A stretch of 64,000 nt of DNA from Thermoplasmata archaeon (GCA_020054475.1 JAHWGJ010000002.1:38100-102099); one strand, 5' to 3'. Positions 1-64,000 are shown, numbered from the stretch's first letter. A program made the numbers and translations. Notes: a model not told the origin generated them from the sequence alone.

Positions 1-224
1 AAGTTAACATTACAGTAGATGCCAAAGTTGATAATATATTTGTATAATAATTAAACAATAAAAATTTCGAATCTAAGACTCTTGATTAATAACTTGAGAT
101 AAAGCTGTAATATTTATTGATAAACCATTTATTATTTCATCAGAAGTGTTTTGATTAGTCGTAATCAATAAAACATTCTAAAAAGAAAAACCCTTTGTTT
201 AATATAAAAATATAAAATTATCTT

Positions 225-899
225 TTATTTCCCCATAATAAGTCTTTTTGCAAGTTTTTCTGATAATTCACTTCTAGTTTCCTTTATCAAAGTATCTATT
301 TCATAATCTAGTCTAATTATATCTACATCATTATTTCTTTCATCATAAATCGCAAAACTAGTTTTATAATTTTTATCTCTTGGTTGCCCAACACTGCCTG
401 AATTGACAATTATTGTATTATGGATTTTTTTAATAAATGGTTTATGGGTTTGACCCATAATAATTATATCAGGAATTTTATCAAATAATTCATTTAAAAA
501 AAAATTGTCAACATCTTCATAGTAAACATAATCGTGAAAAGGGTTTGATGGTGAACCATGTGTCATATAAACAAGCTTTCCACTAATTTTTCCAGTATAT
601 GTTTTTTGTAATTTTTTTAAAAATTCTTTATTTTTATGTTTGATATTTCTCTTCGTCCATGCAATTGCTTGCTTTGCATAAATATTAAAATTTGTTGAAA
701 TTGAGTCATCAAAAATTGCTTTATCATGATTTCCAAGTACTGAAATAACATTATTTGCTTTTATCCATTCTATTGTTTCATTCGGTCTCGTATAATAACC
801 TACAATATCTCCCGCACATAAGATTTTATTAAATTTAATTTTTGATATATAATTAGCAATTACTTTCAATGCATAATAATTAGCATGAATATCTGACAT
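225..899 (-). CDS. metallophosphoesterase (calcineurin-like, YfcE/MJ0936 type)
   Basis: 224-aa ORF with the ordered metallophosphoesterase motifs SDIHAN, GDIVGY, GNHD, MTHG, GQTH, GSVGQPRD. Confidence 0.8.
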   Translation of the reverse strand: MSDIHANYYALKVIANYISKIKFNKILCAGDIVGYYTRPNETIEWIKANNVISVLGNHDKAIFDDSISTNFNIYAKQAIAWTKRNIKHKNKEFLKKLQKTYTGKISGKLVYMTHGSPSNPFHDYVYYEDVDNFFLNELFDKIPDIIIMGQTHKPFIKKIHNTIIVNSGSVGQPRDKNYKTSFAIYDERNNDVDIIRLDYEIDTLIKETRSELSEKLAKRLIMGK

Positions 900-1016
900 T
901 ATACATAAGCTATATATATGGGAATAATTATAACGGCTAGGCTATTTCAGTGTTAAATCATATAGAGTATGGTATATAAATTTAAATGAAGTAGAAGTTG
1001 AGTCCCGGTCTAGATT

Positions 1017-1090
1017 GGGCCTGTAGCTCAGCTAGGTAGAGCATCTGGCTTTTAACCAGGTGGCCAAGGGTTCGAATCCCTTCAGGCCCG
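1017..1090 (+). tRNA. tRNA-Lys (anticodon UUU)
   Basis: Hand-folded cloverleaf: acceptor GGGCCTG/CAGGCCC, D arm GCTC..GAGC, anticodon stem TCTGG/CCAGG with loop CTTTTAA, T arm AAGGG-TTCGAAT-CCCTT. No encoded CCA. Confidence 0.9.
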
Positions 1091-1127
1091 CTAAAAATAA
1101 TTGGAATACTAGGAGGAAAAATTAAAA

Positions 1128-1385
1128 ATGGTTATTAATAAGGTTTTATTTGATATCATGAACCATGATCTAGTGCCCTTCCATCAAATAATTTCTGAAA
1201 AAGAAAAAACAGATTTACTAAAAAAATATAAAATTGAATCTAACCAAATACCAAAAATTTTAGATACAGATCCAGTTTGTATTTCTATAGGGGCTAAACC
1301 GGGACAAATATTAAAAATTAAAAGAAAAAGTCATACTGCAGAAGAATCTTTTTCATATAGATTTGTTGTTGAAAGTAGTGTGTAA
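1128..1385 (+). CDS. rpoH: DNA-directed RNA polymerase subunit H (Rpb5-like)
   Basis: 85-aa ORF directly upstream of rpoB with AGGAGG 9 nt before the ATG. Sequence HDLVPFHQIISEKE..KYKI..NQIPKI..DPV..IGAKPGQILKIKR is typical of RpoH. Confidence 0.9.
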   Translation: MVINKVLFDIMNHDLVPFHQIISEKEKTDLLKKYKIESNQIPKILDTDPVCISIGAKPGQILKIKRKSHTAEESFSYRFVVESSV

Positions 1386-1398
1386 TAGGTGTAAATAA

Positions 1399-4300
1399 AT
1401 GAGAGAACTTGTTGATTCCTTTTATAAAGACCGAAGTATTGTTAACCATCAAATTGCATCATATAATGATTTTTTAGAACGAAGATTACAAAATATTGTG
1501 GATAGTACAATAATTGGTCAAGAAGATGAGATGGAAAGAGGGCATATCTATCCAGAAATTGAAGGGTATAAAATAAAATTTGGAAAAATAAAAATTAAAT
1601 CACCTCAAGTTAAAGAAGCCGATGGAACAACACGATCTTTAACTCCCATGGAAGCAAGACTTAGAGATTTAACTTATGAAGCCCCAATATCTCTTGAATT
1701 TATTCCAGTTAAAGATGAGGTTGAGTATGAGCCTGAAGAAGTAAAAATTGGTGAACTTCCAATAATGTTAAAATCAAAGGCGTGTAATTTAGCAAAATAT
1801 AATATTGAGAGGAAAAGAGAACGTGATTTAACATATGATGAATATGATAAGGAATTAATAAATTTACAAGAAGATCCTTTGGATCCTGGCGGATATTTTA
1901 TTAGCAATGGAACTGAGAGGGTTTTAATTACTGTTGAAGATTTGGCTCCTAATAGAGTTTTAGTTGAAACAACGAGAAGATATGGTAATGCTGTAGAGGT
2001 TGCAAAGGTCTTTTCTCAAAGAGAAGGTTATCGAGCTTTAACTGTTGTTGAAAAAAAGAAAGACGGCATGCTAATGGTTTCTTTGCCAACTACCTATGGT
2101 CAAATACCATTAATGATATTATTAAGAGCTTTAGGTATGGAAAATGACGAGGAAATCGTAGATGTAATTAGCGTGGATCCATTAATGGAACCTTTTGTCT
2201 TTGCTAATATTGAAGAATGTGCTAATGAATATGGAATTACTTCAATGGAGGAAGCAGTTGCTTATTTAGGTAAAAAATTTGCTGGCGGTCAAGCAAAAGA
2301 ATATAGAATTAAAAGAGTTGAAACATTATTAGATAGGAATTTACTACCTCATCTAGGTAATGAACCAACAGATCGAGTTACTAAAGCTATTTTTATGGCA
2401 AGAATGGGTATGGCAGTATTAGAATTAGCATTGTCTAAACGAGAGGAAGACGACAAAGATCATTATGCAAATAAGAGATTGAAACTTGCAGGAGATTTAA
2501 TGGAAGATCTATTCCGTGTCTCATTTACTGCACTATGTAAAGATTTAAAATATCAAATTGAAAGAGTCCATGCAAAAGGTAAAGAAATTAAGATTAGCTC
2601 ATCACTTAGATCAGATGTATTAAGTCAACGAATTCACCATGCTCTAGCAACTGGGAATTGGGTTGGTGGAAGAGCAGGAATATCTCAACTTCTTGATAGA
2701 ACTAGTAATCTTGCTGTTCTAAGTCATCTGAGAAGAGTAACTTCACCTCTTACAAGATCTCAACCTCATTTTGAAGCAAGAGATTTACACTCCACTCAAT
2801 GGGGTAGATTATGTCCAAATGAAACTCCTGAAGGGCCAAATTGTGGTTTAGTAAAAAATCTAGCATTAACCGTTGAAATATCCGAGGGATTCCAGGAAAA
2901 AGAAGTAGAAAATATGCTGAAAGATCTCAATGTAAAAGAAATTTCTAAGAAATCAATTGGAACGAGAGTATATCTAAATGGTGATTTAATAGGAATGCAC
3001 CATAATGGTAAAGAATTATTAGGTGAAATAAAAGATAGGAGAAGAAAAGGACTAATCAACAATGAAGTAAATGTTGCATTTTATGAAGATGAAAATGACC
3101 TTATTGTTAATTGTGATTGCGGAAGATTAAGAAGACCATTAGCAGTTGTTGAAAATGGTAAATTATTATTTTCAAAGAAATACCTGCAAAGTATACTTAA
3201 AGGAGACAAGAAATGGATTGATCTCGTTAATGAAGGTATAATTGAATATATAGATGCTGAAGAAGAAGAAAATTGCTTAATAGCACTTAAAGAAGATAAT
3301 ATTACAAAAGATCATTCGCATATGGAACTAGATTCAATGTGTATATTAGGTATTGGATCATCTCTTGTACCTTACCCTGAACATAATTCATCCCCTAGAA
3401 TTACCATGGGGGCTGGAATGGGTAAACAATCCCTTGGTTTTGGAGCATCAAATTATCGAATAAGACCAGATACCCGAGGACATTTACTTCATTATCCTCA
3501 AGCACCATTAGTTCAAACTCATCCCGCTAAATATTTGAAATTTCAAAGAAGACCTGCTGGACAAAATTTCATTGTTGGAGTAGCTTCATTTAAAGGATAC
3601 AATATGGAAGATGCACTAATAATCAATAAAGCTAGTATAGAACGAGGAATGGGTAGAAGTACTTTTTTTAGAACATACAGTAGCGAGGAAAAAAGATATC
3701 CCGGCGGTCAAGAAGATCATTTTGAAATTCCAGATCCAGAATGTAGAGGTGTAAGAAGTGAAGATTCCTATATAAACCTTGGAGAAGATGGTTTAATATC
3801 TCCCGAATGTGATGCAAAAAGTGGAGAAGTATTAGTTGGAAAAACATCGCCTCCAAGATTCCTTGAAGAGCCGACCGATTTTTTAACTCCTCAAAAAAGA
3901 CGTGAGACATCAGTAACAGTACAACATGGAGAAGGTGGAACAGTCGATAAAGTAATGTTATCAGAATCAGTAAATGGTTCAAGAATGGTAAAAATTAAAG
4001 TTAGGGAACAACGAATCCCTGAATATGGTGATAAGTTCGCCTCTAAACATGGACAAAAAGGAGTAATAGGATTTATAGTACCTCAAGAAAATATGCCATT
4101 TAATGAAAACGGTATGACGCCTGATTTAATTATAAACCCACATGCAATTCCTAGTAGAATGACTGTTGGTCATGTACTTGAAATGATAGGAGGAAAAGTA
4201 GGAGCATTGGATGGTAGATTTGTAGATGGTACAGCTTTTACTGGTGAGATCGAGGATGCCTTACGTGAATCATTAGTTAAAAATGGTTTCAAACATAACG

Positions 4301-4761
4301 GTAAAGAATTATTATTCAATGGAGAAACAGGTAAACCTCTTGAAGTTGATATTTTCATAGGATGCATTTACTATCAGAAGTTACATCATATGGTTGCTGG
4401 AAAAATCCATGCAAGATCCCGAGGACCTGTTCAAATTTTAACAAGACAACCAACAGAAGGAAGAGCAAGAGAAGGTGGTTTAAGATTTGGAGAGATGGAA
4501 AGAGACTGTCTGATTGGACATGGTGCATCAATGGTTATCAAAGATCGGTTATTAGATGAATCAGATCTTACAATAAAATATGTATGTAACAACTGTGGTC
4601 ATGTAGCAATTCGAGATAGACATGGAAACATGCGTTGTTCAATTTGTGGTGATAAAGCAATGATATATCCAATTGAAATGAGTTATGCATTCAAACTTTT
4701 AATGGATGAATTAAAATCAATGGGAATAGCTCCAAGATTAAAATTAGATTCATTAGTATAA
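1399..4761 (+). CDS. rpoB: DNA-directed RNA polymerase subunit B, unsplit (B''+B' in one 1120-aa chain)
   Basis: Full-length Rpb2-like sequence with signature blocks [21 protein letters not shown] and a C-terminal Zn ribbon CNNCG..CSICG. Confidence 0.97.
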
Positions 4762-4788
4762 TAAAATGGTTAAATAAAAGGTTTAATT

Positions 4789-8839
<4,051 letters not shown>

Positions 8840-8840
8840 A

Positions 8841-9137
8841 ATGGTTGATATAGGGAAAACATTAAAAACAACTGTAAAAAAAGGAAAAATAAAAATTGGT
8901 TCTAAAGAAACTCAAGCTAGTATTAAAAAAGGAGAAGTAAAGCTAGTTATAATTGCTAATAATTGTCCGCATTCATTAGTAATAAAAAATATCTCCAAAA
9001 AACAAAAGATACCTATTTATGATTTTAATTCAAATTCAATAGATCTCGGATATGCGTTAGGAAAAGCATATGGAGTATCTGTTTTTGCTGTTTTAGATGA
9101 TGGTGGATCAAATATAATGCAATTAATAAAAGGGTAA
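8841..9137 (+). CDS. rpl30e: 50S ribosomal protein L30e
   Basis: 98 aa with KLVIIANNCP..IP.Y.F..NS.DLG.A.GK... in the canonical position after rpoA2. Confidence 0.9.
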   Translation: MVDIGKTLKTTVKKGKIKIGSKETQASIKKGEVKLVIIANNCPHSLVIKNISKKQKIPIYDFNSNSIDLGYALGKAYGVSVFAVLDDGGSNIMQLIKG

Positions 9138-9143
9138 TTTTTC

Positions 9144-9569
9144 ATGACAGATATACTTCTTTCAAATGAGTCCATGCAGTATATAAATATGGCAGCAAAT
9201 ATTTTAAAAATTGATATACTTGATTGCATAGTATCAGAGGGTCGATTGATTTTTATTGTTAAAAAAGGTCATCTTGGAATAGCAATAGGTATCAAAGGAA
9301 AAAACCTTGAAAAATTACGAAATCTTTTTAAAAAAAATATTAAATTCGTTGAATTAGATAATAATAAAGAAAAATTTATTCAAAATCTTTGCAGACCTTA
9401 TAAAGTAAATAATATTTCAATTGAAGGATCAGGAGATTCAACAGTAGTGAAAATCCAGGCAAACACAAGCGATAAATCAAAACTTATCGGCAAAGGCGGA
9501 AGTAATATTGACATTATTAGAAAACTTGCACACAGACATCATTCAATAAAGGATGTTCAAATAAAATAA
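9144..9569 (+). CDS. nusA: archaeal NusA-like transcription termination factor (two KH domains)
   Basis: 141 aa with GxxG KH signatures (IGIKGKN, IGKGGSN) in the canonical position after rpl30e. Confidence 0.85.
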   Translation: MTDILLSNESMQYINMAANILKIDILDCIVSEGRLIFIVKKGHLGIAIGIKGKNLEKLRNLFKKNIKFVELDNNKEKFIQNLCRPYKVNNISIEGSGDSTVVKIQANTSDKSKLIGKGGSNIDIIRKLAHRHHSIKDVQIK

Positions 9570-9679
9570 TAAACAAAATTTACTAAGTTTTTTTTACATA
9601 ATATTTTATAAACATATTCCATATTCACGAATGGGGATTACTTCTGAAGAAGGATATCAATAATACTGAAAAATTCAAT

Positions 9680-12600
9680 TTGAGAAAACTAATTACAAAT
9701 GAGGAAACCACTCTTATTGTTGATGATAAAAAATACTCGATTAAAATCAAAGATGACCCTGAATGTTCAAAAGCATGTCCTGCAGGTGTTAATGTAAAGG
9801 CTTATATTAATCTTATAGCAAATAAAAGATATGAAGATGCAGTTGATGTAATTCGGGAGGATAATCCATTTCCAGCTATTTGTGGTAGAGTCTGCAATAG
9901 ACCTTGTGAAGATAATTGTGAACAAGGATTAAAAGGAGATTCCGTTCAGATTCGTGCTCTTAAAAGATTTACATGTGATTATGAACTTGCAAGAAGACCT
10001 ATTAATACGGAACCATGTAAAATAATTCATAAAGAAAAAATAGCAATAATTGGTGCAGGACCTGCTGGTCTTTCAGCAGCTGTAGATCTTATAAAAATGG
10101 GATATTTTGTAAATGTTTTTGAAGCTGAGAAAGAACCTGGTGGCATGCTCCGATATGCCATACCCTCTTATCGACTACCTAAGAGAATACTGAAGAGAGA
10201 GATAGATTGGATTAAAGATTTAGGAGTAAACATTAATACAGAAAAAAAAATAAATAATCCAGATCATCTTTTAAAAAAAGGATATTCAGCTGTTTTAATA
10301 GCTCAAGGGTCATCTTATTCCATACCAATGGGAATAGAAGGAGAAAAAACTGAGGGAGTTATTAATCCATTATTATTTTTAAAAAAAATTAATACAAAAA
10401 AATCAATAAAAGTTGATGGTGATATAGTTGTCATTGGTGGCGGTTCAACTGCTTTTGATGTTGCAAGATCTGCTGTAAGATTAGGTGCAAAAAAAGTTAC
10501 AATTGCATATAGACGTGGAATGGAAGAGATACCCGCTGAATCTGAGGAAATTGAAGATGCGGAAAAAGAGGGCATTGAAATAAAAACCTTATTGATTCCA
10601 AAAAGAATTATTGAAAAAAATGGAAAGGTAAATAGTATAGAATTTCTCAAAGCCAAACTAGGAAAACCTGATGAATCTGGAAGAAGAAGACCTATTCCTA
10701 TTATAAATAGTGAATTAGTGATAAAAGCGGATATAATATTTCCTGCAGTTGGATCTAAACCAAATATCGAATCATTCAAACATTTAAACATTACTAATAA
10801 GAAAAATAGAATTGAGGTAAAAGAAGGAAACCTAACTAGATTTAGAGGAATATTTGCAGCAGGTGATGTTGAAAAAGGTCCTTCTTATGTAGTAGAGGCG
10901 ATTAAAGAGGGGCATATAGCTGCAAAAGGGATAGATTCATATTTAAAAGGGAAGAATAAATCTACTGAAAATAGTATTTTCAATTCCATTCCAATAGTAG
11001 AGGAATCCAAAAAATATAATAAATCAATTCATCATCCAAAAAGAGTAAAATTCAATACGGAAAATAAAACGTTTGATGAGGTTGAAAAATCCTTTATTGA
11101 TTTTGAAGCTGTTGAGGAAGCATCAAGATGTTTTAATTGTGGATCTTGTAATCTATGCACTATCTGTCTTCCAAATTGTGATAATAAACAGCTTATAGCA
11201 AAAATTGATGATAAAAGATTTTTATTAAAAGTTCCATATAAATTATCTTATGTAATATATAATAAAGATGATTCAATATATAATATAAATTTATCTAAAG
11301 ACCTATTAAAGCCTATAAACCTTAGGACTCTGATTGCATCTGTAAATTCCGATTTATGTATAAGTTGTGGGAGATGTGAAGAAGTTTGTGCATATCGGGC
11401 TATTAGAAATATTTTTATAAAAAATAAGCCAATGACAGCTGAGGTGGATCATGATTCCTGCGCCTCTTGCAGTGCATGTGCTTCTGCTTGCCCTACTGGA
11501 GCTATTTCTCAGGGTTATATGTCTGATGATGAAATATTATTAAGATTATATGAGACAAAAACTTTATATCCTGGTGTAAAAGCTCTCATGAGTTATTGGA
11601 GTACTCCCACAAATTCCTTTGAAGATTATAATGGTGTTGTTGAAATAATGTCTGCAAGAAAACCCTCCCCCTCATTTTTAATTAGAGCTCTTGCAAGATC
11701 TGGTAGAGGTCTACTTGTTATTGGACCTGATAAAAAATCTGGATTACATTATCTGTCCTGGGAGGAGCATCCATCAGATATTGTTGAAAAAACCAGAAGA
11801 TTGTTAAAAATTTTTGGTATCTCTCAAGATAGAATTCAATATAAAGCTGCACCTGATAATACGGATCCACATCAATTGTTAAAAGATTTTTCAAAAGATC
11901 TTGGTGATAAAAAACTCAATACTTTTAAGGTTATTCATCCAAAAATAAAAATGAATCCTATTAATGAGTCAATAATGATTCTTAGATTTTTATCTGCAAA
12001 TCCTGATATTGAACCTTATGATGATATAATAAATCTATCTCCAGTCAAAAAAAAAGGTATTGCATTTTTTGAAGGATGCTTGCCTTTAATTAATAATATT
12101 GGATTAATCCATAAATTATTTGACATAAGTTCAACTAGAATTTCCATTCATAAACTCTTAAAAAAAGCTGGTATTGTTTATGGATTAATACCTGGTTTTT
12201 TATGTCCATCAAATTCATTATTAGAATCAGACATTGATAAAACGGGAGATATTGTTAAAAAAATAGCTGAGAAAAACCTTCAATTATATAAAATAATAGA
12301 TCCAGATAAATTAATTTTAGGTACACCTGAATCCTTTAACACATTTTCAAAATTAAAAGAGTATAAAAATATTGAGTCTCTCCCAAATATTTTATATAAT
12401 AAATTTAAGAATTCTAAAGGATTTTATCCTATAAAAAAGTCTGTAGCAATTCATTCATCATGTCGTTTGAAAAAAGATCCATTTATTGATTCTACTAAAA
12501 AACTTATTAAGTTAATTCCAGGTATTTCTATTGTTGAATTAGAAGATAAATGTTGTAATAATGGATTTACTAATTTAAATGTAGAATCAAAAGAATCAGT

Positions 12601-12781
12601 TTTAAAAATTTTATGTGAAGCTAATGAAAAGGATGTAGATTCGATAATTTGTACGAGTCCTAATTGTGAATCTCATTTTCTATTGTGTCAGAGGAAAGGT
12701 TCGTGGCTTACAACTGATATTGAAATAACAGATGTTTATTCGATTCTAATGAAATCCTTAAATGATGGTGATAAAATATGA
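9680..12781 (+). CDS. multidomain flavin/Fe-S oxidoreductase: GltD/NfnB-like NAD(P)H-FAD module + 2x[4Fe-4S] ferredoxin + MvhD-like domain + HdrB-like CCG domains
   Basis: 1033 aa.
- N-terminus: CPAGVNV..CGRVCNRPCE, then GAGPAGLSAA, VVIGGGSTAFDVA and AAGDV, as in GltD small-subunit relatives.
- Ferredoxin motifs: CFNCGSCNLCTICLPNC, CISCGRCEEVC and CASCSACASACP.
- MvhD-like stretch: VEIMSARKPSPSFLIRALARSGRGLLVIGP.
- C-terminus: C-x29-CC-x31-C-x4-C (SSC..KCCNNG..CTSPNC), a CCG-like pattern.
Apparent TTG start. The stop overlaps the next ATG (ATGA). Confidence 0.75.
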   Translation: MRKLITNEETTLIVDDKKYSIKIKDDPECSKACPAGVNVKAYINLIANKRYEDAVDVIREDNPFPAICGRVCNRPCEDNCEQGLKGDSVQIRALKRFTCDYELARRPINTEPCKIIHKEKIAIIGAGPAGLSAAVDLIKMGYFVNVFEAEKEPGGMLRYAIPSYRLPKRILKREIDWIKDLGVNINTEKKINNPDHLLKKGYSAVLIAQGSSYSIPMGIEGEKTEGVINPLLFLKKINTKKSIKVDGDIVVIGGGSTAFDVARSAVRLGAKKVTIAYRRGMEEIPAESEEIEDAEKEGIEIKTLLIPKRIIEKNGKVNSIEFLKAKLGKPDESGRRRPIPIINSELVIKADIIFPAVGSKPNIESFKHLNITNKKNRIEVKEGNLTRFRGIFAAGDVEKGPSYVVEAIKEGHIAAKGIDSYLKGKNKSTENSIFNSIPIVEESKKYNKSIHHPKRVKFNTENKTFDEVEKSFIDFEAVEEASRCFNCGSCNLCTICLPNCDNKQLIAKIDDKRFLLKVPYKLSYVIYNKDDSIYNINLSKDLLKPINLRTLIASVNSDLCISCGRCEEVCAYRAIRNIFIKNKPMTAEVDHDSCASCSACASACPTGAISQGYMSDDEILLRLYETKTLYPGVKALMSYWSTPTNSFEDYNGVVEIMSARKPSPSFLIRALARSGRGLLVIGPDKKSGLHYLSWEEHPSDIVEKTRRLLKIFGISQDRIQYKAAPDNTDPHQLLKDFSKDLGDKKLNTFKVIHPKIKMNPINESIMILRFLSANPDIEPYDDIINLSPVKKKGIAFFEGCLPLINNIGLIHKLFDISSTRISIHKLLKKAGIVYGLIPGFLCPSNSLLESDIDKTGDIVKKIAEKNLQLYKIIDPDKLILGTPESFNTFSKLKEYKNIESLPNILYNKFKNSKGFYPIKKSVAIHSSCRLKKDPFIDSTKKLIKLIPGISIVELEDKCCNNGFTNLNVESKESVLKILCEANEKDVDSIICTSPNCESHFLLCQRKGSWLTTDIEITDVYSILMKSLNDGDKI

Positions 12782-14865
12782 TGGATAATAGGATTAATAA
12801 TCATCCTGTATTATCAGTTGATGAAAAATCTGATTTTATTACTTTTAATTTTAATGGTAAAAAAATTACTGCTAAATCAGGGGAGATGATTTCTTCAGCT
12901 CTTTTCGCTAATGGAATACATGTCTTTGGTCATCATCATAAAGATAATTCTCCTCAGGGAATATATTGTGCCAATGGGCAATGTTCCCAATGTTTAGTAC
13001 TTGCAAATGGCATTCCAGTTAAATCATGTATTGTACCTGTTGAAAAAAATATGGATGTAAGATCTTTAGAGGGGTTACCTGAACTTCTTAAAGATGATGA
13101 AATAGTAAAAAAAGGAATGAAGACACCTGTCATCAATACAAGGGTGTTAATAATTGGTGGTGGTCCAGCTGGATTATCCGCAGCTATAGAACTTGGTCTT
13201 ATGGATGTCAAATGCATTATATGCGATGATAAACAGGATCTAGGGGGTAAACTCAGTCTTCAAACCCATAACTTTTTTGGATCAATTAGAGATTGCTTTG
13301 CAGGATCTAGAGGGATGGATATAGGATATAATCTCACATCTAAAGTAAAAAAGGATGAAAACTTGGAGATTTGGACGGACTCACCGGTCGTAGGTGTTTT
13401 TGTTGATGGATTAATTGGAGTAGTAAAAAATGGTAGATATGTTCTTGTTAAACCTGATATAATTCTAATAACAACAGGTGCTAGGGAGAAAACCTTAGCT
13501 TTCCCCGGTTGTGATCTACCTGGTGTTTATGGAGCTGGTGCTTTTCAGACACTGGTTAATAGAGATTTAATCAAGCCTACTGAAAAATTATTTATTATTG
13601 GAGGTGGAAATGTTGGTATTATTGCTGCATATCATGCTCTTCAAGCAGGTATTGATGTAATTGGATTAGTTGAAGCACTTCCTAATTGTGGTGGTTACAA
13701 GGTTCATCTGGATAAAATTAAGCGTATGGGAATTCCAATTTATACTTCTCATACTGTTTTGAAGGCTATTGGAAAAAATCATCTAGAAAAGGTTGTAATC
13801 ACTAGGATTGATGATAAGTTTAAACCAATAAAGGGTACTGAAAAAAATTTTGAAGCAGATACCTTGCTTATCGCTGTTGGTCTTTCGCCTGTTGATGAAT
13901 TGAAGAAACAAGCTGAAGTATTTGGTTTAAAAACGTATGCTGCCGGTGATGCTGATATAATAGCTGAAGCATCTGCTGCAATGTTTTCTGGAAAAATAAT
14001 TGCAAGAAAAATACTTATCGATATGGGATTTAATGTTGAAATTCCACCAGAATGGAATCAAATGGTTGAAATACTGCGCAGTCGCCCAGGTCCAACCAAA
14101 AAAACCAATCATAGTATACCTAAAGATAAAGAGATTTACACTGTTATGCATTGTTATCAAGAGATCCCATGTAATCCCTGCACTGAAACTTGTGTATTAC
14201 AGAGTATTAAAATTAAAGATAAATCTATAATGGGCACTCCTAATTTTGAAGGTAAATGTCTTGGTTGTGGAAGATGTGTATCTCTTTGCCCAGGTCTTGC
14301 AATAACACTAGTTGATAAAAAATATGATTATTCAAAGAAAACTGCTAGAATTATGATTCCTTGGGAAATGCCTAAGAACTCTATTAAGGTAAATCAAATA
14401 TTATCAACAACAGATATTGAAGGAAATATCATCGGAGAGGGAAAAGTAATTGCAATCAAAACATCTGAATGGCAGAATAAGAGACAGCTTGTATCAATTG
14501 AAATTCCATACAAAGATACAGATAAGGTTGTTAATATTAGAATTAAAAAAGCGGTTATTGAAAATATTCCTAAATCTTGTGAAATATTAGATGATAAAAA
14601 TATAATAATATGTCGCTGTGAAAGAGTTACAAAAAAAGAGATTGTTGATTATATAAAAAATACAGGTACAAAGGATTTTAATGCTGTTAAAGCTGCATTG
14701 CGTGTTGGGATGGGTGCATGTGGAGGAAAGACTTGTACTGAACTTGTAATGCGAATTTTTAGAGAACTAGGAGTAGATCTAAAAGACGTTGAAGTAAATG
14801 TTGAAAGACCTTTTACTCAGGAGATACCGATTAAATCTTTTTTAAATGATGGTGATAACAAGTGA
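12778..14865 (+). CDS. [2Fe-2S]/FAD/NAD(P)/ferredoxin/BFD-domain oxidoreductase, alpha-type subunit of the opine oxidase / HcnAB / archaeal L-proline dehydrogenase family
   Basis: 695 aa. N-terminal CANGQCSQC..SC 2Fe-2S fold, two Rossmann motifs (IIGGGPAGLSAA, IIGGGNVGIIAA), CLGCGRCVSLCP ferredoxin, and a C-terminal BFD-like CRCERVTK..CGGKTC. Confidence 0.8.
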   Translation: MMDNRINNHPVLSVDEKSDFITFNFNGKKITAKSGEMISSALFANGIHVFGHHHKDNSPQGIYCANGQCSQCLVLANGIPVKSCIVPVEKNMDVRSLEGLPELLKDDEIVKKGMKTPVINTRVLIIGGGPAGLSAAIELGLMDVKCIICDDKQDLGGKLSLQTHNFFGSIRDCFAGSRGMDIGYNLTSKVKKDENLEIWTDSPVVGVFVDGLIGVVKNGRYVLVKPDIILITTGAREKTLAFPGCDLPGVYGAGAFQTLVNRDLIKPTEKLFIIGGGNVGIIAAYHALQAGIDVIGLVEALPNCGGYKVHLDKIKRMGIPIYTSHTVLKAIGKNHLEKVVITRIDDKFKPIKGTEKNFEADTLLIAVGLSPVDELKKQAEVFGLKTYAAGDADIIAEASAAMFSGKIIARKILIDMGFNVEIPPEWNQMVEILRSRPGPTKKTNHSIPKDKEIYTVMHCYQEIPCNPCTETCVLQSIKIKDKSIMGTPNFEGKCLGCGRCVSLCPGLAITLVDKKYDYSKKTARIMIPWEMPKNSIKVNQILSTTDIEGNIIGEGKVIAIKTSEWQNKRQLVSIEIPYKDTDKVVNIRIKKAVIENIPKSCEILDDKNIIICRCERVTKKEIVDYIKNTGTKDFNAVKAALRVGMGACGGKTCTELVMRIFRELGVDLKDVEVNVERPFTQEIPIKSFLNDGDNK

Positions 14866-16040
14866 CTAAAAAATATGACGTAATAATCATTGGAGCGGGT
14901 TCTGTTGGATTACCAACTGCATATTTTTTATCTAAAGCTGGTGAGAGAGTACTCATCTTAGATGAGTTATCTTCATCTGGACAGGGACAAAATAAATCAG
15001 CAATTGGTGGAGTTCGTGCAACACATTCTGATCCAGCTAAAATTCAGATTTGTCTTCAGAGTCTTGATATATTTTCAAAATGGATGGATGAGACAGGGGC
15101 AAATATTGGATGGAAGAAAGGAGGATATTGTTTCCCTGTTTTTAGAAGAAAAGAAGAGGATATTCTTAAATCAATTCTCCCTATTCAAAAAAAATATGGC
15201 CTTAATATTGACTGGGTTGATTCTGAAAAAATCATGGAGATTATACCTGGTATAAATCAAAATAATCTAATTGGTGGTACATATTCACCTGGTGATGGTC
15301 AAGTAAGTCCATTGTTATCCTCTGAATCTTTTACTAATGAATCTGTAAAACTAGGTGCTGAATTTAGATATAAAGAAAATGTAACAAATCTGATTACTGA
15401 GAAAAATAATAAAAATGTAACTGTAAAAGGTGTTAAAACAACTAAAGATGAGTATAAAGCAGATGCTGTTTTAAACGCAGCGGGATCCCATGCAACATGC
15501 ATATGTGAAATGGCTGGTCTTGATATTCCTGTTAATCCAGATAGCCATGAAGCAGGTATAACAGCACCGGTTAAAACCTTTCTAGATCCACTTGTCGTTG
15601 ATATTAGACCTGGTGAAGAGGGAAAAACAGCGAATTTCTATTTTGGTCAGAATCTTGATAATCAAATTATTTTTTGCTATACCCCATTAAAAATATTCCC
15701 AGGGGAGAACCGGGATTCAACTTCAGAGTTTATGCCAGTTATGGCTAGAAGAATGGTTGATCTTATACCTAGATTAAAGAATCTGACGATAAGACGTCTA
15801 TGGCGTGGTCTTTATCCAATGACTCCCGATGGATTAGCAGTTGTTGGAAAATCCAAAAACGTTGAAGGATTCTATCTCAGTATTGGTATGTGTGGTCAGG
15901 GATTTATGATGGGGCCGGGTGTAGGTTTAAATTTAGCTAATCTTATTATAAAGGGAAATCCAATAATTGATAAAGATGTTTTTAATTTACTAAGCCCAGA
16001 TAGAGATTTTTATAGTGGTAAAAAAGAGGCTTTAAAATAA
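14862..16040 (+). CDS. FAD-dependent amine/amino-acid oxidoreductase (DAO family: sarcosine oxidase beta / HcnC / proline dehydrogenase beta-like)
   Basis: 392 aa with N-terminal YDVIIIGAGSVGLPTA dinucleotide fold and C-terminal CGQGFMMGPGVG. GTG start overlaps the upstream stop (GTGA). Confidence 0.85.
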   Translation: MTKKYDVIIIGAGSVGLPTAYFLSKAGERVLILDELSSSGQGQNKSAIGGVRATHSDPAKIQICLQSLDIFSKWMDETGANIGWKKGGYCFPVFRRKEEDILKSILPIQKKYGLNIDWVDSEKIMEIIPGINQNNLIGGTYSPGDGQVSPLLSSESFTNESVKLGAEFRYKENVTNLITEKNNKNVTVKGVKTTKDEYKADAVLNAAGSHATCICEMAGLDIPVNPDSHEAGITAPVKTFLDPLVVDIRPGEEGKTANFYFGQNLDNQIIFCYTPLKIFPGENRDSTSEFMPVMARRMVDLIPRLKNLTIRRLWRGLYPMTPDGLAVVGKSKNVEGFYLSIGMCGQGFMMGPGVGLNLANLIIKGNPIIDKDVFNLLSPDRDFYSGKKEALK

Positions 16041-16042
16041 TA

Positions 16043-16744
16043 TTATAATTTAAACTTGTTTTTGAATAAAAATTTAAGATTTTTCCAACCATCAGAAAAA
16101 CTCTCAATTTTAACATCACCCTCTCTTGCCCGCAGTAATGATGGAATTTCTAAGGTCTTTATTTTCTTATTCTTAAACATTTCAATTTTTATCTCCTCAG
16201 AAAAAGGCATACCATCATCAAATTGTTCAAGAGGTTTAACCTTTTCAAGAATTTTCTTTTTAAAAATCCACATACCAGATTGAGAATCTCTAAGACTAAT
16301 AAGATATAATATTCTAAGAGTTGAAGCTAAAATAAAATTTCCGAAATAATGTTTAACATTCATTGAACCAGGATGTAGTTCCGCAAATCTATCTGTTGTG
16401 ATAAAATCAAGGTCTTCATCAATTAATTTCTGAATATATTCATGAATTTTATCAAATGGATAAGTCGCATCTGAATCACCAGTAACAATAATATCTCCAG
16501 ATAATTTTGGCATTCCTGTTTTATATGCTCTACCATATCCCTTTCTTTTTTCAACGATTATCTTTGCACCTTTTTCTTTTGCTATTTCCTGTGTTTTATC
16601 TTTTGAATCGCCATCAACTATTACTATTTCAAGATCCCATTTATTTTTTTTAAAATAATCTCGGTTAATAGAATCTATTGTCGGGCCAATTCCTTTTTCT
16701 TCATTTATTGTTGGTAAAATAACGCTTATTTTCAGAATTATCAA
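16043..16744 (-). CDS. family 2 glycosyltransferase (dolichyl-phosphate hexose synthase-like)
   Basis: 233 aa with VILPTINEE, VIVDGDSKD and GDSDATY (DxD) motifs typical of GT2 Dol-P sugar synthases. Start codon uncertain (TTG at 16744). Confidence 0.85.
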   Translation of the reverse strand: MIILKISVILPTINEEKGIGPTIDSINRDYFKKNKWDLEIVIVDGDSKDKTQEIAKEKGAKIIVEKRKGYGRAYKTGMPKLSGDIIVTGDSDATYPFDKIHEYIQKLIDEDLDFITTDRFAELHPGSMNVKHYFGNFILASTLRILYLISLRDSQSGMWIFKKKILEKVKPLEQFDDGMPFSEEIKIEMFKNKKIKTLEIPSLLRAREGDVKIESFSDGWKNLKFLFKNKFKL

Positions 16745-16785
16745 CTCAAATGATTGTTAATAATACTAAGGTTAAAAGTTTTTAT

Positions 16786-16831
16786 AAAAAAAAAAATAAA
16801 AAAAAGAGATTAAGAGAGATTTTCTCTCTTA
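16786..16831 (-). terminator. hairpin plus oligo-T terminator of the large surface-protein gene
   Basis: A 9-bp perfect stem TAAGAGAGA/TCTCTCTTA (16811-16831) includes the stop codon. On the minus strand it is followed by T8 and T13 runs, the archaeal oligo-T termination signal. Confidence 0.5.
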
Positions 16832-19800
16832 TCGTCTGCGTCTAAGTAGTATAAATGCTACTCCTAATGCTGCTAATAGTGCTACTAGTTCGAATCCTGG
16901 TATTCCGCCTTGTGCTATTGTTACTGTAAGTGTTCCATCCATATATGGATCAAATGTTGCTGTTACCGTGTATTCTGTTTCCTCGTCTACTTCTGGTGCT
17001 GTAATGGTTACTTTTCCATCTCCACCTGAGGAGTATGTTTTACCATCAAATGTAACTGTTGCACCAGCTAGTGGACTTCCCTTTGCTATTATCGTTACTG
17101 TGAATTTTTCTCCGGACGATGGCATCTCACTTGGTCCAATTATTGTTATTGCCCAGACTTTTATTACTGTTATTGCTATGCTATCACTAATGTATCCAAA
17201 TTTGCTTGCTTCTATAAGATATACTGCTGATTCTACGCCGGGGTTCGGCACTGTAAATATTGCTTTTCCATCGCTTCCTGTTGATTTTGTCTCCTGGCCA
17301 AATTCTACATCTGCACTTGCTACTGGTTTTCCATCTGTTTTAACTGTTACTGTTAGTGTATCTCCTTCAAATACTGGTGATTGTGATACAGTGACTTTTA
17401 ATGGTTTCTTTGATGTTACATTTATAGTTGATGGTGTTAGGATTTCTTCCCATATCAGACGTCCATCTACATCATATTCTATATCATAACATAATGTTAC
17501 GTTTAATATTCCACTCGCTGCTGGCTCTATTGATAATTCAACTTGTCCATTTTCATCTGTTTCTACCGGGTTTGGTCTTACTCCTACTGTACCATTTACT
17601 GATGGTGTAAGTGATATATTTATTCCTACTAGCAGATCACCTGTTAAGTTTCTAGCAGTTATAAGTAAATCATTGACCATACCTACATATGCTATAGCTG
17701 GTTCTATTGTAAATACTGGGAAGTCAATAATTAATTCTCCACATGTCCATGCACCATTTAATGTTGCATTAATTTTACCAGGTCTTTTACCTACTACGCT
17801 TATTTCTAAAGTTCCCATTCCATCATCATCAAGCTCAACAGTGTTTGTATCGAGATCTGTATCTGAAGCGTTATCTTTTACCATTTGTAAGTTCTCATCA
17901 GCAATTACATTTCCTAATGCATCTACTGCAAATACTTCAACTTCCTGATCTTCAAGGAATATTCCACATGTTAGACCAGATGGCACATATGTTATTTCAG
18001 CACACTCAACATCAATTTCAGAATTATTGCCATGATGTCTTCCTTCATCAGCCCAAGCTGAAATTAATAATGTTCCAATTATCGGCGGTGTAAAATCATC
18101 CAAATACCAAACATTACTTGATGATGATTCTCTTTCAAATTCAAATGGGCCTCCGATTACCTCCATATCATCGTCTACGATTTCACCTATCACTGTATAT
18201 TCATCATTAAAATCACCCATTATTGACGCTGGTATATCGCTTCCAGATAGATTTGTTATTTCAACCTCTAGATCATATTCAAGGCCAGCTGTAAGTGTTC
18301 GATTTGCAGCTTCGGGTTCAATAATTGTAATTACTAAATCATGATTTGGTTCTACTTCAACTATATCATAAGTATAGTAATATACATTATCTGTATCTAA
18401 TAAATAACCCATTTTTACTGAAACTACTAAATAACCTAAATCACTTAGAAAATCATCTAAATCTGGCATAAATGTGTATTCCCCAAGTAAACCATTTCCC
18501 TCGGTGAAATCTCCAACAGTTGAATTTGCAGTATCAACATAATCCCAGTTTGGATCATATTTTACAACATGCACTTCAGCTCTTGTAAGATCTGTTCCAT
18601 CGATTTCCTCAACTTTTATTGTTAACGTCTCTTCAGTTTCAACTGTAATCTTTTTATCATCACCAACTGAGGTGGTTACAGTACTTTGAAGACCATCTAT
18701 TTCAATATCCTCACTTGTTTCAAAATCTTCTGTATCATTATATACTGTTATTGTTAATATTCCTCCTGTTCTTGGCGATATATCAAATACATAACCATCA
18801 TAGCCTACCATTTGTTCTCCTTGGATTTCTCCTTCGAATTCCTCGTCAACTCCACAACCAGTGACTGTAATATTCGCATCAAGTCTTGTTGATTCATTTC
18901 TACCATACACATCGACATAAATATGTGAAGTATAATATCCCCACTTTTCTTCTTCATTAGGGGCTTCTGGCGGGTCAGCTTTAACATTACCATCCATATC
19001 CGCTAGTAATACTTTGTCTTCTCCAACATATTCAACAAACACGTTTATTGCATCTGGAGCTGAAACATCTATATCGGTTTCACCTGAGATTAATGGCGCT
19101 TCATCCTCGTTGTCATCATAATATTCCCAATCCTGATCATAGAAACATAGGAAAGTTGCTTTTCCAGATTGTAGGAATTTAAGATGAGATGTTGTTCCAT
19201 TGTTGCTTATATTAACCCATCCATTTACTGTAGTATCATCTAGCTCAACTGGATCATCATCATCATCATATTCATCATCATCATAAATTAAATCAATTCC
19301 AGAGACATAAACATATGTGCCGTCTGGTACTGGATCACCGTCATATTCACAATAGATTTCAAAAGATCTGTTAAAACCATGTGTAGTTGAATCTGGATCA
19401 ACAGTTATTATTGCTTCACCTGATGATATAATGATTTCTTCATATGGTATAAAACCAGAGTCAAATTCAGGATAATCAGGTCTACAACTATCATCAACCT
19501 CATATGTACCAATATACCATGTTCCTGCACTATCAAAGTTTATATCAAATTCAAAAGTCCCAGAAGCACTAGTATTACCATAAGCATGGACATAACCATC
19601 AGAGTCTGCAATTGCTACGGGATATTTATTAATTGGATTACCTGTATTATCATAAATAGATCCTGAGACTTCTTCATCCTGTTCATAAGTAGCAGTTGTA
19701 GGCGTAACATCCTGCATGTCTAATCTAAGTGGAAGCTCAACGAATCCTAATAGATAAGTATCATCATCTGGATCTACAATCCATATTGTATAATTAATTT

Positions 19801-20758
19801 CTCTGTTTATGTAAGGATTACCCGGATCTGTATGATTAAACCAGGTTTCAATCATTACATCTCCATCACTGAATGTACGATTCACATTAGGGTCAAAATC
19901 AGTACAATCAGTATAATAACCTTCCATCAATACACGAACTTCTGTTTCGTCTATTTGACCTGAGGTATCAAAAACATATACCATAGCTGATTGATAATCC
20001 TCATCCCATATTACAACTTCAGGATCAACTGTAACAGTATAGATATATTCAATATCAAAATCATCACTACCAGTACCCGTATCTCCAGATACATTATGAC
20101 AAGTTTCATTATCTGGATCTACAACATACCAATCAAAATCTTCTCCCTCGTACCATGAGGTATTACCCCGTTGTGGAATAGTAATTGTAGTATTAAGCCA
20201 TCCTTCATCACCAATGTGATCCTGACCTATTTTCTCAAATTCACCTGTATCCAAATTTTCAAAATAGAAATGAACAAGAGTATCAGGTTTCCAACCAGAT
20301 AAATTCAATCCAACATCATCACCACAAGTTACTTCGGCCATTTCCTGCCAATCTATATCTGGATCAGGATTATTAATGCTAATAAATTCGGTTAATTCCT
20401 CATAATCATCTACATCAGAAGCATTTGTAAGATTAATCCAATAAGCCCCATCACAATACCTCCAAGGAACCTCAAGAGTATCATTAACATATCCATCAAC
20501 ACCTATTGACCATGTATCTAATAACTCATAAGTAAATGGCGGTCCAAAAGTATCCTCCTCATAGGCAAGCCAAATATCTATATCATATCCTTCATCACCT
20601 GAGACATTTATCCAAAAATTATCTCCACTTTCAAATGGGCCTACTTCAATATCATCCGCAGCTACAGCCAAAGTTGTTGGCCCTGTAATAACCAGCATTG
20701 AAAACAACAACATAATTGCAATCATAGTTGTTTTCAGAAGATTTTTTCTTTCATTCAT
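16829..20758 (-). CDS. large acidic secreted surface (S-layer/adhesin-like) glycoprotein with PGF-CTERM anchor signal
   Basis: 1309 aa.
- N-terminal signal peptide (LLFSMLVITGPTTLAVA).
- Extreme D/E bias and about 30 N-x-S/T sequons by eye.
- Two C-terminal Ig-like repeats (GDTLTVTVKTDGKPVASADVEFG.. / GEKFTVTIIAKGSPLAGATVTFDG..).
- Terminal GGIPGFELVALLAALGVAFILLRRRR. Confidence 0.85.
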   Translation of the reverse strand: MNERKNLLKTTMIAIMLLFSMLVITGPTTLAVAADDIEVGPFESGDNFWINVSGDEGYDIDIWLAYEEDTFGPPFTYELLDTWSIGVDGYVNDTLEVPWRYCDGAYWINLTNASDVDDYEELTEFISINNPDPDIDWQEMAEVTCGDDVGLNLSGWKPDTLVHFYFENLDTGEFEKIGQDHIGDEGWLNTTITIPQRGNTSWYEGEDFDWYVVDPDNETCHNVSGDTGTGSDDFDIEYIYTVTVDPEVVIWDEDYQSAMVYVFDTSGQIDETEVRVLMEGYYTDCTDFDPNVNRTFSDGDVMIETWFNHTDPGNPYINREINYTIWIVDPDDDTYLLGFVELPLRLDMQDVTPTTATYEQDEEVSGSIYDNTGNPINKYPVAIADSDGYVHAYGNTSASGTFEFDINFDSAGTWYIGTYEVDDSCRPDYPEFDSGFIPYEEIIISSGEAIITVDPDSTTHGFNRSFEIYCEYDGDPVPDGTYVYVSGIDLIYDDDEYDDDDDPVELDDTTVNGWVNISNNGTTSHLKFLQSGKATFLCFYDQDWEYYDDNEDEAPLISGETDIDVSAPDAINVFVEYVGEDKVLLADMDGNVKADPPEAPNEEEKWGYYTSHIYVDVYGRNESTRLDANITVTGCGVDEEFEGEIQGEQMVGYDGYVFDISPRTGGILTITVYNDTEDFETSEDIEIDGLQSTVTTSVGDDKKITVETEETLTIKVEEIDGTDLTRAEVHVVKYDPNWDYVDTANSTVGDFTEGNGLLGEYTFMPDLDDFLSDLGYLVVSVKMGYLLDTDNVYYYTYDIVEVEPNHDLVITIIEPEAANRTLTAGLEYDLEVEITNLSGSDIPASIMGDFNDEYTVIGEIVDDDMEVIGGPFEFERESSSSNVWYLDDFTPPIIGTLLISAWADEGRHHGNNSEIDVECAEITYVPSGLTCGIFLEDQEVEVFAVDALGNVIADENLQMVKDNASDTDLDTNTVELDDDGMGTLEISVVGKRPGKINATLNGAWTCGELIIDFPVFTIEPAIAYVGMVNDLLITARNLTGDLLVGINISLTPSVNGTVGVRPNPVETDENGQVELSIEPAASGILNVTLCYDIEYDVDGRLIWEEILTPSTINVTSKKPLKVTVSQSPVFEGDTLTVTVKTDGKPVASADVEFGQETKSTGSDGKAIFTVPNPGVESAVYLIEASKFGYISDSIAITVIKVWAITIIGPSEMPSSGEKFTVTIIAKGSPLAGATVTFDGKTYSSGGDGKVTITAPEVDEETEYTVTATFDPYMDGTLTVTIAQGGIPGFELVALLAALGVAFILLRRRR

Positions 20759-21106
20759 TTTATTTCTTCCTCCTAATTATTTATCCTCTATATTCTTTTA
20801 ATTGAAATCCAGGATTTAACGGCATCAGCTCACACCGTGAACTGAAGTATTATAGCCATAATCATATCTAATAATGTCATGACTTTTCTACATCCGCGTC
20901 CTCACCGGACCCTCAATCCACGGTAAATAACCACATCGTTTATATAAGTTACGTTTTTCTATATCTTACCAACAGATATACATGGTATATTACCTGCATA
21001 TTCAAGTGAAAAAAAAATCATAAAAAAATTTTTTAAATTATTCATTTGCAAAATTAATATGTAAAATATTTTTATAGAAAAAAAATATAATTATTTTAAT
21101 TTTTTA

Positions 21107-21397
21107 TTATCTATCCTGAGGAGTGTTTACTTCTTCAACAATCCTTATTCCAGCCGATACACCATCAATTGAATGAATTGAAGCACCACAATCCATAATT
21201 ATCTCTTCAACTTTCTTATAATCAATATCCAACCCCTCAATAGTAATCTTAACACTATGTGTATTAGTATCGATTTCTTCAAGAGATATATTTACACCAG
21301 ATATTCCTTCAATATCACCTAACCGATCAGCAATATCCAATATTGATGGTTTATGGGGTTTTAAAACATCTAAAATTATCCTTTGTATTTTACTCAA
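21107..21397 (-). CDS. DUF211-family small protein (COG1888)
   Basis: 96 aa. RIILDVLKPH.PSI.D.A..L....G..GVN..L.EID..T...KITIEG..ID....E..I...GASIHSID matches my memory of the archaeal DUF211 family. Confidence 0.75.
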   Translation of the reverse strand: MSKIQRIILDVLKPHKPSILDIADRLGDIEGISGVNISLEEIDTNTHSVKITIEGLDIDYKKVEEIIMDCGASIHSIDGVSAGIRIVEEVNTPQDR

Positions 21398-21691
21398 GTT
21401 AAATTCTCCGAGGTATAATATATTATAATAATTAATAAATTTTTTTAATAAATTAAGATTGATTATTTAATTTATTATAATTTTAAATAAATTATGAAAT
21501 TAATTTACTTTTTAAAAAAAAATTCATTTTTATAATATTGAATATCATTATATGGTTTATATGCTTTGAAAAATCAATACCATTTGTTTTGCTATATCAA
21601 AAATTACCTTAATTAATATATATAGCTAATTTTATTCAGTTTTTCATTATCCCCCGCCTTAGCTCAGTCTGGCTGGAGCGGCCGGCTGTAG

Positions 21692-21706
21692 ACTTTAATG
21701 GCCGTG
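21692..21706 (+). other. tRNA-Tyr intron at the canonical 37/38 position
   Basis: The extra 15 nt ACTTTAATGGCCGTG lie immediately 3' of anticodon-loop position 37. The boundary is ambiguous by 1 nt. Confidence 0.8.
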
Positions 21707-21722
21707 ACCGGCAGGTCCCCGG

Positions 21723-21742
21723 TTCAAATCCGGGAGGCGGGA
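21723..21742 (+). repeat. attL: 3' 20 nt of tRNA-Tyr, direct repeat of 38850-38869
   Basis: TTCAAATCCGGGAGGCGGGA is identical at both sites, and the flanking bases differ on both sides. Confidence 0.8.
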
Positions 21743-21784
21743 CTAAACCATAAGTATATATTATCACCCTTTTATTAGATATTG

Positions 21785-22990
21785 ATGAAAACAATATATA
21801 ACTACGAGCATAACCTGGAAAAAGCATTAAAAAACCTTGATTCAAAGAGATTATCTAAAAAAAACAAGAATCAAATAAAAGAGTTCATCTATTTTTTATC
21901 AGTTAACAAAGTAGGTAAATGCAGACAGTTGAAATATGTCTTCGCTTTGCAGAACATAGCAGAATGGCTTAAAATTGATTTTGAGAAAGCAACAAAGAAA
22001 GATATAGAATATATAATAAATAAAATGGAGAATATTAAGCAGTCAAATGGACAGCCTTTTAGTGAATGGTCTAAACATGACCACCGGGTAATAATCAAGA
22101 AATTCTATACATGGCTTAGAAACAAGGAAAATGATGATATAGACGAATGGGAGACACCTAAAGAAGTCAAATGGGTTAAAGCAAAAAAACCACGTAACTG
22201 TAACAAGCTCCCTTCAGATTTGTTAACCCCTCAGGATATAACTTTTCTTTCTGATAACTGTAAAAACCTTAGAGAAAAAGCTTTGATTCTTACATTATAC
22301 GAGAGTGGAGCGAGAATCGGAGAATTATTATCTTTAAAGATTAAAGATGTTGAGTTTGATGATTACGGAGCTATGCTTAATCTCTTTGGAAAGACAGGAT
22401 ACCGTAAGATCCGCATAGTCGGAAGTTCACCAGCTCTTAGTCAATGGCTGCAGAATGAACATCCTAAACGTGATGATAAAAACGCTTATCTTTTTTGTAA
22501 TATCAACCAGGGTAATGAGGGAACTTTACTTTCTTATGCCTCTGCTAAAAAGATTTTAAACAACCTTAAGAAACGCACTGATTTTAAGAAACCGCTTAAC
22601 CCTCATCATTTCCGGCACAGCAGAGCCTCAGAGCTTGCAGAGCATCTAACCGATAGCCAGAGATGTCATTACTTGGGTTGGCAACAGGGTTCTCAAATGG
22701 CTCGTATATATACACATATAGAAGATACTAATAGAATAATACTTGAATTGAATGGCCTTGTTAAAAAAGATAAAGATAAAACAGGTAAATTCTCAGAAGT
22801 GATTTGCCCACGTTGCAATATTAAAAATCCTTATGGTAGTAAGTTTTGTGGTCAATGTAGTATGGGATTAGATATTCATAGTATCGATGAATTTGAAAAA
22901 ACACGCAATCAAGCGTTGAAAACAATTGACAACAGCCAAAATATTGAAGCTATTGTTGAAATGGTAATGAAGAAATTAGAAAATAGATAA
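21785..22990 (+). CDS. tyrosine recombinase / phage-type integrase with C-terminal zinc ribbon
   Basis: About 401 aa. Catalytic blocks ESGARIGELLSLKIKD (Arg), HHFRHSRAS (His-x-x-Arg) and GSQMARIYTHI (Tyr). C-terminal CPRCN..CGQCS zinc ribbon. Confidence 0.9.
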   Translation: MKTIYNYEHNLEKALKNLDSKRLSKKNKNQIKEFIYFLSVNKVGKCRQLKYVFALQNIAEWLKIDFEKATKKDIEYIINKMENIKQSNGQPFSEWSKHDHRVIIKKFYTWLRNKENDDIDEWETPKEVKWVKAKKPRNCNKLPSDLLTPQDITFLSDNCKNLREKALILTLYESGARIGELLSLKIKDVEFDDYGAMLNLFGKTGYRKIRIVGSSPALSQWLQNEHPKRDDKNAYLFCNINQGNEGTLLSYASAKKILNNLKKRTDFKKPLNPHHFRHSRASELAEHLTDSQRCHYLGWQQGSQMARIYTHIEDTNRIILELNGLVKKDKDKTGKFSEVICPRCNIKNPYGSKFCGQCSMGLDIHSIDEFEKTRNQALKTIDNSQNIEAIVEMVMKKLENR

Positions 22991-23036
22991 CAATCATTGT
23001 TTTGATAACGTATTTTTAATTTCAAAATCTTTCGGA

Positions 23037-23576
23037 TTGCCATATCCTACTAACTTTAGATTTATAGATAAAAATCATATTCCAATCAACTTTACCTATG
23101 GAGCTCAAAGAAAATCAAAAAAAGCATTTTCTATAAAAATTTTTGATCATTGCACAGAAATATACCAACCAATTATTTTAGAATATATCAAAAATAAATT
23201 CAAAGATAGCAATATCGAAAAATATATCAATTCATTTTATCAAGAAAATACGTTTACTAATTCCAAAGTATTTATGAAGAAAGATGGTATAATTCAACAG
23301 TACTCCAAAAATGAGAGCTATACCTGGATTCCAAATACATTGATTGGTATTAAAAAAGTTAATGATATACCAAGAGCCATTTTTAAGTTGCAGAATCACA
23401 TAATTCAAAATCACATAGAACACAAAACATATTTTAAAAATGGTGAAAAAGATAACTATGTTGATTATTATACTTCTTTGATTAAAAGCAATAAACTTTT
23501 GATGAAAAATAAGGTCATTGTACAGGATCCAAAGAATCCAAATAGATATTGTTCAAAAGCATTGTTAGATTCATAA
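23037..23576 (+). CDS. hypothetical protein (island cargo)
   Basis: 179-aa ORF with a TTG start and no motif I recognise. Confidence 0.35.
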   Translation: MPYPTNFRFIDKNHIPINFTYGAQRKSKKAFSIKIFDHCTEIYQPIILEYIKNKFKDSNIEKYINSFYQENTFTNSKVFMKKDGIIQQYSKNESYTWIPNTLIGIKKVNDIPRAIFKLQNHIIQNHIEHKTYFKNGEKDNYVDYYTSLIKSNKLLMKNKVIVQDPKNPNRYCSKALLDS

Positions 23577-24032
23577 ATCCATGATTGTTTTTGTTATGCC
23601 AGTTGAAGAGATTGAGAATAAGATGTATTTACTATGACTCCACATTACTTCGGAAGGTAGCTAAAATACGTTTCAAATTACACAATTTTGGGAAGAGGAA
23701 GATGATTTTGATAAACAAATGAAAGGATAAAGGAAGCGGTACCAAACTAGATACAGAAATTTCATCCAGTCTCCTGATTAGTTTTTGGGATTTTTAGAAT
23801 CTCCAATATATTACATTGCAAATTCCTATGTTCAAAAAACATTAACTATAGTACTACCGAGAAATACCCTAAAATCGCTATACCAGAAATCATTTGTTTA
23901 TTAAACTATACTTTTTTATCAATTCCGGCAGACAGCTTTAAAATAAAAATTAATTTTCAGGGTATTTTTAATCAACGAGACTGTCAGTCAAGGGGTTGAA
24001 AAACAGAAAAAAGAATAGAGAAAAAATGGTGA

Positions 24033-25643
24033 TCATAGATATTTTGAGAGAATTGGTTCAAGAATTGGAAAACGAAGTATTAATTGATTAATTAGTATCT
24101 GTAAAGTATTATATGAGTGAGGCATACTGATTACAAGTGGATCTGACCATTCACTCTCACCCCCATGAATGTCCTTAGTTTTTGCTTTTATTTCATAATT
24201 CCCTCTACGAGTCCAAGTGTGAGATTCACTGCACTCTTCTCCAGAATCATAAGGTCCAATCCATTCCCTTTCAGTTCCATCATCCCAATCAAACTTATAG
24301 TAAATCTGATCTCCATCAGAATCATTTCCTATGCAAGTGTAACCATACTCTTCGCCTATCTTACCTTGTGAAGAACCAGATGGAGCTGATGGTTTATCTG
24401 GTCTTGAATTTTCAAAAGCAGCAAATTTTACTAACCATACATCTCTATTACCTGAACCATATGATTCGGTAAATCCAGCAATGATATATCCTCCATCAGA
24501 GGTTTGATGTACTTCAAATCCTTCATCTATATCAGTTCCTCCGAACATTACGCTCCATTCCGTGTTACCATAAATATCAGTCTTAATTAAAACAGCATCA
24601 TTTGAAATAAACCCAGTAACGATGAATCCTCCATCTTGAGTCTGTTCCACAGAGGTTCCAGAGTCAAAAGAATCTTGTTCTCCAAAATACTTACTCCATT
24701 CTTCATTTCCATTACTATCAATCTTTATTAAAGAAAGATCCTCCTCCTCATCAGAAGAATAAATTTGTGACTGCCCCGTGAGAATATAACCACCATCAAT
24801 CGTCTGCTGAATCCAAAGACAGCTATCTAGATATGATCCACCAATAAACGGTTTATTCCATTGTGTCTCACCATTACTATCAGTTTTAATAACTAAAACA
24901 TTACTAGATGTCCAACTATTATCTAAATAATTCCGCCCCGTTACAATATATCCTCCATCATCAGTCTGTTGTACTGACATTAAATATTCACCACCAATTG
25001 AATCACCAAAAGTTTTATTCCAATCCTCATTACCATTACTATCTGTTTTAATCAACCAGCCGTCACTACCACCTGAACCATAAGAACGAGTTGATCCCGC
25101 AATAATATAACCACTATCAGATGTCTGATGAACTGAAACACCTTGATCATCATCTGACCCTCCAAAAGTTTTATTCCAAACCTCATTACCATTACTATTC
25201 GTTTTACTCAGCCATATATCCATATTCCCAGCGCCAAAAGACGTTGTCAATCCAGTAAGTATATATCCTTCATCTAATGTCAGACTCACATCACCAAACC
25301 TGTCAATCCCAGATCCTCCAAAAGTTATATTCCAAACATCATTACCATTACTATCTGTTTTAATCAACCAGCCATCACCTCCAGTATCCCACCAAATAGC
25401 ATCTCTCCCTCCTGCAATGATAAATCCATTATCAAATGTTGGTTTAACACTTAGTCCAACATCAAACATCGATCCACCAAATGTTTTGTTCCACTCCTCT
25501 TCTGGACCATTAACCGAATTAATATGATACCCAAAAATATTTTTAACAGGTAAGGAATCTTTTTCTATTATTGATAAAGATGCAGTATCAACAATACAAA
25601 AACAAAGTATAAATACACTAAATATTGGTATTATTTTTTTCAT
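24033..25643 (-). CDS. secreted beta-propeller-repeat protein with the shared C-terminal PKD-like/SMP tail module
   Basis: 536 aa. Signal peptide, then about 7 repeats of the type GG..D.G.SV.QT.DGGYI..G.T.SYG.G..D.WL.KTDSNGN..WNKTFGG. Ends with ..YYKFDWDDG..GPYDSGEE..GNYEIKAKTKD..SEWSDPLVISMPHS..LILRFPILEPILSKYL. Its ATG overlaps the upstream stop (ATGA). Confidence 0.85.
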   Translation of the reverse strand: MKKIIPIFSVFILCFCIVDTASLSIIEKDSLPVKNIFGYHINSVNGPEEEWNKTFGGSMFDVGLSVKPTFDNGFIIAGGRDAIWWDTGGDGWLIKTDSNGNDVWNITFGGSGIDRFGDVSLTLDEGYILTGLTTSFGAGNMDIWLSKTNSNGNEVWNKTFGGSDDDQGVSVHQTSDSGYIIAGSTRSYGSGGSDGWLIKTDSNGNEDWNKTFGDSIGGEYLMSVQQTDDGGYIVTGRNYLDNSWTSSNVLVIKTDSNGETQWNKPFIGGSYLDSCLWIQQTIDGGYILTGQSQIYSSDEEEDLSLIKIDSNGNEEWSKYFGEQDSFDSGTSVEQTQDGGFIVTGFISNDAVLIKTDIYGNTEWSVMFGGTDIDEGFEVHQTSDGGYIIAGFTESYGSGNRDVWLVKFAAFENSRPDKPSAPSGSSQGKIGEEYGYTCIGNDSDGDQIYYKFDWDDGTEREWIGPYDSGEECSESHTWTRRGNYEIKAKTKDIHGGESEWSDPLVISMPHSYNTLQILINQLILRFPILEPILSKYL

Positions 25644-27832
25644 ATTTTAAACTCCAAAATTATCTTGAAAAAATTAAAAAATTGAGATTTCCCCCAAAAC
25701 CTATACAGTAATTTTAATAAACCTATATTTTCAAATTCTATACTTTTTGGCATACTAACTGTTAGAGGATCTGACCAGTCGCTTTGAACTCCGTTTTCAT
25801 CTTTTGCTTTAGCTTTAACTTGGTATCGTCCTTTATTGGCCCATGAATGATTCGCCTCTACCTGCTCTCCTGAATTATAAGGACCAATCCAGCCAGATAA
25901 ATTATCATCGCCCCAATTAAAAAGATAATATAGATCGTCTCCATCGGGATCAGTCGTTGATGATGAATATGAGTATAATATATCTGGTTCTACTGAAGAT
26001 TGACCTGATGGTTTTGCTGGTTTTTCTGGAACTTGAGAATGTTCTCCAATTACAAGTGTTGGATCTCCAAAGGATTGCCATGATTCAAGCGTAGCATAAT
26101 CACGAACCTCCATACTAGGATAAATATAATCCTCTATGGCCATAACCCACATTTCTCCAAATGTTATTGAATCTCCTTTATTTACACACTCTTTGTATGC
26201 TTCAAATATATTCATTGTAATTTCTTCAATAAATCCACCTGTTATACCTCTTCCACCCCCATTAGCATAACCAAAGGTAGTAACACCAAAAGAACCTATA
26301 CCACCACCATTAGGATTGGAAAGAAACGACCAACCAAAACAATTATCGATTACATTGTATTTACAAGTAGAACAAGCACCAAGAACAATAATGGGAAGTT
26401 TTTCATTATTTGTTAATTTTGCAGAATGTATATTAGAATATCCCCCAGGTATTGGAAGCCATTTGGATTCATCACCATGAGGATGTGTCGCCCATAAATT
26501 AGGATCACCATGCCCAGAAAAGTCAACAAATCCACATCCTTCATTGATGATATTAGATATTTCGTTGTTAAAAAAGACATTATCATCTAACATTCCCTTA
26601 GAAGCCCATATCCGCTTTGGGATAAAACCATCAAGGATACCAATTACAATATCATTTACATATTCTCCTTCATCAACCATCCAAGTATCATCAGTAAAGG
26701 TATCCCCTCCAATTACAACCAAATCAGTAAACCAATCTTTTGTAGATGCTCTATCTGTTTCATAATTAGTAATTTTCTCCACACATGTTTTTACTTCGGT
26801 TTCATTAATACAAGCAATTCGACCTATAGAAATATCAGGGTAGAGATCAACATCATCTGTTAAATGAGAATCGCCCCAATCATACTCAGCAAATACATTG
26901 TTTTGGTTTGTATCCCAACTTGCAAAATAACCATCAGCATCATATATATCAGCATAATAGAGATCGCTAATGAAGGATTCATCAACATCAAAATATTCTA
27001 AATATACATGTGTTTCTCTCGCTGGAAATGAATGATACCCACCGACTAATAATACTGAAGAAATACCCCATTGCTCTATAGCATTTTTAATAAAATATTT
27101 AACTTTCTCTGGATTATCTCGACCTTCAACGAGAAAGTACTGACTATCATATATTTCATTAAGAGCAACAAGTTTGGTTTCAATCCCTCTGTTATTCTTA
27201 TGATTGACCAAATCCTCTAATTCATCCGCATATTCAGAAGGGGAGAGAATAATATAATCATACACATCGGAGGATGATAAAGGTTGTTCAGATTCTTTGT
27301 ATTCTATTTCAATATCGATTTGTTCAACCCAATCTATAATGTTTTCGGAAGGATGATATTGAACTGGAAAAACCTGTACTTTAACAAACACGTTTATATC
27401 ATCTTTATTCAAACCAGTTCCAATATTATACTTATACCATTCAGAAGGGGCTATTGGAGATGAATCTGTTTTTATATTTTTTTGAATATTAGTATGCTCT
27501 AAAAGAATGGGCTCTGGTGCCACCATTATTTCTTTTGTTAATGTTTCTCTATGAATATTTCCAGGTTGGCATTTTATACTTTTAATTTGTGTTCCAAAAG
27601 GAAAGGTAAAGGTTTCAATTCTTGTTGGAACAATATAATGATTATATTTCATCAGTTTTGAATTTGCACCTTCAAGGTCTAATGAGATATATTCTTCATT
27701 CTCCTGTATCGAAAGTTGTGAAAAGGATAAAGTAATTTTTTCTTGTTTGAGTTCATCATCTGTTAAAGCAATAGCTCCAAATCCACTAAAAATAATAAAT
27801 CCAATTACTAATACTATGAATATTTTCTTCAT
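25640..27832 (-). CDS. secreted peptidase C25 (gingipain-like) with the shared PKD-like/SMP tail module
   Basis: C25 propeptide-like N-terminus, LLVGG, DFSGHGDPNLW (His) and IIVLGACSTCKY (Cys). C-terminus ..YYLFNWGDD..GPYNSGEQ..GRYQVKAKAKD..SDWSDPLTVSMPKS..LLYRFWGK. Start set at the internal ATG 27832 (MKKIFIVLV signal), which forms an ATGA overlap with the upstream stop. Confidence 0.85.
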   Translation of the reverse strand: MKKIFIVLVIGFIIFSGFGAIALTDDELKQEKITLSFSQLSIQENEEYISLDLEGANSKLMKYNHYIVPTRIETFTFPFGTQIKSIKCQPGNIHRETLTKEIMVAPEPILLEHTNIQKNIKTDSSPIAPSEWYKYNIGTGLNKDDINVFVKVQVFPVQYHPSENIIDWVEQIDIEIEYKESEQPLSSSDVYDYIILSPSEYADELEDLVNHKNNRGIETKLVALNEIYDSQYFLVEGRDNPEKVKYFIKNAIEQWGISSVLLVGGYHSFPARETHVYLEYFDVDESFISDLYYADIYDADGYFASWDTNQNNVFAEYDWGDSHLTDDVDLYPDISIGRIACINETEVKTCVEKITNYETDRASTKDWFTDLVVIGGDTFTDDTWMVDEGEYVNDIVIGILDGFIPKRIWASKGMLDDNVFFNNEISNIINEGCGFVDFSGHGDPNLWATHPHGDESKWLPIPGGYSNIHSAKLTNNEKLPIIVLGACSTCKYNVIDNCFGWSFLSNPNGGGIGSFGVTTFGYANGGGRGITGGFIEEITMNIFEAYKECVNKGDSITFGEMWVMAIEDYIYPSMEVRDYATLESWQSFGDPTLVIGEHSQVPEKPAKPSGQSSVEPDILYSYSSSTTDPDGDDLYYLFNWGDDNLSGWIGPYNSGEQVEANHSWANKGRYQVKAKAKDENGVQSDWSDPLTVSMPKSIEFENIGLLKLLYRFWGKSQFFNFFKIILEFKI

Positions 27833-29124
27833 ATTTTTATACCCCCAATAGCTTTTTTGCATAAGATATTGAATAATATTAAAGCTGCTCTATTACTAAA
27901 AAGTGTCCCAGTATTTGGTAAATTATTTACAAAAAATATTACACCCGTATCATTATAAGAGCAAGGGTAATACATGAAAGTCCATACACCAAAATTTCCA
28001 CCATTATGACCTGCAAGTTTTTCCTTACAAAATGAATAATCCATTTCTACCCATGCTAACCCGTAATCAGTTGTTTGAGAATCATCAAAATCAGGTGGTT
28101 GTATTCTATGCATCTCTATAATAGTATCTTTTTCAAGAATACTAATACCTTTGTAAACGCCATCGTTCATATGGGCGATTAAAAAATGTGAAAGGTCTAT
28201 AACAGTTGTATATAAACCACCAACAGGATAATGAAGCATTCGATGATATTTACTATCCGCAAATCCTTGTAGTGTATCAATTGTTAAATATTCCCCGTTT
28301 GAATAATAATATGGAATTGCAACATCATCAATATTTAAAGATGAAAGATTAAAACTAGTTTCATACATCATTAAAGGTAAAAAGATATGTTCATCGCAAT
28401 AATCAATGAAAGATTCTCCAGAAATTAATTCAACGAGATACGCAACTATATCAAAGTTTATATTCGCATAAATATGATACTCACCAGGTGGATCCTCAGG
28501 GTTCCAATATCCATAAAATGGAGGATCATACCATTTCCCATCTGGAGTTAAATAATCGATTATCCATGGGAAAGGATAGAAGGAAAATGGTGGATCACCC
28601 GAGAAATTAAACCAATACCATGGATGATAATCATCTATCAAAATTTCTGGAGCTAAACCAGAAGAATGCGAAAGCAACATCCGAAAAGTAATAGGAACAT
28701 CAGGGAAATTAGGATTTCTCAGAGTAAAGGATAGGTAATCATTGACATCATCATCAAGATCGAAAAATCCTTGTTCATAGAGTTGCATCAATGCTGTACC
28801 AGTAATTGTTTTAGATATTGAACCGATGTTGTAAATAGTGTATCTTGTGGAAGGTTTTTCATTTTCAAGATCATAAGAACCATAACCCTTTGACCATACT
28901 ACCTCATCATTATCAATAATACATGCTGAAAGGGATGGAAAATGAGCGAGTTTCATAAGGATAGTAACAACCTTATCAAAAAATATGTCATTTGAACCAG
29001 TTCTTTGTTCTACAAAATCATTTTCATAATAAGCGTATACCATTGCAGGTATTACAGAGAATACCATCAAAACTGCAATAAGCGAAACAACAGCTTTTTT
29101 ATATATTTCCATTTTTATTTTCAT
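27829..29124 (-). CDS. secreted beta-lactamase-fold serine hydrolase (class C / D-aminopeptidase-like)
   Basis: S-x-x-K motif (GSISKTITG), Y-x-N (YANIN) and an HNGG box. Signal/TM segment VVSLIAVLMVFSVIPAMVYA. Start set at ATG 29124, preceded by a GGAGGC RBS. Confidence 0.85.
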   Translation of the reverse strand: MKIKMEIYKKAVVSLIAVLMVFSVIPAMVYAYYENDFVEQRTGSNDIFFDKVVTILMKLAHFPSLSACIIDNDEVVWSKGYGSYDLENEKPSTRYTIYNIGSISKTITGTALMQLYEQGFFDLDDDVNDYLSFTLRNPNFPDVPITFRMLLSHSSGLAPEILIDDYHPWYWFNFSGDPPFSFYPFPWIIDYLTPDGKWYDPPFYGYWNPEDPPGEYHIYANINFDIVAYLVELISGESFIDYCDEHIFLPLMMYETSFNLSSLNIDDVAIPYYYSNGEYLTIDTLQGFADSKYHRMLHYPVGGLYTTVIDLSHFLIAHMNDGVYKGISILEKDTIIEMHRIQPPDFDDSQTTDYGLAWVEMDYSFCKEKLAGHNGGNFGVWTFMYYPCSYNDTGVIFFVNNLPNTGTLFSNRAALILFNILCKKAIGGIKI

Positions 29125-29399
29125 ATTTTTGCCTCCGCCATATAATCTTATATCAAAGAAATTGGATATATTATTATCAAGAAAAATCAACGTAATATAA
29201 GATAAGAATCATACTTGTAAAAATTAATAAAATTATTAACAAAATAAACTTTATTTTATTATTTTTTATTTTTTCCAATATTTTCTGATAATCATACATC
29301 TTTTTTTCTCCATTTTTTTATTATTTCTATTTATTCAAATCCAACAAATTTGATTTGACTCTACCAATTTCAATAGATTACAAATGATTTGTTTTAAAT

Positions 29400-29504
29400 T
29401 CAACTCATTCCCCCTGTAGCAAAAAATATTATTCCTCCAATTATGAAAGATACAACCATAATTATGAATAAACGTAATATTATCTTCTCAATATTAAATT
29501 TCAT
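29400..29504 (-). CDS. possible 34-aa single-pass membrane peptide
   Basis: [34 protein letters not shown]. Its ATG overlaps the end of the DUF1700-like gene. Below the ORF-track size cut-off. Confidence 0.3.
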   Translation of the reverse strand: MKFNIEKIILRLFIIMVVSFIIGGIIFFATGGMS

Positions 29505-30087
29505 TTAACTCCCCTGTAATTATTTTTATATTCATTTTTAGATATTTTATTATGATATTGTAAAACCATCTTGCAATATATCCATTAGCAATGAAAAATA
29601 ATAATCCAAACGCAGTTATTCCAAATCCTAAAAAGAATAATGCTATTGGATTTATTCCCCCTAGAGTTATACTTTCAATATATGGTGAAATAAAGGGTGA
29701 AACAATTGAAGCGATTCCTGCAAATATAATTGCTCCAGCTGCTAAAAAAAATCCAAATAAAAGAAATGATAATCCTATAAGTATTACTGACATAAATATT
29801 AAATTAAAAAATCCCAAACCAATTGTTGCATAAATAGCCCTTAAAAAATTAATAAGGGAGGATTTTTCTTCTGCTCGTCTTACAAGAAGATATGCTTTAG
29901 CATGTTTTGCAATAGTCTTTGGAGTTCCTAGGGATTCTACTATTTCTTCTTCATTTCTTCCTTTACTTAAGCCAATCTCAAAATGCTCTTCAAAATCTTC
30001 TATTATAGAATCAAAATCTTCCTTTGGTAATTGTTTTAGTTCTTCTCTAAATTCTTTAAAAAATTGCTTTTTATTCAAGCAAATCAC
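29494..30087 (-). CDS. DUF1700-like membrane protein (PadR partner)
   Basis: Soluble N-terminus [56 protein letters not shown] followed by 3-4 TM helices, overlapping the padR stop. Start uncertain (GTG 30087 or TTG 30078). Confidence 0.7.
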
Positions 30088-30391
30088 CTTCTAATAAAAT
30101 ATTTACTTTTAGATTAAATTCATTCCAATCTTTTCTTAATCTTTGACTTTGTTTTTTCCCCTTTAAAGTAACTTGATAATATTTTCTTGGAGGTCCTTCT
30201 TTTGATTCTCTAAGATAAGTATTTACAAATCCATCCACTTTTAATCGTCGTAATAATGGATAAATAGTTCCTTCAGATATTGAAATATTTTTAGAAATCT
30301 CAGTGACAAGTTCATATCCATAATAGTCCTTTTTTTGTAGATAAGTAAGTACGCATAACTCCAATACTCCTTTCTTAAATTGTGTATCCAT
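30071..30391 (-). CDS. padR: PadR-family transcriptional regulator
   Basis: 106-aa winged helix: [17 protein letters not shown]...I........[16 protein letters not shown]. Confidence 0.9.
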
Positions 30392-30480
30392 ATTGCATCT
30401 ATCTTTTAATAACAGGTATTATGTATTGCACAATAGTATATATGTTGAATTAATATAAATAGTTATTCATACAATCGATA

Positions 30481-30562
30481 TTTTGTCTCTCAGGATGCTT
30501 CAAAATATGATGTCTATTAATATCATAATCAGCAAGCGATAATGTTACATATGTTGCAATAC
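30481..30562 (+). repeat. island intergenic repeat, copy A (full length)
   Basis: TTTTGTCTCTCAGGATGCTTCAAAATATGATG..ATCATAATCAGCAAGCGATAATGTTACATATGTTGCAATAC aligns with copies B and E. Confidence 0.8.
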
Positions 30563-30644
30563 ATTTTATATTATTAGCATATTTATACTTACCAAAAGAT
30601 TTATTACATATGTATTACACATATTATAGTAAAAGGGAACCTCT

Positions 30645-30845
30645 ATGCCAATGAAATGTCAAATATGTAGAAAATTTTTTGGAATTGTATATAAAAAACA
30701 TAAATTAAAAGATGGTAAAATTGTTTGTATTGACTGTTTAGAGAGAATACATGAAAAAAACCACCATTCTCAAGAAATGACAAAAAAACATATATGTAAA
30801 TATTGTAATAATAAAATTCATAGAGTAAGTAAAGGATGGTCATAG
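30645..30845 (+). CDS. small zinc-ribbon protein
   Basis: 66 aa with three CxxC pairs (CQIC, CIDC, CKYC), lying downstream of repeat copy A. The antisense ORF 30643-30879 is low-complexity junk. Confidence 0.4.
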   Translation: MPMKCQICRKFFGIVYKKHKLKDGKIVCIDCLERIHEKNHHSQEMTKKHICKYCNNKIHRVSKGWS

Positions 30846-30899
30846 TTGGATAGTTGAAAAATAATCCCGCGAATCTCACTTATAGAATTTCTAATATAA

Positions 30900-30923
30900 A
30901 CATCATATTCAGCAAGTAATAAT
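30900..30923 (+). repeat. island intergenic repeat, copy H (module 2 fragment)
   Basis: ACATCATATTCAGCAAGTAATAAT matches the core of copies A, B, E, F and G. Confidence 0.6.
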
Positions 30924-30926
30924 TCA

Positions 30927-31895
30927 TTAACCTTCTGGAAAAAATAGATACTTATGTACTTCTTTAAAATTAAAATATTTAAAATTTCTCATACTCCCAG
31001 GAAATTTATTATTAATTTCACCCATAATTTCATTTAGATGAGATAAATCTTTAACGAAAAATTCTAATTCTAAATGAGAAGAACCTGTTGTAAAATCAAT
31101 CGAAAAAAGATGAATGTTATTTTTAATATAATTTATAATTTTGTCACGTTGACTGTAGTCTTTCAAATAAATATCAAGTTTGAAATATTGATAACCGAGT
31201 TTAGTATGATCAATATTAGCTCTAAAACTTTTTATTATCTCAGTTTTTTTAAGTTTATTAATTCTATATTTTATTGCTTCAGGACTCATCCCAATTTTTC
31301 TAGATATATTTACTAAAGGAGTTCTCGCATTAGAAGAAATTATTTTTAATATTTCAATATCAATATCATCAACTTCAATAGGTTTGTTTCCACCCATAAC
31401 ATCAATATATTTTGAGTGTTCAATTTTATTTATATCTCCGAGTATAAATGATAATTTATGAGTTATATATTTTATATATAAGGAGAGAGTTTGATCTTGA
31501 AAATAATCACCATATTTTTTTAGAGTTTCTTGCCAATATTTATAAAAACCATTCTGATCTTTTATCCAAAATACAACCTCAAAATCATATCCACCTTGAA
31601 GTGAATAAACTACAACAGCTGATTTTGTTTTCACAAAATGATCAATTATCTCTTTTTTTATATTCTCTGTTAAGTATTGAAATATGAAATATATTCGTAT
31701 AACAGTATAACCTAAACGTATTCCATCTATAAATGTGTAATAATTTTGTATTATTCTATTTTTTTCTAGTTTTTTTATTCTATAATCAACTGAATTTTTT
31801 GATAGATTTACTTTTTTCCCTAATTGATTTAGTGATTGTCTAGCATTTAAACTTAATTGAAATAATATTTTTCTATCTTTTAAATCAATGTTCAT
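30927..31895 (-). CDS. tandem (duplicated) Lrp/AsnC-family transcriptional regulator
   Basis: 322 aa with two HTH_AsnC units (DLKDRKILFQLSLNARQSLNQLGKKVNLS.NSV.YRIKKL and DIDIEILKIISSNARTPLVNISRKIGMSPEAIKYRINKL), each followed by a RAM-like domain. Confidence 0.8.
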   Translation of the reverse strand: MNIDLKDRKILFQLSLNARQSLNQLGKKVNLSKNSVDYRIKKLEKNRIIQNYYTFIDGIRLGYTVIRIYFIFQYLTENIKKEIIDHFVKTKSAVVVYSLQGGYDFEVVFWIKDQNGFYKYWQETLKKYGDYFQDQTLSLYIKYITHKLSFILGDINKIEHSKYIDVMGGNKPIEVDDIDIEILKIISSNARTPLVNISRKIGMSPEAIKYRINKLKKTEIIKSFRANIDHTKLGYQYFKLDIYLKDYSQRDKIINYIKNNIHLFSIDFTTGSSHLELEFFVKDLSHLNEIMGEINNKFPGSMRNFKYFNFKEVHKYLFFPEG

Positions 31896-31995
31896 TTATA
31901 TAACAATACGTAATGTTATATATATAATAATTACGTTTTGTCAGAAAATATAGTAATTATAGTTTATATATGCTAATTTTGATAATAAAATAGGA

Positions 31996-32217
31996 ATGAA
32001 AAATATGGATAGAATAAATCTTACAATTGCTTTAATGTGGATATTTCTTATAATTACATTAATATTAAGTATTTTCTATAATTTAAATCTCTTCTTTTTT
32101 ATCATACTATTTTCTATAATTATTCTTTTAACAATTTTTCTTATTTTTGAATATCAACCTGACTCTAACCAGAATGAATCTGTAAAAAATAATGAAAGAA
32201 TCGAGGTGAAAAAATGA
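31996..32217 (+). CDS. small two-TM membrane protein
   Basis: 73 aa, two hydrophobic helices, and an ATGA overlap with the next gene. Confidence 0.45.
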   Translation: MKNMDRINLTIALMWIFLIITLILSIFYNLNLFFFIILFSIIILLTIFLIFEYQPDSNQNESVKNNERIEVKK

Positions 32218-33419
32218 AAAAAACAATATATTGTATTTTTGGAGTGATATTTCTTTTAATTTCGACAAGTTTTGGACTTGCATGTACTGGTTTTACAGCA
32301 TCGGATGATAATAAAGTTCTTGTTGGAATAAACGAGGACAACATTCCTTCAAGGAGATGGGTTGAAATATTTCCCCCTGATGAAGGGAAATTTGGAAAAA
32401 TCTTTTTTTGTTATCAAATAAATGGTCGTCAACAAGGCATGAATGATCAGGGATTATTTTGGGATGGCTTTTACGCTCCATATTTAGAGATTACAAAAGG
32501 TGAAGGTAAGATTTCAATTCCAGATAGACAATATTTTTTTAATAATACCTTGGCTGAGAATTGTTCAACCGTCTATGATGTTGTCGATCTTTTAAACCGC
32601 CATGACATACGTGATTTTAGATATGAGGAATTGCAGATATTGTTTGTTGATAGATTTGGAAACTCCATGATTTTCGAAGGTGATGAGTATGTGTTTAAAG
32701 AGGGAGATTACCAAGCGGTCACTAATTTTTATCAAACCCATCCTGAACTTGGCGGATATGGTTTTGATCGATATGAAACTGCTATTACCATGCTTGAAAA
32801 TATGAATGAATTATCTATGAATTATTTCCGTGACATTTGCGATGCGACACATCAGGAGTGGAATTATCCATATCCAAAGACAATTTATTCCCTTGTTTGT
32901 GATCTTACCCATAATAAAATAAATTATTACTATGAATATGATTATAGTAAAGTATGGGGGATTAATTTAACTGAATTATTCGAATATGGAAGAAATACAT
33001 ATGATGTTTTAAAAATCCTTAACAATCATAATCCAAATAAACCCTTTCGCCCTGATGGTCCAAAGAACGGTGAAACAAGTAAAGAATATAATTTTACAGC
33101 ATCAACATCTGATAACGATGGAAATCAGATTTATTATAAATGGGATTTCGGCGATGGAAATATAAGTGAATGGCTGGGTCCATATGATTCAAATGTAAAA
33201 TGTTATATTAATCATACATGGTACAATGAGGGACAATATAGTGTTAGAGTAATGGCAAGAGATACGAATTGTGGGAAAAGTGATTGGTCAAACCCTTTGG
33301 TAATTAGTATGCCAAAAAATTTACATCACATTAATACATTAATTGATATGATTAATTATTTTTTCAATAATTTTTATAAGTATTTCAAAAGTATTTTTTC
33401 GGTTGAGGTATACACATGA
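32214..33419 (+). CDS. secreted Cys-Ntn hydrolase (C45/C59 linear-amide hydrolase-like) with the shared PKD-like/SMP tail module
   Basis: The signal peptide ends ..SFGLA|CTGFTASDDNKVLVGINEDN, placing the nucleophile Cys right after the predicted cleavage site. C-terminus ..YYKWDFGDG..GPYDSN..GQYSVRVMARD..SDWSNPLVISMPKN.. Confidence 0.75.
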   Translation: MKKTIYCIFGVIFLLISTSFGLACTGFTASDDNKVLVGINEDNIPSRRWVEIFPPDEGKFGKIFFCYQINGRQQGMNDQGLFWDGFYAPYLEITKGEGKISIPDRQYFFNNTLAENCSTVYDVVDLLNRHDIRDFRYEELQILFVDRFGNSMIFEGDEYVFKEGDYQAVTNFYQTHPELGGYGFDRYETAITMLENMNELSMNYFRDICDATHQEWNYPYPKTIYSLVCDLTHNKINYYYEYDYSKVWGINLTELFEYGRNTYDVLKILNNHNPNKPFRPDGPKNGETSKEYNFTASTSDNDGNQIYYKWDFGDGNISEWLGPYDSNVKCYINHTWYNEGQYSVRVMARDTNCGKSDWSNPLVISMPKNLHHINTLIDMINYFFNNFYKYFKSIFSVEVYT

Positions 33420-35011
33420 AAGGATATAAAATTAATATTTTAAAAGGGGAAAAAACAATTGAAAAAATTACATGTTTTATATTATTAATTATATTACTTT
33501 CATCTGTATTTCCATCTGTAATATCCTCAATTAAATTCCATGAATCTGATTTAGGTATTGAATGGAGTAAAACATATGGGAGCTCAGAATGGGATTTCTT
33601 ATTTAATGTAGATGAAACAACAGATGGAGGTTATTATACTTCAGGTACAACGGAAATTTCAAATATGTATTATGGTTGGATAATGAAATTAGATTCAAAA
33701 GGACATATTGAATGGGAAATAATAGAAGAAGATACTCGATGTTCAAATCTTAATTACCTTTTAGTATATAATGCAATTCAGACAAAAGATGAGGGATTTA
33801 TCATTTGTGGTAGTACTCAAGATGATGAAAATAATTTGGTTGGATTTGTTATTAAATATGATTTAGATGGAAATAAGCAATGGAGTAGAATATATGGTGA
33901 CAAGGATTCTAATCAGATTACAAATGTTCTTGAATTAGATCAAGGATATATGGCTATTGGTATTGAATCAATAAATGATGATTATTATAGTCCACTAATA
34001 AAGATTGATAATGATGGTTTAGTTGAATGGAAGAAAAATTTTAATTATGGCGAAAATCCCGATATGTTTTGGGGTATTTGCAGTACAAACGATAATGGAT
34101 TTATATTATCTGGAACAACTGGTTGGGCTCAACCAAATGCTGATATTTGGCTTGTAAAAACAGATGCTGAAGGAAATTTGATTTGGAATAAGACGTATGG
34201 CGGAGACGCTGCTGAGGAATTTAGACCAAATAAATGTAGTATAGCATCTGATGGTGGTTTCATTATTGGTTGTGAATCCAACTCTTTTGGATCTGGAGAT
34301 CTAGATGGTTGGATTTTTAAAATTGATTCCGATGGAAATATGCTTTGGGATAAAACATTTGGAGGGGAAATGCAGGATCGGATTTGGGGGATGGATAATA
34401 CAGTTGATGATGGATTTATTTTTTGTCTTAATAAAAATTATGACAGGAGACCAAATACTGAGATTGATTTGATAAAATTAAATAGCAATGGAGAGGTAGA
34501 TTGGATTGTAAATTATGCAACCCCTAAAGTATGTATGGGTTATCAGATAAGTCAAACAAGTGATAATGGTTTTATTTTAGCATTAAGAATTAATGGAGGA
34601 TATGGATCATCTAATGCGGATGGAGCCTTAGTAAAAATATCAGAAAAAATTAATAATAAACCCGATAGACCTATTCAACCTCAAGGAGAATCTAATGGAA
34701 AAACGGGTAAGGAATATACATATTCTACAGTTACAATTGACCCAGAAGGTGAACAACTGTATTATTTTTGGGACTGGGGTAACGGCAATAACAGTGGTTG
34801 GATTGGCCCATATGATTCTGGTGAAGAATGTTTGGTTTCTTATAACTGGAAATCTGATGGTAATTATTCAATTAGAGTAAAATCAGAGGATAATCTTGGA
34901 TATGAGAGCGAATGGTCAGATCCTCTCGTTATAAGTATGCCAAAAAATAAGGATCGGTCTCCATTATTTTATTGGTTTTTATCAAAATTAGTATCTTTTT
35001 TCATTTTTTAG
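33416..35011 (+). CDS. secreted beta-propeller-repeat protein with the shared PKD-like/SMP tail module
   Basis: 531 aa. Repeats of the type DGG(F/Y)I..G.T.S.G.G..D.W..K.D..GN..W.KT(F/Y)GG. C-terminus ..YYFWDWGNG..GPYDSGEE..GNYSIRVKSED..SEWSDPLVISMPKNK..FYWFLSKLVSFFIF. ATGA overlap with the upstream gene. Confidence 0.85.
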   Translation: MKGYKINILKGEKTIEKITCFILLIILLSSVFPSVISSIKFHESDLGIEWSKTYGSSEWDFLFNVDETTDGGYYTSGTTEISNMYYGWIMKLDSKGHIEWEIIEEDTRCSNLNYLLVYNAIQTKDEGFIICGSTQDDENNLVGFVIKYDLDGNKQWSRIYGDKDSNQITNVLELDQGYMAIGIESINDDYYSPLIKIDNDGLVEWKKNFNYGENPDMFWGICSTNDNGFILSGTTGWAQPNADIWLVKTDAEGNLIWNKTYGGDAAEEFRPNKCSIASDGGFIIGCESNSFGSGDLDGWIFKIDSDGNMLWDKTFGGEMQDRIWGMDNTVDDGFIFCLNKNYDRRPNTEIDLIKLNSNGEVDWIVNYATPKVCMGYQISQTSDNGFILALRINGGYGSSNADGALVKISEKINNKPDRPIQPQGESNGKTGKEYTYSTVTIDPEGEQLYYFWDWGNGNNSGWIGPYDSGEECLVSYNWKSDGNYSIRVKSEDNLGYESEWSDPLVISMPKNKDRSPLFYWFLSKLVSFFIF

Positions 35012-35036
35012 AATAGATTTAAGGAGTTTGGAATGA

Positions 35037-35204
35037 GTGATTAAAGAAATCCCTTCAATAAAAAAAATGTTATTTGGGATTATGATTATGTTAATAGGAG
35101 GTTTTATTATGCTAAATGAATCTCTAAACCTTCGTGGAATTGAATTTTTTTTTATACTTGGCGGGTTTTTAATGGGTATTTTAGGGTTATTTTTTAATGA
35201 TTAA
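35037..35204 (+). CDS. possible 55-aa two-TM membrane peptide
   Basis: GTG start 11 nt after AAGGAG. Hydrophobic sequence ..MLFGIMIMLIGGFIML..FFFILGGFLMGILGLFF. Below the ORF-track cut-off. Confidence 0.3.
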   Translation: MIKEIPSIKKMLFGIMIMLIGGFIMLNESLNLRGIEFFFILGGFLMGILGLFFND

Positions 35205-35251
35205 ATATGAGTGAATAATATGAATAAAATATTATTTAATGAGGTGAAAAA

Positions 35252-36439
35252 ATGAGAAAAATTGGACGAATAATATCAGTTATAATATTTTTTATTATTT
35301 TAATACAATTAGCAGGCGTTATTCTTTATAGTGAAAAAAATGATGTAATCGCTGATGTCTTGATTTATACTGGCCCTGGTGCATGGGGAACAGGTTATCG
35401 TGCTTTTGAAAAATTTCTTGATTATAAAAATCTTACATGGTTTGAATGCAATCATAACTTTATAAATAATAATGATTTAGAGGGAAAATTTAAGGTAATT
35501 CATTTTCCTGGTGGATCTCCAGGCGAATACAGTAATTCAATAAATCTTGCGGGTCATAAAAATATTAGAGATTTTGTTTCTTCAGGTGGGGGATATGTTG
35601 GAATTTGTGCGGGGGGTTATTTTGCAGCAGATATAAACATCTGGGAAGGAAACACATATGATATTCCATTGAATTTATTTTCAGGAACAGCATATGGGGC
35701 AATTGACGAAATAATACCTTGGCCAGGATATAAAATGACTAATATCACAATAAATAAATCTAATCCAATTAACCTTTATGAACCAATTTCACAGACAATA
35801 TTATATTATGGAGGCGCAGCATTTTACCCAAATGAAGGACAACAAATTAATATTATAGGAACTTACGACTCATTAAACAACGATCCTGCTATTATAAATT
35901 TAAATTATGGAGATGGGCGAGTATTATTATTTGGACCGCATCCTGAAATCGAAGAAGATAGCGATCGTGATGGAGAAACCACTTTTCATTTTTTAGAAGA
36001 TAATGGTACAGATTGGAATCTGTTATGGACTTCAATGGATTGGTTAATGAAACGAGAAATTTCAGAACCGCCTATGTCTGTACAACCTGATAAACCTGAT
36101 ATAAAAGGTATGTTGAATGGAAAAAATGGAATTGAATATAACTATACAATTTATACTAATGATCCTGATTTGGATGAAGTATATTATTATATTGACTGGG
36201 ATGATAATTCAATAAGTGATTGGTTTGGTCCATATAAATCAGGAGAAATAATTCAAATTACTCACTCTTGGAATAAAATCGGTAAATATAGTGTACGAGC
36301 CAAAGCTAGAGATATGAACAATTTAGAAAGTGAATGGTCAGATCCTCTCGTTATAAGTATGCCAAAAAATAAAATCAATATGAATTTAATAATTTGGAGG
36401 TTTCCATTATATAAATATCTTTTATCAATTATTGCGTAG
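35252..36439 (+). CDS. secreted class-I glutamine-amidotransferase-like (BPL_N-type) protein with the shared PKD-like/SMP tail module
   Basis: N-terminal TM/signal segment, then VIHFPGGSPGEY and a GGGYVGICAGGYFA nucleophile-elbow pattern. C-terminus ..YYYIDWDDN..GPYKSGE..GKYSVRAKARD..SEWSDPLVISMPKNK..IIWRFPLYKYLL. Confidence 0.7.
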   Translation: MRKIGRIISVIIFFIILIQLAGVILYSEKNDVIADVLIYTGPGAWGTGYRAFEKFLDYKNLTWFECNHNFINNNDLEGKFKVIHFPGGSPGEYSNSINLAGHKNIRDFVSSGGGYVGICAGGYFAADINIWEGNTYDIPLNLFSGTAYGAIDEIIPWPGYKMTNITINKSNPINLYEPISQTILYYGGAAFYPNEGQQINIIGTYDSLNNDPAIINLNYGDGRVLLFGPHPEIEEDSDRDGETTFHFLEDNGTDWNLLWTSMDWLMKREISEPPMSVQPDKPDIKGMLNGKNGIEYNYTIYTNDPDLDEVYYYIDWDDNSISDWFGPYKSGEIIQITHSWNKIGKYSVRAKARDMNNLESEWSDPLVISMPKNKINMNLIIWRFPLYKYLLSIIA

Positions 36440-36441
36440 AA

Positions 36442-36499
36442 AAGAAAGGAAAACAGAGCTATAATGCTGCAATACTGCTATTATCTGTTTTCCTTTCTT
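36442..36499 (+). terminator. 16-bp perfect hairpin immediately after the 35252-36439 gene
   Basis: AAGAAAGGAAAACAGA (36442-36457) pairs perfectly with TCTGTTTTCCTTTCTT (36484-36499), leaving a 26-nt loop. The hairpin begins 3 nt after the TAG stop. Confidence 0.5.
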
Positions 36500-36653
36500 C
36501 CCTCCCAAATAAACATCCGTTAACGGTATAATTAATAGTACTAAATATTCTATTATGTAGATAAATGAAGGGAGAATTATTGTAATTCCGAATTATAATA
36601 ATTCTTTTTGATATTACTAGATGGAATAAGGAATATAAGGGGAAAGAAAATAA

Positions 36654-37034
36654 ATGAGAAAACATCTAATTGTGTCTGGAATTGTATTTGTTTTACTGAT
36701 GGTAAATTTAAGTGGATGTAATGATATACTAGAAGCACCTAAAATTGAATTTATTCAAGAAGATGGGTGGCTTATAGTCAGCTTCGTTGAAAAATCAATT
36801 TTATCTTGGGATAATATCAATATTTCACTCTCGTCAGGTAAATATTCGGATATTGGTTTTCATTATAGTCCTGAAATATCTTCTCTTATACCATATGGTA
36901 ATGGAAACTCCTGCCCTAGTGATTGGGGTGTTATCGTTGAAGATAACGGTATCTTTTTTCAACTTATTGATGCAATTGTAACGTTATACTGGATACCTAC
37001 TAATGTATCCTTTGGAGAATGGGATTTTACATAA
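36654..37034 (+). CDS. small secreted/lipoprotein-like protein
   Basis: 126 aa with signal peptide and lipobox-like LSGC (VFVLLMVNLSGCND). Confidence 0.5.
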   Translation: MRKHLIVSGIVFVLLMVNLSGCNDILEAPKIEFIQEDGWLIVSFVEKSILSWDNINISLSSGKYSDIGFHYSPEISSLIPYGNGNSCPSDWGVIVEDNGIFFQLIDAIVTLYWIPTNVSFGEWDFT

Positions 37035-37078
37035 AATTAATCATTCTTTTTCTCTTAAGCACTAATAAAACTTTAATA

Positions 37079-37160
37079 TTTTATCTCTCAGGAGGCTTCA
37101 AAAATATGATGTAATGCTACATCATAATTAGCAATAATTAATGTTACAAGTGTTACAATT
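37079..37160 (+). repeat. island intergenic repeat, copy B (full length, contains 9-bp palindrome)
   Basis: TTTTATCTCTCAGGAGGCTTCAAAAATATGATGTAATGCTACATCATAATTAGCAATAATTAATGTTACAAGTGTTACAATT. The palindrome TATGATGTA-ATGC-TACATCATA lies at 37105-37126. Confidence 0.8.
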
Positions 37161-37217
37161 ATTATCCATATGATTAAATAGAAATCTTCAAAAATCAAAC
37201 TTAGTTCCAAATGTTAC

Positions 37218-38243
37218 ATGTCTAGATTATTTATATCATATTCAAGATTATTTCGCTTATCAGGACTAATCGGTTTCTCAATAAATCCTGTATTTGGAGC
37301 ATTAAGTCTATCTCAAATTGGAGTACAAGTCAATCTCTTAACATTGTTTTTATTATTATTGATTGGAGTCTTTAAAACAATACATGGAAGTGTCATGAAT
37401 GATTATTTTGATATTGAAGTTGATAAACTTTCCCATAATCCAAATCTGAGGCCTCTCGTTATAGGTGAAATATCAAAAAATACAGCAATTATAATTATAT
37501 TACTGACTGTCGTATTCATATTTGCAATATTTTTTGGTTATTTTTACAGAAACCAACCTTCATTTTACTATGCTTTTATTTGTATAATCCTTGCTGCAAT
37601 TGCAGGGTTTATTTATAATAGATATGGCAAAAGATTTGCCGGCTCCGATTTTCTCGTTGGATTTTCTGAAGGAATTTTTGTTCTTATTGGAGCTTATCTA
37701 GTTTCCCCGGATGGTCAACTTAGTATTTTTACTTGGGTTATTTTCTTATTGGTCTTTAATCAGTATTTGTTTATGAATATGATTATTGGTGGGATGAAAG
37801 ATGCTGACCATGATTTTCTACTTAAAGTAAAAAATGTTGCAATTAAAACAGGTGTAATATTAAAAAAGGATAAAAAAATCCATCTCCCTATTAGTTTTAT
37901 TATCCTAGGATTGATCATCAGGTTTTTTTCAGCTTTTCTCATATTTGTACCCTTCATATTCTATAAAGTGTATTTTGAACTATGGGAAATTATTGTAATA
38001 ATACTGGTTGTTGGTATGGTTCTTTTATTAACATTTAAATTACTTAGTCTTAAGAGTTTTGTTCAACGTAAAAAAGTTCTTGGTCTTTTCGCAATTCAGG
38101 GAGTTCTTCGTTACAGTTTTGTTCCATTTTTATTATTGCCTGTGATTGGACTTGCTTCAACTGTTGGGTTAATTCTATTACCCCTTCTTTGGTATGTTTT
38201 GATAATGTTTAAATCAAGACAGGATATAGCTCCAAATTTGTAA
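37218..38243 (+). CDS. UbiA-family membrane prenyltransferase (copy 1)
   Basis: 341 aa with about 8-9 TM helices. First Asp-rich motif NDYFDIEVD (N-x3-D-x3-D), second KDADHD. Confidence 0.8.
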   Translation: MSRLFISYSRLFRLSGLIGFSINPVFGALSLSQIGVQVNLLTLFLLLLIGVFKTIHGSVMNDYFDIEVDKLSHNPNLRPLVIGEISKNTAIIIILLTVVFIFAIFFGYFYRNQPSFYYAFICIILAAIAGFIYNRYGKRFAGSDFLVGFSEGIFVLIGAYLVSPDGQLSIFTWVIFLLVFNQYLFMNMIIGGMKDADHDFLLKVKNVAIKTGVILKKDKKIHLPISFIILGLIIRFFSAFLIFVPFIFYKVYFELWEIIVIILVVGMVLLLTFKLLSLKSFVQRKKVLGLFAIQGVLRYSFVPFLLLPVIGLASTVGLILLPLLWYVLIMFKSRQDIAPNL

Positions 38244-38265
38244 TAAAGGACAAGCAAATAGCATT

Positions 38266-38301
38266 TTGTCTCTCAGGAGGCTTCAAAACAAAGTTTTTTG
38301 T
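38266..38301 (+). repeat. island intergenic repeat, copy C (module 1), forming a 36-bp perfect inverted repeat with 40193-40228
   Basis: TTGTCTCTCAGGAGGCTTCAAAACAAAGTTTTTTGT is the exact reverse complement of 40193-40228. Confidence 0.85.
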
Positions 38302-38569
38302 GTTGAATGGATTTTATTTAATTAACAATAATAAGTTTTTTAATATATTCTGATAAAGGAGTAATGGAAGAATTTTAGTAAAAGCGAGGGAAAAAAGGAG
38401 AACAGTAGATAAGTAAAAAACCATTGTTACTGCCCCCTTTCTTCTATAATTATCGGCATCAAAATATAATATAAAAGGATTTCTATCAAAATCCTGTTTT
38501 CTCCTTATTAGTTTCAAGATATCTATTTTGTAAATATAATTATATATATCATTCAAATATGGAAATTTA

Positions 38570-38833
38570 ATGGAAAGTAAAGATTTTGAAAATATTAATG
38601 ATAAGTTAGATAGAATTGAAAGAAAAATTAACAAGGTTCAAAATGAATTATCTTTTTCATCAATCTTTACTCTTGCTGTTTTTGAATCTACATTGGCAGC
38701 TGCTCTTTTAAGTTTTGGATTTTCAGTTAATGATGAGATTAGTATATGAGTTGGATATTTCTTATTTGCACTTGCAGTATTTTGCTGGTTTTATCTATTT
38801 TATGATGGACATAAAAAACGAAAAAATAGATAA
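38570..38833 (+). pseudogene. small membrane-protein ORF interrupted by an in-frame TGA
   Basis: MESKDFENINDKLDRIERKINKVQNELSFSSIFTLAVFESTLAAALLSFGFSVNDEISI-TGA(38747)-VGYFLFALAVFCWFYLFYDGHKKRKNR. It reads as one coiled-coil plus two-TM protein and ends 17 nt before attR. Confidence 0.3.
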
Positions 38834-38849
38834 TATTATGAACTTTCTT

Positions 38850-38869
38850 TTCAAATCCGGGAGGCGGGA
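38850..38869 (+). repeat. attR: copy of the tRNA-Tyr 3' end
   Basis: TTCAAATCCGGGAGGCGGGA is identical to 21723-21742. Confidence 0.8.
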
Positions 38870-38934
38870 TATCTTTATAAAGAAAGTATCTAAAATATTA
38901 ATTATTATTAAAAGAATATCATTTTAATTAAAAA

Positions 38935-40008
38935 ATGAAAACTGAAAAAACAAAAGCTATAAAAATAGAATTAAAAGATGCGGAAAAAACACGTTTATAT
39001 CTGAAAGAAAAAAATATTTTAAAAAATAATTTAAAAATAAAAAAAGATGAAAATTACATATACCTACCTATAAGAAATAATATAAATAAAAATAAAGATT
39101 GCAATTATAATATTATAATAACGAATTTTGAGAAACAAAATAAGAAAATAAATTCTTATAAAGAATTATTATTAAGAAATAATAAAATAACATCAAAAGA
39201 AATTTTAAATAAATTACCAACTTCGTATGATATTATTGGAAAAATAATTCTTATAAAATTACAAGATGAACTAATAAAATATCAAAAAGAAATTGGAGAA
39301 TCCCTTCTAAAAGTAAATAATAATGTCAAAACAATATGTACTATAGAACCAGTAAAAGGAGAATTAAGGACAAGAAATATAAAAATCATATCTGGTGAAA
39401 AAAATACAAAAACAATACATAAAGAAAATGGAATAAAATATAATATTGATCTTAGAAAAATTTATTTCTCACCTAGACTCGCAACAGAAAGAATGAGAAT
39501 AACAAATTTAGTCAAACCAGAAGAAGTAATAGTTGACATGTTTACAGGATTAGCTCCTTTTTCAATAAATATTGCAAAATATGCAAATCCAAGGAAAATA
39601 TATGCAATTGATAAAAACAAATACGCAATAGAATATGCAAAGAAAAATATTAGAATTAACAATGTTCTAGATAAAATCGAAGTTATCCATTCTGATGCAA
39701 AAAAAGTTAATGATATTCTAAATAAAAAAAACGAAAAAGCTAATAGAATAATTATGAATCTACCTTTTTCTGCAAAATCTTTTTTACCATATGCCTTTAA
39801 AATATCAAAGGAAAAAATAATAATTCATTACTATGATATAATAAAGGAGGAAGATATAAATAATAGGATAAAAGAGCTGAAAAAAATAGCTAAAGTTAAT
39901 AACTATAAAATCATAAATTTCAATATTATAAAAATTAAGACATATTCGCCACGAGAATTTTATATATGTATAGACATTACTGCAAAAAAAAATATTATGC
40001 CGACGTAG
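38935..40008 (+). CDS. trm5: tRNA (guanine37-N1)-methyltransferase Trm5 / Met-10+ family
   Basis: 357 aa. SAM-MTase motifs VVDMFTGLAPFSI, IYAIDKNKYAIEYAKKN and IIMNLP, with the D2 domain pattern YDIIGKIILIK. The stop codon TAG lies inside the acceptor stem of tRNA-Thr. Confidence 0.85.
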   Translation: MKTEKTKAIKIELKDAEKTRLYLKEKNILKNNLKIKKDENYIYLPIRNNINKNKDCNYNIIITNFEKQNKKINSYKELLLRNNKITSKEILNKLPTSYDIIGKIILIKLQDELIKYQKEIGESLLKVNNNVKTICTIEPVKGELRTRNIKIISGEKNTKTIHKENGIKYNIDLRKIYFSPRLATERMRITNLVKPEEVIVDMFTGLAPFSINIAKYANPRKIYAIDKNKYAIEYAKKNIRINNVLDKIEVIHSDAKKVNDILNKKNEKANRIIMNLPFSAKSFLPYAFKISKEKIIIHYYDIIKEEDINNRIKELKKIAKVNNYKIINFNIIKIKTYSPREFYICIDITAKKNIMPT

Positions 40009-40072
40009 CTTAGACCGGTTGAGCGGCTGACTTGTAATCAGCAGGTCGAGGGTTCGAATCCCTCCGTCGGCT
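39999..40072 (+). tRNA. tRNA-Thr (anticodon UGU)
   Basis: Acceptor GCCGACG/CGTCGGC, anticodon stem GCTGA/TCAGC with loop CTTGTAA, T arm GAGGG-TTCGAAT-CCCTC. Confidence 0.9.
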
Positions 40073-40073
40073 T
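40057..40073 (+). repeat. attL2: 3' end of tRNA-Thr, direct repeat of 45726-45742
   Basis: AATCCCTCCGTCGGCTT is identical at both sites. Confidence 0.65.
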
Positions 40074-40192
40074 CCCTAAGTTCTTTTCCCATGTTGATTG
40101 CAACAAAAGTAACATTTCTGATTTGCGGCTTTGAACATAAATAAATATCAGATGATAAAGTTAAATTCAAAATACTAAAAATTGTAATCAAA

Positions 40193-40228
40193 ACAAAAAA
40201 CTTTGTTTTGAAGCCTCCTGAGAGACAA
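40193..40228 (-). repeat. island intergenic repeat, copy D (module 1), the inverted partner of 38266-38301
   Basis: The reverse complement equals TTGTCTCTCAGGAGGCTTCAAAACAAAGTTTTTTGT. Confidence 0.85.
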
Positions 40229-40464
40229 CCTTGTTATAAAAAATATTTTGGCAGAAATGCCAGCTGGAGGGGAGGAAGATGGGATGCTACCAGGGCTGGC
40301 ATGTCCCCCATATTATTCGTCGAGTTAAGGGAACATGGTGTTTTTAGTTTATATATGTAAAAAGTGGGTGGATGAAAGTATTTTATACTCAATTCGTAAT
40401 TAAAAAATAGAAGGAGGAAGAGAATAATTATAGGGAAACGTAGATTTTCTTTCTCCCATTTTCA

Positions 40465-41448
40465 CTATATTAGGAATTCTAGAATTGGAAATCGTTGAAT
40501 TAATCTTAATATCCAAGGATTGAAATCATTGATTGATTTGCTTCTTGGCATTGAAACAGATAACGGATCTGACCATTCGCTCTGAGCTCCATTACTATCT
40601 TTTGCTTTTACTCTGATCTCATAGGTTCCCTGTGAAGTCCATGAGTGAGATGTACTAACTGTTGCTCCAGATGCATAGTAACTTCCACTGTTATCATCCC
40701 ATTCATCAACAACATTGTCTCCATTCCAGTCCCAAGCATACTTGACTTTATCGCCATCTGGATCAGTTGTAGATGAGGAATATGTATATGACTTTCCTAT
40801 TTCTCCCGAAGTTGGGCCAGAAGGAGTACTTGGATTAAAAGGAGGAAAATTTCCACCATCATCAGATAACTTTGCAACAAAAACATCACTATATCTTTGG
40901 CTTTGGCTGGTTAGAGTGTATGGGCCAAAATCTGCAATACCACTGAAATATCCAGTTACTATTGTGGAGCCGTCCGAAAGCGTTACGATTGCCTGGCCTG
41001 CATCCTTATAATACATCCCACCTGCACGTTTCCCCCATGCGATAGTGCCGTCGGAATTGTACTTGGCCAAGAAAATATCGGTACTACCATCTGAAACCAG
41101 AACAGTTTCGGAATTTTCACCTTTCCCGAATGTCGCTGAACCACTGAAATATCCAGTTACTATTGTGGAGCCGTCCGAAAGCGTTACGATTCCCTGGCCT
41201 GCATCCTCAGACGTCCCACCTGCCCCTTTTGCCCATTGCCAGTCCCCGTTTTTATTTAATATATTACTTTCTCCTTCTTTATGTCTATTAAAAAACGATT
41301 TATAATCAGCAGTAGTTGAACTACTAGTTATACCTTTATAAATGGAAATATTGGATTTAACATCATTTAATTCTACACATCCATTTACTGAAAAAGCAGT
41401 CGCAATCAACAGCGTCAAAACAAAAATTCCAATAATTTTCTTCATCAT
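40465..41448 (-). CDS. secreted SBBP-like beta-propeller-repeat protein with the shared PKD-like/SMP tail module
   Basis: 327 aa. Signal peptide, duplicated GQ(G/A)IVTLSDGSTIVTGYFSG units, and C-terminus ..KYAWDWNGD..GTYEIRVKAKD..SEWSDPLSVSMPRSK..ILRLIQRFPILEFLI. Confidence 0.85.
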   Translation of the reverse strand: MMKKIIGIFVLTLLIATAFSVNGCVELNDVKSNISIYKGITSSSTTADYKSFFNRHKEGESNILNKNGDWQWAKGAGGTSEDAGQGIVTLSDGSTIVTGYFSGSATFGKGENSETVLVSDGSTDIFLAKYNSDGTIAWGKRAGGMYYKDAGQAIVTLSDGSTIVTGYFSGIADFGPYTLTSQSQRYSDVFVAKLSDDGGNFPPFNPSTPSGPTSGEIGKSYTYSSSTTDPDGDKVKYAWDWNGDNVVDEWDDNSGSYYASGATVSTSHSWTSQGTYEIRVKAKDSNGAQSEWSDPLSVSMPRSKSINDFNPWILRLIQRFPILEFLI

Positions 41449-41530
41449 TTTTATCTCCCTAACATAGGTTCCCCTGATTATTATAATGCAATCTTAATTT
41501 AAAACATTAACGCATGTAAACATGTGTTAT

Positions 41531-41606
41531 CGCAACATTTGTAGCATTATCACTTGGTGAATATGATGTAGTCATTCATCATATTTTGAAGCCTCTCGAG
41601 AAATAA
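41531..41606 (-). repeat. island intergenic repeat, copy E (full length)
   Basis: Reverse complement: GTTATTTCTCGAGAGGCTTCAAAATATGATGAATGACTACATCATATTCACCAAGTGATAATGCTACAAATGTTGCG. Confidence 0.8.
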
Positions 41607-41679
41607 CTTCTCATATAATATAAAGTGTGATTCTAAATTTCAACGAAATAAATTTAAACAAAACCAAAATGTCACCAAT

Positions 41680-42648
41680 ATGCTCAAATCTATACGATTA
41701 ATTGCTACCATTTCTAGGGCAGAGTTTATTTTACCTAATCTCGGCTCTCTAATCATGGGAGTTGCATGGGGGGTTACATCAGATATTAGTTTGACTAATT
41801 TGATTATTTTAATTATTTTATCTTTTTCAATTATCAATCTTAGCTCTGCAATTGGCGCCCAAATCAATACCCTCTCTGATTATGAGTTGGATTTGAAAGA
41901 TGATCGAAAGAAAAAACTTGTTCAATCTTTGGATTCCTTTGGAAAAAACCGTATGAAAGTCGTCTTACTGATTGAGTTTATTATCACTTTGATATTGGTC
42001 ATTTTATTCATGGTTCTCCAAAATAATCCAATCCTATTGTTGATGTGGGTTGTTGGAATTTCATTAGGGTGGATATATTCTGCTCCACCAGTTCGTTTAA
42101 AATCAAGATCTTGGCTTGCACCAGTATCATTAATACTTGTTCTTGGAATCTTTCCAGTTTTGTTTGCATATTTGACATTTACTTCAGTATTTCAACTATT
42201 CTTTCTTCTTGCTATTGCCGGGTTGGCTCTTACTATATATGGTGTGATTATACCAACAGAGATTAGAGATTACTTTGGAGACAAGGTGATGGATATTGAC
42301 ACAATGACTGTACATCTTGGTCTTGTTAAAGCATCTTTTACATGTATTGTTTTGATATGCCTCGGTGGAATTCTTTTTACTACAGCATTTCTCCTTGAAT
42401 GGATGAATGGCCCTCGACCATTCTTAAGTTTTTTACTTCTAATTATACCTATTTCAATTTTCTATGTTATCAGAAGTGTAAAGAAACTCTATTCCCTCTC
42501 CAAAGAGTACATTATATCGCAAGAAAATAATTCTTTGAAGGATCAGATAATAAACATATCTGCACACAATCCAAAGTGGATTATGATCATTACCCAAACT
42601 TATAGCATCCTATCTATTATTCTCCTTGTGAATAAATTTTTAATCTAA
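41680..42648 (+). CDS. UbiA-family membrane prenyltransferase (copy 2, divergent)
   Basis: 322 aa, polytopic. NTLSDYELD (N-x3-D-x3-D) and a second acidic motif RDYFGD. Confidence 0.75.
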   Translation: MLKSIRLIATISRAEFILPNLGSLIMGVAWGVTSDISLTNLIILIILSFSIINLSSAIGAQINTLSDYELDLKDDRKKKLVQSLDSFGKNRMKVVLLIEFIITLILVILFMVLQNNPILLLMWVVGISLGWIYSAPPVRLKSRSWLAPVSLILVLGIFPVLFAYLTFTSVFQLFFLLAIAGLALTIYGVIIPTEIRDYFGDKVMDIDTMTVHLGLVKASFTCIVLICLGGILFTTAFLLEWMNGPRPFLSFLLLIIPISIFYVIRSVKKLYSLSKEYIISQENNSLKDQIINISAHNPKWIMIITQTYSILSIILLVNKFLI

Positions 42649-42722
42649 TTATGAAACGGCATTATAAAATTTTTTTCTACTAAATTGAAATTGTGAATAG
42701 ATTCTTCTATAAAATAAAAATA

Positions 42723-42753
42723 TCATTATTACTTGCTGATAATGATGTCAACC
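42723..42753 (-). repeat. island intergenic repeat, copy G (module 2 fragment)
   Basis: Reverse complement: GGTTGACATCATTATCAGCAAGTAATAATGA. Confidence 0.6.
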
Positions 42754-42804
42754 TTCGTTTGTTGACTTAAATAGTTATAAATTCTTAACACATTCAATAA
42801 AACA

Positions 42805-43797
42805 ATGATTAATGTTAGAAACTTCTTTCCGAGATACTTTGACATATCAGAGGAAAACGGAATTGCAAGATATGTACAGTGTAAACACGTTTCTGTTAAT
42901 TTTAGTAAGTTAGAAACCACCGATTTTTTGTGGAAAAAACATGACACTGCCATTCAAAACATGAAGCTTTGTGATATTGAACCAGAAAAATCTCTATTAG
43001 ATCTTAAAATAGAGTTAGCATCTAGAATGTTTAGGGAATGTTGTTTCTGCGAAAGAAGATGTAAGGTTGATCGGACAAAAGAATCAGGGAATTGTGGAGT
43101 ACAACAACCTGCAATCGCATCTGAATTTTTACATCTTGGGGAAGAAAGCGTACTTATACCATCATATACTGTTTTTTTCTCAGGATGTACATTTCATTGC
43201 GTGTTTTGTCAGAACTGGGACATAAGTCAACGTAACGCAGGTATTTTTATTGAACCTGCAGTATTGGTAAAAATGATACGTGCAAGAAAAAATCAAGGTG
43301 CAAGAAATGTTAATTGGGTAGGTGGTGATCCTACACCCAACATTCTTTATATTCTTGAAACGTTGAAAAATTGTAATGTAAATATCCCTCAGATTTGGAA
43401 TTCAAATATGTATTGTTCAATGGAGACTATAAAACTTCTCAATGGTGTTATTGATTTGTATCTTACAGATTTTAAATATGGAAACGATGAATGTGCTCAA
43501 CGTCTATCAAAAGTTGATAATTACATGGACATTATCAAAAGAAATCACAGAATCGTAGAAAAAAATGGGGAGATGATTATACGTCATCTTGTAATGCCTA
43601 CCCATATTGAATGCTGTTCAAAATCAATACTGCAGTGGATCGCCGATAATATTTCAAATATTCCAGTCAACATCATGGGACAATACCGTCCAGATTATTT
43701 TGCAAAAAAATATCAAGACATCTCTTGCAGTGTATCATCAGAAGAAATTAGAACTGTTGAAGATTTTGCAAAAAAATTACAAATCATTTGTTTGTAG
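42805..43797 (+). CDS. radical SAM enzyme, PflX-like (COG1313, PFL-activase homologue)
   Basis: 330 aa with the CTFHCVFCQNWDIS CxxxCxxC cluster motif, preceded by the extra Cys cluster CCFCERRCKVDR..GNCG typical of PflX-type proteins. Confidence 0.85.
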   Translation: MINVRNFFPRYFDISEENGIARYVQCKHVSVNFSKLETTDFLWKKHDTAIQNMKLCDIEPEKSLLDLKIELASRMFRECCFCERRCKVDRTKESGNCGVQQPAIASEFLHLGEESVLIPSYTVFFSGCTFHCVFCQNWDISQRNAGIFIEPAVLVKMIRARKNQGARNVNWVGGDPTPNILYILETLKNCNVNIPQIWNSNMYCSMETIKLLNGVIDLYLTDFKYGNDECAQRLSKVDNYMDIIKRNHRIVEKNGEMIIRHLVMPTHIECCSKSILQWIADNISNIPVNIMGQYRPDYFAKKYQDISCSVSSEEIRTVEDFAKKLQIICL

Positions 43798-43850
43798 AAT
43801 TATTACTTGGGGGATATGATGGAAATGGATATAACAAATAGAATAATTGT

Positions 43851-45473
43851 TTACTCAAGATAGAAGAAAAACAATAACAATATTCCTCTAATATCTGCTA
43901 AAACCTTCGGCGCGTTATCTGCCCAAGCGGCACCTGTTATCTCAGTGTGGCCAAACCCTAATATTAAACGCGTTTTTCCAACTGTTATTTCTTGGTCGGG
44001 TTCAAGAGTTCCTATTATTAAGCCAGAGGATTGTCCTCCTAAGATAATGAAATCTCCATCAATTGTAATACTCCAGCTGACATTATATGCAACGTCATTT
44101 CCAATATTCTTTACGGTCATTTTCATTGGTGATAAATCACTTATAACAAGTACAGGTGTTGGTATTGTTTCATATGATGAAAAGTAAATATCATAATTAC
44201 CGTTTCTTAAATCGGTAAAAACAATTCCACTTTCACATATATCAATAGAACCCTTTTTACTAACAACTGTCCCATTTACATCATTTTTCCGCATCGCCTC
44301 ATTCCATGTAACACCAGCATCTTCAGATATTTTAAGGTAGAGATTCCCTTTTTTCACATAAGAACAATACACATTGTTACCTTGCATGTATACAGCAGGA
44401 GTACTAGCATTACTTTCAACAGTAGATACTTGCCAGTTGAACCCTGGTTCATATACTGCTGAGGTGTTACTCGATTTACATATAACATTTTCATCTTCAA
44501 CATACACAACACAAACCTTGTTTCCACTACCCGAAACATCTGGGTCTGTTCCGATTCCAAGATATTCACTAGGCATTACTTCAGGATCCCCATATTTCTC
44601 CATACCATTTTTTTGTCTTCCACTAGTAATAAGGCGCTCATTCATGACGTTTGTTTTTATACTGATTTTTGTTCCACTATCAAAATCAGTTTCGAAAACA
44701 AAAAAGAGTTGATTAGCATTTGAGTCCATTTCTAGTTGTGATGCTGGAGCGGATTGAAAAAATGAGTTACCATCGGAGTAGAAACCCCCCATCACTGGCG
44801 GAGGTTCAAAGTCAGGGTATGTATAGTATCCCAGGTTCAATGTCTGTAACAATCCATAGGTGTCTTCAGTTGTAAGTGATAAGAAGAAATTGTTCGTACA
44901 CGCACATGCACAATAAAAGTAATCTGTTCCACCTGAAATTCCATACCATAATGCCTCTGCAGCATTTGCGATATCTCCAGAGATAAAGGACATTTCATTG
45001 TTATAGATTTCTGCATTTGGGTCAATCATTGTAAGATACAGCAAATCATTAGGATAATTATATACAATATCCGGGTATTGTAGTAATCCTGTACCGCTGG
45101 AAAAGTTAATGGAGTCAAATAAGAATTGCTCATTCCATAAATAACCATTAGTAGAATACACAACAGGTATCTGACTTCTATTTAAACCGATTTCTTGTTC
45201 AAAAACGACAATAGAATGACCAAGATTATTTGTTGTCATTCTTGGGTGAAAATCATTTCCAATATTATTGGATATTAAAGTATTATCAACAAGACATTGT
45301 TGTCCCATAACATCATTTTTTATAGCTTTAATATTCTGTTGCCATGGGTCATCTATATTATCATCAACATATATGATATTATTAGAAGAAACTTCATAGG
45401 TGGAGACAAAAGGAAGTATACTTGAATGTAACAATAAAACAAATCCTAACATCAAGGAAATATTTTTCATCAT
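43851..45473 (-). CDS. secreted BNR/Asp-box repeat protein
   Basis: 540 aa. Signal peptide and one clear Asp-box SEDAGVTWNE. No PKD/SMP tail. Confidence 0.65.
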   Translation of the reverse strand: MMKNISLMLGFVLLLHSSILPFVSTYEVSSNNIIYVDDNIDDPWQQNIKAIKNDVMGQQCLVDNTLISNNIGNDFHPRMTTNNLGHSIVVFEQEIGLNRSQIPVVYSTNGYLWNEQFLFDSINFSSGTGLLQYPDIVYNYPNDLLYLTMIDPNAEIYNNEMSFISGDIANAAEALWYGISGGTDYFYCACACTNNFFLSLTTEDTYGLLQTLNLGYYTYPDFEPPPVMGGFYSDGNSFFQSAPASQLEMDSNANQLFFVFETDFDSGTKISIKTNVMNERLITSGRQKNGMEKYGDPEVMPSEYLGIGTDPDVSGSGNKVCVVYVEDENVICKSSNTSAVYEPGFNWQVSTVESNASTPAVYMQGNNVYCSYVKKGNLYLKISEDAGVTWNEAMRKNDVNGTVVSKKGSIDICESGIVFTDLRNGNYDIYFSSYETIPTPVLVISDLSPMKMTVKNIGNDVAYNVSWSITIDGDFIILGGQSSGLIIGTLEPDQEITVGKTRLILGFGHTEITGAAWADNAPKVLADIRGILLLFFFYLE

Positions 45474-45510
45474 TACCTCCCAATATAATATTAGATGTTC
45501 TGATATAAAA

Positions 45511-45572
45511 TCATTTGTAGCATTATTACTTGCTGATTATGATGTCAATTGATATGATTTTGAGAATTGTAC
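45511..45572 (-). repeat. island intergenic repeat, copy F (module 2 intact, module 1 degenerate)
   Basis: Reverse complement: GTACAATTCTCAAAATCATATCAATTGACATCATAATCAGCAAGTAATAATGCTACAAATGA. Confidence 0.7.
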
Positions 45573-45725
45573 AAATTCTAAAATAAAGTTATTAAAAATG
45601 AATGCTTGAGCAAAAAATATAATTTATAATACTATTATTTACTAATTATTTTGTATTTTTCTCCAAGAAATTATCAATAGTTAGTATATTATTAAAATAT
45701 TGAGGGATTTTAACCTAGACTCTGT

Positions 45726-45742
45726 AATCCCTCCGTCGGCTT
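45726..45742 (+). repeat. attR2: copy of the tRNA-Thr 3' end
   Basis: AATCCCTCCGTCGGCTT is identical to 40057-40073. Confidence 0.65.
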
Positions 45743-45795
45743 ATATCGCCCTTTTTTATAAAAAAATCAACACTACAAACCTTTTTTAATGAATT

Positions 45796-46518
45796 TTAAA
45801 TTTCATCTACACATACAGATATTGCAATCTTCAAGGCATCAATCATAGTTTCCAAGTCCATACCATTCTCTGGATCTTGAGAGGAAAGAAGAGGGACATG
45901 GATAAATCCTGCCTCTATCGAAAGATCATTTCTATCAATAAAATTTAGAACTCCGTAAAATACTTCATTGCAAATAAAGCTGCCAGCATTATAATTCTGT
46001 TCTGTAGATATATTCACTCTATTAATTTCACGAACAATATTTTTTGTAGGAAGAGGAGATAATAACAAAAATGGACCACGAGGATCTATTCTACGAAATA
46101 AAAATACATTCCCTTCATTATCAGGTTTAATACATGATTTTAAATTTATTCCTATTTTTTCAACATGTATCGAGTTTATCATTCCAGCACCCATGCTTAT
46201 TACAATGTCTGGATTGTAACCCATGATTCCCTGAGTTACAAAATCTACAGCTTCACCCCAAATTACAGGCGCCGTAATACCAAAGACTATAGCTCCATTT
46301 ATTGTTTCACCATTAAGATTCTCTGCAATCAATTGAGAAGGATTAGGAGTATACTTAGCCCAAGATTCAAAACCAGTGATCAAAACAGTTTTTTCATAGC
46401 AACAATCAACAATATTTACTAAATTAATATCATCTTCAAATGATCCAACAGGAATTACATATGACCCTATCAAAAGAATTGAAAAACATAAGACTATTAC
46501 AATTCTATTAAATCTCAT
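45796..46518 (-). CDS. pcp: pyroglutamyl (pyrrolidone-carboxylate) peptidase I, peptidase C15, with N-terminal signal-like segment
   Basis: VLITGFE.W....NPS, catalytic-region blocks HVEKIGIN (Glu), AGSFICNEVFY (Cys) and GFIHVP (His). N-terminus MRFNRIVIVLCFSILLIGSYVIPVGS is hydrophobic. Confidence 0.88.
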   Translation of the reverse strand: MRFNRIVIVLCFSILLIGSYVIPVGSFEDDINLVNIVDCCYEKTVLITGFESWAKYTPNPSQLIAENLNGETINGAIVFGITAPVIWGEAVDFVTQGIMGYNPDIVISMGAGMINSIHVEKIGINLKSCIKPDNEGNVFLFRRIDPRGPFLLLSPLPTKNIVREINRVNISTEQNYNAGSFICNEVFYGVLNFIDRNDLSIEAGFIHVPLLSSQDPENGMDLETMIDALKIAISVCVDEI

Positions 46519-46826
46519 TGAATATATATAATGAGATTTAATTTATATAAGAATATGGTTCAAAATCAGCTTAGCTTTTTTATTATTTTAATAGTAAAAT
46601 ATCTTTAATTCTTTAATATAGCATGAATTCAATAAATTTATAACGAAAAAAAAGAATTCTGAATCTTAATTCAAGTAAAATAATACAATAACATTAATTT
46701 ATTAACTTTAAAAAATAAAAATCAAAATAATATATATAAAATTTGAATTATTTCAAAAGTTGAATTTTCAGTATTAATAATTGTTTTGATATCTAGTTTA
46801 CTATCCTAAATTGCCGTCTATTATTT

Positions 46827-48917
46827 TTATTTCGAAAATAATTTATTTTTTCTAAAAATGAATAATATAATACCTGCAATAATAAATATAAATAACTCAA
46901 AACCTGGAAAACCTGATGGTTCAACTATTGTTATAACAGCAGATGACATATCAGTATCACCATTATTATCTTCTACTGTTAATTCAACTATATATTTCCC
47001 TGCCTCAATATATTTATGTTCAATAATTTCTCCATAACCCATTGATCCATCACCAAAAGACCAAGTATAATTCACTATTATACCATCTGAGTCAGAACTA
47101 TCTGAAGCTATAAATGTAATCATTTCATCAGTTGTTCCATTAATTGGAATTTCATGTATCGCAATTGGCGCTTTATTTACATAATCACCTATTGTTACAA
47201 AAATTATTTCAGAATCAGTTGTTCCATCATTATCTATAACCGTTAAAGTAACTTTATATGAACCTTTATTATTATAAACATGCTCTGGTGACTCAGCTAA
47301 AATTTCACTAGACTCATCACCAAAATTCCATCTATAAAAATCAATTTCACCATCAGTATCATAGCTATCTGAACCATCAAAACCTATAATCTGACCCGGA
47401 TCGGAGCTGTAAGGTCCACCAGCATCAGCCACCGGTGGCTCATTATCAGGAGGAGTAGTTTTTGTAAAAAAAATCCAAGGATCTGATTTATTATCCTGTC
47501 TACTATCATTTACAATTGCATACCATGCATAAGTTCTATTAAAACCAAGTGTTAATTGTCCAACTGCAACATCACCAGTATTAACTCTTTTATCTGTATC
47601 TATTAATTCATCATTTTCTGCATTATAAAAATAAACTGTAAGTTCATCACTATCATCATCTTCTACTTCAACTTCAAGCGTTATTCTTAAACCAACCCCT
47701 GTTTCCAAATCCTCTGGAGATGGATTAAAAGGTTTTTTAGGTGGTTTCAAAAAATCACCTAACGGAAACATATCAGTAACGCCATATTTTTCATAAAAAA
47801 TATCACCGATTCCATCAAGATCTAGGTCTAAATCGTTATAGTCACTCCAATAATTCCCCTTTTCCTCATAATACCATTGATTATTTCCAAAATCTTGAGC
47901 AGATTTACCATTATCTAAAAATCTATTTAAAGATATAATATTATTTTTACTGCTTGCAAGAGCATTAATGCCAGATCCTGATGAGTTAGATATATTATTA
48001 TTTTTAATATTGTTATTTGATCCTTTTATTTCGATAGCGCCGATATTTGATTCGAATTTATTTTCATTTATTTCACAGTCTGATGAATCCAAATAAATAC
48101 AATCTTCATTATACATGAATTCATTTTGTTCAATTATGCTATCATCACTATTTTTAAGATATATTCCATAAAAAGTAGTATTTGAAATCGTATTATTTGT
48201 GATATTCACATCTTTACTTTTATCTATTTTTAATCCATAAGTTGAATTTGAAATAGTATTCCCATATATTCTACCATTTGAGTTAACAAATGAAATAGCA
48301 TATTCAGAACAATTGGAAATTGTGTTAATAACTATATCATTTGTATCAGAATTTTCAATATTAATCCCTCTGCTCACATTTTCTATGTGATTTCCACTTA
48401 TGATATTTCCACTTGAATCAGGGTTAATATAGATTGCTGAGCTATTTGTCTGATTAAATGTGTTACCTTGAATTATCACATTATCTGAATTTATATAAAT
48501 TAGACTTCCTATTGGCGATGATTTTATGTTTTCAATATCACTTATAACAAAATCGATTAATTCAACATGGTCAGCTGTAATTTCAATAGTATATCGCTGA
48601 TTAATATTACTATCAATAATGCTGGCAGGTCCCTCTGTGCCTTCTATGCTACCCCAAATTTTTAGAGTTTTATCAATTTCAAGGGTTTCCTCATATAAAC
48701 CACCAAAAACATAAATTGTATCTCCTTCCTCAGCTATATCAATCGCATATTGTATACTAGCATATGGTTTTTCAGCAGTTCCCTCTCGAATTCCATGATA
48801 GTTTACATCTACATATATTTCATTACCTTCTGCCCGACAATTTTCATTAAATATTATATTAAAACTTCCAAAAATCATTGAAAAAAATATTAACAATATC
48901 ACTATTTTTGATTTCAT
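46827..48917 (-). CDS. secreted right-handed beta-helix (NosD/PbH1-like) protein with two PKD domains and PGF-CTERM
   Basis: 696 aa. Many N-x-I-x-x-N beta-helix rungs, two PKD units (..YRWNFGDES..GSYKVTLTVIDNDG.. and ..YTWSFGDGS..GKYIVELTVEDNNG..), and terminal SGFPGFELFIFIIAGIILFIFRKNK. Confidence 0.85.
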   Translation of the reverse strand: MKSKIVILLIFFSMIFGSFNIIFNENCRAEGNEIYVDVNYHGIREGTAEKPYASIQYAIDIAEEGDTIYVFGGLYEETLEIDKTLKIWGSIEGTEGPASIIDSNINQRYTIEITADHVELIDFVISDIENIKSSPIGSLIYINSDNVIIQGNTFNQTNSSAIYINPDSSGNIISGNHIENVSRGINIENSDTNDIVINTISNCSEYAISFVNSNGRIYGNTISNSTYGLKIDKSKDVNITNNTISNTTFYGIYLKNSDDSIIEQNEFMYNEDCIYLDSSDCEINENKFESNIGAIEIKGSNNNIKNNNISNSSGSGINALASSKNNIISLNRFLDNGKSAQDFGNNQWYYEEKGNYWSDYNDLDLDLDGIGDIFYEKYGVTDMFPLGDFLKPPKKPFNPSPEDLETGVGLRITLEVEVEDDDSDELTVYFYNAENDELIDTDKRVNTGDVAVGQLTLGFNRTYAWYAIVNDSRQDNKSDPWIFFTKTTPPDNEPPVADAGGPYSSDPGQIIGFDGSDSYDTDGEIDFYRWNFGDESSEILAESPEHVYNNKGSYKVTLTVIDNDGTTDSEIIFVTIGDYVNKAPIAIHEIPINGTTDEMITFIASDSSDSDGIIVNYTWSFGDGSMGYGEIIEHKYIEAGKYIVELTVEDNNGDTDMSSAVITIVEPSGFPGFELFIFIIAGIILFIFRKNKLFSK

Positions 48918-49056
48918 TTATATCCATCATCCTCTAATCTATCTTGTTTTTTGAAATGTATTGACATAATTTATACTTTTCTTAAAAAAGATAATAATTT
49001 TGTAAGATTAATTTTATATATGTAATTTTATTACTCCGAATGTTAAGGTGACAAAA

Positions 49057-49356
49057 ATGACATACGTTATATTTGAAGTTAAAACAGAAAACATAGCTAA
49101 AATTAATGATTTATTAAAAGATGATTTAGTCAGTAGACAAAGTATACTTACTAGGGATTCAAGTTCTCTTAATATTGAAAAGGATGTATCTTATTTAAAA
49201 ATTGAAGGAAGTACTGAAGGTATCAAAAAAGCAGAGAAACTTGCAAAAGAATTTGAATTTAAAAAACTTAGCGTTAAAGATGCTGCAGAAGTAAATAAAA
49301 AAATTGAGGAGCAGGAGAATTCCGCTGCTGATGGAATGGGAATGATTTTTGGTTAA
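49057..49356 (+). CDS. small protein with a ribosomal-stalk-like C-terminal tail
   Basis: About 99 aa, starting at ATG 49057 (AAGGTGA RBS). It ends EEQENSAADGMGMIFG, compared with the L12/P1 tail [13 protein letters not shown] in this same window. Confidence 0.6.
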   Translation: MTYVIFEVKTENIAKINDLLKDDLVSRQSILTRDSSSLNIEKDVSYLKIEGSTEGIKKAEKLAKEFEFKKLSVKDAAEVNKKIEEQENSAADGMGMIFG

Positions 49357-49359
49357 ATC

Positions 49360-50376
49360 TTATATTTTCCAATAAACATTCATCTCATTTTTTATTATTT
49401 TTAAAACATAATCAACATCTTTTTTCTCATTAACATAATCTTCAATACTTATTGGATTAAGAAGTAATTGACTGAGTTGAGATAATAAACATTTTCCAAT
49501 CCAATCTAAATTATAGCCCCCTTCAAGTGTGCATACAATTTTAGGTTGAATTTTTTGAAATCTTGAAATAATTTCACCAAAAAAATTAACTGATAAATTT
49601 AATCCCCCAAGCATGTCTGCATGATGTGAATCATAGCCACATGATACAAGTATTATATCTGGTTTAAATTGTTTTGCAATGGGTAAGAAGATTTCATCTA
49701 AAAGTTGAGCTACTGCTTTATCGCCATTTCCATATTTTAAAGGAGTATTTACATTAAAACCACTCCCTTCATTCTCACCTATTTCATGCGGGTCACCTGT
49801 TCCAGGGTAATGAGGTGATAGATGAAAAGATTGATACATTACCTCCTTTCTATTATAAAAAATATCTTGAGTGCCATTACCATGATGAACATCCAAATCA
49901 AAAATAAGTACACGTTTAATATTTTTTAAAGCCCTATTTGCTGCGATAGCAATATTATTGAAAAGACAAAAACCCATTGATCTATCTATCGTGGCATGAT
50001 GCCCGGGTGGTCTAACTAATGCAAAACCATTTCTTGCTTTATCATTTATCACATTTTCAGTTAATTCCACTAAACCTCCAGCAGCTAATCTTGCAATATT
50101 ATAATCACCTTTACATACATATGTATCTGGATCAAGCCATGAATTTTCTTTTAAATTTGCAAACTTAACTTTATCAATCATATTCTTAGAATGAACATCA
50201 TATAAGGATTCTTCATCTAAAAGATTAGGCATAATAATTTCAAGTTTTTCAAAAAAAGATGTTTTCTTAATTTCTTGCATCATTGCAACTAATCTTTTAG
50301 CATTTTCAGGGTGAGTTATATTATCATGTTTTTGGAATTCGTCAGAATATACTAATTGAGTTTTCATTATTTTCAA
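49360..50376 (-). CDS. histone deacetylase-family amidohydrolase (AcuC/acetylpolyamine deacetylase-like)
   Basis: 338 aa with the RPPGHHA, DLDVHHGNGTQ and EGGY signatures. Confidence 0.9.
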   Translation of the reverse strand: MKIMKTQLVYSDEFQKHDNITHPENAKRLVAMMQEIKKTSFFEKLEIIMPNLLDEESLYDVHSKNMIDKVKFANLKENSWLDPDTYVCKGDYNIARLAAGGLVELTENVINDKARNGFALVRPPGHHATIDRSMGFCLFNNIAIAANRALKNIKRVLIFDLDVHHGNGTQDIFYNRKEVMYQSFHLSPHYPGTGDPHEIGENEGSGFNVNTPLKYGNGDKAVAQLLDEIFLPIAKQFKPDIILVSCGYDSHHADMLGGLNLSVNFFGEIISRFQKIQPKIVCTLEGGYNLDWIGKCLLSQLSQLLLNPISIEDYVNEKKDVDYVLKIIKNEMNVYWKI

Positions 50377-50475
50377 AAAAACAAGATTAAATACTCAAAT
50401 ATAAGATTAATTATAATGATTTAAGTATGCTCAATACATTGAGGATAAAAGAAATCGGGGGTTTATAATTAAAAA

Positions 50476-53343
50476 ATGAGTGAAACGTTAATTGGTATCT
50501 CTTCTGATTATCTATATCTATATAATCAACAGCCAAAATCTGTATCAGATTATCATAAACCTTATTTTCTAGCTTTTACTCCGCAAGAAAAAAATATAAT
50601 TAATGCTAGAAAAGAATTGATAAGCAAATGGAGGAATAATAATTCAAGTGATAATATTTTTTCCAAAATTGAGGATATTGGAGAAATTGAAAAATATAGG
50701 AGTTTCTGGGAATTTAATAAAACTTGGGATGTCTTTAAGGTTTATACAATAAAATCATATCTTGTCCCAGAGGTCAGTGATTATTTATTTTTTAATTATG
50801 ATTTTTATACAGCTGAGCATGACATACCTTATCATCAAAGATCACTTATTGATTTAGCATCAGAGGATAAAATATGGTTATTTGATACTAATGGAAAAAA
50901 GGAAACAATAAAGTGTTTAATTTATGATATTGAAACAACACAATTTGATCTTTCAAAAACAAATATCCCTATTGATATAATTGGTTATACTGATTTTAAT
51001 ATAGATTTTAAATCTTCTAAGGACCTTGATGTTGAAGAGTTTAGTTTTGATATTATTGATTGTCCCGTTCATTCTGAAGATATTGATATTACTCAACTTA
51101 TTTCACGTAATTTAGATGAAGAAATTGAAAATCTATATAAATTTTGTAAATTACTTAAAAATTATCATATTATTTCGGGGCATAATATAGCTGGTTTTGA
51201 TAATATTCAGATACATAATAGAGTGAAATGGATTTTATCTAATCAAAAATCACGATTAAGTAATGATGAATTGAAAATTTTTAATGAATTTATTAATATT
51301 TATAGCCGGGTTGATAAATCATTTCATTTTGGTGTTGGATCAGAAGTTGTAAATTTTTATCCTAGTTCTTTTGACACTTATCAAGCTACAAGAAAATTTT
51401 ATCCTTTTTTAGATTCATTTGGTCTTAAAGCAGTTGCTCCTTTTATTGGTGTTGGTGTAAAAGATAGGTTGATTCTAACACCTTCTCAGATTAAAATTGA
51501 TAATCGAACTTTGAAATATAATAAACAAGATGTTATCGAACAAAGAGGTGTTACATTAAATCTTATACAGCAAGCTTTACCTTTATCTTTTACTACCTGT
51601 ATGACTTTTGATAATCTATTATCATCTGGTGCGGTAAACATGTGGGATCATATGGCAATGATTAGAGGATCTTTACAGAAGAAAATAATGCCTCCGATAT
51701 GTAGACCTTTTTCAATTTCAAAAACTTTATTACATAATTTTAATGATATTGATACTAAAGAAAAAATAATCACTGAAGGAAGGAATAATAGAGAGCAGCT
51801 TTCTAAGGAATTTGTAAGGGTTTTAAAATATGGTGAGGAAATGCCTGATTGGGTTAAATACCCGTATGTCATCTATAATGTAAATTCTAAAGATATTGAT
51901 GATAGATTAAATTACCATATGCCTGGTGGAATGACAATTAAGCCTGATAAAGATACTGAATCTCATTTTATTCCTTGGTTTAATCTTATAGTAGCTGATG
52001 TTGGAGCTATGTATCCAACTATTCTTAAAGCAATGAATATTGGTGCAGATACAGTTCAAATTTGTCCTAATCCTGATGAATCTAATGAATTAATCTGGTT
52101 GAAAAAATTACCTAGAAAATTTTTAGAAAGTAATTTTTGTAATTATTCAGATATAAGTGAGCAAGATTCATTTGCTGATAAAGGATATAAATTAGATATC
52201 ATAATTGATAATAAACCTGGTGTAATAAATTGTGCAATGACTGGTATTATGAGTATGATATCAAAAGTTAAAAAGGAACTTAAGGAAACCAAAAAAAGTG
52301 GTGATAAATCTGAAATAGATAGATTAAAAATGATGTATCAAAGTATTAAAGGTGCACGTAACGCTGGAACTCATGGAATTCTAGCGGCTCCAAATGTCTC
52401 TGGTAGACAATTTAACCTCTGGGGAGCAGCAGCTATTACAACTAAAGGTCAAATGATACTTGCAGATACACTTGATTATCTTGAAAAAAAGGACATTAGA
52501 GTAGTATATGGAGATACTGATGGCATATATTTAGGATGCTCACGATCAATGGGTAATTTACCTGATTTTTCAAATGCACTTAATATTGTTATCAAAGATA
52601 ATAAGGAGGATTGGTTATCAAATCCAGAATATGTTCTATCTGCAATAAAGGAGTGCAACAAAAGATGGCAGACAGAATTAAATTATCCTGATTTTGAATT
52701 AGAACCAGAAATTCATGATTGTATGATTTTTGTTAAACATAAAAATTATTTAATATTTGATGAAAAAAACGGTACAATTGAAATGACTACTAAAGGTAAT
52801 AATTTCAAAGGATCTGATAAAGCTAATATTGCAAGAAAAATACTTAGAAAAATAATGATTAATGTACTAAAAGAAAACCCTAACTGGATTGATGAGAAAA
52901 AGGCGAGAAATGACATTAAAAAAAGTATAACAAATAATACGAAAAAAATTCTTTTAGATTTTGATTTATCAAAAGTTGAGATTGATGATTTAACGATAAT
53001 TCAATCTGTTAAACCCTCAAATCAATATAAGAAAAATCAGGATGGTTCATTATCAACTTTTGGTAAGAGGGCTGTTGCTTTAGAAAAACTTTTAAACAAG
53101 CCTATTAAATCAAGAATAAAAATAAAATTTGTTATTACAAAGAATCATCTTCCTGGTATTTCAAATCCTTCAAAAAGTGGTGTGAAACCAATTGATTATA
53201 TGTATCCAATAGAGTTATTAAAGAATGTAAAAGATATTGATTTAAAATGGTATAAAAAAATGATTGAAAACTATATCCAAGGTGCTTTTGGCCTTCATGA
53301 TATTGAAGTTACTGAGCAGAAGGGATTAGATGCTTGGATGTAA
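50476..53343 (+). CDS. polB: family B DNA polymerase
   Basis: 955 aa.
- Exo I: YDIETT.
- Exo II: NIAGFD.
- Exo III: YNKQD.
- Motif A: DVGAMYPT.
- Motif B (divergent): KGARNAGTHG.
- Motif C: YGDTDG. Confidence 0.9.
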   Translation: MSETLIGISSDYLYLYNQQPKSVSDYHKPYFLAFTPQEKNIINARKELISKWRNNNSSDNIFSKIEDIGEIEKYRSFWEFNKTWDVFKVYTIKSYLVPEVSDYLFFNYDFYTAEHDIPYHQRSLIDLASEDKIWLFDTNGKKETIKCLIYDIETTQFDLSKTNIPIDIIGYTDFNIDFKSSKDLDVEEFSFDIIDCPVHSEDIDITQLISRNLDEEIENLYKFCKLLKNYHIISGHNIAGFDNIQIHNRVKWILSNQKSRLSNDELKIFNEFINIYSRVDKSFHFGVGSEVVNFYPSSFDTYQATRKFYPFLDSFGLKAVAPFIGVGVKDRLILTPSQIKIDNRTLKYNKQDVIEQRGVTLNLIQQALPLSFTTCMTFDNLLSSGAVNMWDHMAMIRGSLQKKIMPPICRPFSISKTLLHNFNDIDTKEKIITEGRNNREQLSKEFVRVLKYGEEMPDWVKYPYVIYNVNSKDIDDRLNYHMPGGMTIKPDKDTESHFIPWFNLIVADVGAMYPTILKAMNIGADTVQICPNPDESNELIWLKKLPRKFLESNFCNYSDISEQDSFADKGYKLDIIIDNKPGVINCAMTGIMSMISKVKKELKETKKSGDKSEIDRLKMMYQSIKGARNAGTHGILAAPNVSGRQFNLWGAAAITTKGQMILADTLDYLEKKDIRVVYGDTDGIYLGCSRSMGNLPDFSNALNIVIKDNKEDWLSNPEYVLSAIKECNKRWQTELNYPDFELEPEIHDCMIFVKHKNYLIFDEKNGTIEMTTKGNNFKGSDKANIARKILRKIMINVLKENPNWIDEKKARNDIKKSITNNTKKILLDFDLSKVEIDDLTIIQSVKPSNQYKKNQDGSLSTFGKRAVALEKLLNKPIKSRIKIKFVITKNHLPGISNPSKSGVKPIDYMYPIELLKNVKDIDLKWYKKMIENYIQGAFGLHDIEVTEQKGLDAWM

Positions 53344-53470
53344 AAATATCTGCATTATTTAATATATTATTGGACGTTAAATTTTAATTTTATGTAATAA
53401 ATATAATAGTAAAATTTAAATATGCATTAATATGATTACAAACAAATTGGGACGTTTTTAGGAGAAAAAT

Positions 53471-55384
53471 ATGAAGAAAAATCTTTATAAATATAATAAA
53501 ATATTTTTTAGCATTTTTACAATAATATTATTACTGTTATTACCGTTAGTTAGTTCAAGTTATATTGAAAAATCTGAAAATAATAATTTCCAAATTAATA
53601 ATTATAAGTTTTCAAAAACATTTTCCACACCTATAATATATACTGAAGAAGATTTTATAAAAATTGATTTTGAAGAAGCAAATTCTTATATATCTTTAGA
53701 AAGTCATCCTAAACTACCTGTTTATTCAAAAGTATTCGAATTACCTTATGGTTCAGAGATAATAGATGTCAAAAATACAATTTCTGAGATAAATAATAAG
53801 ATGTTAACACAAAAAGTTGAACCTGTACCTTTTCATCAAAGTATAAATGATATAACTCCAGTAGAAATGGAATTTAATAATTACATTTATAATTCTAATA
53901 ATCTATATCCTAATGAATGGATTAGTTATCAGGTTGGCGTTGGTATAAATAATGATAACAAAATTGTTAAATTTATATCAGTTAAAATAAATCCAATTAG
54001 ATATAATCCTATTGAAAATAATATTAAATTCATAAATAGTATAAGTGTAGAAATAATTTATTCTGAACCCGAATTAAAAATATTAAAAAATAATGGCGAT
54101 TTTGATTTAGTTATAATTTCTCCATCAGAATTTGTTAATAATCTTGCATCTTTTGTTGATCATAAGAATAATAATGATATGCTTACAACAATTAAAGCAA
54201 TTGAAGATATTTATTTAGATTTTAATGGTAGAGATTATCAGGAGAAAATTAAATACTTTGTTAAATATGCTATTGAAGAATGGAAGGTTAAATATATTCT
54301 TCTAATAGGGGATATAAATAAGCTTCCGATTAGAACAACTGATGCCTATCCTTGGTCCGGTTATCATGGAAATGGAATATTATCCGATCTATATTATGCG
54401 GATATATATGATAAAGATTTTAATTTTTGTTCTTGGGATTCTAACAATAACAACGTTTTTGGTGAAATTGAAGAATTAGATCTCCGATCTGATTTTTATA
54501 TTAACATAGATGATGTAGATCTATATCCAGACGTACATATTGGGAGAATTCCTTGTTCAACATCTGAAGAACTTGCAATAGTTCTTGATAAGATCATAAA
54601 TTACGAGGAATTTACTTTTGATCAGATATGGTTCAATAAAATAATTTTAGCTGGTGGGGATACTTTTCCATTATCAAAAGGCTCTTTACCATTTGTTTAT
54701 GAAGGTGAAATAACAAATACCAAAGTTGGTGAACAATTACCTAGTTTTGAAAAGATAAAATTATGGTCTTCAAAGCATAATTTGAATGCACATAAGTTTA
54801 ACAAAGCCATAAGAGAAGGTGCTGGTTTTTTGAGTTATGCCGGACATGGTTTTGAGCATGGATGGGGTACATATAGACCTAATTCAATTAGAAATAAAAT
54901 GGGTATTCTTCAGCCATTGTATTATACTCCATTTATTAAATATATAAGAAATGATTATAGATTACCCATTATTTTCTTTGATGCTTGTTTAACTGCAAAG
55001 CTTGATTTTAATATTACGGATCTTGAAGATTATTATGGTTTACCTGTTTCAATTTTTAATTTTTTACCACGTAATAGATATTCTATTTCTGATTTTTTCC
55101 CAAGTTTAACTTGGAGTTTTCTTAAGGATGAAAATGGAGGTAGTATTGCCTCTATTGGTGCTACTAGACCTGCATATACTTATGTTGATAAATATGGTGT
55201 TTATGCTGGTGCAGGATACCTAGATGTACATTTCTTTAAAGCATATTATGAAGGAACAACAATTGGAAAAATGCTAACTCAATCCCAGTTGGATTATATC
55301 AATTATGTTGGAAAAGATTTTTTTACTATTGAGGAGTTTATGTTAATTGGAGATCCAAGTTTAAAAGTTGGCGGATATCCATAA
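53471..55384 (+). CDS. secreted peptidase C25 (gingipain-like), paralogue without the PKD/SMP tail
   Basis: 637 aa. Signal peptide, C25 propeptide-like N-terminus, YAGHGFEHGWG (His) and IIFFDACLTAK (Cys). Shares DLYYADIYD and YPD.HIGRIPC blocks with 25640-27832. Confidence 0.8.
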   Translation: MKKNLYKYNKIFFSIFTIILLLLLPLVSSSYIEKSENNNFQINNYKFSKTFSTPIIYTEEDFIKIDFEEANSYISLESHPKLPVYSKVFELPYGSEIIDVKNTISEINNKMLTQKVEPVPFHQSINDITPVEMEFNNYIYNSNNLYPNEWISYQVGVGINNDNKIVKFISVKINPIRYNPIENNIKFINSISVEIIYSEPELKILKNNGDFDLVIISPSEFVNNLASFVDHKNNNDMLTTIKAIEDIYLDFNGRDYQEKIKYFVKYAIEEWKVKYILLIGDINKLPIRTTDAYPWSGYHGNGILSDLYYADIYDKDFNFCSWDSNNNNVFGEIEELDLRSDFYINIDDVDLYPDVHIGRIPCSTSEELAIVLDKIINYEEFTFDQIWFNKIILAGGDTFPLSKGSLPFVYEGEITNTKVGEQLPSFEKIKLWSSKHNLNAHKFNKAIREGAGFLSYAGHGFEHGWGTYRPNSIRNKMGILQPLYYTPFIKYIRNDYRLPIIFFDACLTAKLDFNITDLEDYYGLPVSIFNFLPRNRYSISDFFPSLTWSFLKDENGGSIASIGATRPAYTYVDKYGVYAGAGYLDVHFFKAYYEGTTIGKMLTQSQLDYINYVGKDFFTIEEFMLIGDPSLKVGGYP

Positions 55385-55540
55385 AAAATAAACAATATTA
55401 TTAGTAATCAATTTGAAAAAATTGTTAAAATATTAAAAAATTATAATTAAAGTTGTTCTTTCACCAATTATTCAAACCTTAATCGCTTTAAGGTGAAGAT
55501 ATATTTTTTATTGGTTGAAAAAACAACTTATATGAATTAT

Positions 55541-55855
55541 TTAACCAAATAATGCTCCAAGTCCTGCTGCAGCGTCTTCTTCTGATACTTCTTCCTCTTC
55601 TTTCTCTTTTTTATCTTCTTTTTTCTTTTCTTCTGTAGAAGTATCTTTTCCTGATACCGCTGGTGCTGCTGCTACTGGAACTGCAGCTGTTTTTATTGCA
55701 TCCTCAATATTTACACCTTCAAGTGAAGCAGTTAATGCTTTTATTCTTGCATCATCAGCTTTAACACCGGCAGCGGTTAAGATTTTTTTTATACCTTCTT
55801 CAGTTATATCTTTTCCTGCCGAATGAAGAAGCATTGCACTGTATATGTATTCCAT
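55541..55855 (-). CDS. rpl12: 50S ribosomal stalk protein P1 (L12)
   Basis: [15 protein letters not shown]..., an Ala/Pro hinge, an acidic tract and the terminal [10 protein letters not shown]. Confidence 0.93.
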
Positions 55856-55880
55856 TTATTTTTTGCCTCCTATATTTTTT

Positions 55881-56762
55881 TTATGTCATCATATTCTTTA
55901 AATCTTCATCAAGCCCATCTTTAGATTTCGATGCTAATGAAATCATAGATGAATGAGCTTTTGAAATCAAATGTTTAATGGTTTTCTTATTTATTATTCC
56001 TCTATCAATTGCTAGGCTAAATGCATTTCTGTATGCTTTATTTAATAAAGGCTCAATTGTATTTTTATTTATCCATGATGTCTCAATAGCTAGATTAAAA
56101 GCATTGCTTGATGCTTTTTGAATGTTTAATAAGAATTCATCCATATCAATATCTAATATATCTGGCTTGTAAATATTACCTTGTTCAAAGATGCCGTGTA
56201 TAGACATTCCAATTTCTATTGGAAATATTTCAAGCCTAGTTAGCATTTGTGCTACATCTTTTGGTATTTTCTCACCAGCAGGGACTACAATTTTATCTTT
56301 TTTAATGACTACTTTTCCCTCTTGAATAGCTGCGGGAATACCCGCTTTTTGAAGATCTCCAACAATTGGTCCTGGTTTAAAAGGAGTGGTTCCTGCTTTT
56401 ACTTCGATATCTGAACTGACTATTTCTCCTCCTTTTGCTGGTGCATTTGTTCTAGTTGTTTTAATTTTATTGAAAATTTTAAATGGATTAATATCTGTAG
56501 CAAGTATTGCTGTTTGACCGGTCATATATTCTTTTAGATTAGATATGCCTTTGACTTTTTTTTCAGCTTCATCAAAGGCTCTTATTATTAAGGAGTTTTT
56601 TGATGATCTTAATTCTGCAATGTTCTGTAGATTTGTTCTCATTTTTTGAATTTGAGGTGCGGGTATTCCGCCGATTTCAACGATTCCTATAACCGGTTTG
56701 TTTGTTAGAAGATTTTTAAGTTCTTCAACTTCTTTGAATTTCCATTTTGCAACGTGAGCCAT
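55881..56762 (-). CDS. rpl10: 50S ribosomal protein uL10 (P0), lacking the usual acidic/GLGALFG tail
   Basis: 293 aa with the uL10 N-domain and three spine-helix repeats (..NAFNLAIE.., ..NAFSLAID.., ..SMISLAS..). It ends DEDLKNMMT. Confidence 0.9.
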   Translation of the reverse strand: MAHVAKWKFKEVEELKNLLTNKPVIGIVEIGGIPAPQIQKMRTNLQNIAELRSSKNSLIIRAFDEAEKKVKGISNLKEYMTGQTAILATDINPFKIFNKIKTTRTNAPAKGGEIVSSDIEVKAGTTPFKPGPIVGDLQKAGIPAAIQEGKVVIKKDKIVVPAGEKIPKDVAQMLTRLEIFPIEIGMSIHGIFEQGNIYKPDILDIDMDEFLLNIQKASSNAFNLAIETSWINKNTIEPLLNKAYRNAFSLAIDRGIINKKTIKHLISKAHSSMISLASKSKDGLDEDLKNMMT

Positions 56763-56773
56763 ATTTATTCTCC

Positions 56774-57418
56774 TTATATAACCCTCTCTGATGGCCCCAT
56801 AGTAGTTTTGATATAAACTGAGCCTATATTTAAACGTCCTCTTTCTAATGTTCCTTCTAAACGTTTTATAATTATATCAACATTTGCTGCAATTTGTTGA
56901 GAATCCATTTCTTCATTACCTGCTATTGTATGAAATGTTTTATTACTTTTTGATCTTAATTTAATTGTCTTATGAAGATTTTGTACTAATCCTGATATGT
57001 CTGCATTTGGTGGTACGGGTTTAGGCATTTTTCCTCGGGGACCTAAAACTGTACCCAATGTTTTACCAATTGTAGGCATTAAAGGTGCTTCTGCAATGAA
57101 AAAATGATGATTGTCCGCTATTTTTTTAAATTCTTTTTTATTGCTTGATAGTTCTTCTATCTCGTCTGGTTGAATTAATAAATCAACATGTTTCTTTGAT
57201 TTTTGAGCTAATTCTCCACTTGCAAAAAGAGCGATTTTTGCTTTTTCTCCTCGTCCATTAGGCAGAATTATTTCCTCTTCAACTCTGTTCTTTGGAATGC
57301 TTAAATCAACATTTTTCAGATTTACAACTAAATCGATATTTTGCTTTAGTTTTCTATTTAGTTTCTTCGATTCTTGTAATATTTTTTCAACAATGTCAAC
57401 GATTTTTTTATCTGCCAT
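56774..57418 (-). CDS. rpl1: 50S ribosomal protein uL1
   Basis: L1 fold sequence (..GKTLG.VLGPRGKMP.P..) at the first position of the L1-L10-L12 operon. Start set at MADKK (57418); the ORF extends to 57457. Confidence 0.9.
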   Translation of the reverse strand: MADKKIVDIVEKILQESKKLNRKLKQNIDLVVNLKNVDLSIPKNRVEEEIILPNGRGEKAKIALFASGELAQKSKKHVDLLIQPDEIEELSSNKKEFKKIADNHHFFIAEAPLMPTIGKTLGTVLGPRGKMPKPVPPNADISGLVQNLHKTIKLRSKSNKTFHTIAGNEEMDSQQIAANVDIIIKRLEGTLERGRLNIGSVYIKTTMGPSERVI

Positions 57419-57511
57419 ATTTATCAATTTAATTTTTTTGAAATATTCTTTCTCCATATAGATATGGAAATGTAGTTCTCGGGAATGATAACCCTATTTA
57501 TAAAAGTTTGG

Positions 57512-58486
57512 TCAATTATTATTACTCATTCGTTCTAGTATTAATTCAATTATTTCTTCGGGGCCTCTTATTTTCTTTAATTCTCTTTTAACTATTAAAG
57601 GTGTTCCTTCAATATTTTGTTTTTTGATTTTTCCGTCTGTAAAAAGAACTGCATGTTTTTCAGTTATTTTTGATATGCTACCTACAATTTGGGCTCTTTT
57701 TATTAATTGTTTATCATTTTTATGGATGCAGGTTAATAATATTTTATCTTTATCTTTGCTTACAGCATCAAATGGGCATCGATCCATAGGTATTATTTCA
57801 TAGCCCACTTGTTTTAAAATTGAAAATATTTCTTTTTGAAGATCTCTAAATTGTTCTTCAGGTTTATTTGTTGATGGTTTTTTGGTTTTTTCATATATTG
57901 TTTGTTTTTTATTTTTATTTAGAAGGTCAATGTTAACTGTTATTGTATCTTTTAGTAGCTTTTCGATTCTTTGTGCAAATTCTATGCGTGCATTCATTCC
58001 TTCTTCATACATTCTGACTGTTCTTCTTGAGACTTTTACTGAACGTGCAAATGATCCGATAGATATATTTTGTTTTTTCCTTAATCTAATTAATTTTTCG
58101 TTATCAAGATTAACATAAAATCCTCCTGGTGCTGCATAGATTTTTAGAGGTGTTCCATCTAATAGATAACTCTCTAATGTATCAATTGATATTGTCTGTA
58201 TGCCAAATCGGTCATATACAACATCTTTTTCTAAATAACCGGTTCCGCCTCTTTCACCAATTAGTAAAGGTTGGCCTTTTAGTAATTTTGATAATAATTT
58301 AAGTTCGTTTGCTACATCCTCCGATATAGCATTAATATTTGTTAAAACTTTAATTATAAGTAGTGAGTTGTCCCTTCTAGCAACTAGATCAAATCCTATT
58401 GGACGCATTGAATATAAATCAGAGACGTAAAATCCTGCATTACTAAGTATTTCTCTGATTACTTTAACTAGATCTAATCTGTTCAT
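57512..58486 (-). CDS. archaeal COG1395-type putative transcriptional regulator with a central HTH (XRE) domain
   Basis: 324 aa. The central stretch LRKKQNISIGSFARSVKVSRRTVRMYEEG is an HTH_3-like helix-turn-helix. Confidence 0.75.
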   Translation of the reverse strand: MNRLDLVKVIREILSNAGFYVSDLYSMRPIGFDLVARRDNSLLIIKVLTNINAISEDVANELKLLSKLLKGQPLLIGERGGTGYLEKDVVYDRFGIQTISIDTLESYLLDGTPLKIYAAPGGFYVNLDNEKLIRLRKKQNISIGSFARSVKVSRRTVRMYEEGMNARIEFAQRIEKLLKDTITVNIDLLNKNKKQTIYEKTKKPSTNKPEEQFRDLQKEIFSILKQVGYEIIPMDRCPFDAVSKDKDKILLTCIHKNDKQLIKRAQIVGSISKITEKHAVLFTDGKIKKQNIEGTPLIVKRELKKIRGPEEIIELILERMSNNN

Positions 58487-58531
58487 TTATATAAAGGTTA
58501 AATTATGGTTTAATATATAATAATATCGGGG

Positions 58532-59860
58532 TTGAAAAAAATCTGGATAGGGATAGATGATACTGATTCAAGAAATGGAGGTTGTACAACCCATATTGCT
58601 AAAACAATTATAAAATTTTTAATTGATGATGGTTTTGATTTAATTGGTTATCCTAGGCTTGTGAGATTAAATCCAAATATTCCTTGGAAAACAAGAGGAA
58701 ATGGAGCTATATCTTTTAGAATTGGTTTGGGGGCAGGATATAAAAATAAGATTGGTGAAATCGATAAATCTGAGATTTTTTGTTTTTCAAGGGTTAAAAA
58801 ATCAAGTGATCTAACGAAACAAGTTGATAGAATTAAGGAAATTATCTTGGATGTCTTTAAGGACTATGCACATGTTAGAGATATCAATACTAATCCAGGT
58901 TTTGTTATTTTAAAGGATAAACCTTCATTTGATGTATATAAAAAAGGTGTTAGAGATATTTTATATTTAAATGAGATAAAGGATATAATTAAATCTTTAA
59001 AGGGGTTTTATAAGGGTTATAAAAACTCTAGAGGTCTTATTGGTGCAGTTGCATCTGTAGCATGGATGACAAGTAAAGATTCAACTTTTGAGTTAATAAC
59101 ATATAGATCTGAAGAAAAATGGGGTACAAAGAGATTAGTAGAAGATGAATCCGTAAAAAATATAGATAGGTTGTATCGATCTACTTTTGATAATTATGAT
59201 TATAAAAATAAGCATAATAGAATAGTACCCAACTCCCCTTGTCCAATATTGTATGGTATAAGGGGGGATGATGCAAAGGATTTGATAGAATCATATTCAT
59301 TAATAAAATCTGAGAAGGTTGATAGTTGGATAATTTTTCAGACAAATCAGGGTACTGATGATCATATTCAAAGTAAAGTTATAAGTCAAATAAAGATTTT
59401 TCAATCTGTTAAAGTCAAAGGAAGAGTAATTGTTAAACCTCATACTATTATTGGTGGACATGTTTTATTTACAATTTCAAATGATTTAGATGAAAAAATT
59501 GATTGTGCATCTTATGAGCCCACTAAACAATTTAGAAATATAATAAGAGAGTTGTTAATTGGAGATGTTGTAGAAGTTTATGGGGGTGTTCGGAAAAAAC
59601 CTTTAACCATAAATATTGAGAAAATTGAAATAAAGAAACTTGTAGATGATTTTATAAAAATTCAAAATCCAATTTGCACAAATTGTAAAAAACATATGAA
59701 ATCAAGGGGAAAAAATCAAGGATATAAATGTTTAAAATGTAAAACAAAAGAGGAATTTGCTGAAAGGAGAAAGAAAAACAGACATCTAAATCATGGTTTT
59801 TATGAAGTCCCTGTTTGTGCAAGAAGACATTTAAGTAAACCATTAAAAAGATATAAATAA
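58532..59860 (+). CDS. tiaS: tRNA(Ile2) 2-agmatinylcytidine synthetase
   Basis: 442 aa. N-terminal IGIDDTDSRNGGCTTH signature, central OB-like region and C-terminal Zn ribbon CTNCKK..CLKCK. Apparent TTG start. Confidence 0.85.
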   Translation: MKKIWIGIDDTDSRNGGCTTHIAKTIIKFLIDDGFDLIGYPRLVRLNPNIPWKTRGNGAISFRIGLGAGYKNKIGEIDKSEIFCFSRVKKSSDLTKQVDRIKEIILDVFKDYAHVRDINTNPGFVILKDKPSFDVYKKGVRDILYLNEIKDIIKSLKGFYKGYKNSRGLIGAVASVAWMTSKDSTFELITYRSEEKWGTKRLVEDESVKNIDRLYRSTFDNYDYKNKHNRIVPNSPCPILYGIRGDDAKDLIESYSLIKSEKVDSWIIFQTNQGTDDHIQSKVISQIKIFQSVKVKGRVIVKPHTIIGGHVLFTISNDLDEKIDCASYEPTKQFRNIIRELLIGDVVEVYGGVRKKPLTINIEKIEIKKLVDDFIKIQNPICTNCKKHMKSRGKNQGYKCLKCKTKEEFAERRKKNRHLNHGFYEVPVCARRHLSKPLKRYK

Positions 59861-59908
59861 AAATTATATTGTTATTTAAAAAAAAAATATAATTTATTAT
59901 TAGGAGAT

Positions 59909-60391
59909 TTGATTTATTTGATAGATCAATTACCAGAATGGCTTCAAATTTTTCTTTTTTCAATGATACCTGGATTTGAATCTAGATTTGTTATCCCTAT
60001 TATTGCTATTAACCAGTTTGGATGGTTATGGTGGAAAGCATTTCCATATGCAATCGCTGGAAATATGATTCTTGTTCCATTTGGTTTATTATTTCTTCAT
60101 AAGATTGAAAATATTCTTAGTAGAATTAGTTTTTTTAAAAAAGCAATGGATATTGTTTTTCCAAAAATTAGGATAAAAGCGGATAAGAAAATTCAAAGAT
60201 ATGAAAGTCTTGCTTTAGTATTTTTTGTTGCTGTACCTTTACCTTTTACTGGTGCGGGTCTTGGTACTTTAATAGCCTATCTTTTTGATTTGAAATTTTC
60301 TCGTTCTTTACTTATGATATTTATTGGAGTTATAATTTCAGCATTATTTGTTACTTTCGTTTATCTTGCAGGTTACTATTTAATATTCTAG
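59909..60391 (+). CDS. small polytopic membrane protein (COG2426-like putative small exporter)
   Basis: 160 aa with 4 TM helices. FSMIPGFESRFVIPIIAI resembles the COG2426 family. Start uncertain (TTG 59909/59918 or ATG 59963). Confidence 0.55.
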   Translation: MIYLIDQLPEWLQIFLFSMIPGFESRFVIPIIAINQFGWLWWKAFPYAIAGNMILVPFGLLFLHKIENILSRISFFKKAMDIVFPKIRIKADKKIQRYESLALVFFVAVPLPFTGAGLGTLIAYLFDLKFSRSLLMIFIGVIISALFVTFVYLAGYYLIF

Positions 60392-60449
60392 CAACAATCG
60401 TAATGCTTTTTAAGGGTTTATTACTACATAGTCGCTAAAAAACATTTAC

Positions 60450-60522
60450 GCGGGTGTGGTGTAGTCTGGTATCACTTAAGCTTGCCAAGCTTATAACTCG
60501 GGTTCAAATCCCGGCACCCGCA
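60450..60522 (+). tRNA. tRNA-Gly (anticodon GCC)
   Basis: Acceptor GCGGGTG/CACCCGC, anticodon stem TAAGC/GCTTA with loop TTGCCAA, and T loop TTCAAAT. Confidence 0.9.
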
Positions 60523-60603
60523 CTCAGATATATTTTGATTCTTACTTACCGCATCAATGAATGTGAAATACTCCTGTAACTTATTCTCTAAAAATCTACA
60601 ATT

Positions 60604-60798
60604 TCATTCCACTTTTTCAGATTTCATGAAAACCATCCACAATCCTATAAAAAACATAATTATTCCGATTATTGCGGTTATCATACATGTTTCAGTATAT
60701 TTTATCCCAAAAAGGAAGATTAAAATCCCAATTATGAGCATTAACCATCCTATACGTCCTTTGCTCATGATTTTTAATATTAGGATTACTTTGTTCAT
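60604..60798 (-). CDS. small two-TM membrane protein
   Basis: 64 aa with two clean hydrophobic helices. Preferred over the overlapping plus-strand ORF 60557-60874, which looks like antisense noise. Confidence 0.4.
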   Translation of the reverse strand: MNKVILILKIMSKGRIGWLMLIIGILIFLFGIKYTETCMITAIIGIIMFFIGLWMVFMKSEKVE

Positions 60799-60845
60799 TT
60801 TTCGTATTCTCCCGGATAATATATATCTTCCAACCCTCTTTAGAA

Positions 60846-61145
60846 TTATTGTATTAATTTCTCAATTTCTATAATTTCTACAATAGTTCCCCACATATGA
60901 AACCCTACTTGATCTTCTAAGATTTTGATAGTGTATTTAACTCGCAATCCATCTTCTTCAAATTCTGTTGGAATATTAATTGGGTCATACGCTTCTCCAT
61001 CATCTCCAACTATACCATAAAAACCTCCTTCAAAATCATTATATTGAATAGTACCAGTTTCATCAGTATTGTTATCTGTACAACCACTAAAACCAACTAT
61101 TACCACAATGAGAATTATTGGTGGAATTATGTGTTTCTGATACAT
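60846..61145 (-). CDS. small lipoprotein-like secreted protein
   Basis: 99 aa with a signal peptide and lipobox-like FSGC (ILIVVIVGFSGCTDN). Confidence 0.5.
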   Translation of the reverse strand: MYQKHIIPPIILIVVIVGFSGCTDNNTDETGTIQYNDFEGGFYGIVGDDGEAYDPINIPTEFEEDGLRVKYTIKILEDQVGFHMWGTIVEIIEIEKLIQ

Positions 61146-61201
61146 ATTTTTCCTCCCTTATTATCTACAATATCAAAGATAATTACCGATCTATTCTATT
61201 G

Positions 61202-61342
61202 TTATTTCATCCAATCCGTATCTCTTCTATGTAATGCTAATAATATATCTCTCTCTCTTTCTAAATCTTTTATTTTTTTCTTTAATTGTTTTATTTCCTC
61301 TTGTAATTCTCGGTGTAATGGAGTTTTTTGCCTCTCTCCCAT
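61202..61342 (-). CDS. possible 46-aa coiled-coil peptide
   Basis: MGERQKTPLHRELQEEIKQLKKKIKDLERERDILLALHRRDTDWMK. Heptad-like. Below the ORF-track cut-off. Confidence 0.25.
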   Translation of the reverse strand: MGERQKTPLHRELQEEIKQLKKKIKDLERERDILLALHRRDTDWMK

Positions 61343-61413
61343 ATATAATTGAAATAATCTAATTTAACTTAAAGATATCTACAATATCAAAGAAAAACAA
61401 TCAATATAACTTT

Positions 61414-61587
61414 TTAAATCTTCCATTTATCCTTATTTTTTAAACTAAATATTAAAAACAGACCGCCTACACTTATAAAAAAAACTCCGACTGGTTTAGG
61501 TTGCAAACTTATTAAAGAAGTTCCAATGGCAATTAAGGAAATTCCAATAAGAAGCATTCCACGATAATTAGGTTCTCTTTTTTCCAT
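61414..61587 (-). CDS. possible 57-aa two-TM membrane peptide
   Basis: MEKREPNYRGMLLIGISLIAIGTSLISLQPKPVGVFFISVGGLFLIFSLKNKDKWKI. Below the ORF-track cut-off. Confidence 0.3.
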   Translation of the reverse strand: MEKREPNYRGMLLIGISLIAIGTSLISLQPKPVGVFFISVGGLFLIFSLKNKDKWKI

Positions 61588-61732
61588 TAATTTACCTCAT
61601 AAAATCTGAGACACATAATTACCCATATATTAAAAACATAACTACTTCATCACTTTATCCTATATCTTCTTGAGATCCTCTTCAGAAAAGTATTATAAAA
61701 AAGATAACATTCAGTGGAACAAGGTAAAGACA

Positions 61733-62239
61733 ATGAATAATAAATATATCTCAATTCTAATAATACTTATTTTATTAACTTTATGTCTTAGTGGGTGTGA
61801 AGAATTAGAAAAACTGGATGATCCTAATTATGTAAATGTAGTTGTCACTTGTTCAGTTGATGTAAAAGTCAGAATACCAAATACAAATATTGATGATGGT
61901 ACTTATCATGAAACTTTTATTGACGGTACTCTAGTAAATGTTGAGATTATAAAAGATGGTGGAGAACGAGTAACTGAAGTTATTGCATCAGGTCTTCCCA
62001 GTAAGGGTAAACAAACAAGTGTTCAAGCAATATTTAAATTGTATAAAGAACAACCAATTACTTGTATTGCAAATGTAGTATTAGGTTCTATTCCAAGTGA
62101 ATACTCAGATTATATTTTTTATGGTGATTCTGAAACAATCCCTTGGATTGAAGTATATCCAATTTCAGATTTTGGTGAAACTTCAAATAAGATGGTTAGA
62201 TTAGAAATTTGGGGATATCATCCTGATTTAATCCCATAG
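61733..62239 (+). CDS. lipoprotein-like secreted protein
   Basis: Start set at ATG 61733 (MNNKYISILIILILLTLCLSGCEE, lipobox-like LSGC). Confidence 0.5.
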   Translation: MNNKYISILIILILLTLCLSGCEELEKLDDPNYVNVVVTCSVDVKVRIPNTNIDDGTYHETFIDGTLVNVEIIKDGGERVTEVIASGLPSKGKQTSVQAIFKLYKEQPITCIANVVLGSIPSEYSDYIFYGDSETIPWIEVYPISDFGETSNKMVRLEIWGYHPDLIP

Positions 62240-62348
62240 GATATTGCTTCTATTCTAAATTGATAATCGTATTATATTATCTTCTTTAAAATTTCTAAAG
62301 ATAAATAATAATCCAATAATTCTATTAATATTTTTATTATTAATTTTT

Positions 62349-62582
62349 ATGATGTCACTTATTGATTTAAAATTAAAAATACCCGAATATGCAAAAGATG
62401 AACTAGATAGATTAATTAAAAAATATTCAGATGAAACATTTAAAGGTGAATATAAATTTGATAAAAATTCCATGATTACACTTATGATTATGACATATGA
62501 TAAATCTAATTCAATGTTAAATAATCCAGATAAAATTATTAAGGAAATTAAAGAGGAATTAAAAGAATTTTATAAAAAATAG
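62349..62582 (+). CDS. hypothetical small protein
   Basis: 77-aa charged helical ORF. More protein-like than the overlapping minus-strand ORF 62255-62473. Confidence 0.35.
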   Translation: MMSLIDLKLKIPEYAKDELDRLIKKYSDETFKGEYKFDKNSMITLMIMTYDKSNSMLNNPDKIIKEIKEELKEFYKK

Positions 62583-62613
62583 CTGGAGAAAATATAATTA
62601 ATTATCATATTTT

Positions 62614-62703
62614 TTATGCTCGGTATTTGTTTCTACAATTATTACAATGAACAAAACCTTCTTCTATAATTACACCGCAATTAATACAAGTATTTACATC
62701 CAT
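62614..62703 (-). CDS. possible 29-aa zinc-ribbon peptide
   Basis: MDVNTCINCGVIIEEGFVHCNNCRNKYRA has two CxxC pairs. Confidence 0.3.
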   Translation of the reverse strand: MDVNTCINCGVIIEEGFVHCNNCRNKYRA

Positions 62704-63510
62704 TTTTTTATCTTCCTTTTTTACATTTTTTAGTAGTAGATAGGATATCGGCTTATATCTTAAATTTTGAGAAAGATTTTTAGAGGAATGATAATGATTT
62801 TTTTGTTTTCCTCAATGAATAATATTATTATATTAAAATTTATAAACTTTTTGTTTTTATTTTATTATTTTAATAGAATATATGTATTATAATTTTTTAA
62901 ATTTTTTATTAATTTGATTTATAAAATTAATAATTGAATAAAAAATAATTTCTCAAATTATAAATACTTCTATTTACAAAAATAGTATATGAGTGGGGAG
63001 AAATAAAATTGTATATATCTTAACAACTATATAATTTCTTGAGACAGGAAGGAAAATTGCCTATCCCATCCCTCCTCACTCTATTAAATTTTCTCCCAAT
63101 TATAGAAACTTTCAGATATAAAAATCATTATTAAGTATAACGATTCAATTATATTATGGGGAAATAATATGATAATAGCTGGCGAATATATAAATTGGAG
63201 TATAGCAGAAGAAGTTGAAGAGATAGTTAAAGTATCATTAATTGGAAGTAGAATGAGAGAATTATCACAAACGATAAAATAATATAAATTATTATAATTT
63301 ATCTTAAATTTTAGAATATAATGGTGATATTTTTTGATTTATGAAAAAAAAGAAGATGAAAAATCAATATTTAATAACCCAAAGTTTAAAAAATTTATAA
63401 CTTGGGTTTTGGTTATATTTATTATTTTGATATTAGTGATAATAGGAATATTTCAACCAAAATTTTATACTTTTATATAATAAAAGATTGATATTTGATT
63501 TTAATGATTT

Positions 63511-63978
63511 TTAAAGATATTCGATAGTGATACTATTAATTATTACATCTTCAACGGGCCAATCTTCTAATCCATATTTTGTTGTTGTATCAACTTCAGC
63601 TATTGCTCTTAAAACATCAATACCATCTATTATAACGCCGAAAGCTGCATAGTTGCCGTCTAAATGTGGTGAAGGTTCATCGCAAATAAAAAATTGACTT
63701 GTTGCGCTATTAGGCATAAATGTTCTTGCCATTGATATTGCCCCATCAACATGTAAAATATCAGGGTGAGTTTCTAGTTTTATTGTACCATATGGGCTCC
63801 TTTTATTAGTCCCATTTGCATAATAACCTCCCCCTTGAATTACGAAATCATTAATTACTCTATGAAATACAATATTTTCAAAAAATCCATCATTTGAAAG
63901 TTTAATGAAATTATCTGTGGTTATAGGCATTTTATCAGTATATAATTCAATTGTCATAGTGCCCATATTTGTATTCAT
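63511..63978 (-). CDS. cyclophilin-type peptidyl-prolyl cis-trans isomerase
   Basis: 155 aa with the FHRVI..FVIQGG, SMA....NS..SQFFI and G.VI.G..V motifs. Confidence 0.92.
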   Translation of the reverse strand: MNTNMGTMTIELYTDKMPITTDNFIKLSNDGFFENIVFHRVINDFVIQGGGYYANGTNKRSPYGTIKLETHPDILHVDGAISMARTFMPNSATSQFFICDEPSPHLDGNYAAFGVIIDGIDVLRAIAEVDTTTKYGLEDWPVEDVIINSITIEYL

Positions 63979-64000
63979 TATGGCAATTGGATATGCATTT

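Follow-up and report, generated by a model that had tools for sequence, protein, structure and literature searches.

A probable CIME-like islet at a tRNA-Thr gene of an uncultured sediment archaeon, with an interior divided by one-way repeats

The 5.7-kb block between two 17-nt repeats at a tRNA-Thr gene of an uncultured sediment archaeon (Thermoplasmata) is a real insertion. We consider it probable (roughly 0.6) that this islet is a non-autonomous, CIME-like segment integrated at a tRNA-Thr hotspot and that its interior is a patchwork of repeat-delimited cassettes. The interior consists of four single-gene units with predicted promoters, set at a one-way repeat, here called repeat B, and is not a coherent element genome. 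Positions (Table 1) are counted from the first letter of the window, that is, the whole 64,000-nt stretch of the metagenome-assembled genome (MAG) that was analysed.

Table 1. Features at and within the tRNA-Thr islet (positions in the window).
Feature	Position	Strand	Basis or remark
tRNA-Thr(TGT), integration target	39999..40072	+	ARAGORN; Rfam tRNA 70.1 bits
attL core, 17-nt direct repeat in tRNA 3' end	40057..40073	+	Repeat search, window and genome
attL-adjacent conserved arm	40074..40136	+	About 75% identity to G001, 63 nt after tRNA-Thr(CGT)
Repeat A, terminator-like 3'-end element	40188..40228	-	GUCUC-UCAG-GAGGC hairpin, then CAAAAC..GUUUUUUG
GC-rich non-coding element, structured-looking	40248..40382	+	No downstream gene on own strand
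PKD/SMP-tail protein, secreted, beta-propeller-like head	40465..41448	-	Pfam PKD; end ...SMPRSKS...
Composite spacer: repeat B1 (23-mer 41546-41568), hairpin, A-like motif	41525..41607	+	High identity of L191 starts just after
UbiA-family prenyltransferase	41680..42648	+	Pfam UbiA
Repeat B2; UbiA/radical-SAM unit junction 42747/42748	42725..42747	+	Homology limits of L191 versus L192 and L193
Radical SAM protein, PflA/PflX type	42805..43797	+	Sole genome copy; relocated
Degenerate repeat B3, over radical-SAM stop codon	43778..43822	+	Repeat scan
Secreted 540-aa protein ('BNR')	43851..45473	-	One Asp-box, CARDB-like C-terminus
Predicted promoter/5'UTR module abutting repeat B4 (23-mer 45522-45544)	45474..45548	+	On the - strand, a TATA box followed by GGGAGGTAATG
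attR-adjacent arm (GAGGGATTTTAACCTAGACTCTGT)	45700..45725	+	Modest likeness, judged by eye
attR core, displaced 17-nt copy of tRNA-Thr 3' end	45726..45742	+	Repeat search

The direct repeat, AATCCCTCCGTCGGCTT, has the form of att cores left by site-specific integration: its two copies match exactly, the pair is unique, and one copy lies within a tRNA gene. The original prediction had allowed that the 17-mer might be common elsewhere in the genome, or that relatives might hold the same genes in conserved synteny with no repeat. A genome-wide search found two copies only, and in 12 relatives this site has none of the four genes that the repeats enclose here, which upholds both the exact repeat and its reading as the mark of a true insertion at the 3' end of tRNA-Thr. 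There is no third match in the window with up to two mismatches, no further match across the whole 1.68-Mb MAG with up to one, and no degenerate copy within 39-49.5 kb with up to five; older degenerate att copies, looked for between attR and the NosD gene, were likewise absent. So short a repeat in a MAG contig could in principle arise by chance or through faulty assembly. Here this is hardly credible, given that 100 shuffles led us to expect 0 matches, that the unique repeat coincides with a synteny break and a shift in composition, and that the contig is continuous over 112 kb.

The order tRNA-Tyr, Trm5, tRNA-Thr is conserved in the relatives, where it is followed by NosD/PKD, o49048, HDAC and PolB genes. 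In four relatives, another family of the order included, the gap from tRNA-Thr to the NosD/PKD gene is just 4-77 nt. Further relatives have gaps of 0.3-11.7 kb after tRNA-Thr, and in one genome (G018) the same tRNA is followed by an insert of 1.1 kb that has no integrase and shows a repeat of about 38 nt; by these comparisons the site is a hotspot. The expected empty-site junction is tRNA-Thr joined to ATATCGCCC. Exact-pattern scans of metagenome and viral collections gave 0 matches to an empty attB, to attP or to the attL arm, and neither an excised circle nor an intact sibling element was seen. Core proteins of the nearest relatives are only 55-68% identical, so the insertion is not datable; the sole genome of the same genus (G001) lacks this locus. 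The GC content of the islet, 33.7%, stands at the 97th percentile of same-size windows (genome, 28.2%). We rejected this as proof of foreign origin: the native radical-SAM gene that was relocated into the islet is also 33% GC, so that composition by itself is not decisive.

In the preferred reading, a circular DNA with an attP whose 17-bp core matched the tRNA-Thr 3' end would have been integrated at tRNA-Thr by a tyrosine recombinase, rebuilding the tRNA end as attL with its conserved 63-nt arm and leaving the displaced copy as attR. The 17-nt core is common to the TGT and CGT tRNA-Thr isoacceptors of the genus, the tRNA-Thr(CGT) of G001 bearing the same core as the tRNA-Thr(TGT) here. Among 118 genomes of the order, the 63-nt pattern occurs in two only, the present MAG (G000) and G001, where it lies at a contig end, and a conserved arm of this kind beside tRNA-Thr genes with the same core is what integration predicts for attL. 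The attR arm loosely resembles, by eye, arms that precede tRNA 3' fragments in other islands. Homologous recombination between the TGT and CGT genes, which differ at 6 of 74 aligned positions and share their last 17 nt and some 63 nt of flank, could also have moved CGT-downstream DNA, possibly an island, to the TGT locus. We regard this as very improbable: it does not alone account for a tRNA 3' fragment displaced by 5.7 kb, the G000 assembly contains no tRNA-Thr(CGT), and the order and orientation of tRNA-Tyr, Trm5 and tRNA-Thr are unchanged.

As had been predicted, the islet contains no detectable recombinase. A six-frame PF00589 scan gave 13 matches in the genome and 0 between the repeats; tblastn with all 13 recombinases found no integrase fragment in 40074-45725 (best E value 0.07); and neither Pfam searches of small ORFs nor PHROGs revealed an integration, excision or transfer gene, an absence that the islet shares with CIMEs. 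Viral or plasmid hallmark genes were also missing in the PHROGs search. A split SSV-type integrase or pseudogene fragments were rejected on the PF00589 and tblastn results. Neither att core adjoins coding sequence that resembles an integrase, and the non-coding borders (390 and 250 nt), a mosaic of repeats without integrase similarity, are too short for a split gene of that type. With no recombinase gene between its repeats, the islet cannot excise by itself.

The neighbouring tRNA-Tyr element is as originally described, with an intron-containing tRNA-Tyr (21653-21742), an integrase (21782-22990) and a 20-nt repeat that occurs again at 38852-38871, and its attR lies 1.1 kb from the islet, in agreement with the claimed adjacency. 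The further claim, that the two are siblings with related cargo, is not supported: the shared PKD-tail domain and repeats A and B are genome-wide, the two UbiA genes have no mutual match at E 1e-6, and the att arms differ. The sibling reading is a weak one.

The repeats of the islet are also oriented opposite to those of the tRNA-Tyr element and of four other tRNA islands, which is not explained by a simple single integration. A tRNA 3' fragment with a similar arm lies inside the tRNA-Tyr element (23921-23937), and five different tRNA-end-like fragments, two of them matched to tRNA genes, are arrayed at G000:C44:45040-45340; the presence of such a fragment is thus no sure sign of where the DNA that brought it in ended. 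Moreover, a pyroglutamyl-peptidase gene (45796-46518) stands between attR and the first syntenic gene and is absent at this site in the relatives; attR and the edge of the conserved DNA hence do not quite coincide. These modules and the peptidase gene, together with unit junctions that fall at repeat B, would fit in-place accretion of cassettes at repeat B, with the 17-mer being a circulating module of arm and tRNA fragment or the leftover of an older, unrelated integration. Accretion of this kind is unlikely, however, because the fragment matches the adjacent tRNA exactly and nothing else in the genome, and because the 63-nt arm after the tRNA is found beside another tRNA-Thr with the same core.

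The four enclosed genes are those predicted: a protein with a PKD/SMP tail, a UbiA prenyltransferase, a radical-SAM enzyme and a secreted 540-aa protein. The label BNR given to the last is borne out in part, by a single Asp-box (SEDAGVTW) and by PF13088 in some members of its family, whereas Pfam yields only a weak CARDB match. The head of the PKD gene is 89% identical in nucleotides over 716 nt to a contig of a different genus (G005:C97), and the islet UbiA is at most 30% identical to proteins in 40 relatives and 62-88% identical to many metagenome proteins; by these matches, the UbiA gene and the PKD-gene head look horizontally acquired. Homologues of this UbiA elsewhere adjoin peptidase, Rce1-like, rhomboid or ICMT genes. 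A functional pair of UbiA and radical SAM was rejected, since in other species this UbiA stands beside the radical-SAM gene at 0 of 80 loci. Viral contigs lack the cargo proteins.

Repeat B has four copies in the islet (at 41546, 42725, 43799 and 45522, the third degenerate). The number agrees with the original prediction, but the repeat is not island-specific: about 69 copies (up to three mismatches), all intergenic, are spread over 24 contigs of the genome, and it occurs in three related genomes. It is absent from viral contigs. Its consensus, ATTATTACTTGCTGATTATGATG, is by inspection non-palindromic and has no GTTRRRY partner. Within clusters the repeat points one way: all 12 copies on contig C34 share one direction, as do all 17 on C44. 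The idea of long self-duplications within the genome that end at repeat B found weak, anecdotal support. The repeat adjoins a TATA box in at least eight promoter modules, and the promoter/5'UTR module at B4, together with a similar signal-peptide start, also precedes at least seven other genes; the sole one of these copies that was checked, on C21, belongs to a gene without a tblastn match to the 540-aa protein. Three other readings of the repeat were rejected: (i) A coding C-terminus (FVALLLADYDGDG, then stop), because the in-frame upstream ORFs are just 0-73 codons long. (ii) An operator of the tandem-wHTH (AsnC-type) regulators of the islands, a pairing that is unsupported; the regulators occur in 19 of 40 relatives, all of one family, with or without repeat B, and are absent from G001, which bears it. 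(iii) A plain promoter, as 13 of 67 copies lie between convergent gene ends and orientation is independent of the neighbouring genes.

The units are separated by repeat B, to which a hairpin and repeat A, the terminator-like one, are joined in some cases. Repeat A has at least 17 copies (93-100% identity), mostly 7-100 nt past a stop codon on the same strand, and combines a hairpin with a T-run; the islet copy is inverted relative to that at 38263-38309. The GC-rich non-coding element has two paralogues, G000:C44:4583-4719 (80% identical) and C30:157192-157350, each preceding a gene on the + strand. It matches no Rfam family, and RNAalifold with the three copies gave no covarying pair.

That the units have separate neighbours can be seen in four contigs from other samples, L191-L194, which are 89-97% identical to islet units. 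L191 is 97.4% identical to 41553-42748 and then runs into an Rce1-like gene. L192 and L193 are 95.7% identical to 42748-43797, and upstream they match G000:C44 up to that contig's own B copy. In L194 (89% identical), the radical-SAM gene is bracketed by repeat B between Flavodoxin_5 and SnoaL genes. Homology of these contigs with the islet breaks exactly at repeat B, and the arrangement of same-way repeats between single ORFs in different contexts is integron-like. Recombination at the repeats may shuffle units between islands, either by homology, as with the PeSL cassettes of T4-type phages, or site-specifically, as in integrons.

One of these units carries a relocated housekeeping gene, which has left a widely conserved locus at a distance of 52 kb. 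The radical-SAM gene is single-copy in G000 and lies inside the islet; its orthologues (52-69% identity) are single-copy in 30 of 40 relatives, and a gA(MBL)-rSAM-gB/gC neighbourhood is found in 29 of 80 species. At the gA/gB place in G000, 52 kb from the islet, a 27-nt spacer stands instead of the gene. Since the islet holds the only detected copy of a conserved gene, fixation is likelier than active mobility; with the MAG at 72% completeness, a second copy of the gene, like a cognate integrase, could be missing.

The same gene bears on a rival reading, that of an active satellite or miniature integrative element. In this view an integrase from another locus would excise and transfer the islet in trans; it could be one of the 13 tyrosine recombinases of the genome, or come in with an element that targets the tRNA-Thr core. 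Such a satellite would be expected to keep two identical cores and an attL arm conserved over two species and two tRNA-Thr isoacceptors, as observed, in a genome rich in tyrosine recombinases. It would not be expected to carry a gene of which no second copy was detected and which most relatives have once, nor to have an interior that is not kept as a unit even in 95-97% identical DNA. No element with matching arms was found in the MAG or in 118 genomes of the order, the suggestion that related genomes might carry an integrase at this tRNA-Thr site was not borne out in any of the 12 relatives, and viral or plasmid hallmark genes and related viral contigs were not detected. We therefore judge an active satellite to be improbable. 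The original prediction had left the choice between decay and a satellite; with no cognate integrase in the MAG or the 118 genomes, the findings speak more for a remnant that is non-autonomous and has been remodelled.

Degenerate integrated elements of Sulfolobus have reportedly been described by She and colleagues. Like other archaeal tRNA-integrated elements, the islet combines a direct repeat at a tRNA 3' end, one complete tRNA plus a fragment, and absence from the site in relatives. In PYG1-type islands, too, a tRNA fragment serves as attR (PMC9897764). The cryptic integrated elements (CIEs) of Thaumarchaeota have an integrase by definition (PMC6563490); the islet has no tyrosine integrase of its own, of CIE or pNOB8 type, and differs further in its small size (5.7 kb) and in that one gene is a relocated host gene. 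Closer are the CIMEs of Firmicutes in ICEberg 2.0, which have intact attL and attR and lack their own integration and transfer genes (PMC6323972). The islet is likewise flanked by att sites from site-specific integration and free of such genes, but it is archaeal, no cognate autonomous element was found, and its interior is a patchwork that includes the relocated gene. The att sites of CIMEs can be recognised by an integrase from a related autonomous element, which permits accretion and mobilisation; the one counterpart to the arms of the islet, among the 118 genomes, is the contig end in G001.

For the interior, the nearest parallels are of another kind. PeSL cassettes of T4-type phages join an early promoter and a stem-loop terminator, shuffle as modules and form mini-circles (PMC2839356). 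The islet similarly has short intergenic units made of a predicted terminator-like stem-loop and a promoter-proximal motif (repeat B beside TATA boxes), which flank single accessory genes and at which homology with close relatives breaks. It differs in lying in a cellular archaeal genome, with promoter and terminator roles predicted from sequence, and in two traits, strict one-way polarity over tens of kilobases and host-gene capture, neither of which has been described for PeSLs; mini-circles are a feature of the phage cassettes. With integron arrays that have uniform attC sites (Vibrio VCR type), it shares a one-way repeat between single ORFs in varied contexts. However, there is no IntI or attI beside the array, the nearest integrase being that of the tRNA-Tyr element, 17 kb off, which scores 108.7 bits against the NCBIfam XerA/integron-integrase model (cut-off 220) and 41.9 against the integron-integrase model (cut-off 265). 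Nor is repeat B, by inspection, an imperfect palindrome with the R''/L''...L'/R' boxes of attC, and the islet units, which bear their own predicted promoters, lie in either orientation.

It is conceivable, though we hold it only tentatively, that repeats B and A mark the junctions at which a system of uncultured sediment Thermoplasmata shuffles cassettes and that the islet is an array parked at an att site. If so, this system would move single promoter-bearing genes between islands, even out of host operons (as with the gA-rSAM pair), on a within-species time scale, since neighbours already differ in 95-97% identical DNA, and would leave arrays that point one way. The outcome would be integron-like and the design PeSL-like, yet cellular, archaeal and without IntI or attC; the driver might be a zinc-ribbon tyrosine recombinase, of which many are present, or short-homology recombination. 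Alone, an integrase-less island flanked by a tRNA repeat is an ordinary integration footprint. The added value lies in the interior, where a conserved host gene that has left its widely conserved operon stands between one-way repeat copies with its own predicted promoter, and where near-identical units adjoin other genes in other samples. Not every gene between att repeats should thus be taken as cargo of one mobile element, and repeat-mediated cassette traffic in archaeal genomic islands becomes testable.

Two exact copies of the 17-mer AATCCCTCCGTCGGCTT, at 40057–40073 and 45726–45742, bound the stretch at tRNA-Thr(TGT) that we call the islet (40074–45725). Only these two copies exist in G000, the source MAG of an uncultured Thermoplasmata archaeon (1.68 Mb, 46 contigs, 72% complete), at up to one mismatch, no others occur in the window at up to two (0 expected from 100 shuffles), and no degenerate copies lie near the islet at up to five. 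The perfect 17-nt recurrence and the two-element layout of the original prediction were reproduced with the coordinates of both elements, and the repeat is not one that is common elsewhere in the genome. The predicted junctions are an empty attB in which a segment ending in GGTTCGAATCCCTCCGTCGGCTT is joined directly to ATATCGCCC, and a circular attP in which a segment ending in GACTCTGT is followed by AATCCCTCCGTCGGCTT and then CCCTAAGTTC; exact-pattern scans of public contigs for islet junctions or ends gave no match.

Features of the islet, its surroundings and related copies (window positions unless a G000 contig is named)
Feature	Position	Remark
Intron-containing tRNA-Tyr	21653–21742	Neighbouring element
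Integrase of the tRNA-Tyr element	21782–22990	
attR of the neighbouring element (20-nt repeat, second copy)	38852–38871	Upstream of islet
Trm5	38935–40008	Upstream of islet
tRNA-Thr(TGT)	39999–40072	3′ end is the first 17-mer copy
GC-rich non-coding element (~100–135 nt, three copies)	40248–40382; G000:C44:4583–4719; G000:C30:157192–157350	
Copies of the ~75-nt module	45474–45511; C21:37549; C44:38972; C44:30763; C30:91851; C30:57964; C10:11061; C1:10303	Heads at least eight genes
Pyroglutamyl-peptidase gene	45796–46518	Between attR and the NosD gene
NosD/PKD gene	46827–48917	Orthologues downstream in relatives
Family-B DNA polymerase	50476–53343	Orthologues downstream in relatives

The gene order tRNA-Tyr, Trm5, tRNA-Thr is kept in relatives of the same family or order, with Trm5 identities of 40–58%, and downstream they carry orthologues of the NosD/PKD gene, the gene at 49048–49356, a histone-deacetylase-like gene and the DNA polymerase. 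Counterparts of the four islet genes are absent from the tRNA-Thr site in 12 relatives, consistent with an insertion. The gap between tRNA-Thr and NosD is 4–77 nt in four genomes, 0.3–1.0 kb in five and 2.8–11.7 kb in three; since members of another family are among the four with the shortest gaps, direct adjacency of the two genes is likely the ancestral state. The GC content of the islet is 33.7% versus 28.2% for the genome, at the 97th percentile among windows of the same size. In G018, which belongs to another genus, the corresponding tRNA-Thr holds a 1.1-kb insert (L049, 13125–14324) that lacks an integrase, encodes a single ORF (a 215-aa membrane protein) and is bounded by a ~38-nt repeat spanning the tRNA end and its downstream flank. 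Insertions have thus recurred at this tRNA-Thr hotspot. The pyroglutamyl-peptidase gene, whose product has an N-terminal hydrophobic segment, lies outside the repeats and yet has no counterpart here in the 12 relatives, which means that attR and the boundary of the conserved DNA do not coincide exactly. DNA 64% identical to this gene is found in G008, ~91 kb from Trm5, and the gene may be a second one relocated to the hotspot. Further downstream, the DNA polymerase is uninterrupted in the window and in G005, G022, G033 and G030, and is split at residue 632 by 0.6–1.3 kb of extra DNA in G014, G002, G017 and G015, probably reflecting presence or absence of an intein.

The sequences flanking the two repeats also bear on how the islet arose. 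The 63 nt after the tRNA (40074–40136) are ~75% identical to the 63 nt after tRNA-Thr(CGT) in the congener G001, which has the identical 17-nt core and whose contig stops 230 nt further on; this combination of core and 63-nt arm is confined to these two among 118 genomes of the order. The 25 nt preceding the distal 17-mer loosely resemble the arm GGTNTTAAACYTAACTTTTAG, which in other G000 islands (tRNA-Thr-GGT, tRNA-Asp, tRNA-Leu and others) stands before the tRNA 3′ fragment at the distal end. Both arms fit site-specific integration by a recombinase that would recognize the T-loop and the acceptor 3′ part of tRNAs, and the outer structure is best explained by one such event at tRNA-Thr. Outside the window, five different tRNA-3′-end-like sequences, some preceded by the arm TTAAACYTAACTTTTAG, occur within 300 nt at G000:C44:45040–45340; two match tRNA-Asp and tRNA-Leu-CAA of G000, and the other three lack a counterpart among the genes of the MAG. 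An arm with a tRNA-like fragment (AATTCCGGCAGACAGCT) is also present inside the tRNA-Tyr element (23921–23937), at a distance of 2.2 kb from its tRNA, and suggests a composite structure for this element too.

The six-frame PF00589 scan that detected 13 tyrosine recombinases in G000 gave no match between the 17-nt repeats, Pfam assigned no family to any of ten small islet ORFs, and PHROGs revealed no mobility or virion function in the islet, all in agreement with the predicted lack of a recombinase. Integrase fragments were likewise not recovered by tblastn of all 13 recombinases against 40000–45800 (best E = 0.07), nor do any of the 12 relatives carry an integrase homolog within 10–15 kb downstream of tRNA-Thr. 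A split SSV-type integrase was ruled out, the non-coding ends (390 and 250 nt) being too short and filled with repeats. Given the absence of any recombinase, the islet is non-autonomous. Several other tRNA 3′ ends recur elsewhere in G000 (tRNA-Thr-GGT, tRNA-Asp, tRNA-Leu-CAA), and the contigs bearing those tRNA genes have no PF00589 matches.

The cargo was proposed to be related to that of the tRNA-Tyr element. The UbiA genes at 41680 and 37218 show no match to one another at E 1e-6, and the genome carries more than 50 copies of the PKD-tail domain; therefore, the resemblance is not specific to these two elements. The radical-SAM gene is the sole copy in G000, and its ortholog occurs once per genome in 30 of 40 relatives at 52–69% identity, a range matching that of Trm5 and the remaining syntenic genes in the comparison. 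Among 80 species, 29 have it next to orthologs of the G000 genes at C6:26967–30422, typically as the gene directly after one with an MBL fold; the corresponding position in G000, 52 kb from the islet, contains nothing but a 27-nt spacer. The islet therefore contains a conserved host gene that was relocated there. In G005, the closest other genus, the gene is reduced to a C-terminal fragment. The islet UbiA is at most 30% identical to anything in the 40 relatives and 62–88% identical to hundreds of metagenome proteins, including those of MAGs labeled Thermoplasmatota and Bathyarchaeia. Its homologs usually neighbor either secreted PKD-domain peptidases (C25, C1 or M14) or Rce1-like, rhomboid or ICMT genes. 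In metagenomes (loci L185–L190), close homologs of 41680–42648, at 64–88% identity, adjoin secreted PKD-bearing peptidases and, on some contigs, an Rce1-like CAAX protease, a rhomboid protease or an ICMT/PEMT methyltransferase; this context may point to a pathway in which surface proteins are lipid-modified or processed. Over 716 nt, the head of the PKD-tail gene shares 89% DNA identity with a G005 gene. The 540-aa protein, with one Asp-box, is a member of a large family from uncultured archaea, in which some proteins have a BNR_2 domain.

The intergenic repeat B (consensus ATTATTACTTGCTGATTATGATG, often extended 5′ by CATTTGTAGC and followed by a hairpin) had been described as island-specific but is genome-wide. 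With up to three mismatches it has 69 copies on 24 G000 contigs, all intergenic in a genome with a coding fraction of 85% (our ORF call), and it recurs in G001 (12 copies), G005 (12, another genus) and G008 (one), with none in 37 other relatives. Its orientation is uniform within clusters (12/12 on C34, 17/17 on C44) and overall independent of that of neighboring genes. Repeat A (core TTGTCTCTCAGGAGGCTTC, 28 copies) usually lies 7–100 nt past a same-strand stop codon and runs on into CAAAACAAAGTTTTTTG, with a G-U-dependent hairpin possible on the sense strand alone, and accordingly has the appearance of a 3′-end or terminator element. Taking the tRNA as the + strand, B is on − and A on + in five further tRNA islands, among them the tRNA-Tyr element, whereas this polarity is reversed in the islet. 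Because the features common to the islet and the tRNA-Tyr element occur in all islands of the genome, the idea that the two are siblings is not supported. Copies of A at 38263–38309 (+) and 40188–40228 (−), 97.6% identical over 41 nt, bracket in inverted orientation the 1.9-kb host segment attR(Tyr)-Trm5-tRNA-Thr-attL(Thr) and could mediate its inversion; its present orientation is that of relatives.

At least eight genes have an opposite-strand B directly upstream of a conserved TATA box, 5′UTR, ribosome-binding site and signal-peptide start. The near-identical module of ~75 nt, an apparently portable leader for expression and secretion, comprises part of B, the TATA box, the 5′UTR and GGGAGGTAATG, after which comes a signal-peptide start (MKNKSII...) that is similar among these genes. 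The gene behind the C21 module, the sole copy checked, is not a homolog of the 540-aa protein. The GC-rich element has an invariant TTATTCGTCGAGTTA box, one helix with a compensatory change (TGCCAGC/GCTGGCA versus TACCAGC/GCTGGTA) and no Rfam family match; two copies lie upstream of genes (a threonine-aldolase-like gene and a PaaK/F390-synthetase-like ligase), and the islet copy has no downstream gene.

Short contigs from other samples locate the breakpoints within the islet. L191 matches the UbiA unit (41553–42748) at 97.4% identity, with 50/60 identities over its first 60 nt, a composite of B, hairpin and A; the homology ends directly past B2, the second islet copy, and the next gene encodes an Rce1/CPBP-like protease, not the radical-SAM enzyme. 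L192 and L193, from two samples, match the radical-SAM unit (42748–43797) at 95.7% identity, beginning at the exact base where the homology of L191 ends and terminating at the stop codon, where B3 starts. Upstream, L192 is 95% identical to G000:C44:26343–26532 up to the B copy of that locus and diverges beyond it. In L194 (89% identity), the radical-SAM gene, with a B copy on each side, lies between a Flavodoxin_5 and a SnoaL gene. The islet interior therefore consists of independent single-gene units that are joined at B and have other neighbors in very close relatives. The joining could be site-specific, or homologous between repeats scattered over the genome; in the latter case it would be akin to that of the PeSL regulatory cassettes of T4-type phages (PMC2839356).

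An actively mobile satellite, the other reading of an element without its own integrase, is less likely than a fixed remnant, given that (i) no copy of the conserved radical-SAM gene was detected in G000 outside the islet, (ii) no element with matching arms was found, and (iii) the parts of the interior are not conserved together. An archaeal cryptic integrated element requires an integrase by definition (PMC6563490), which excludes the islet. In structure it corresponds to a CIME, in which integration and transfer genes have been lost and attL and attR kept (PMC6323972). Within boundaries probably set by a single integration at tRNA-Thr, the breakpoints at B indicate that the interior was built or rebuilt from repeat-bounded cassettes.
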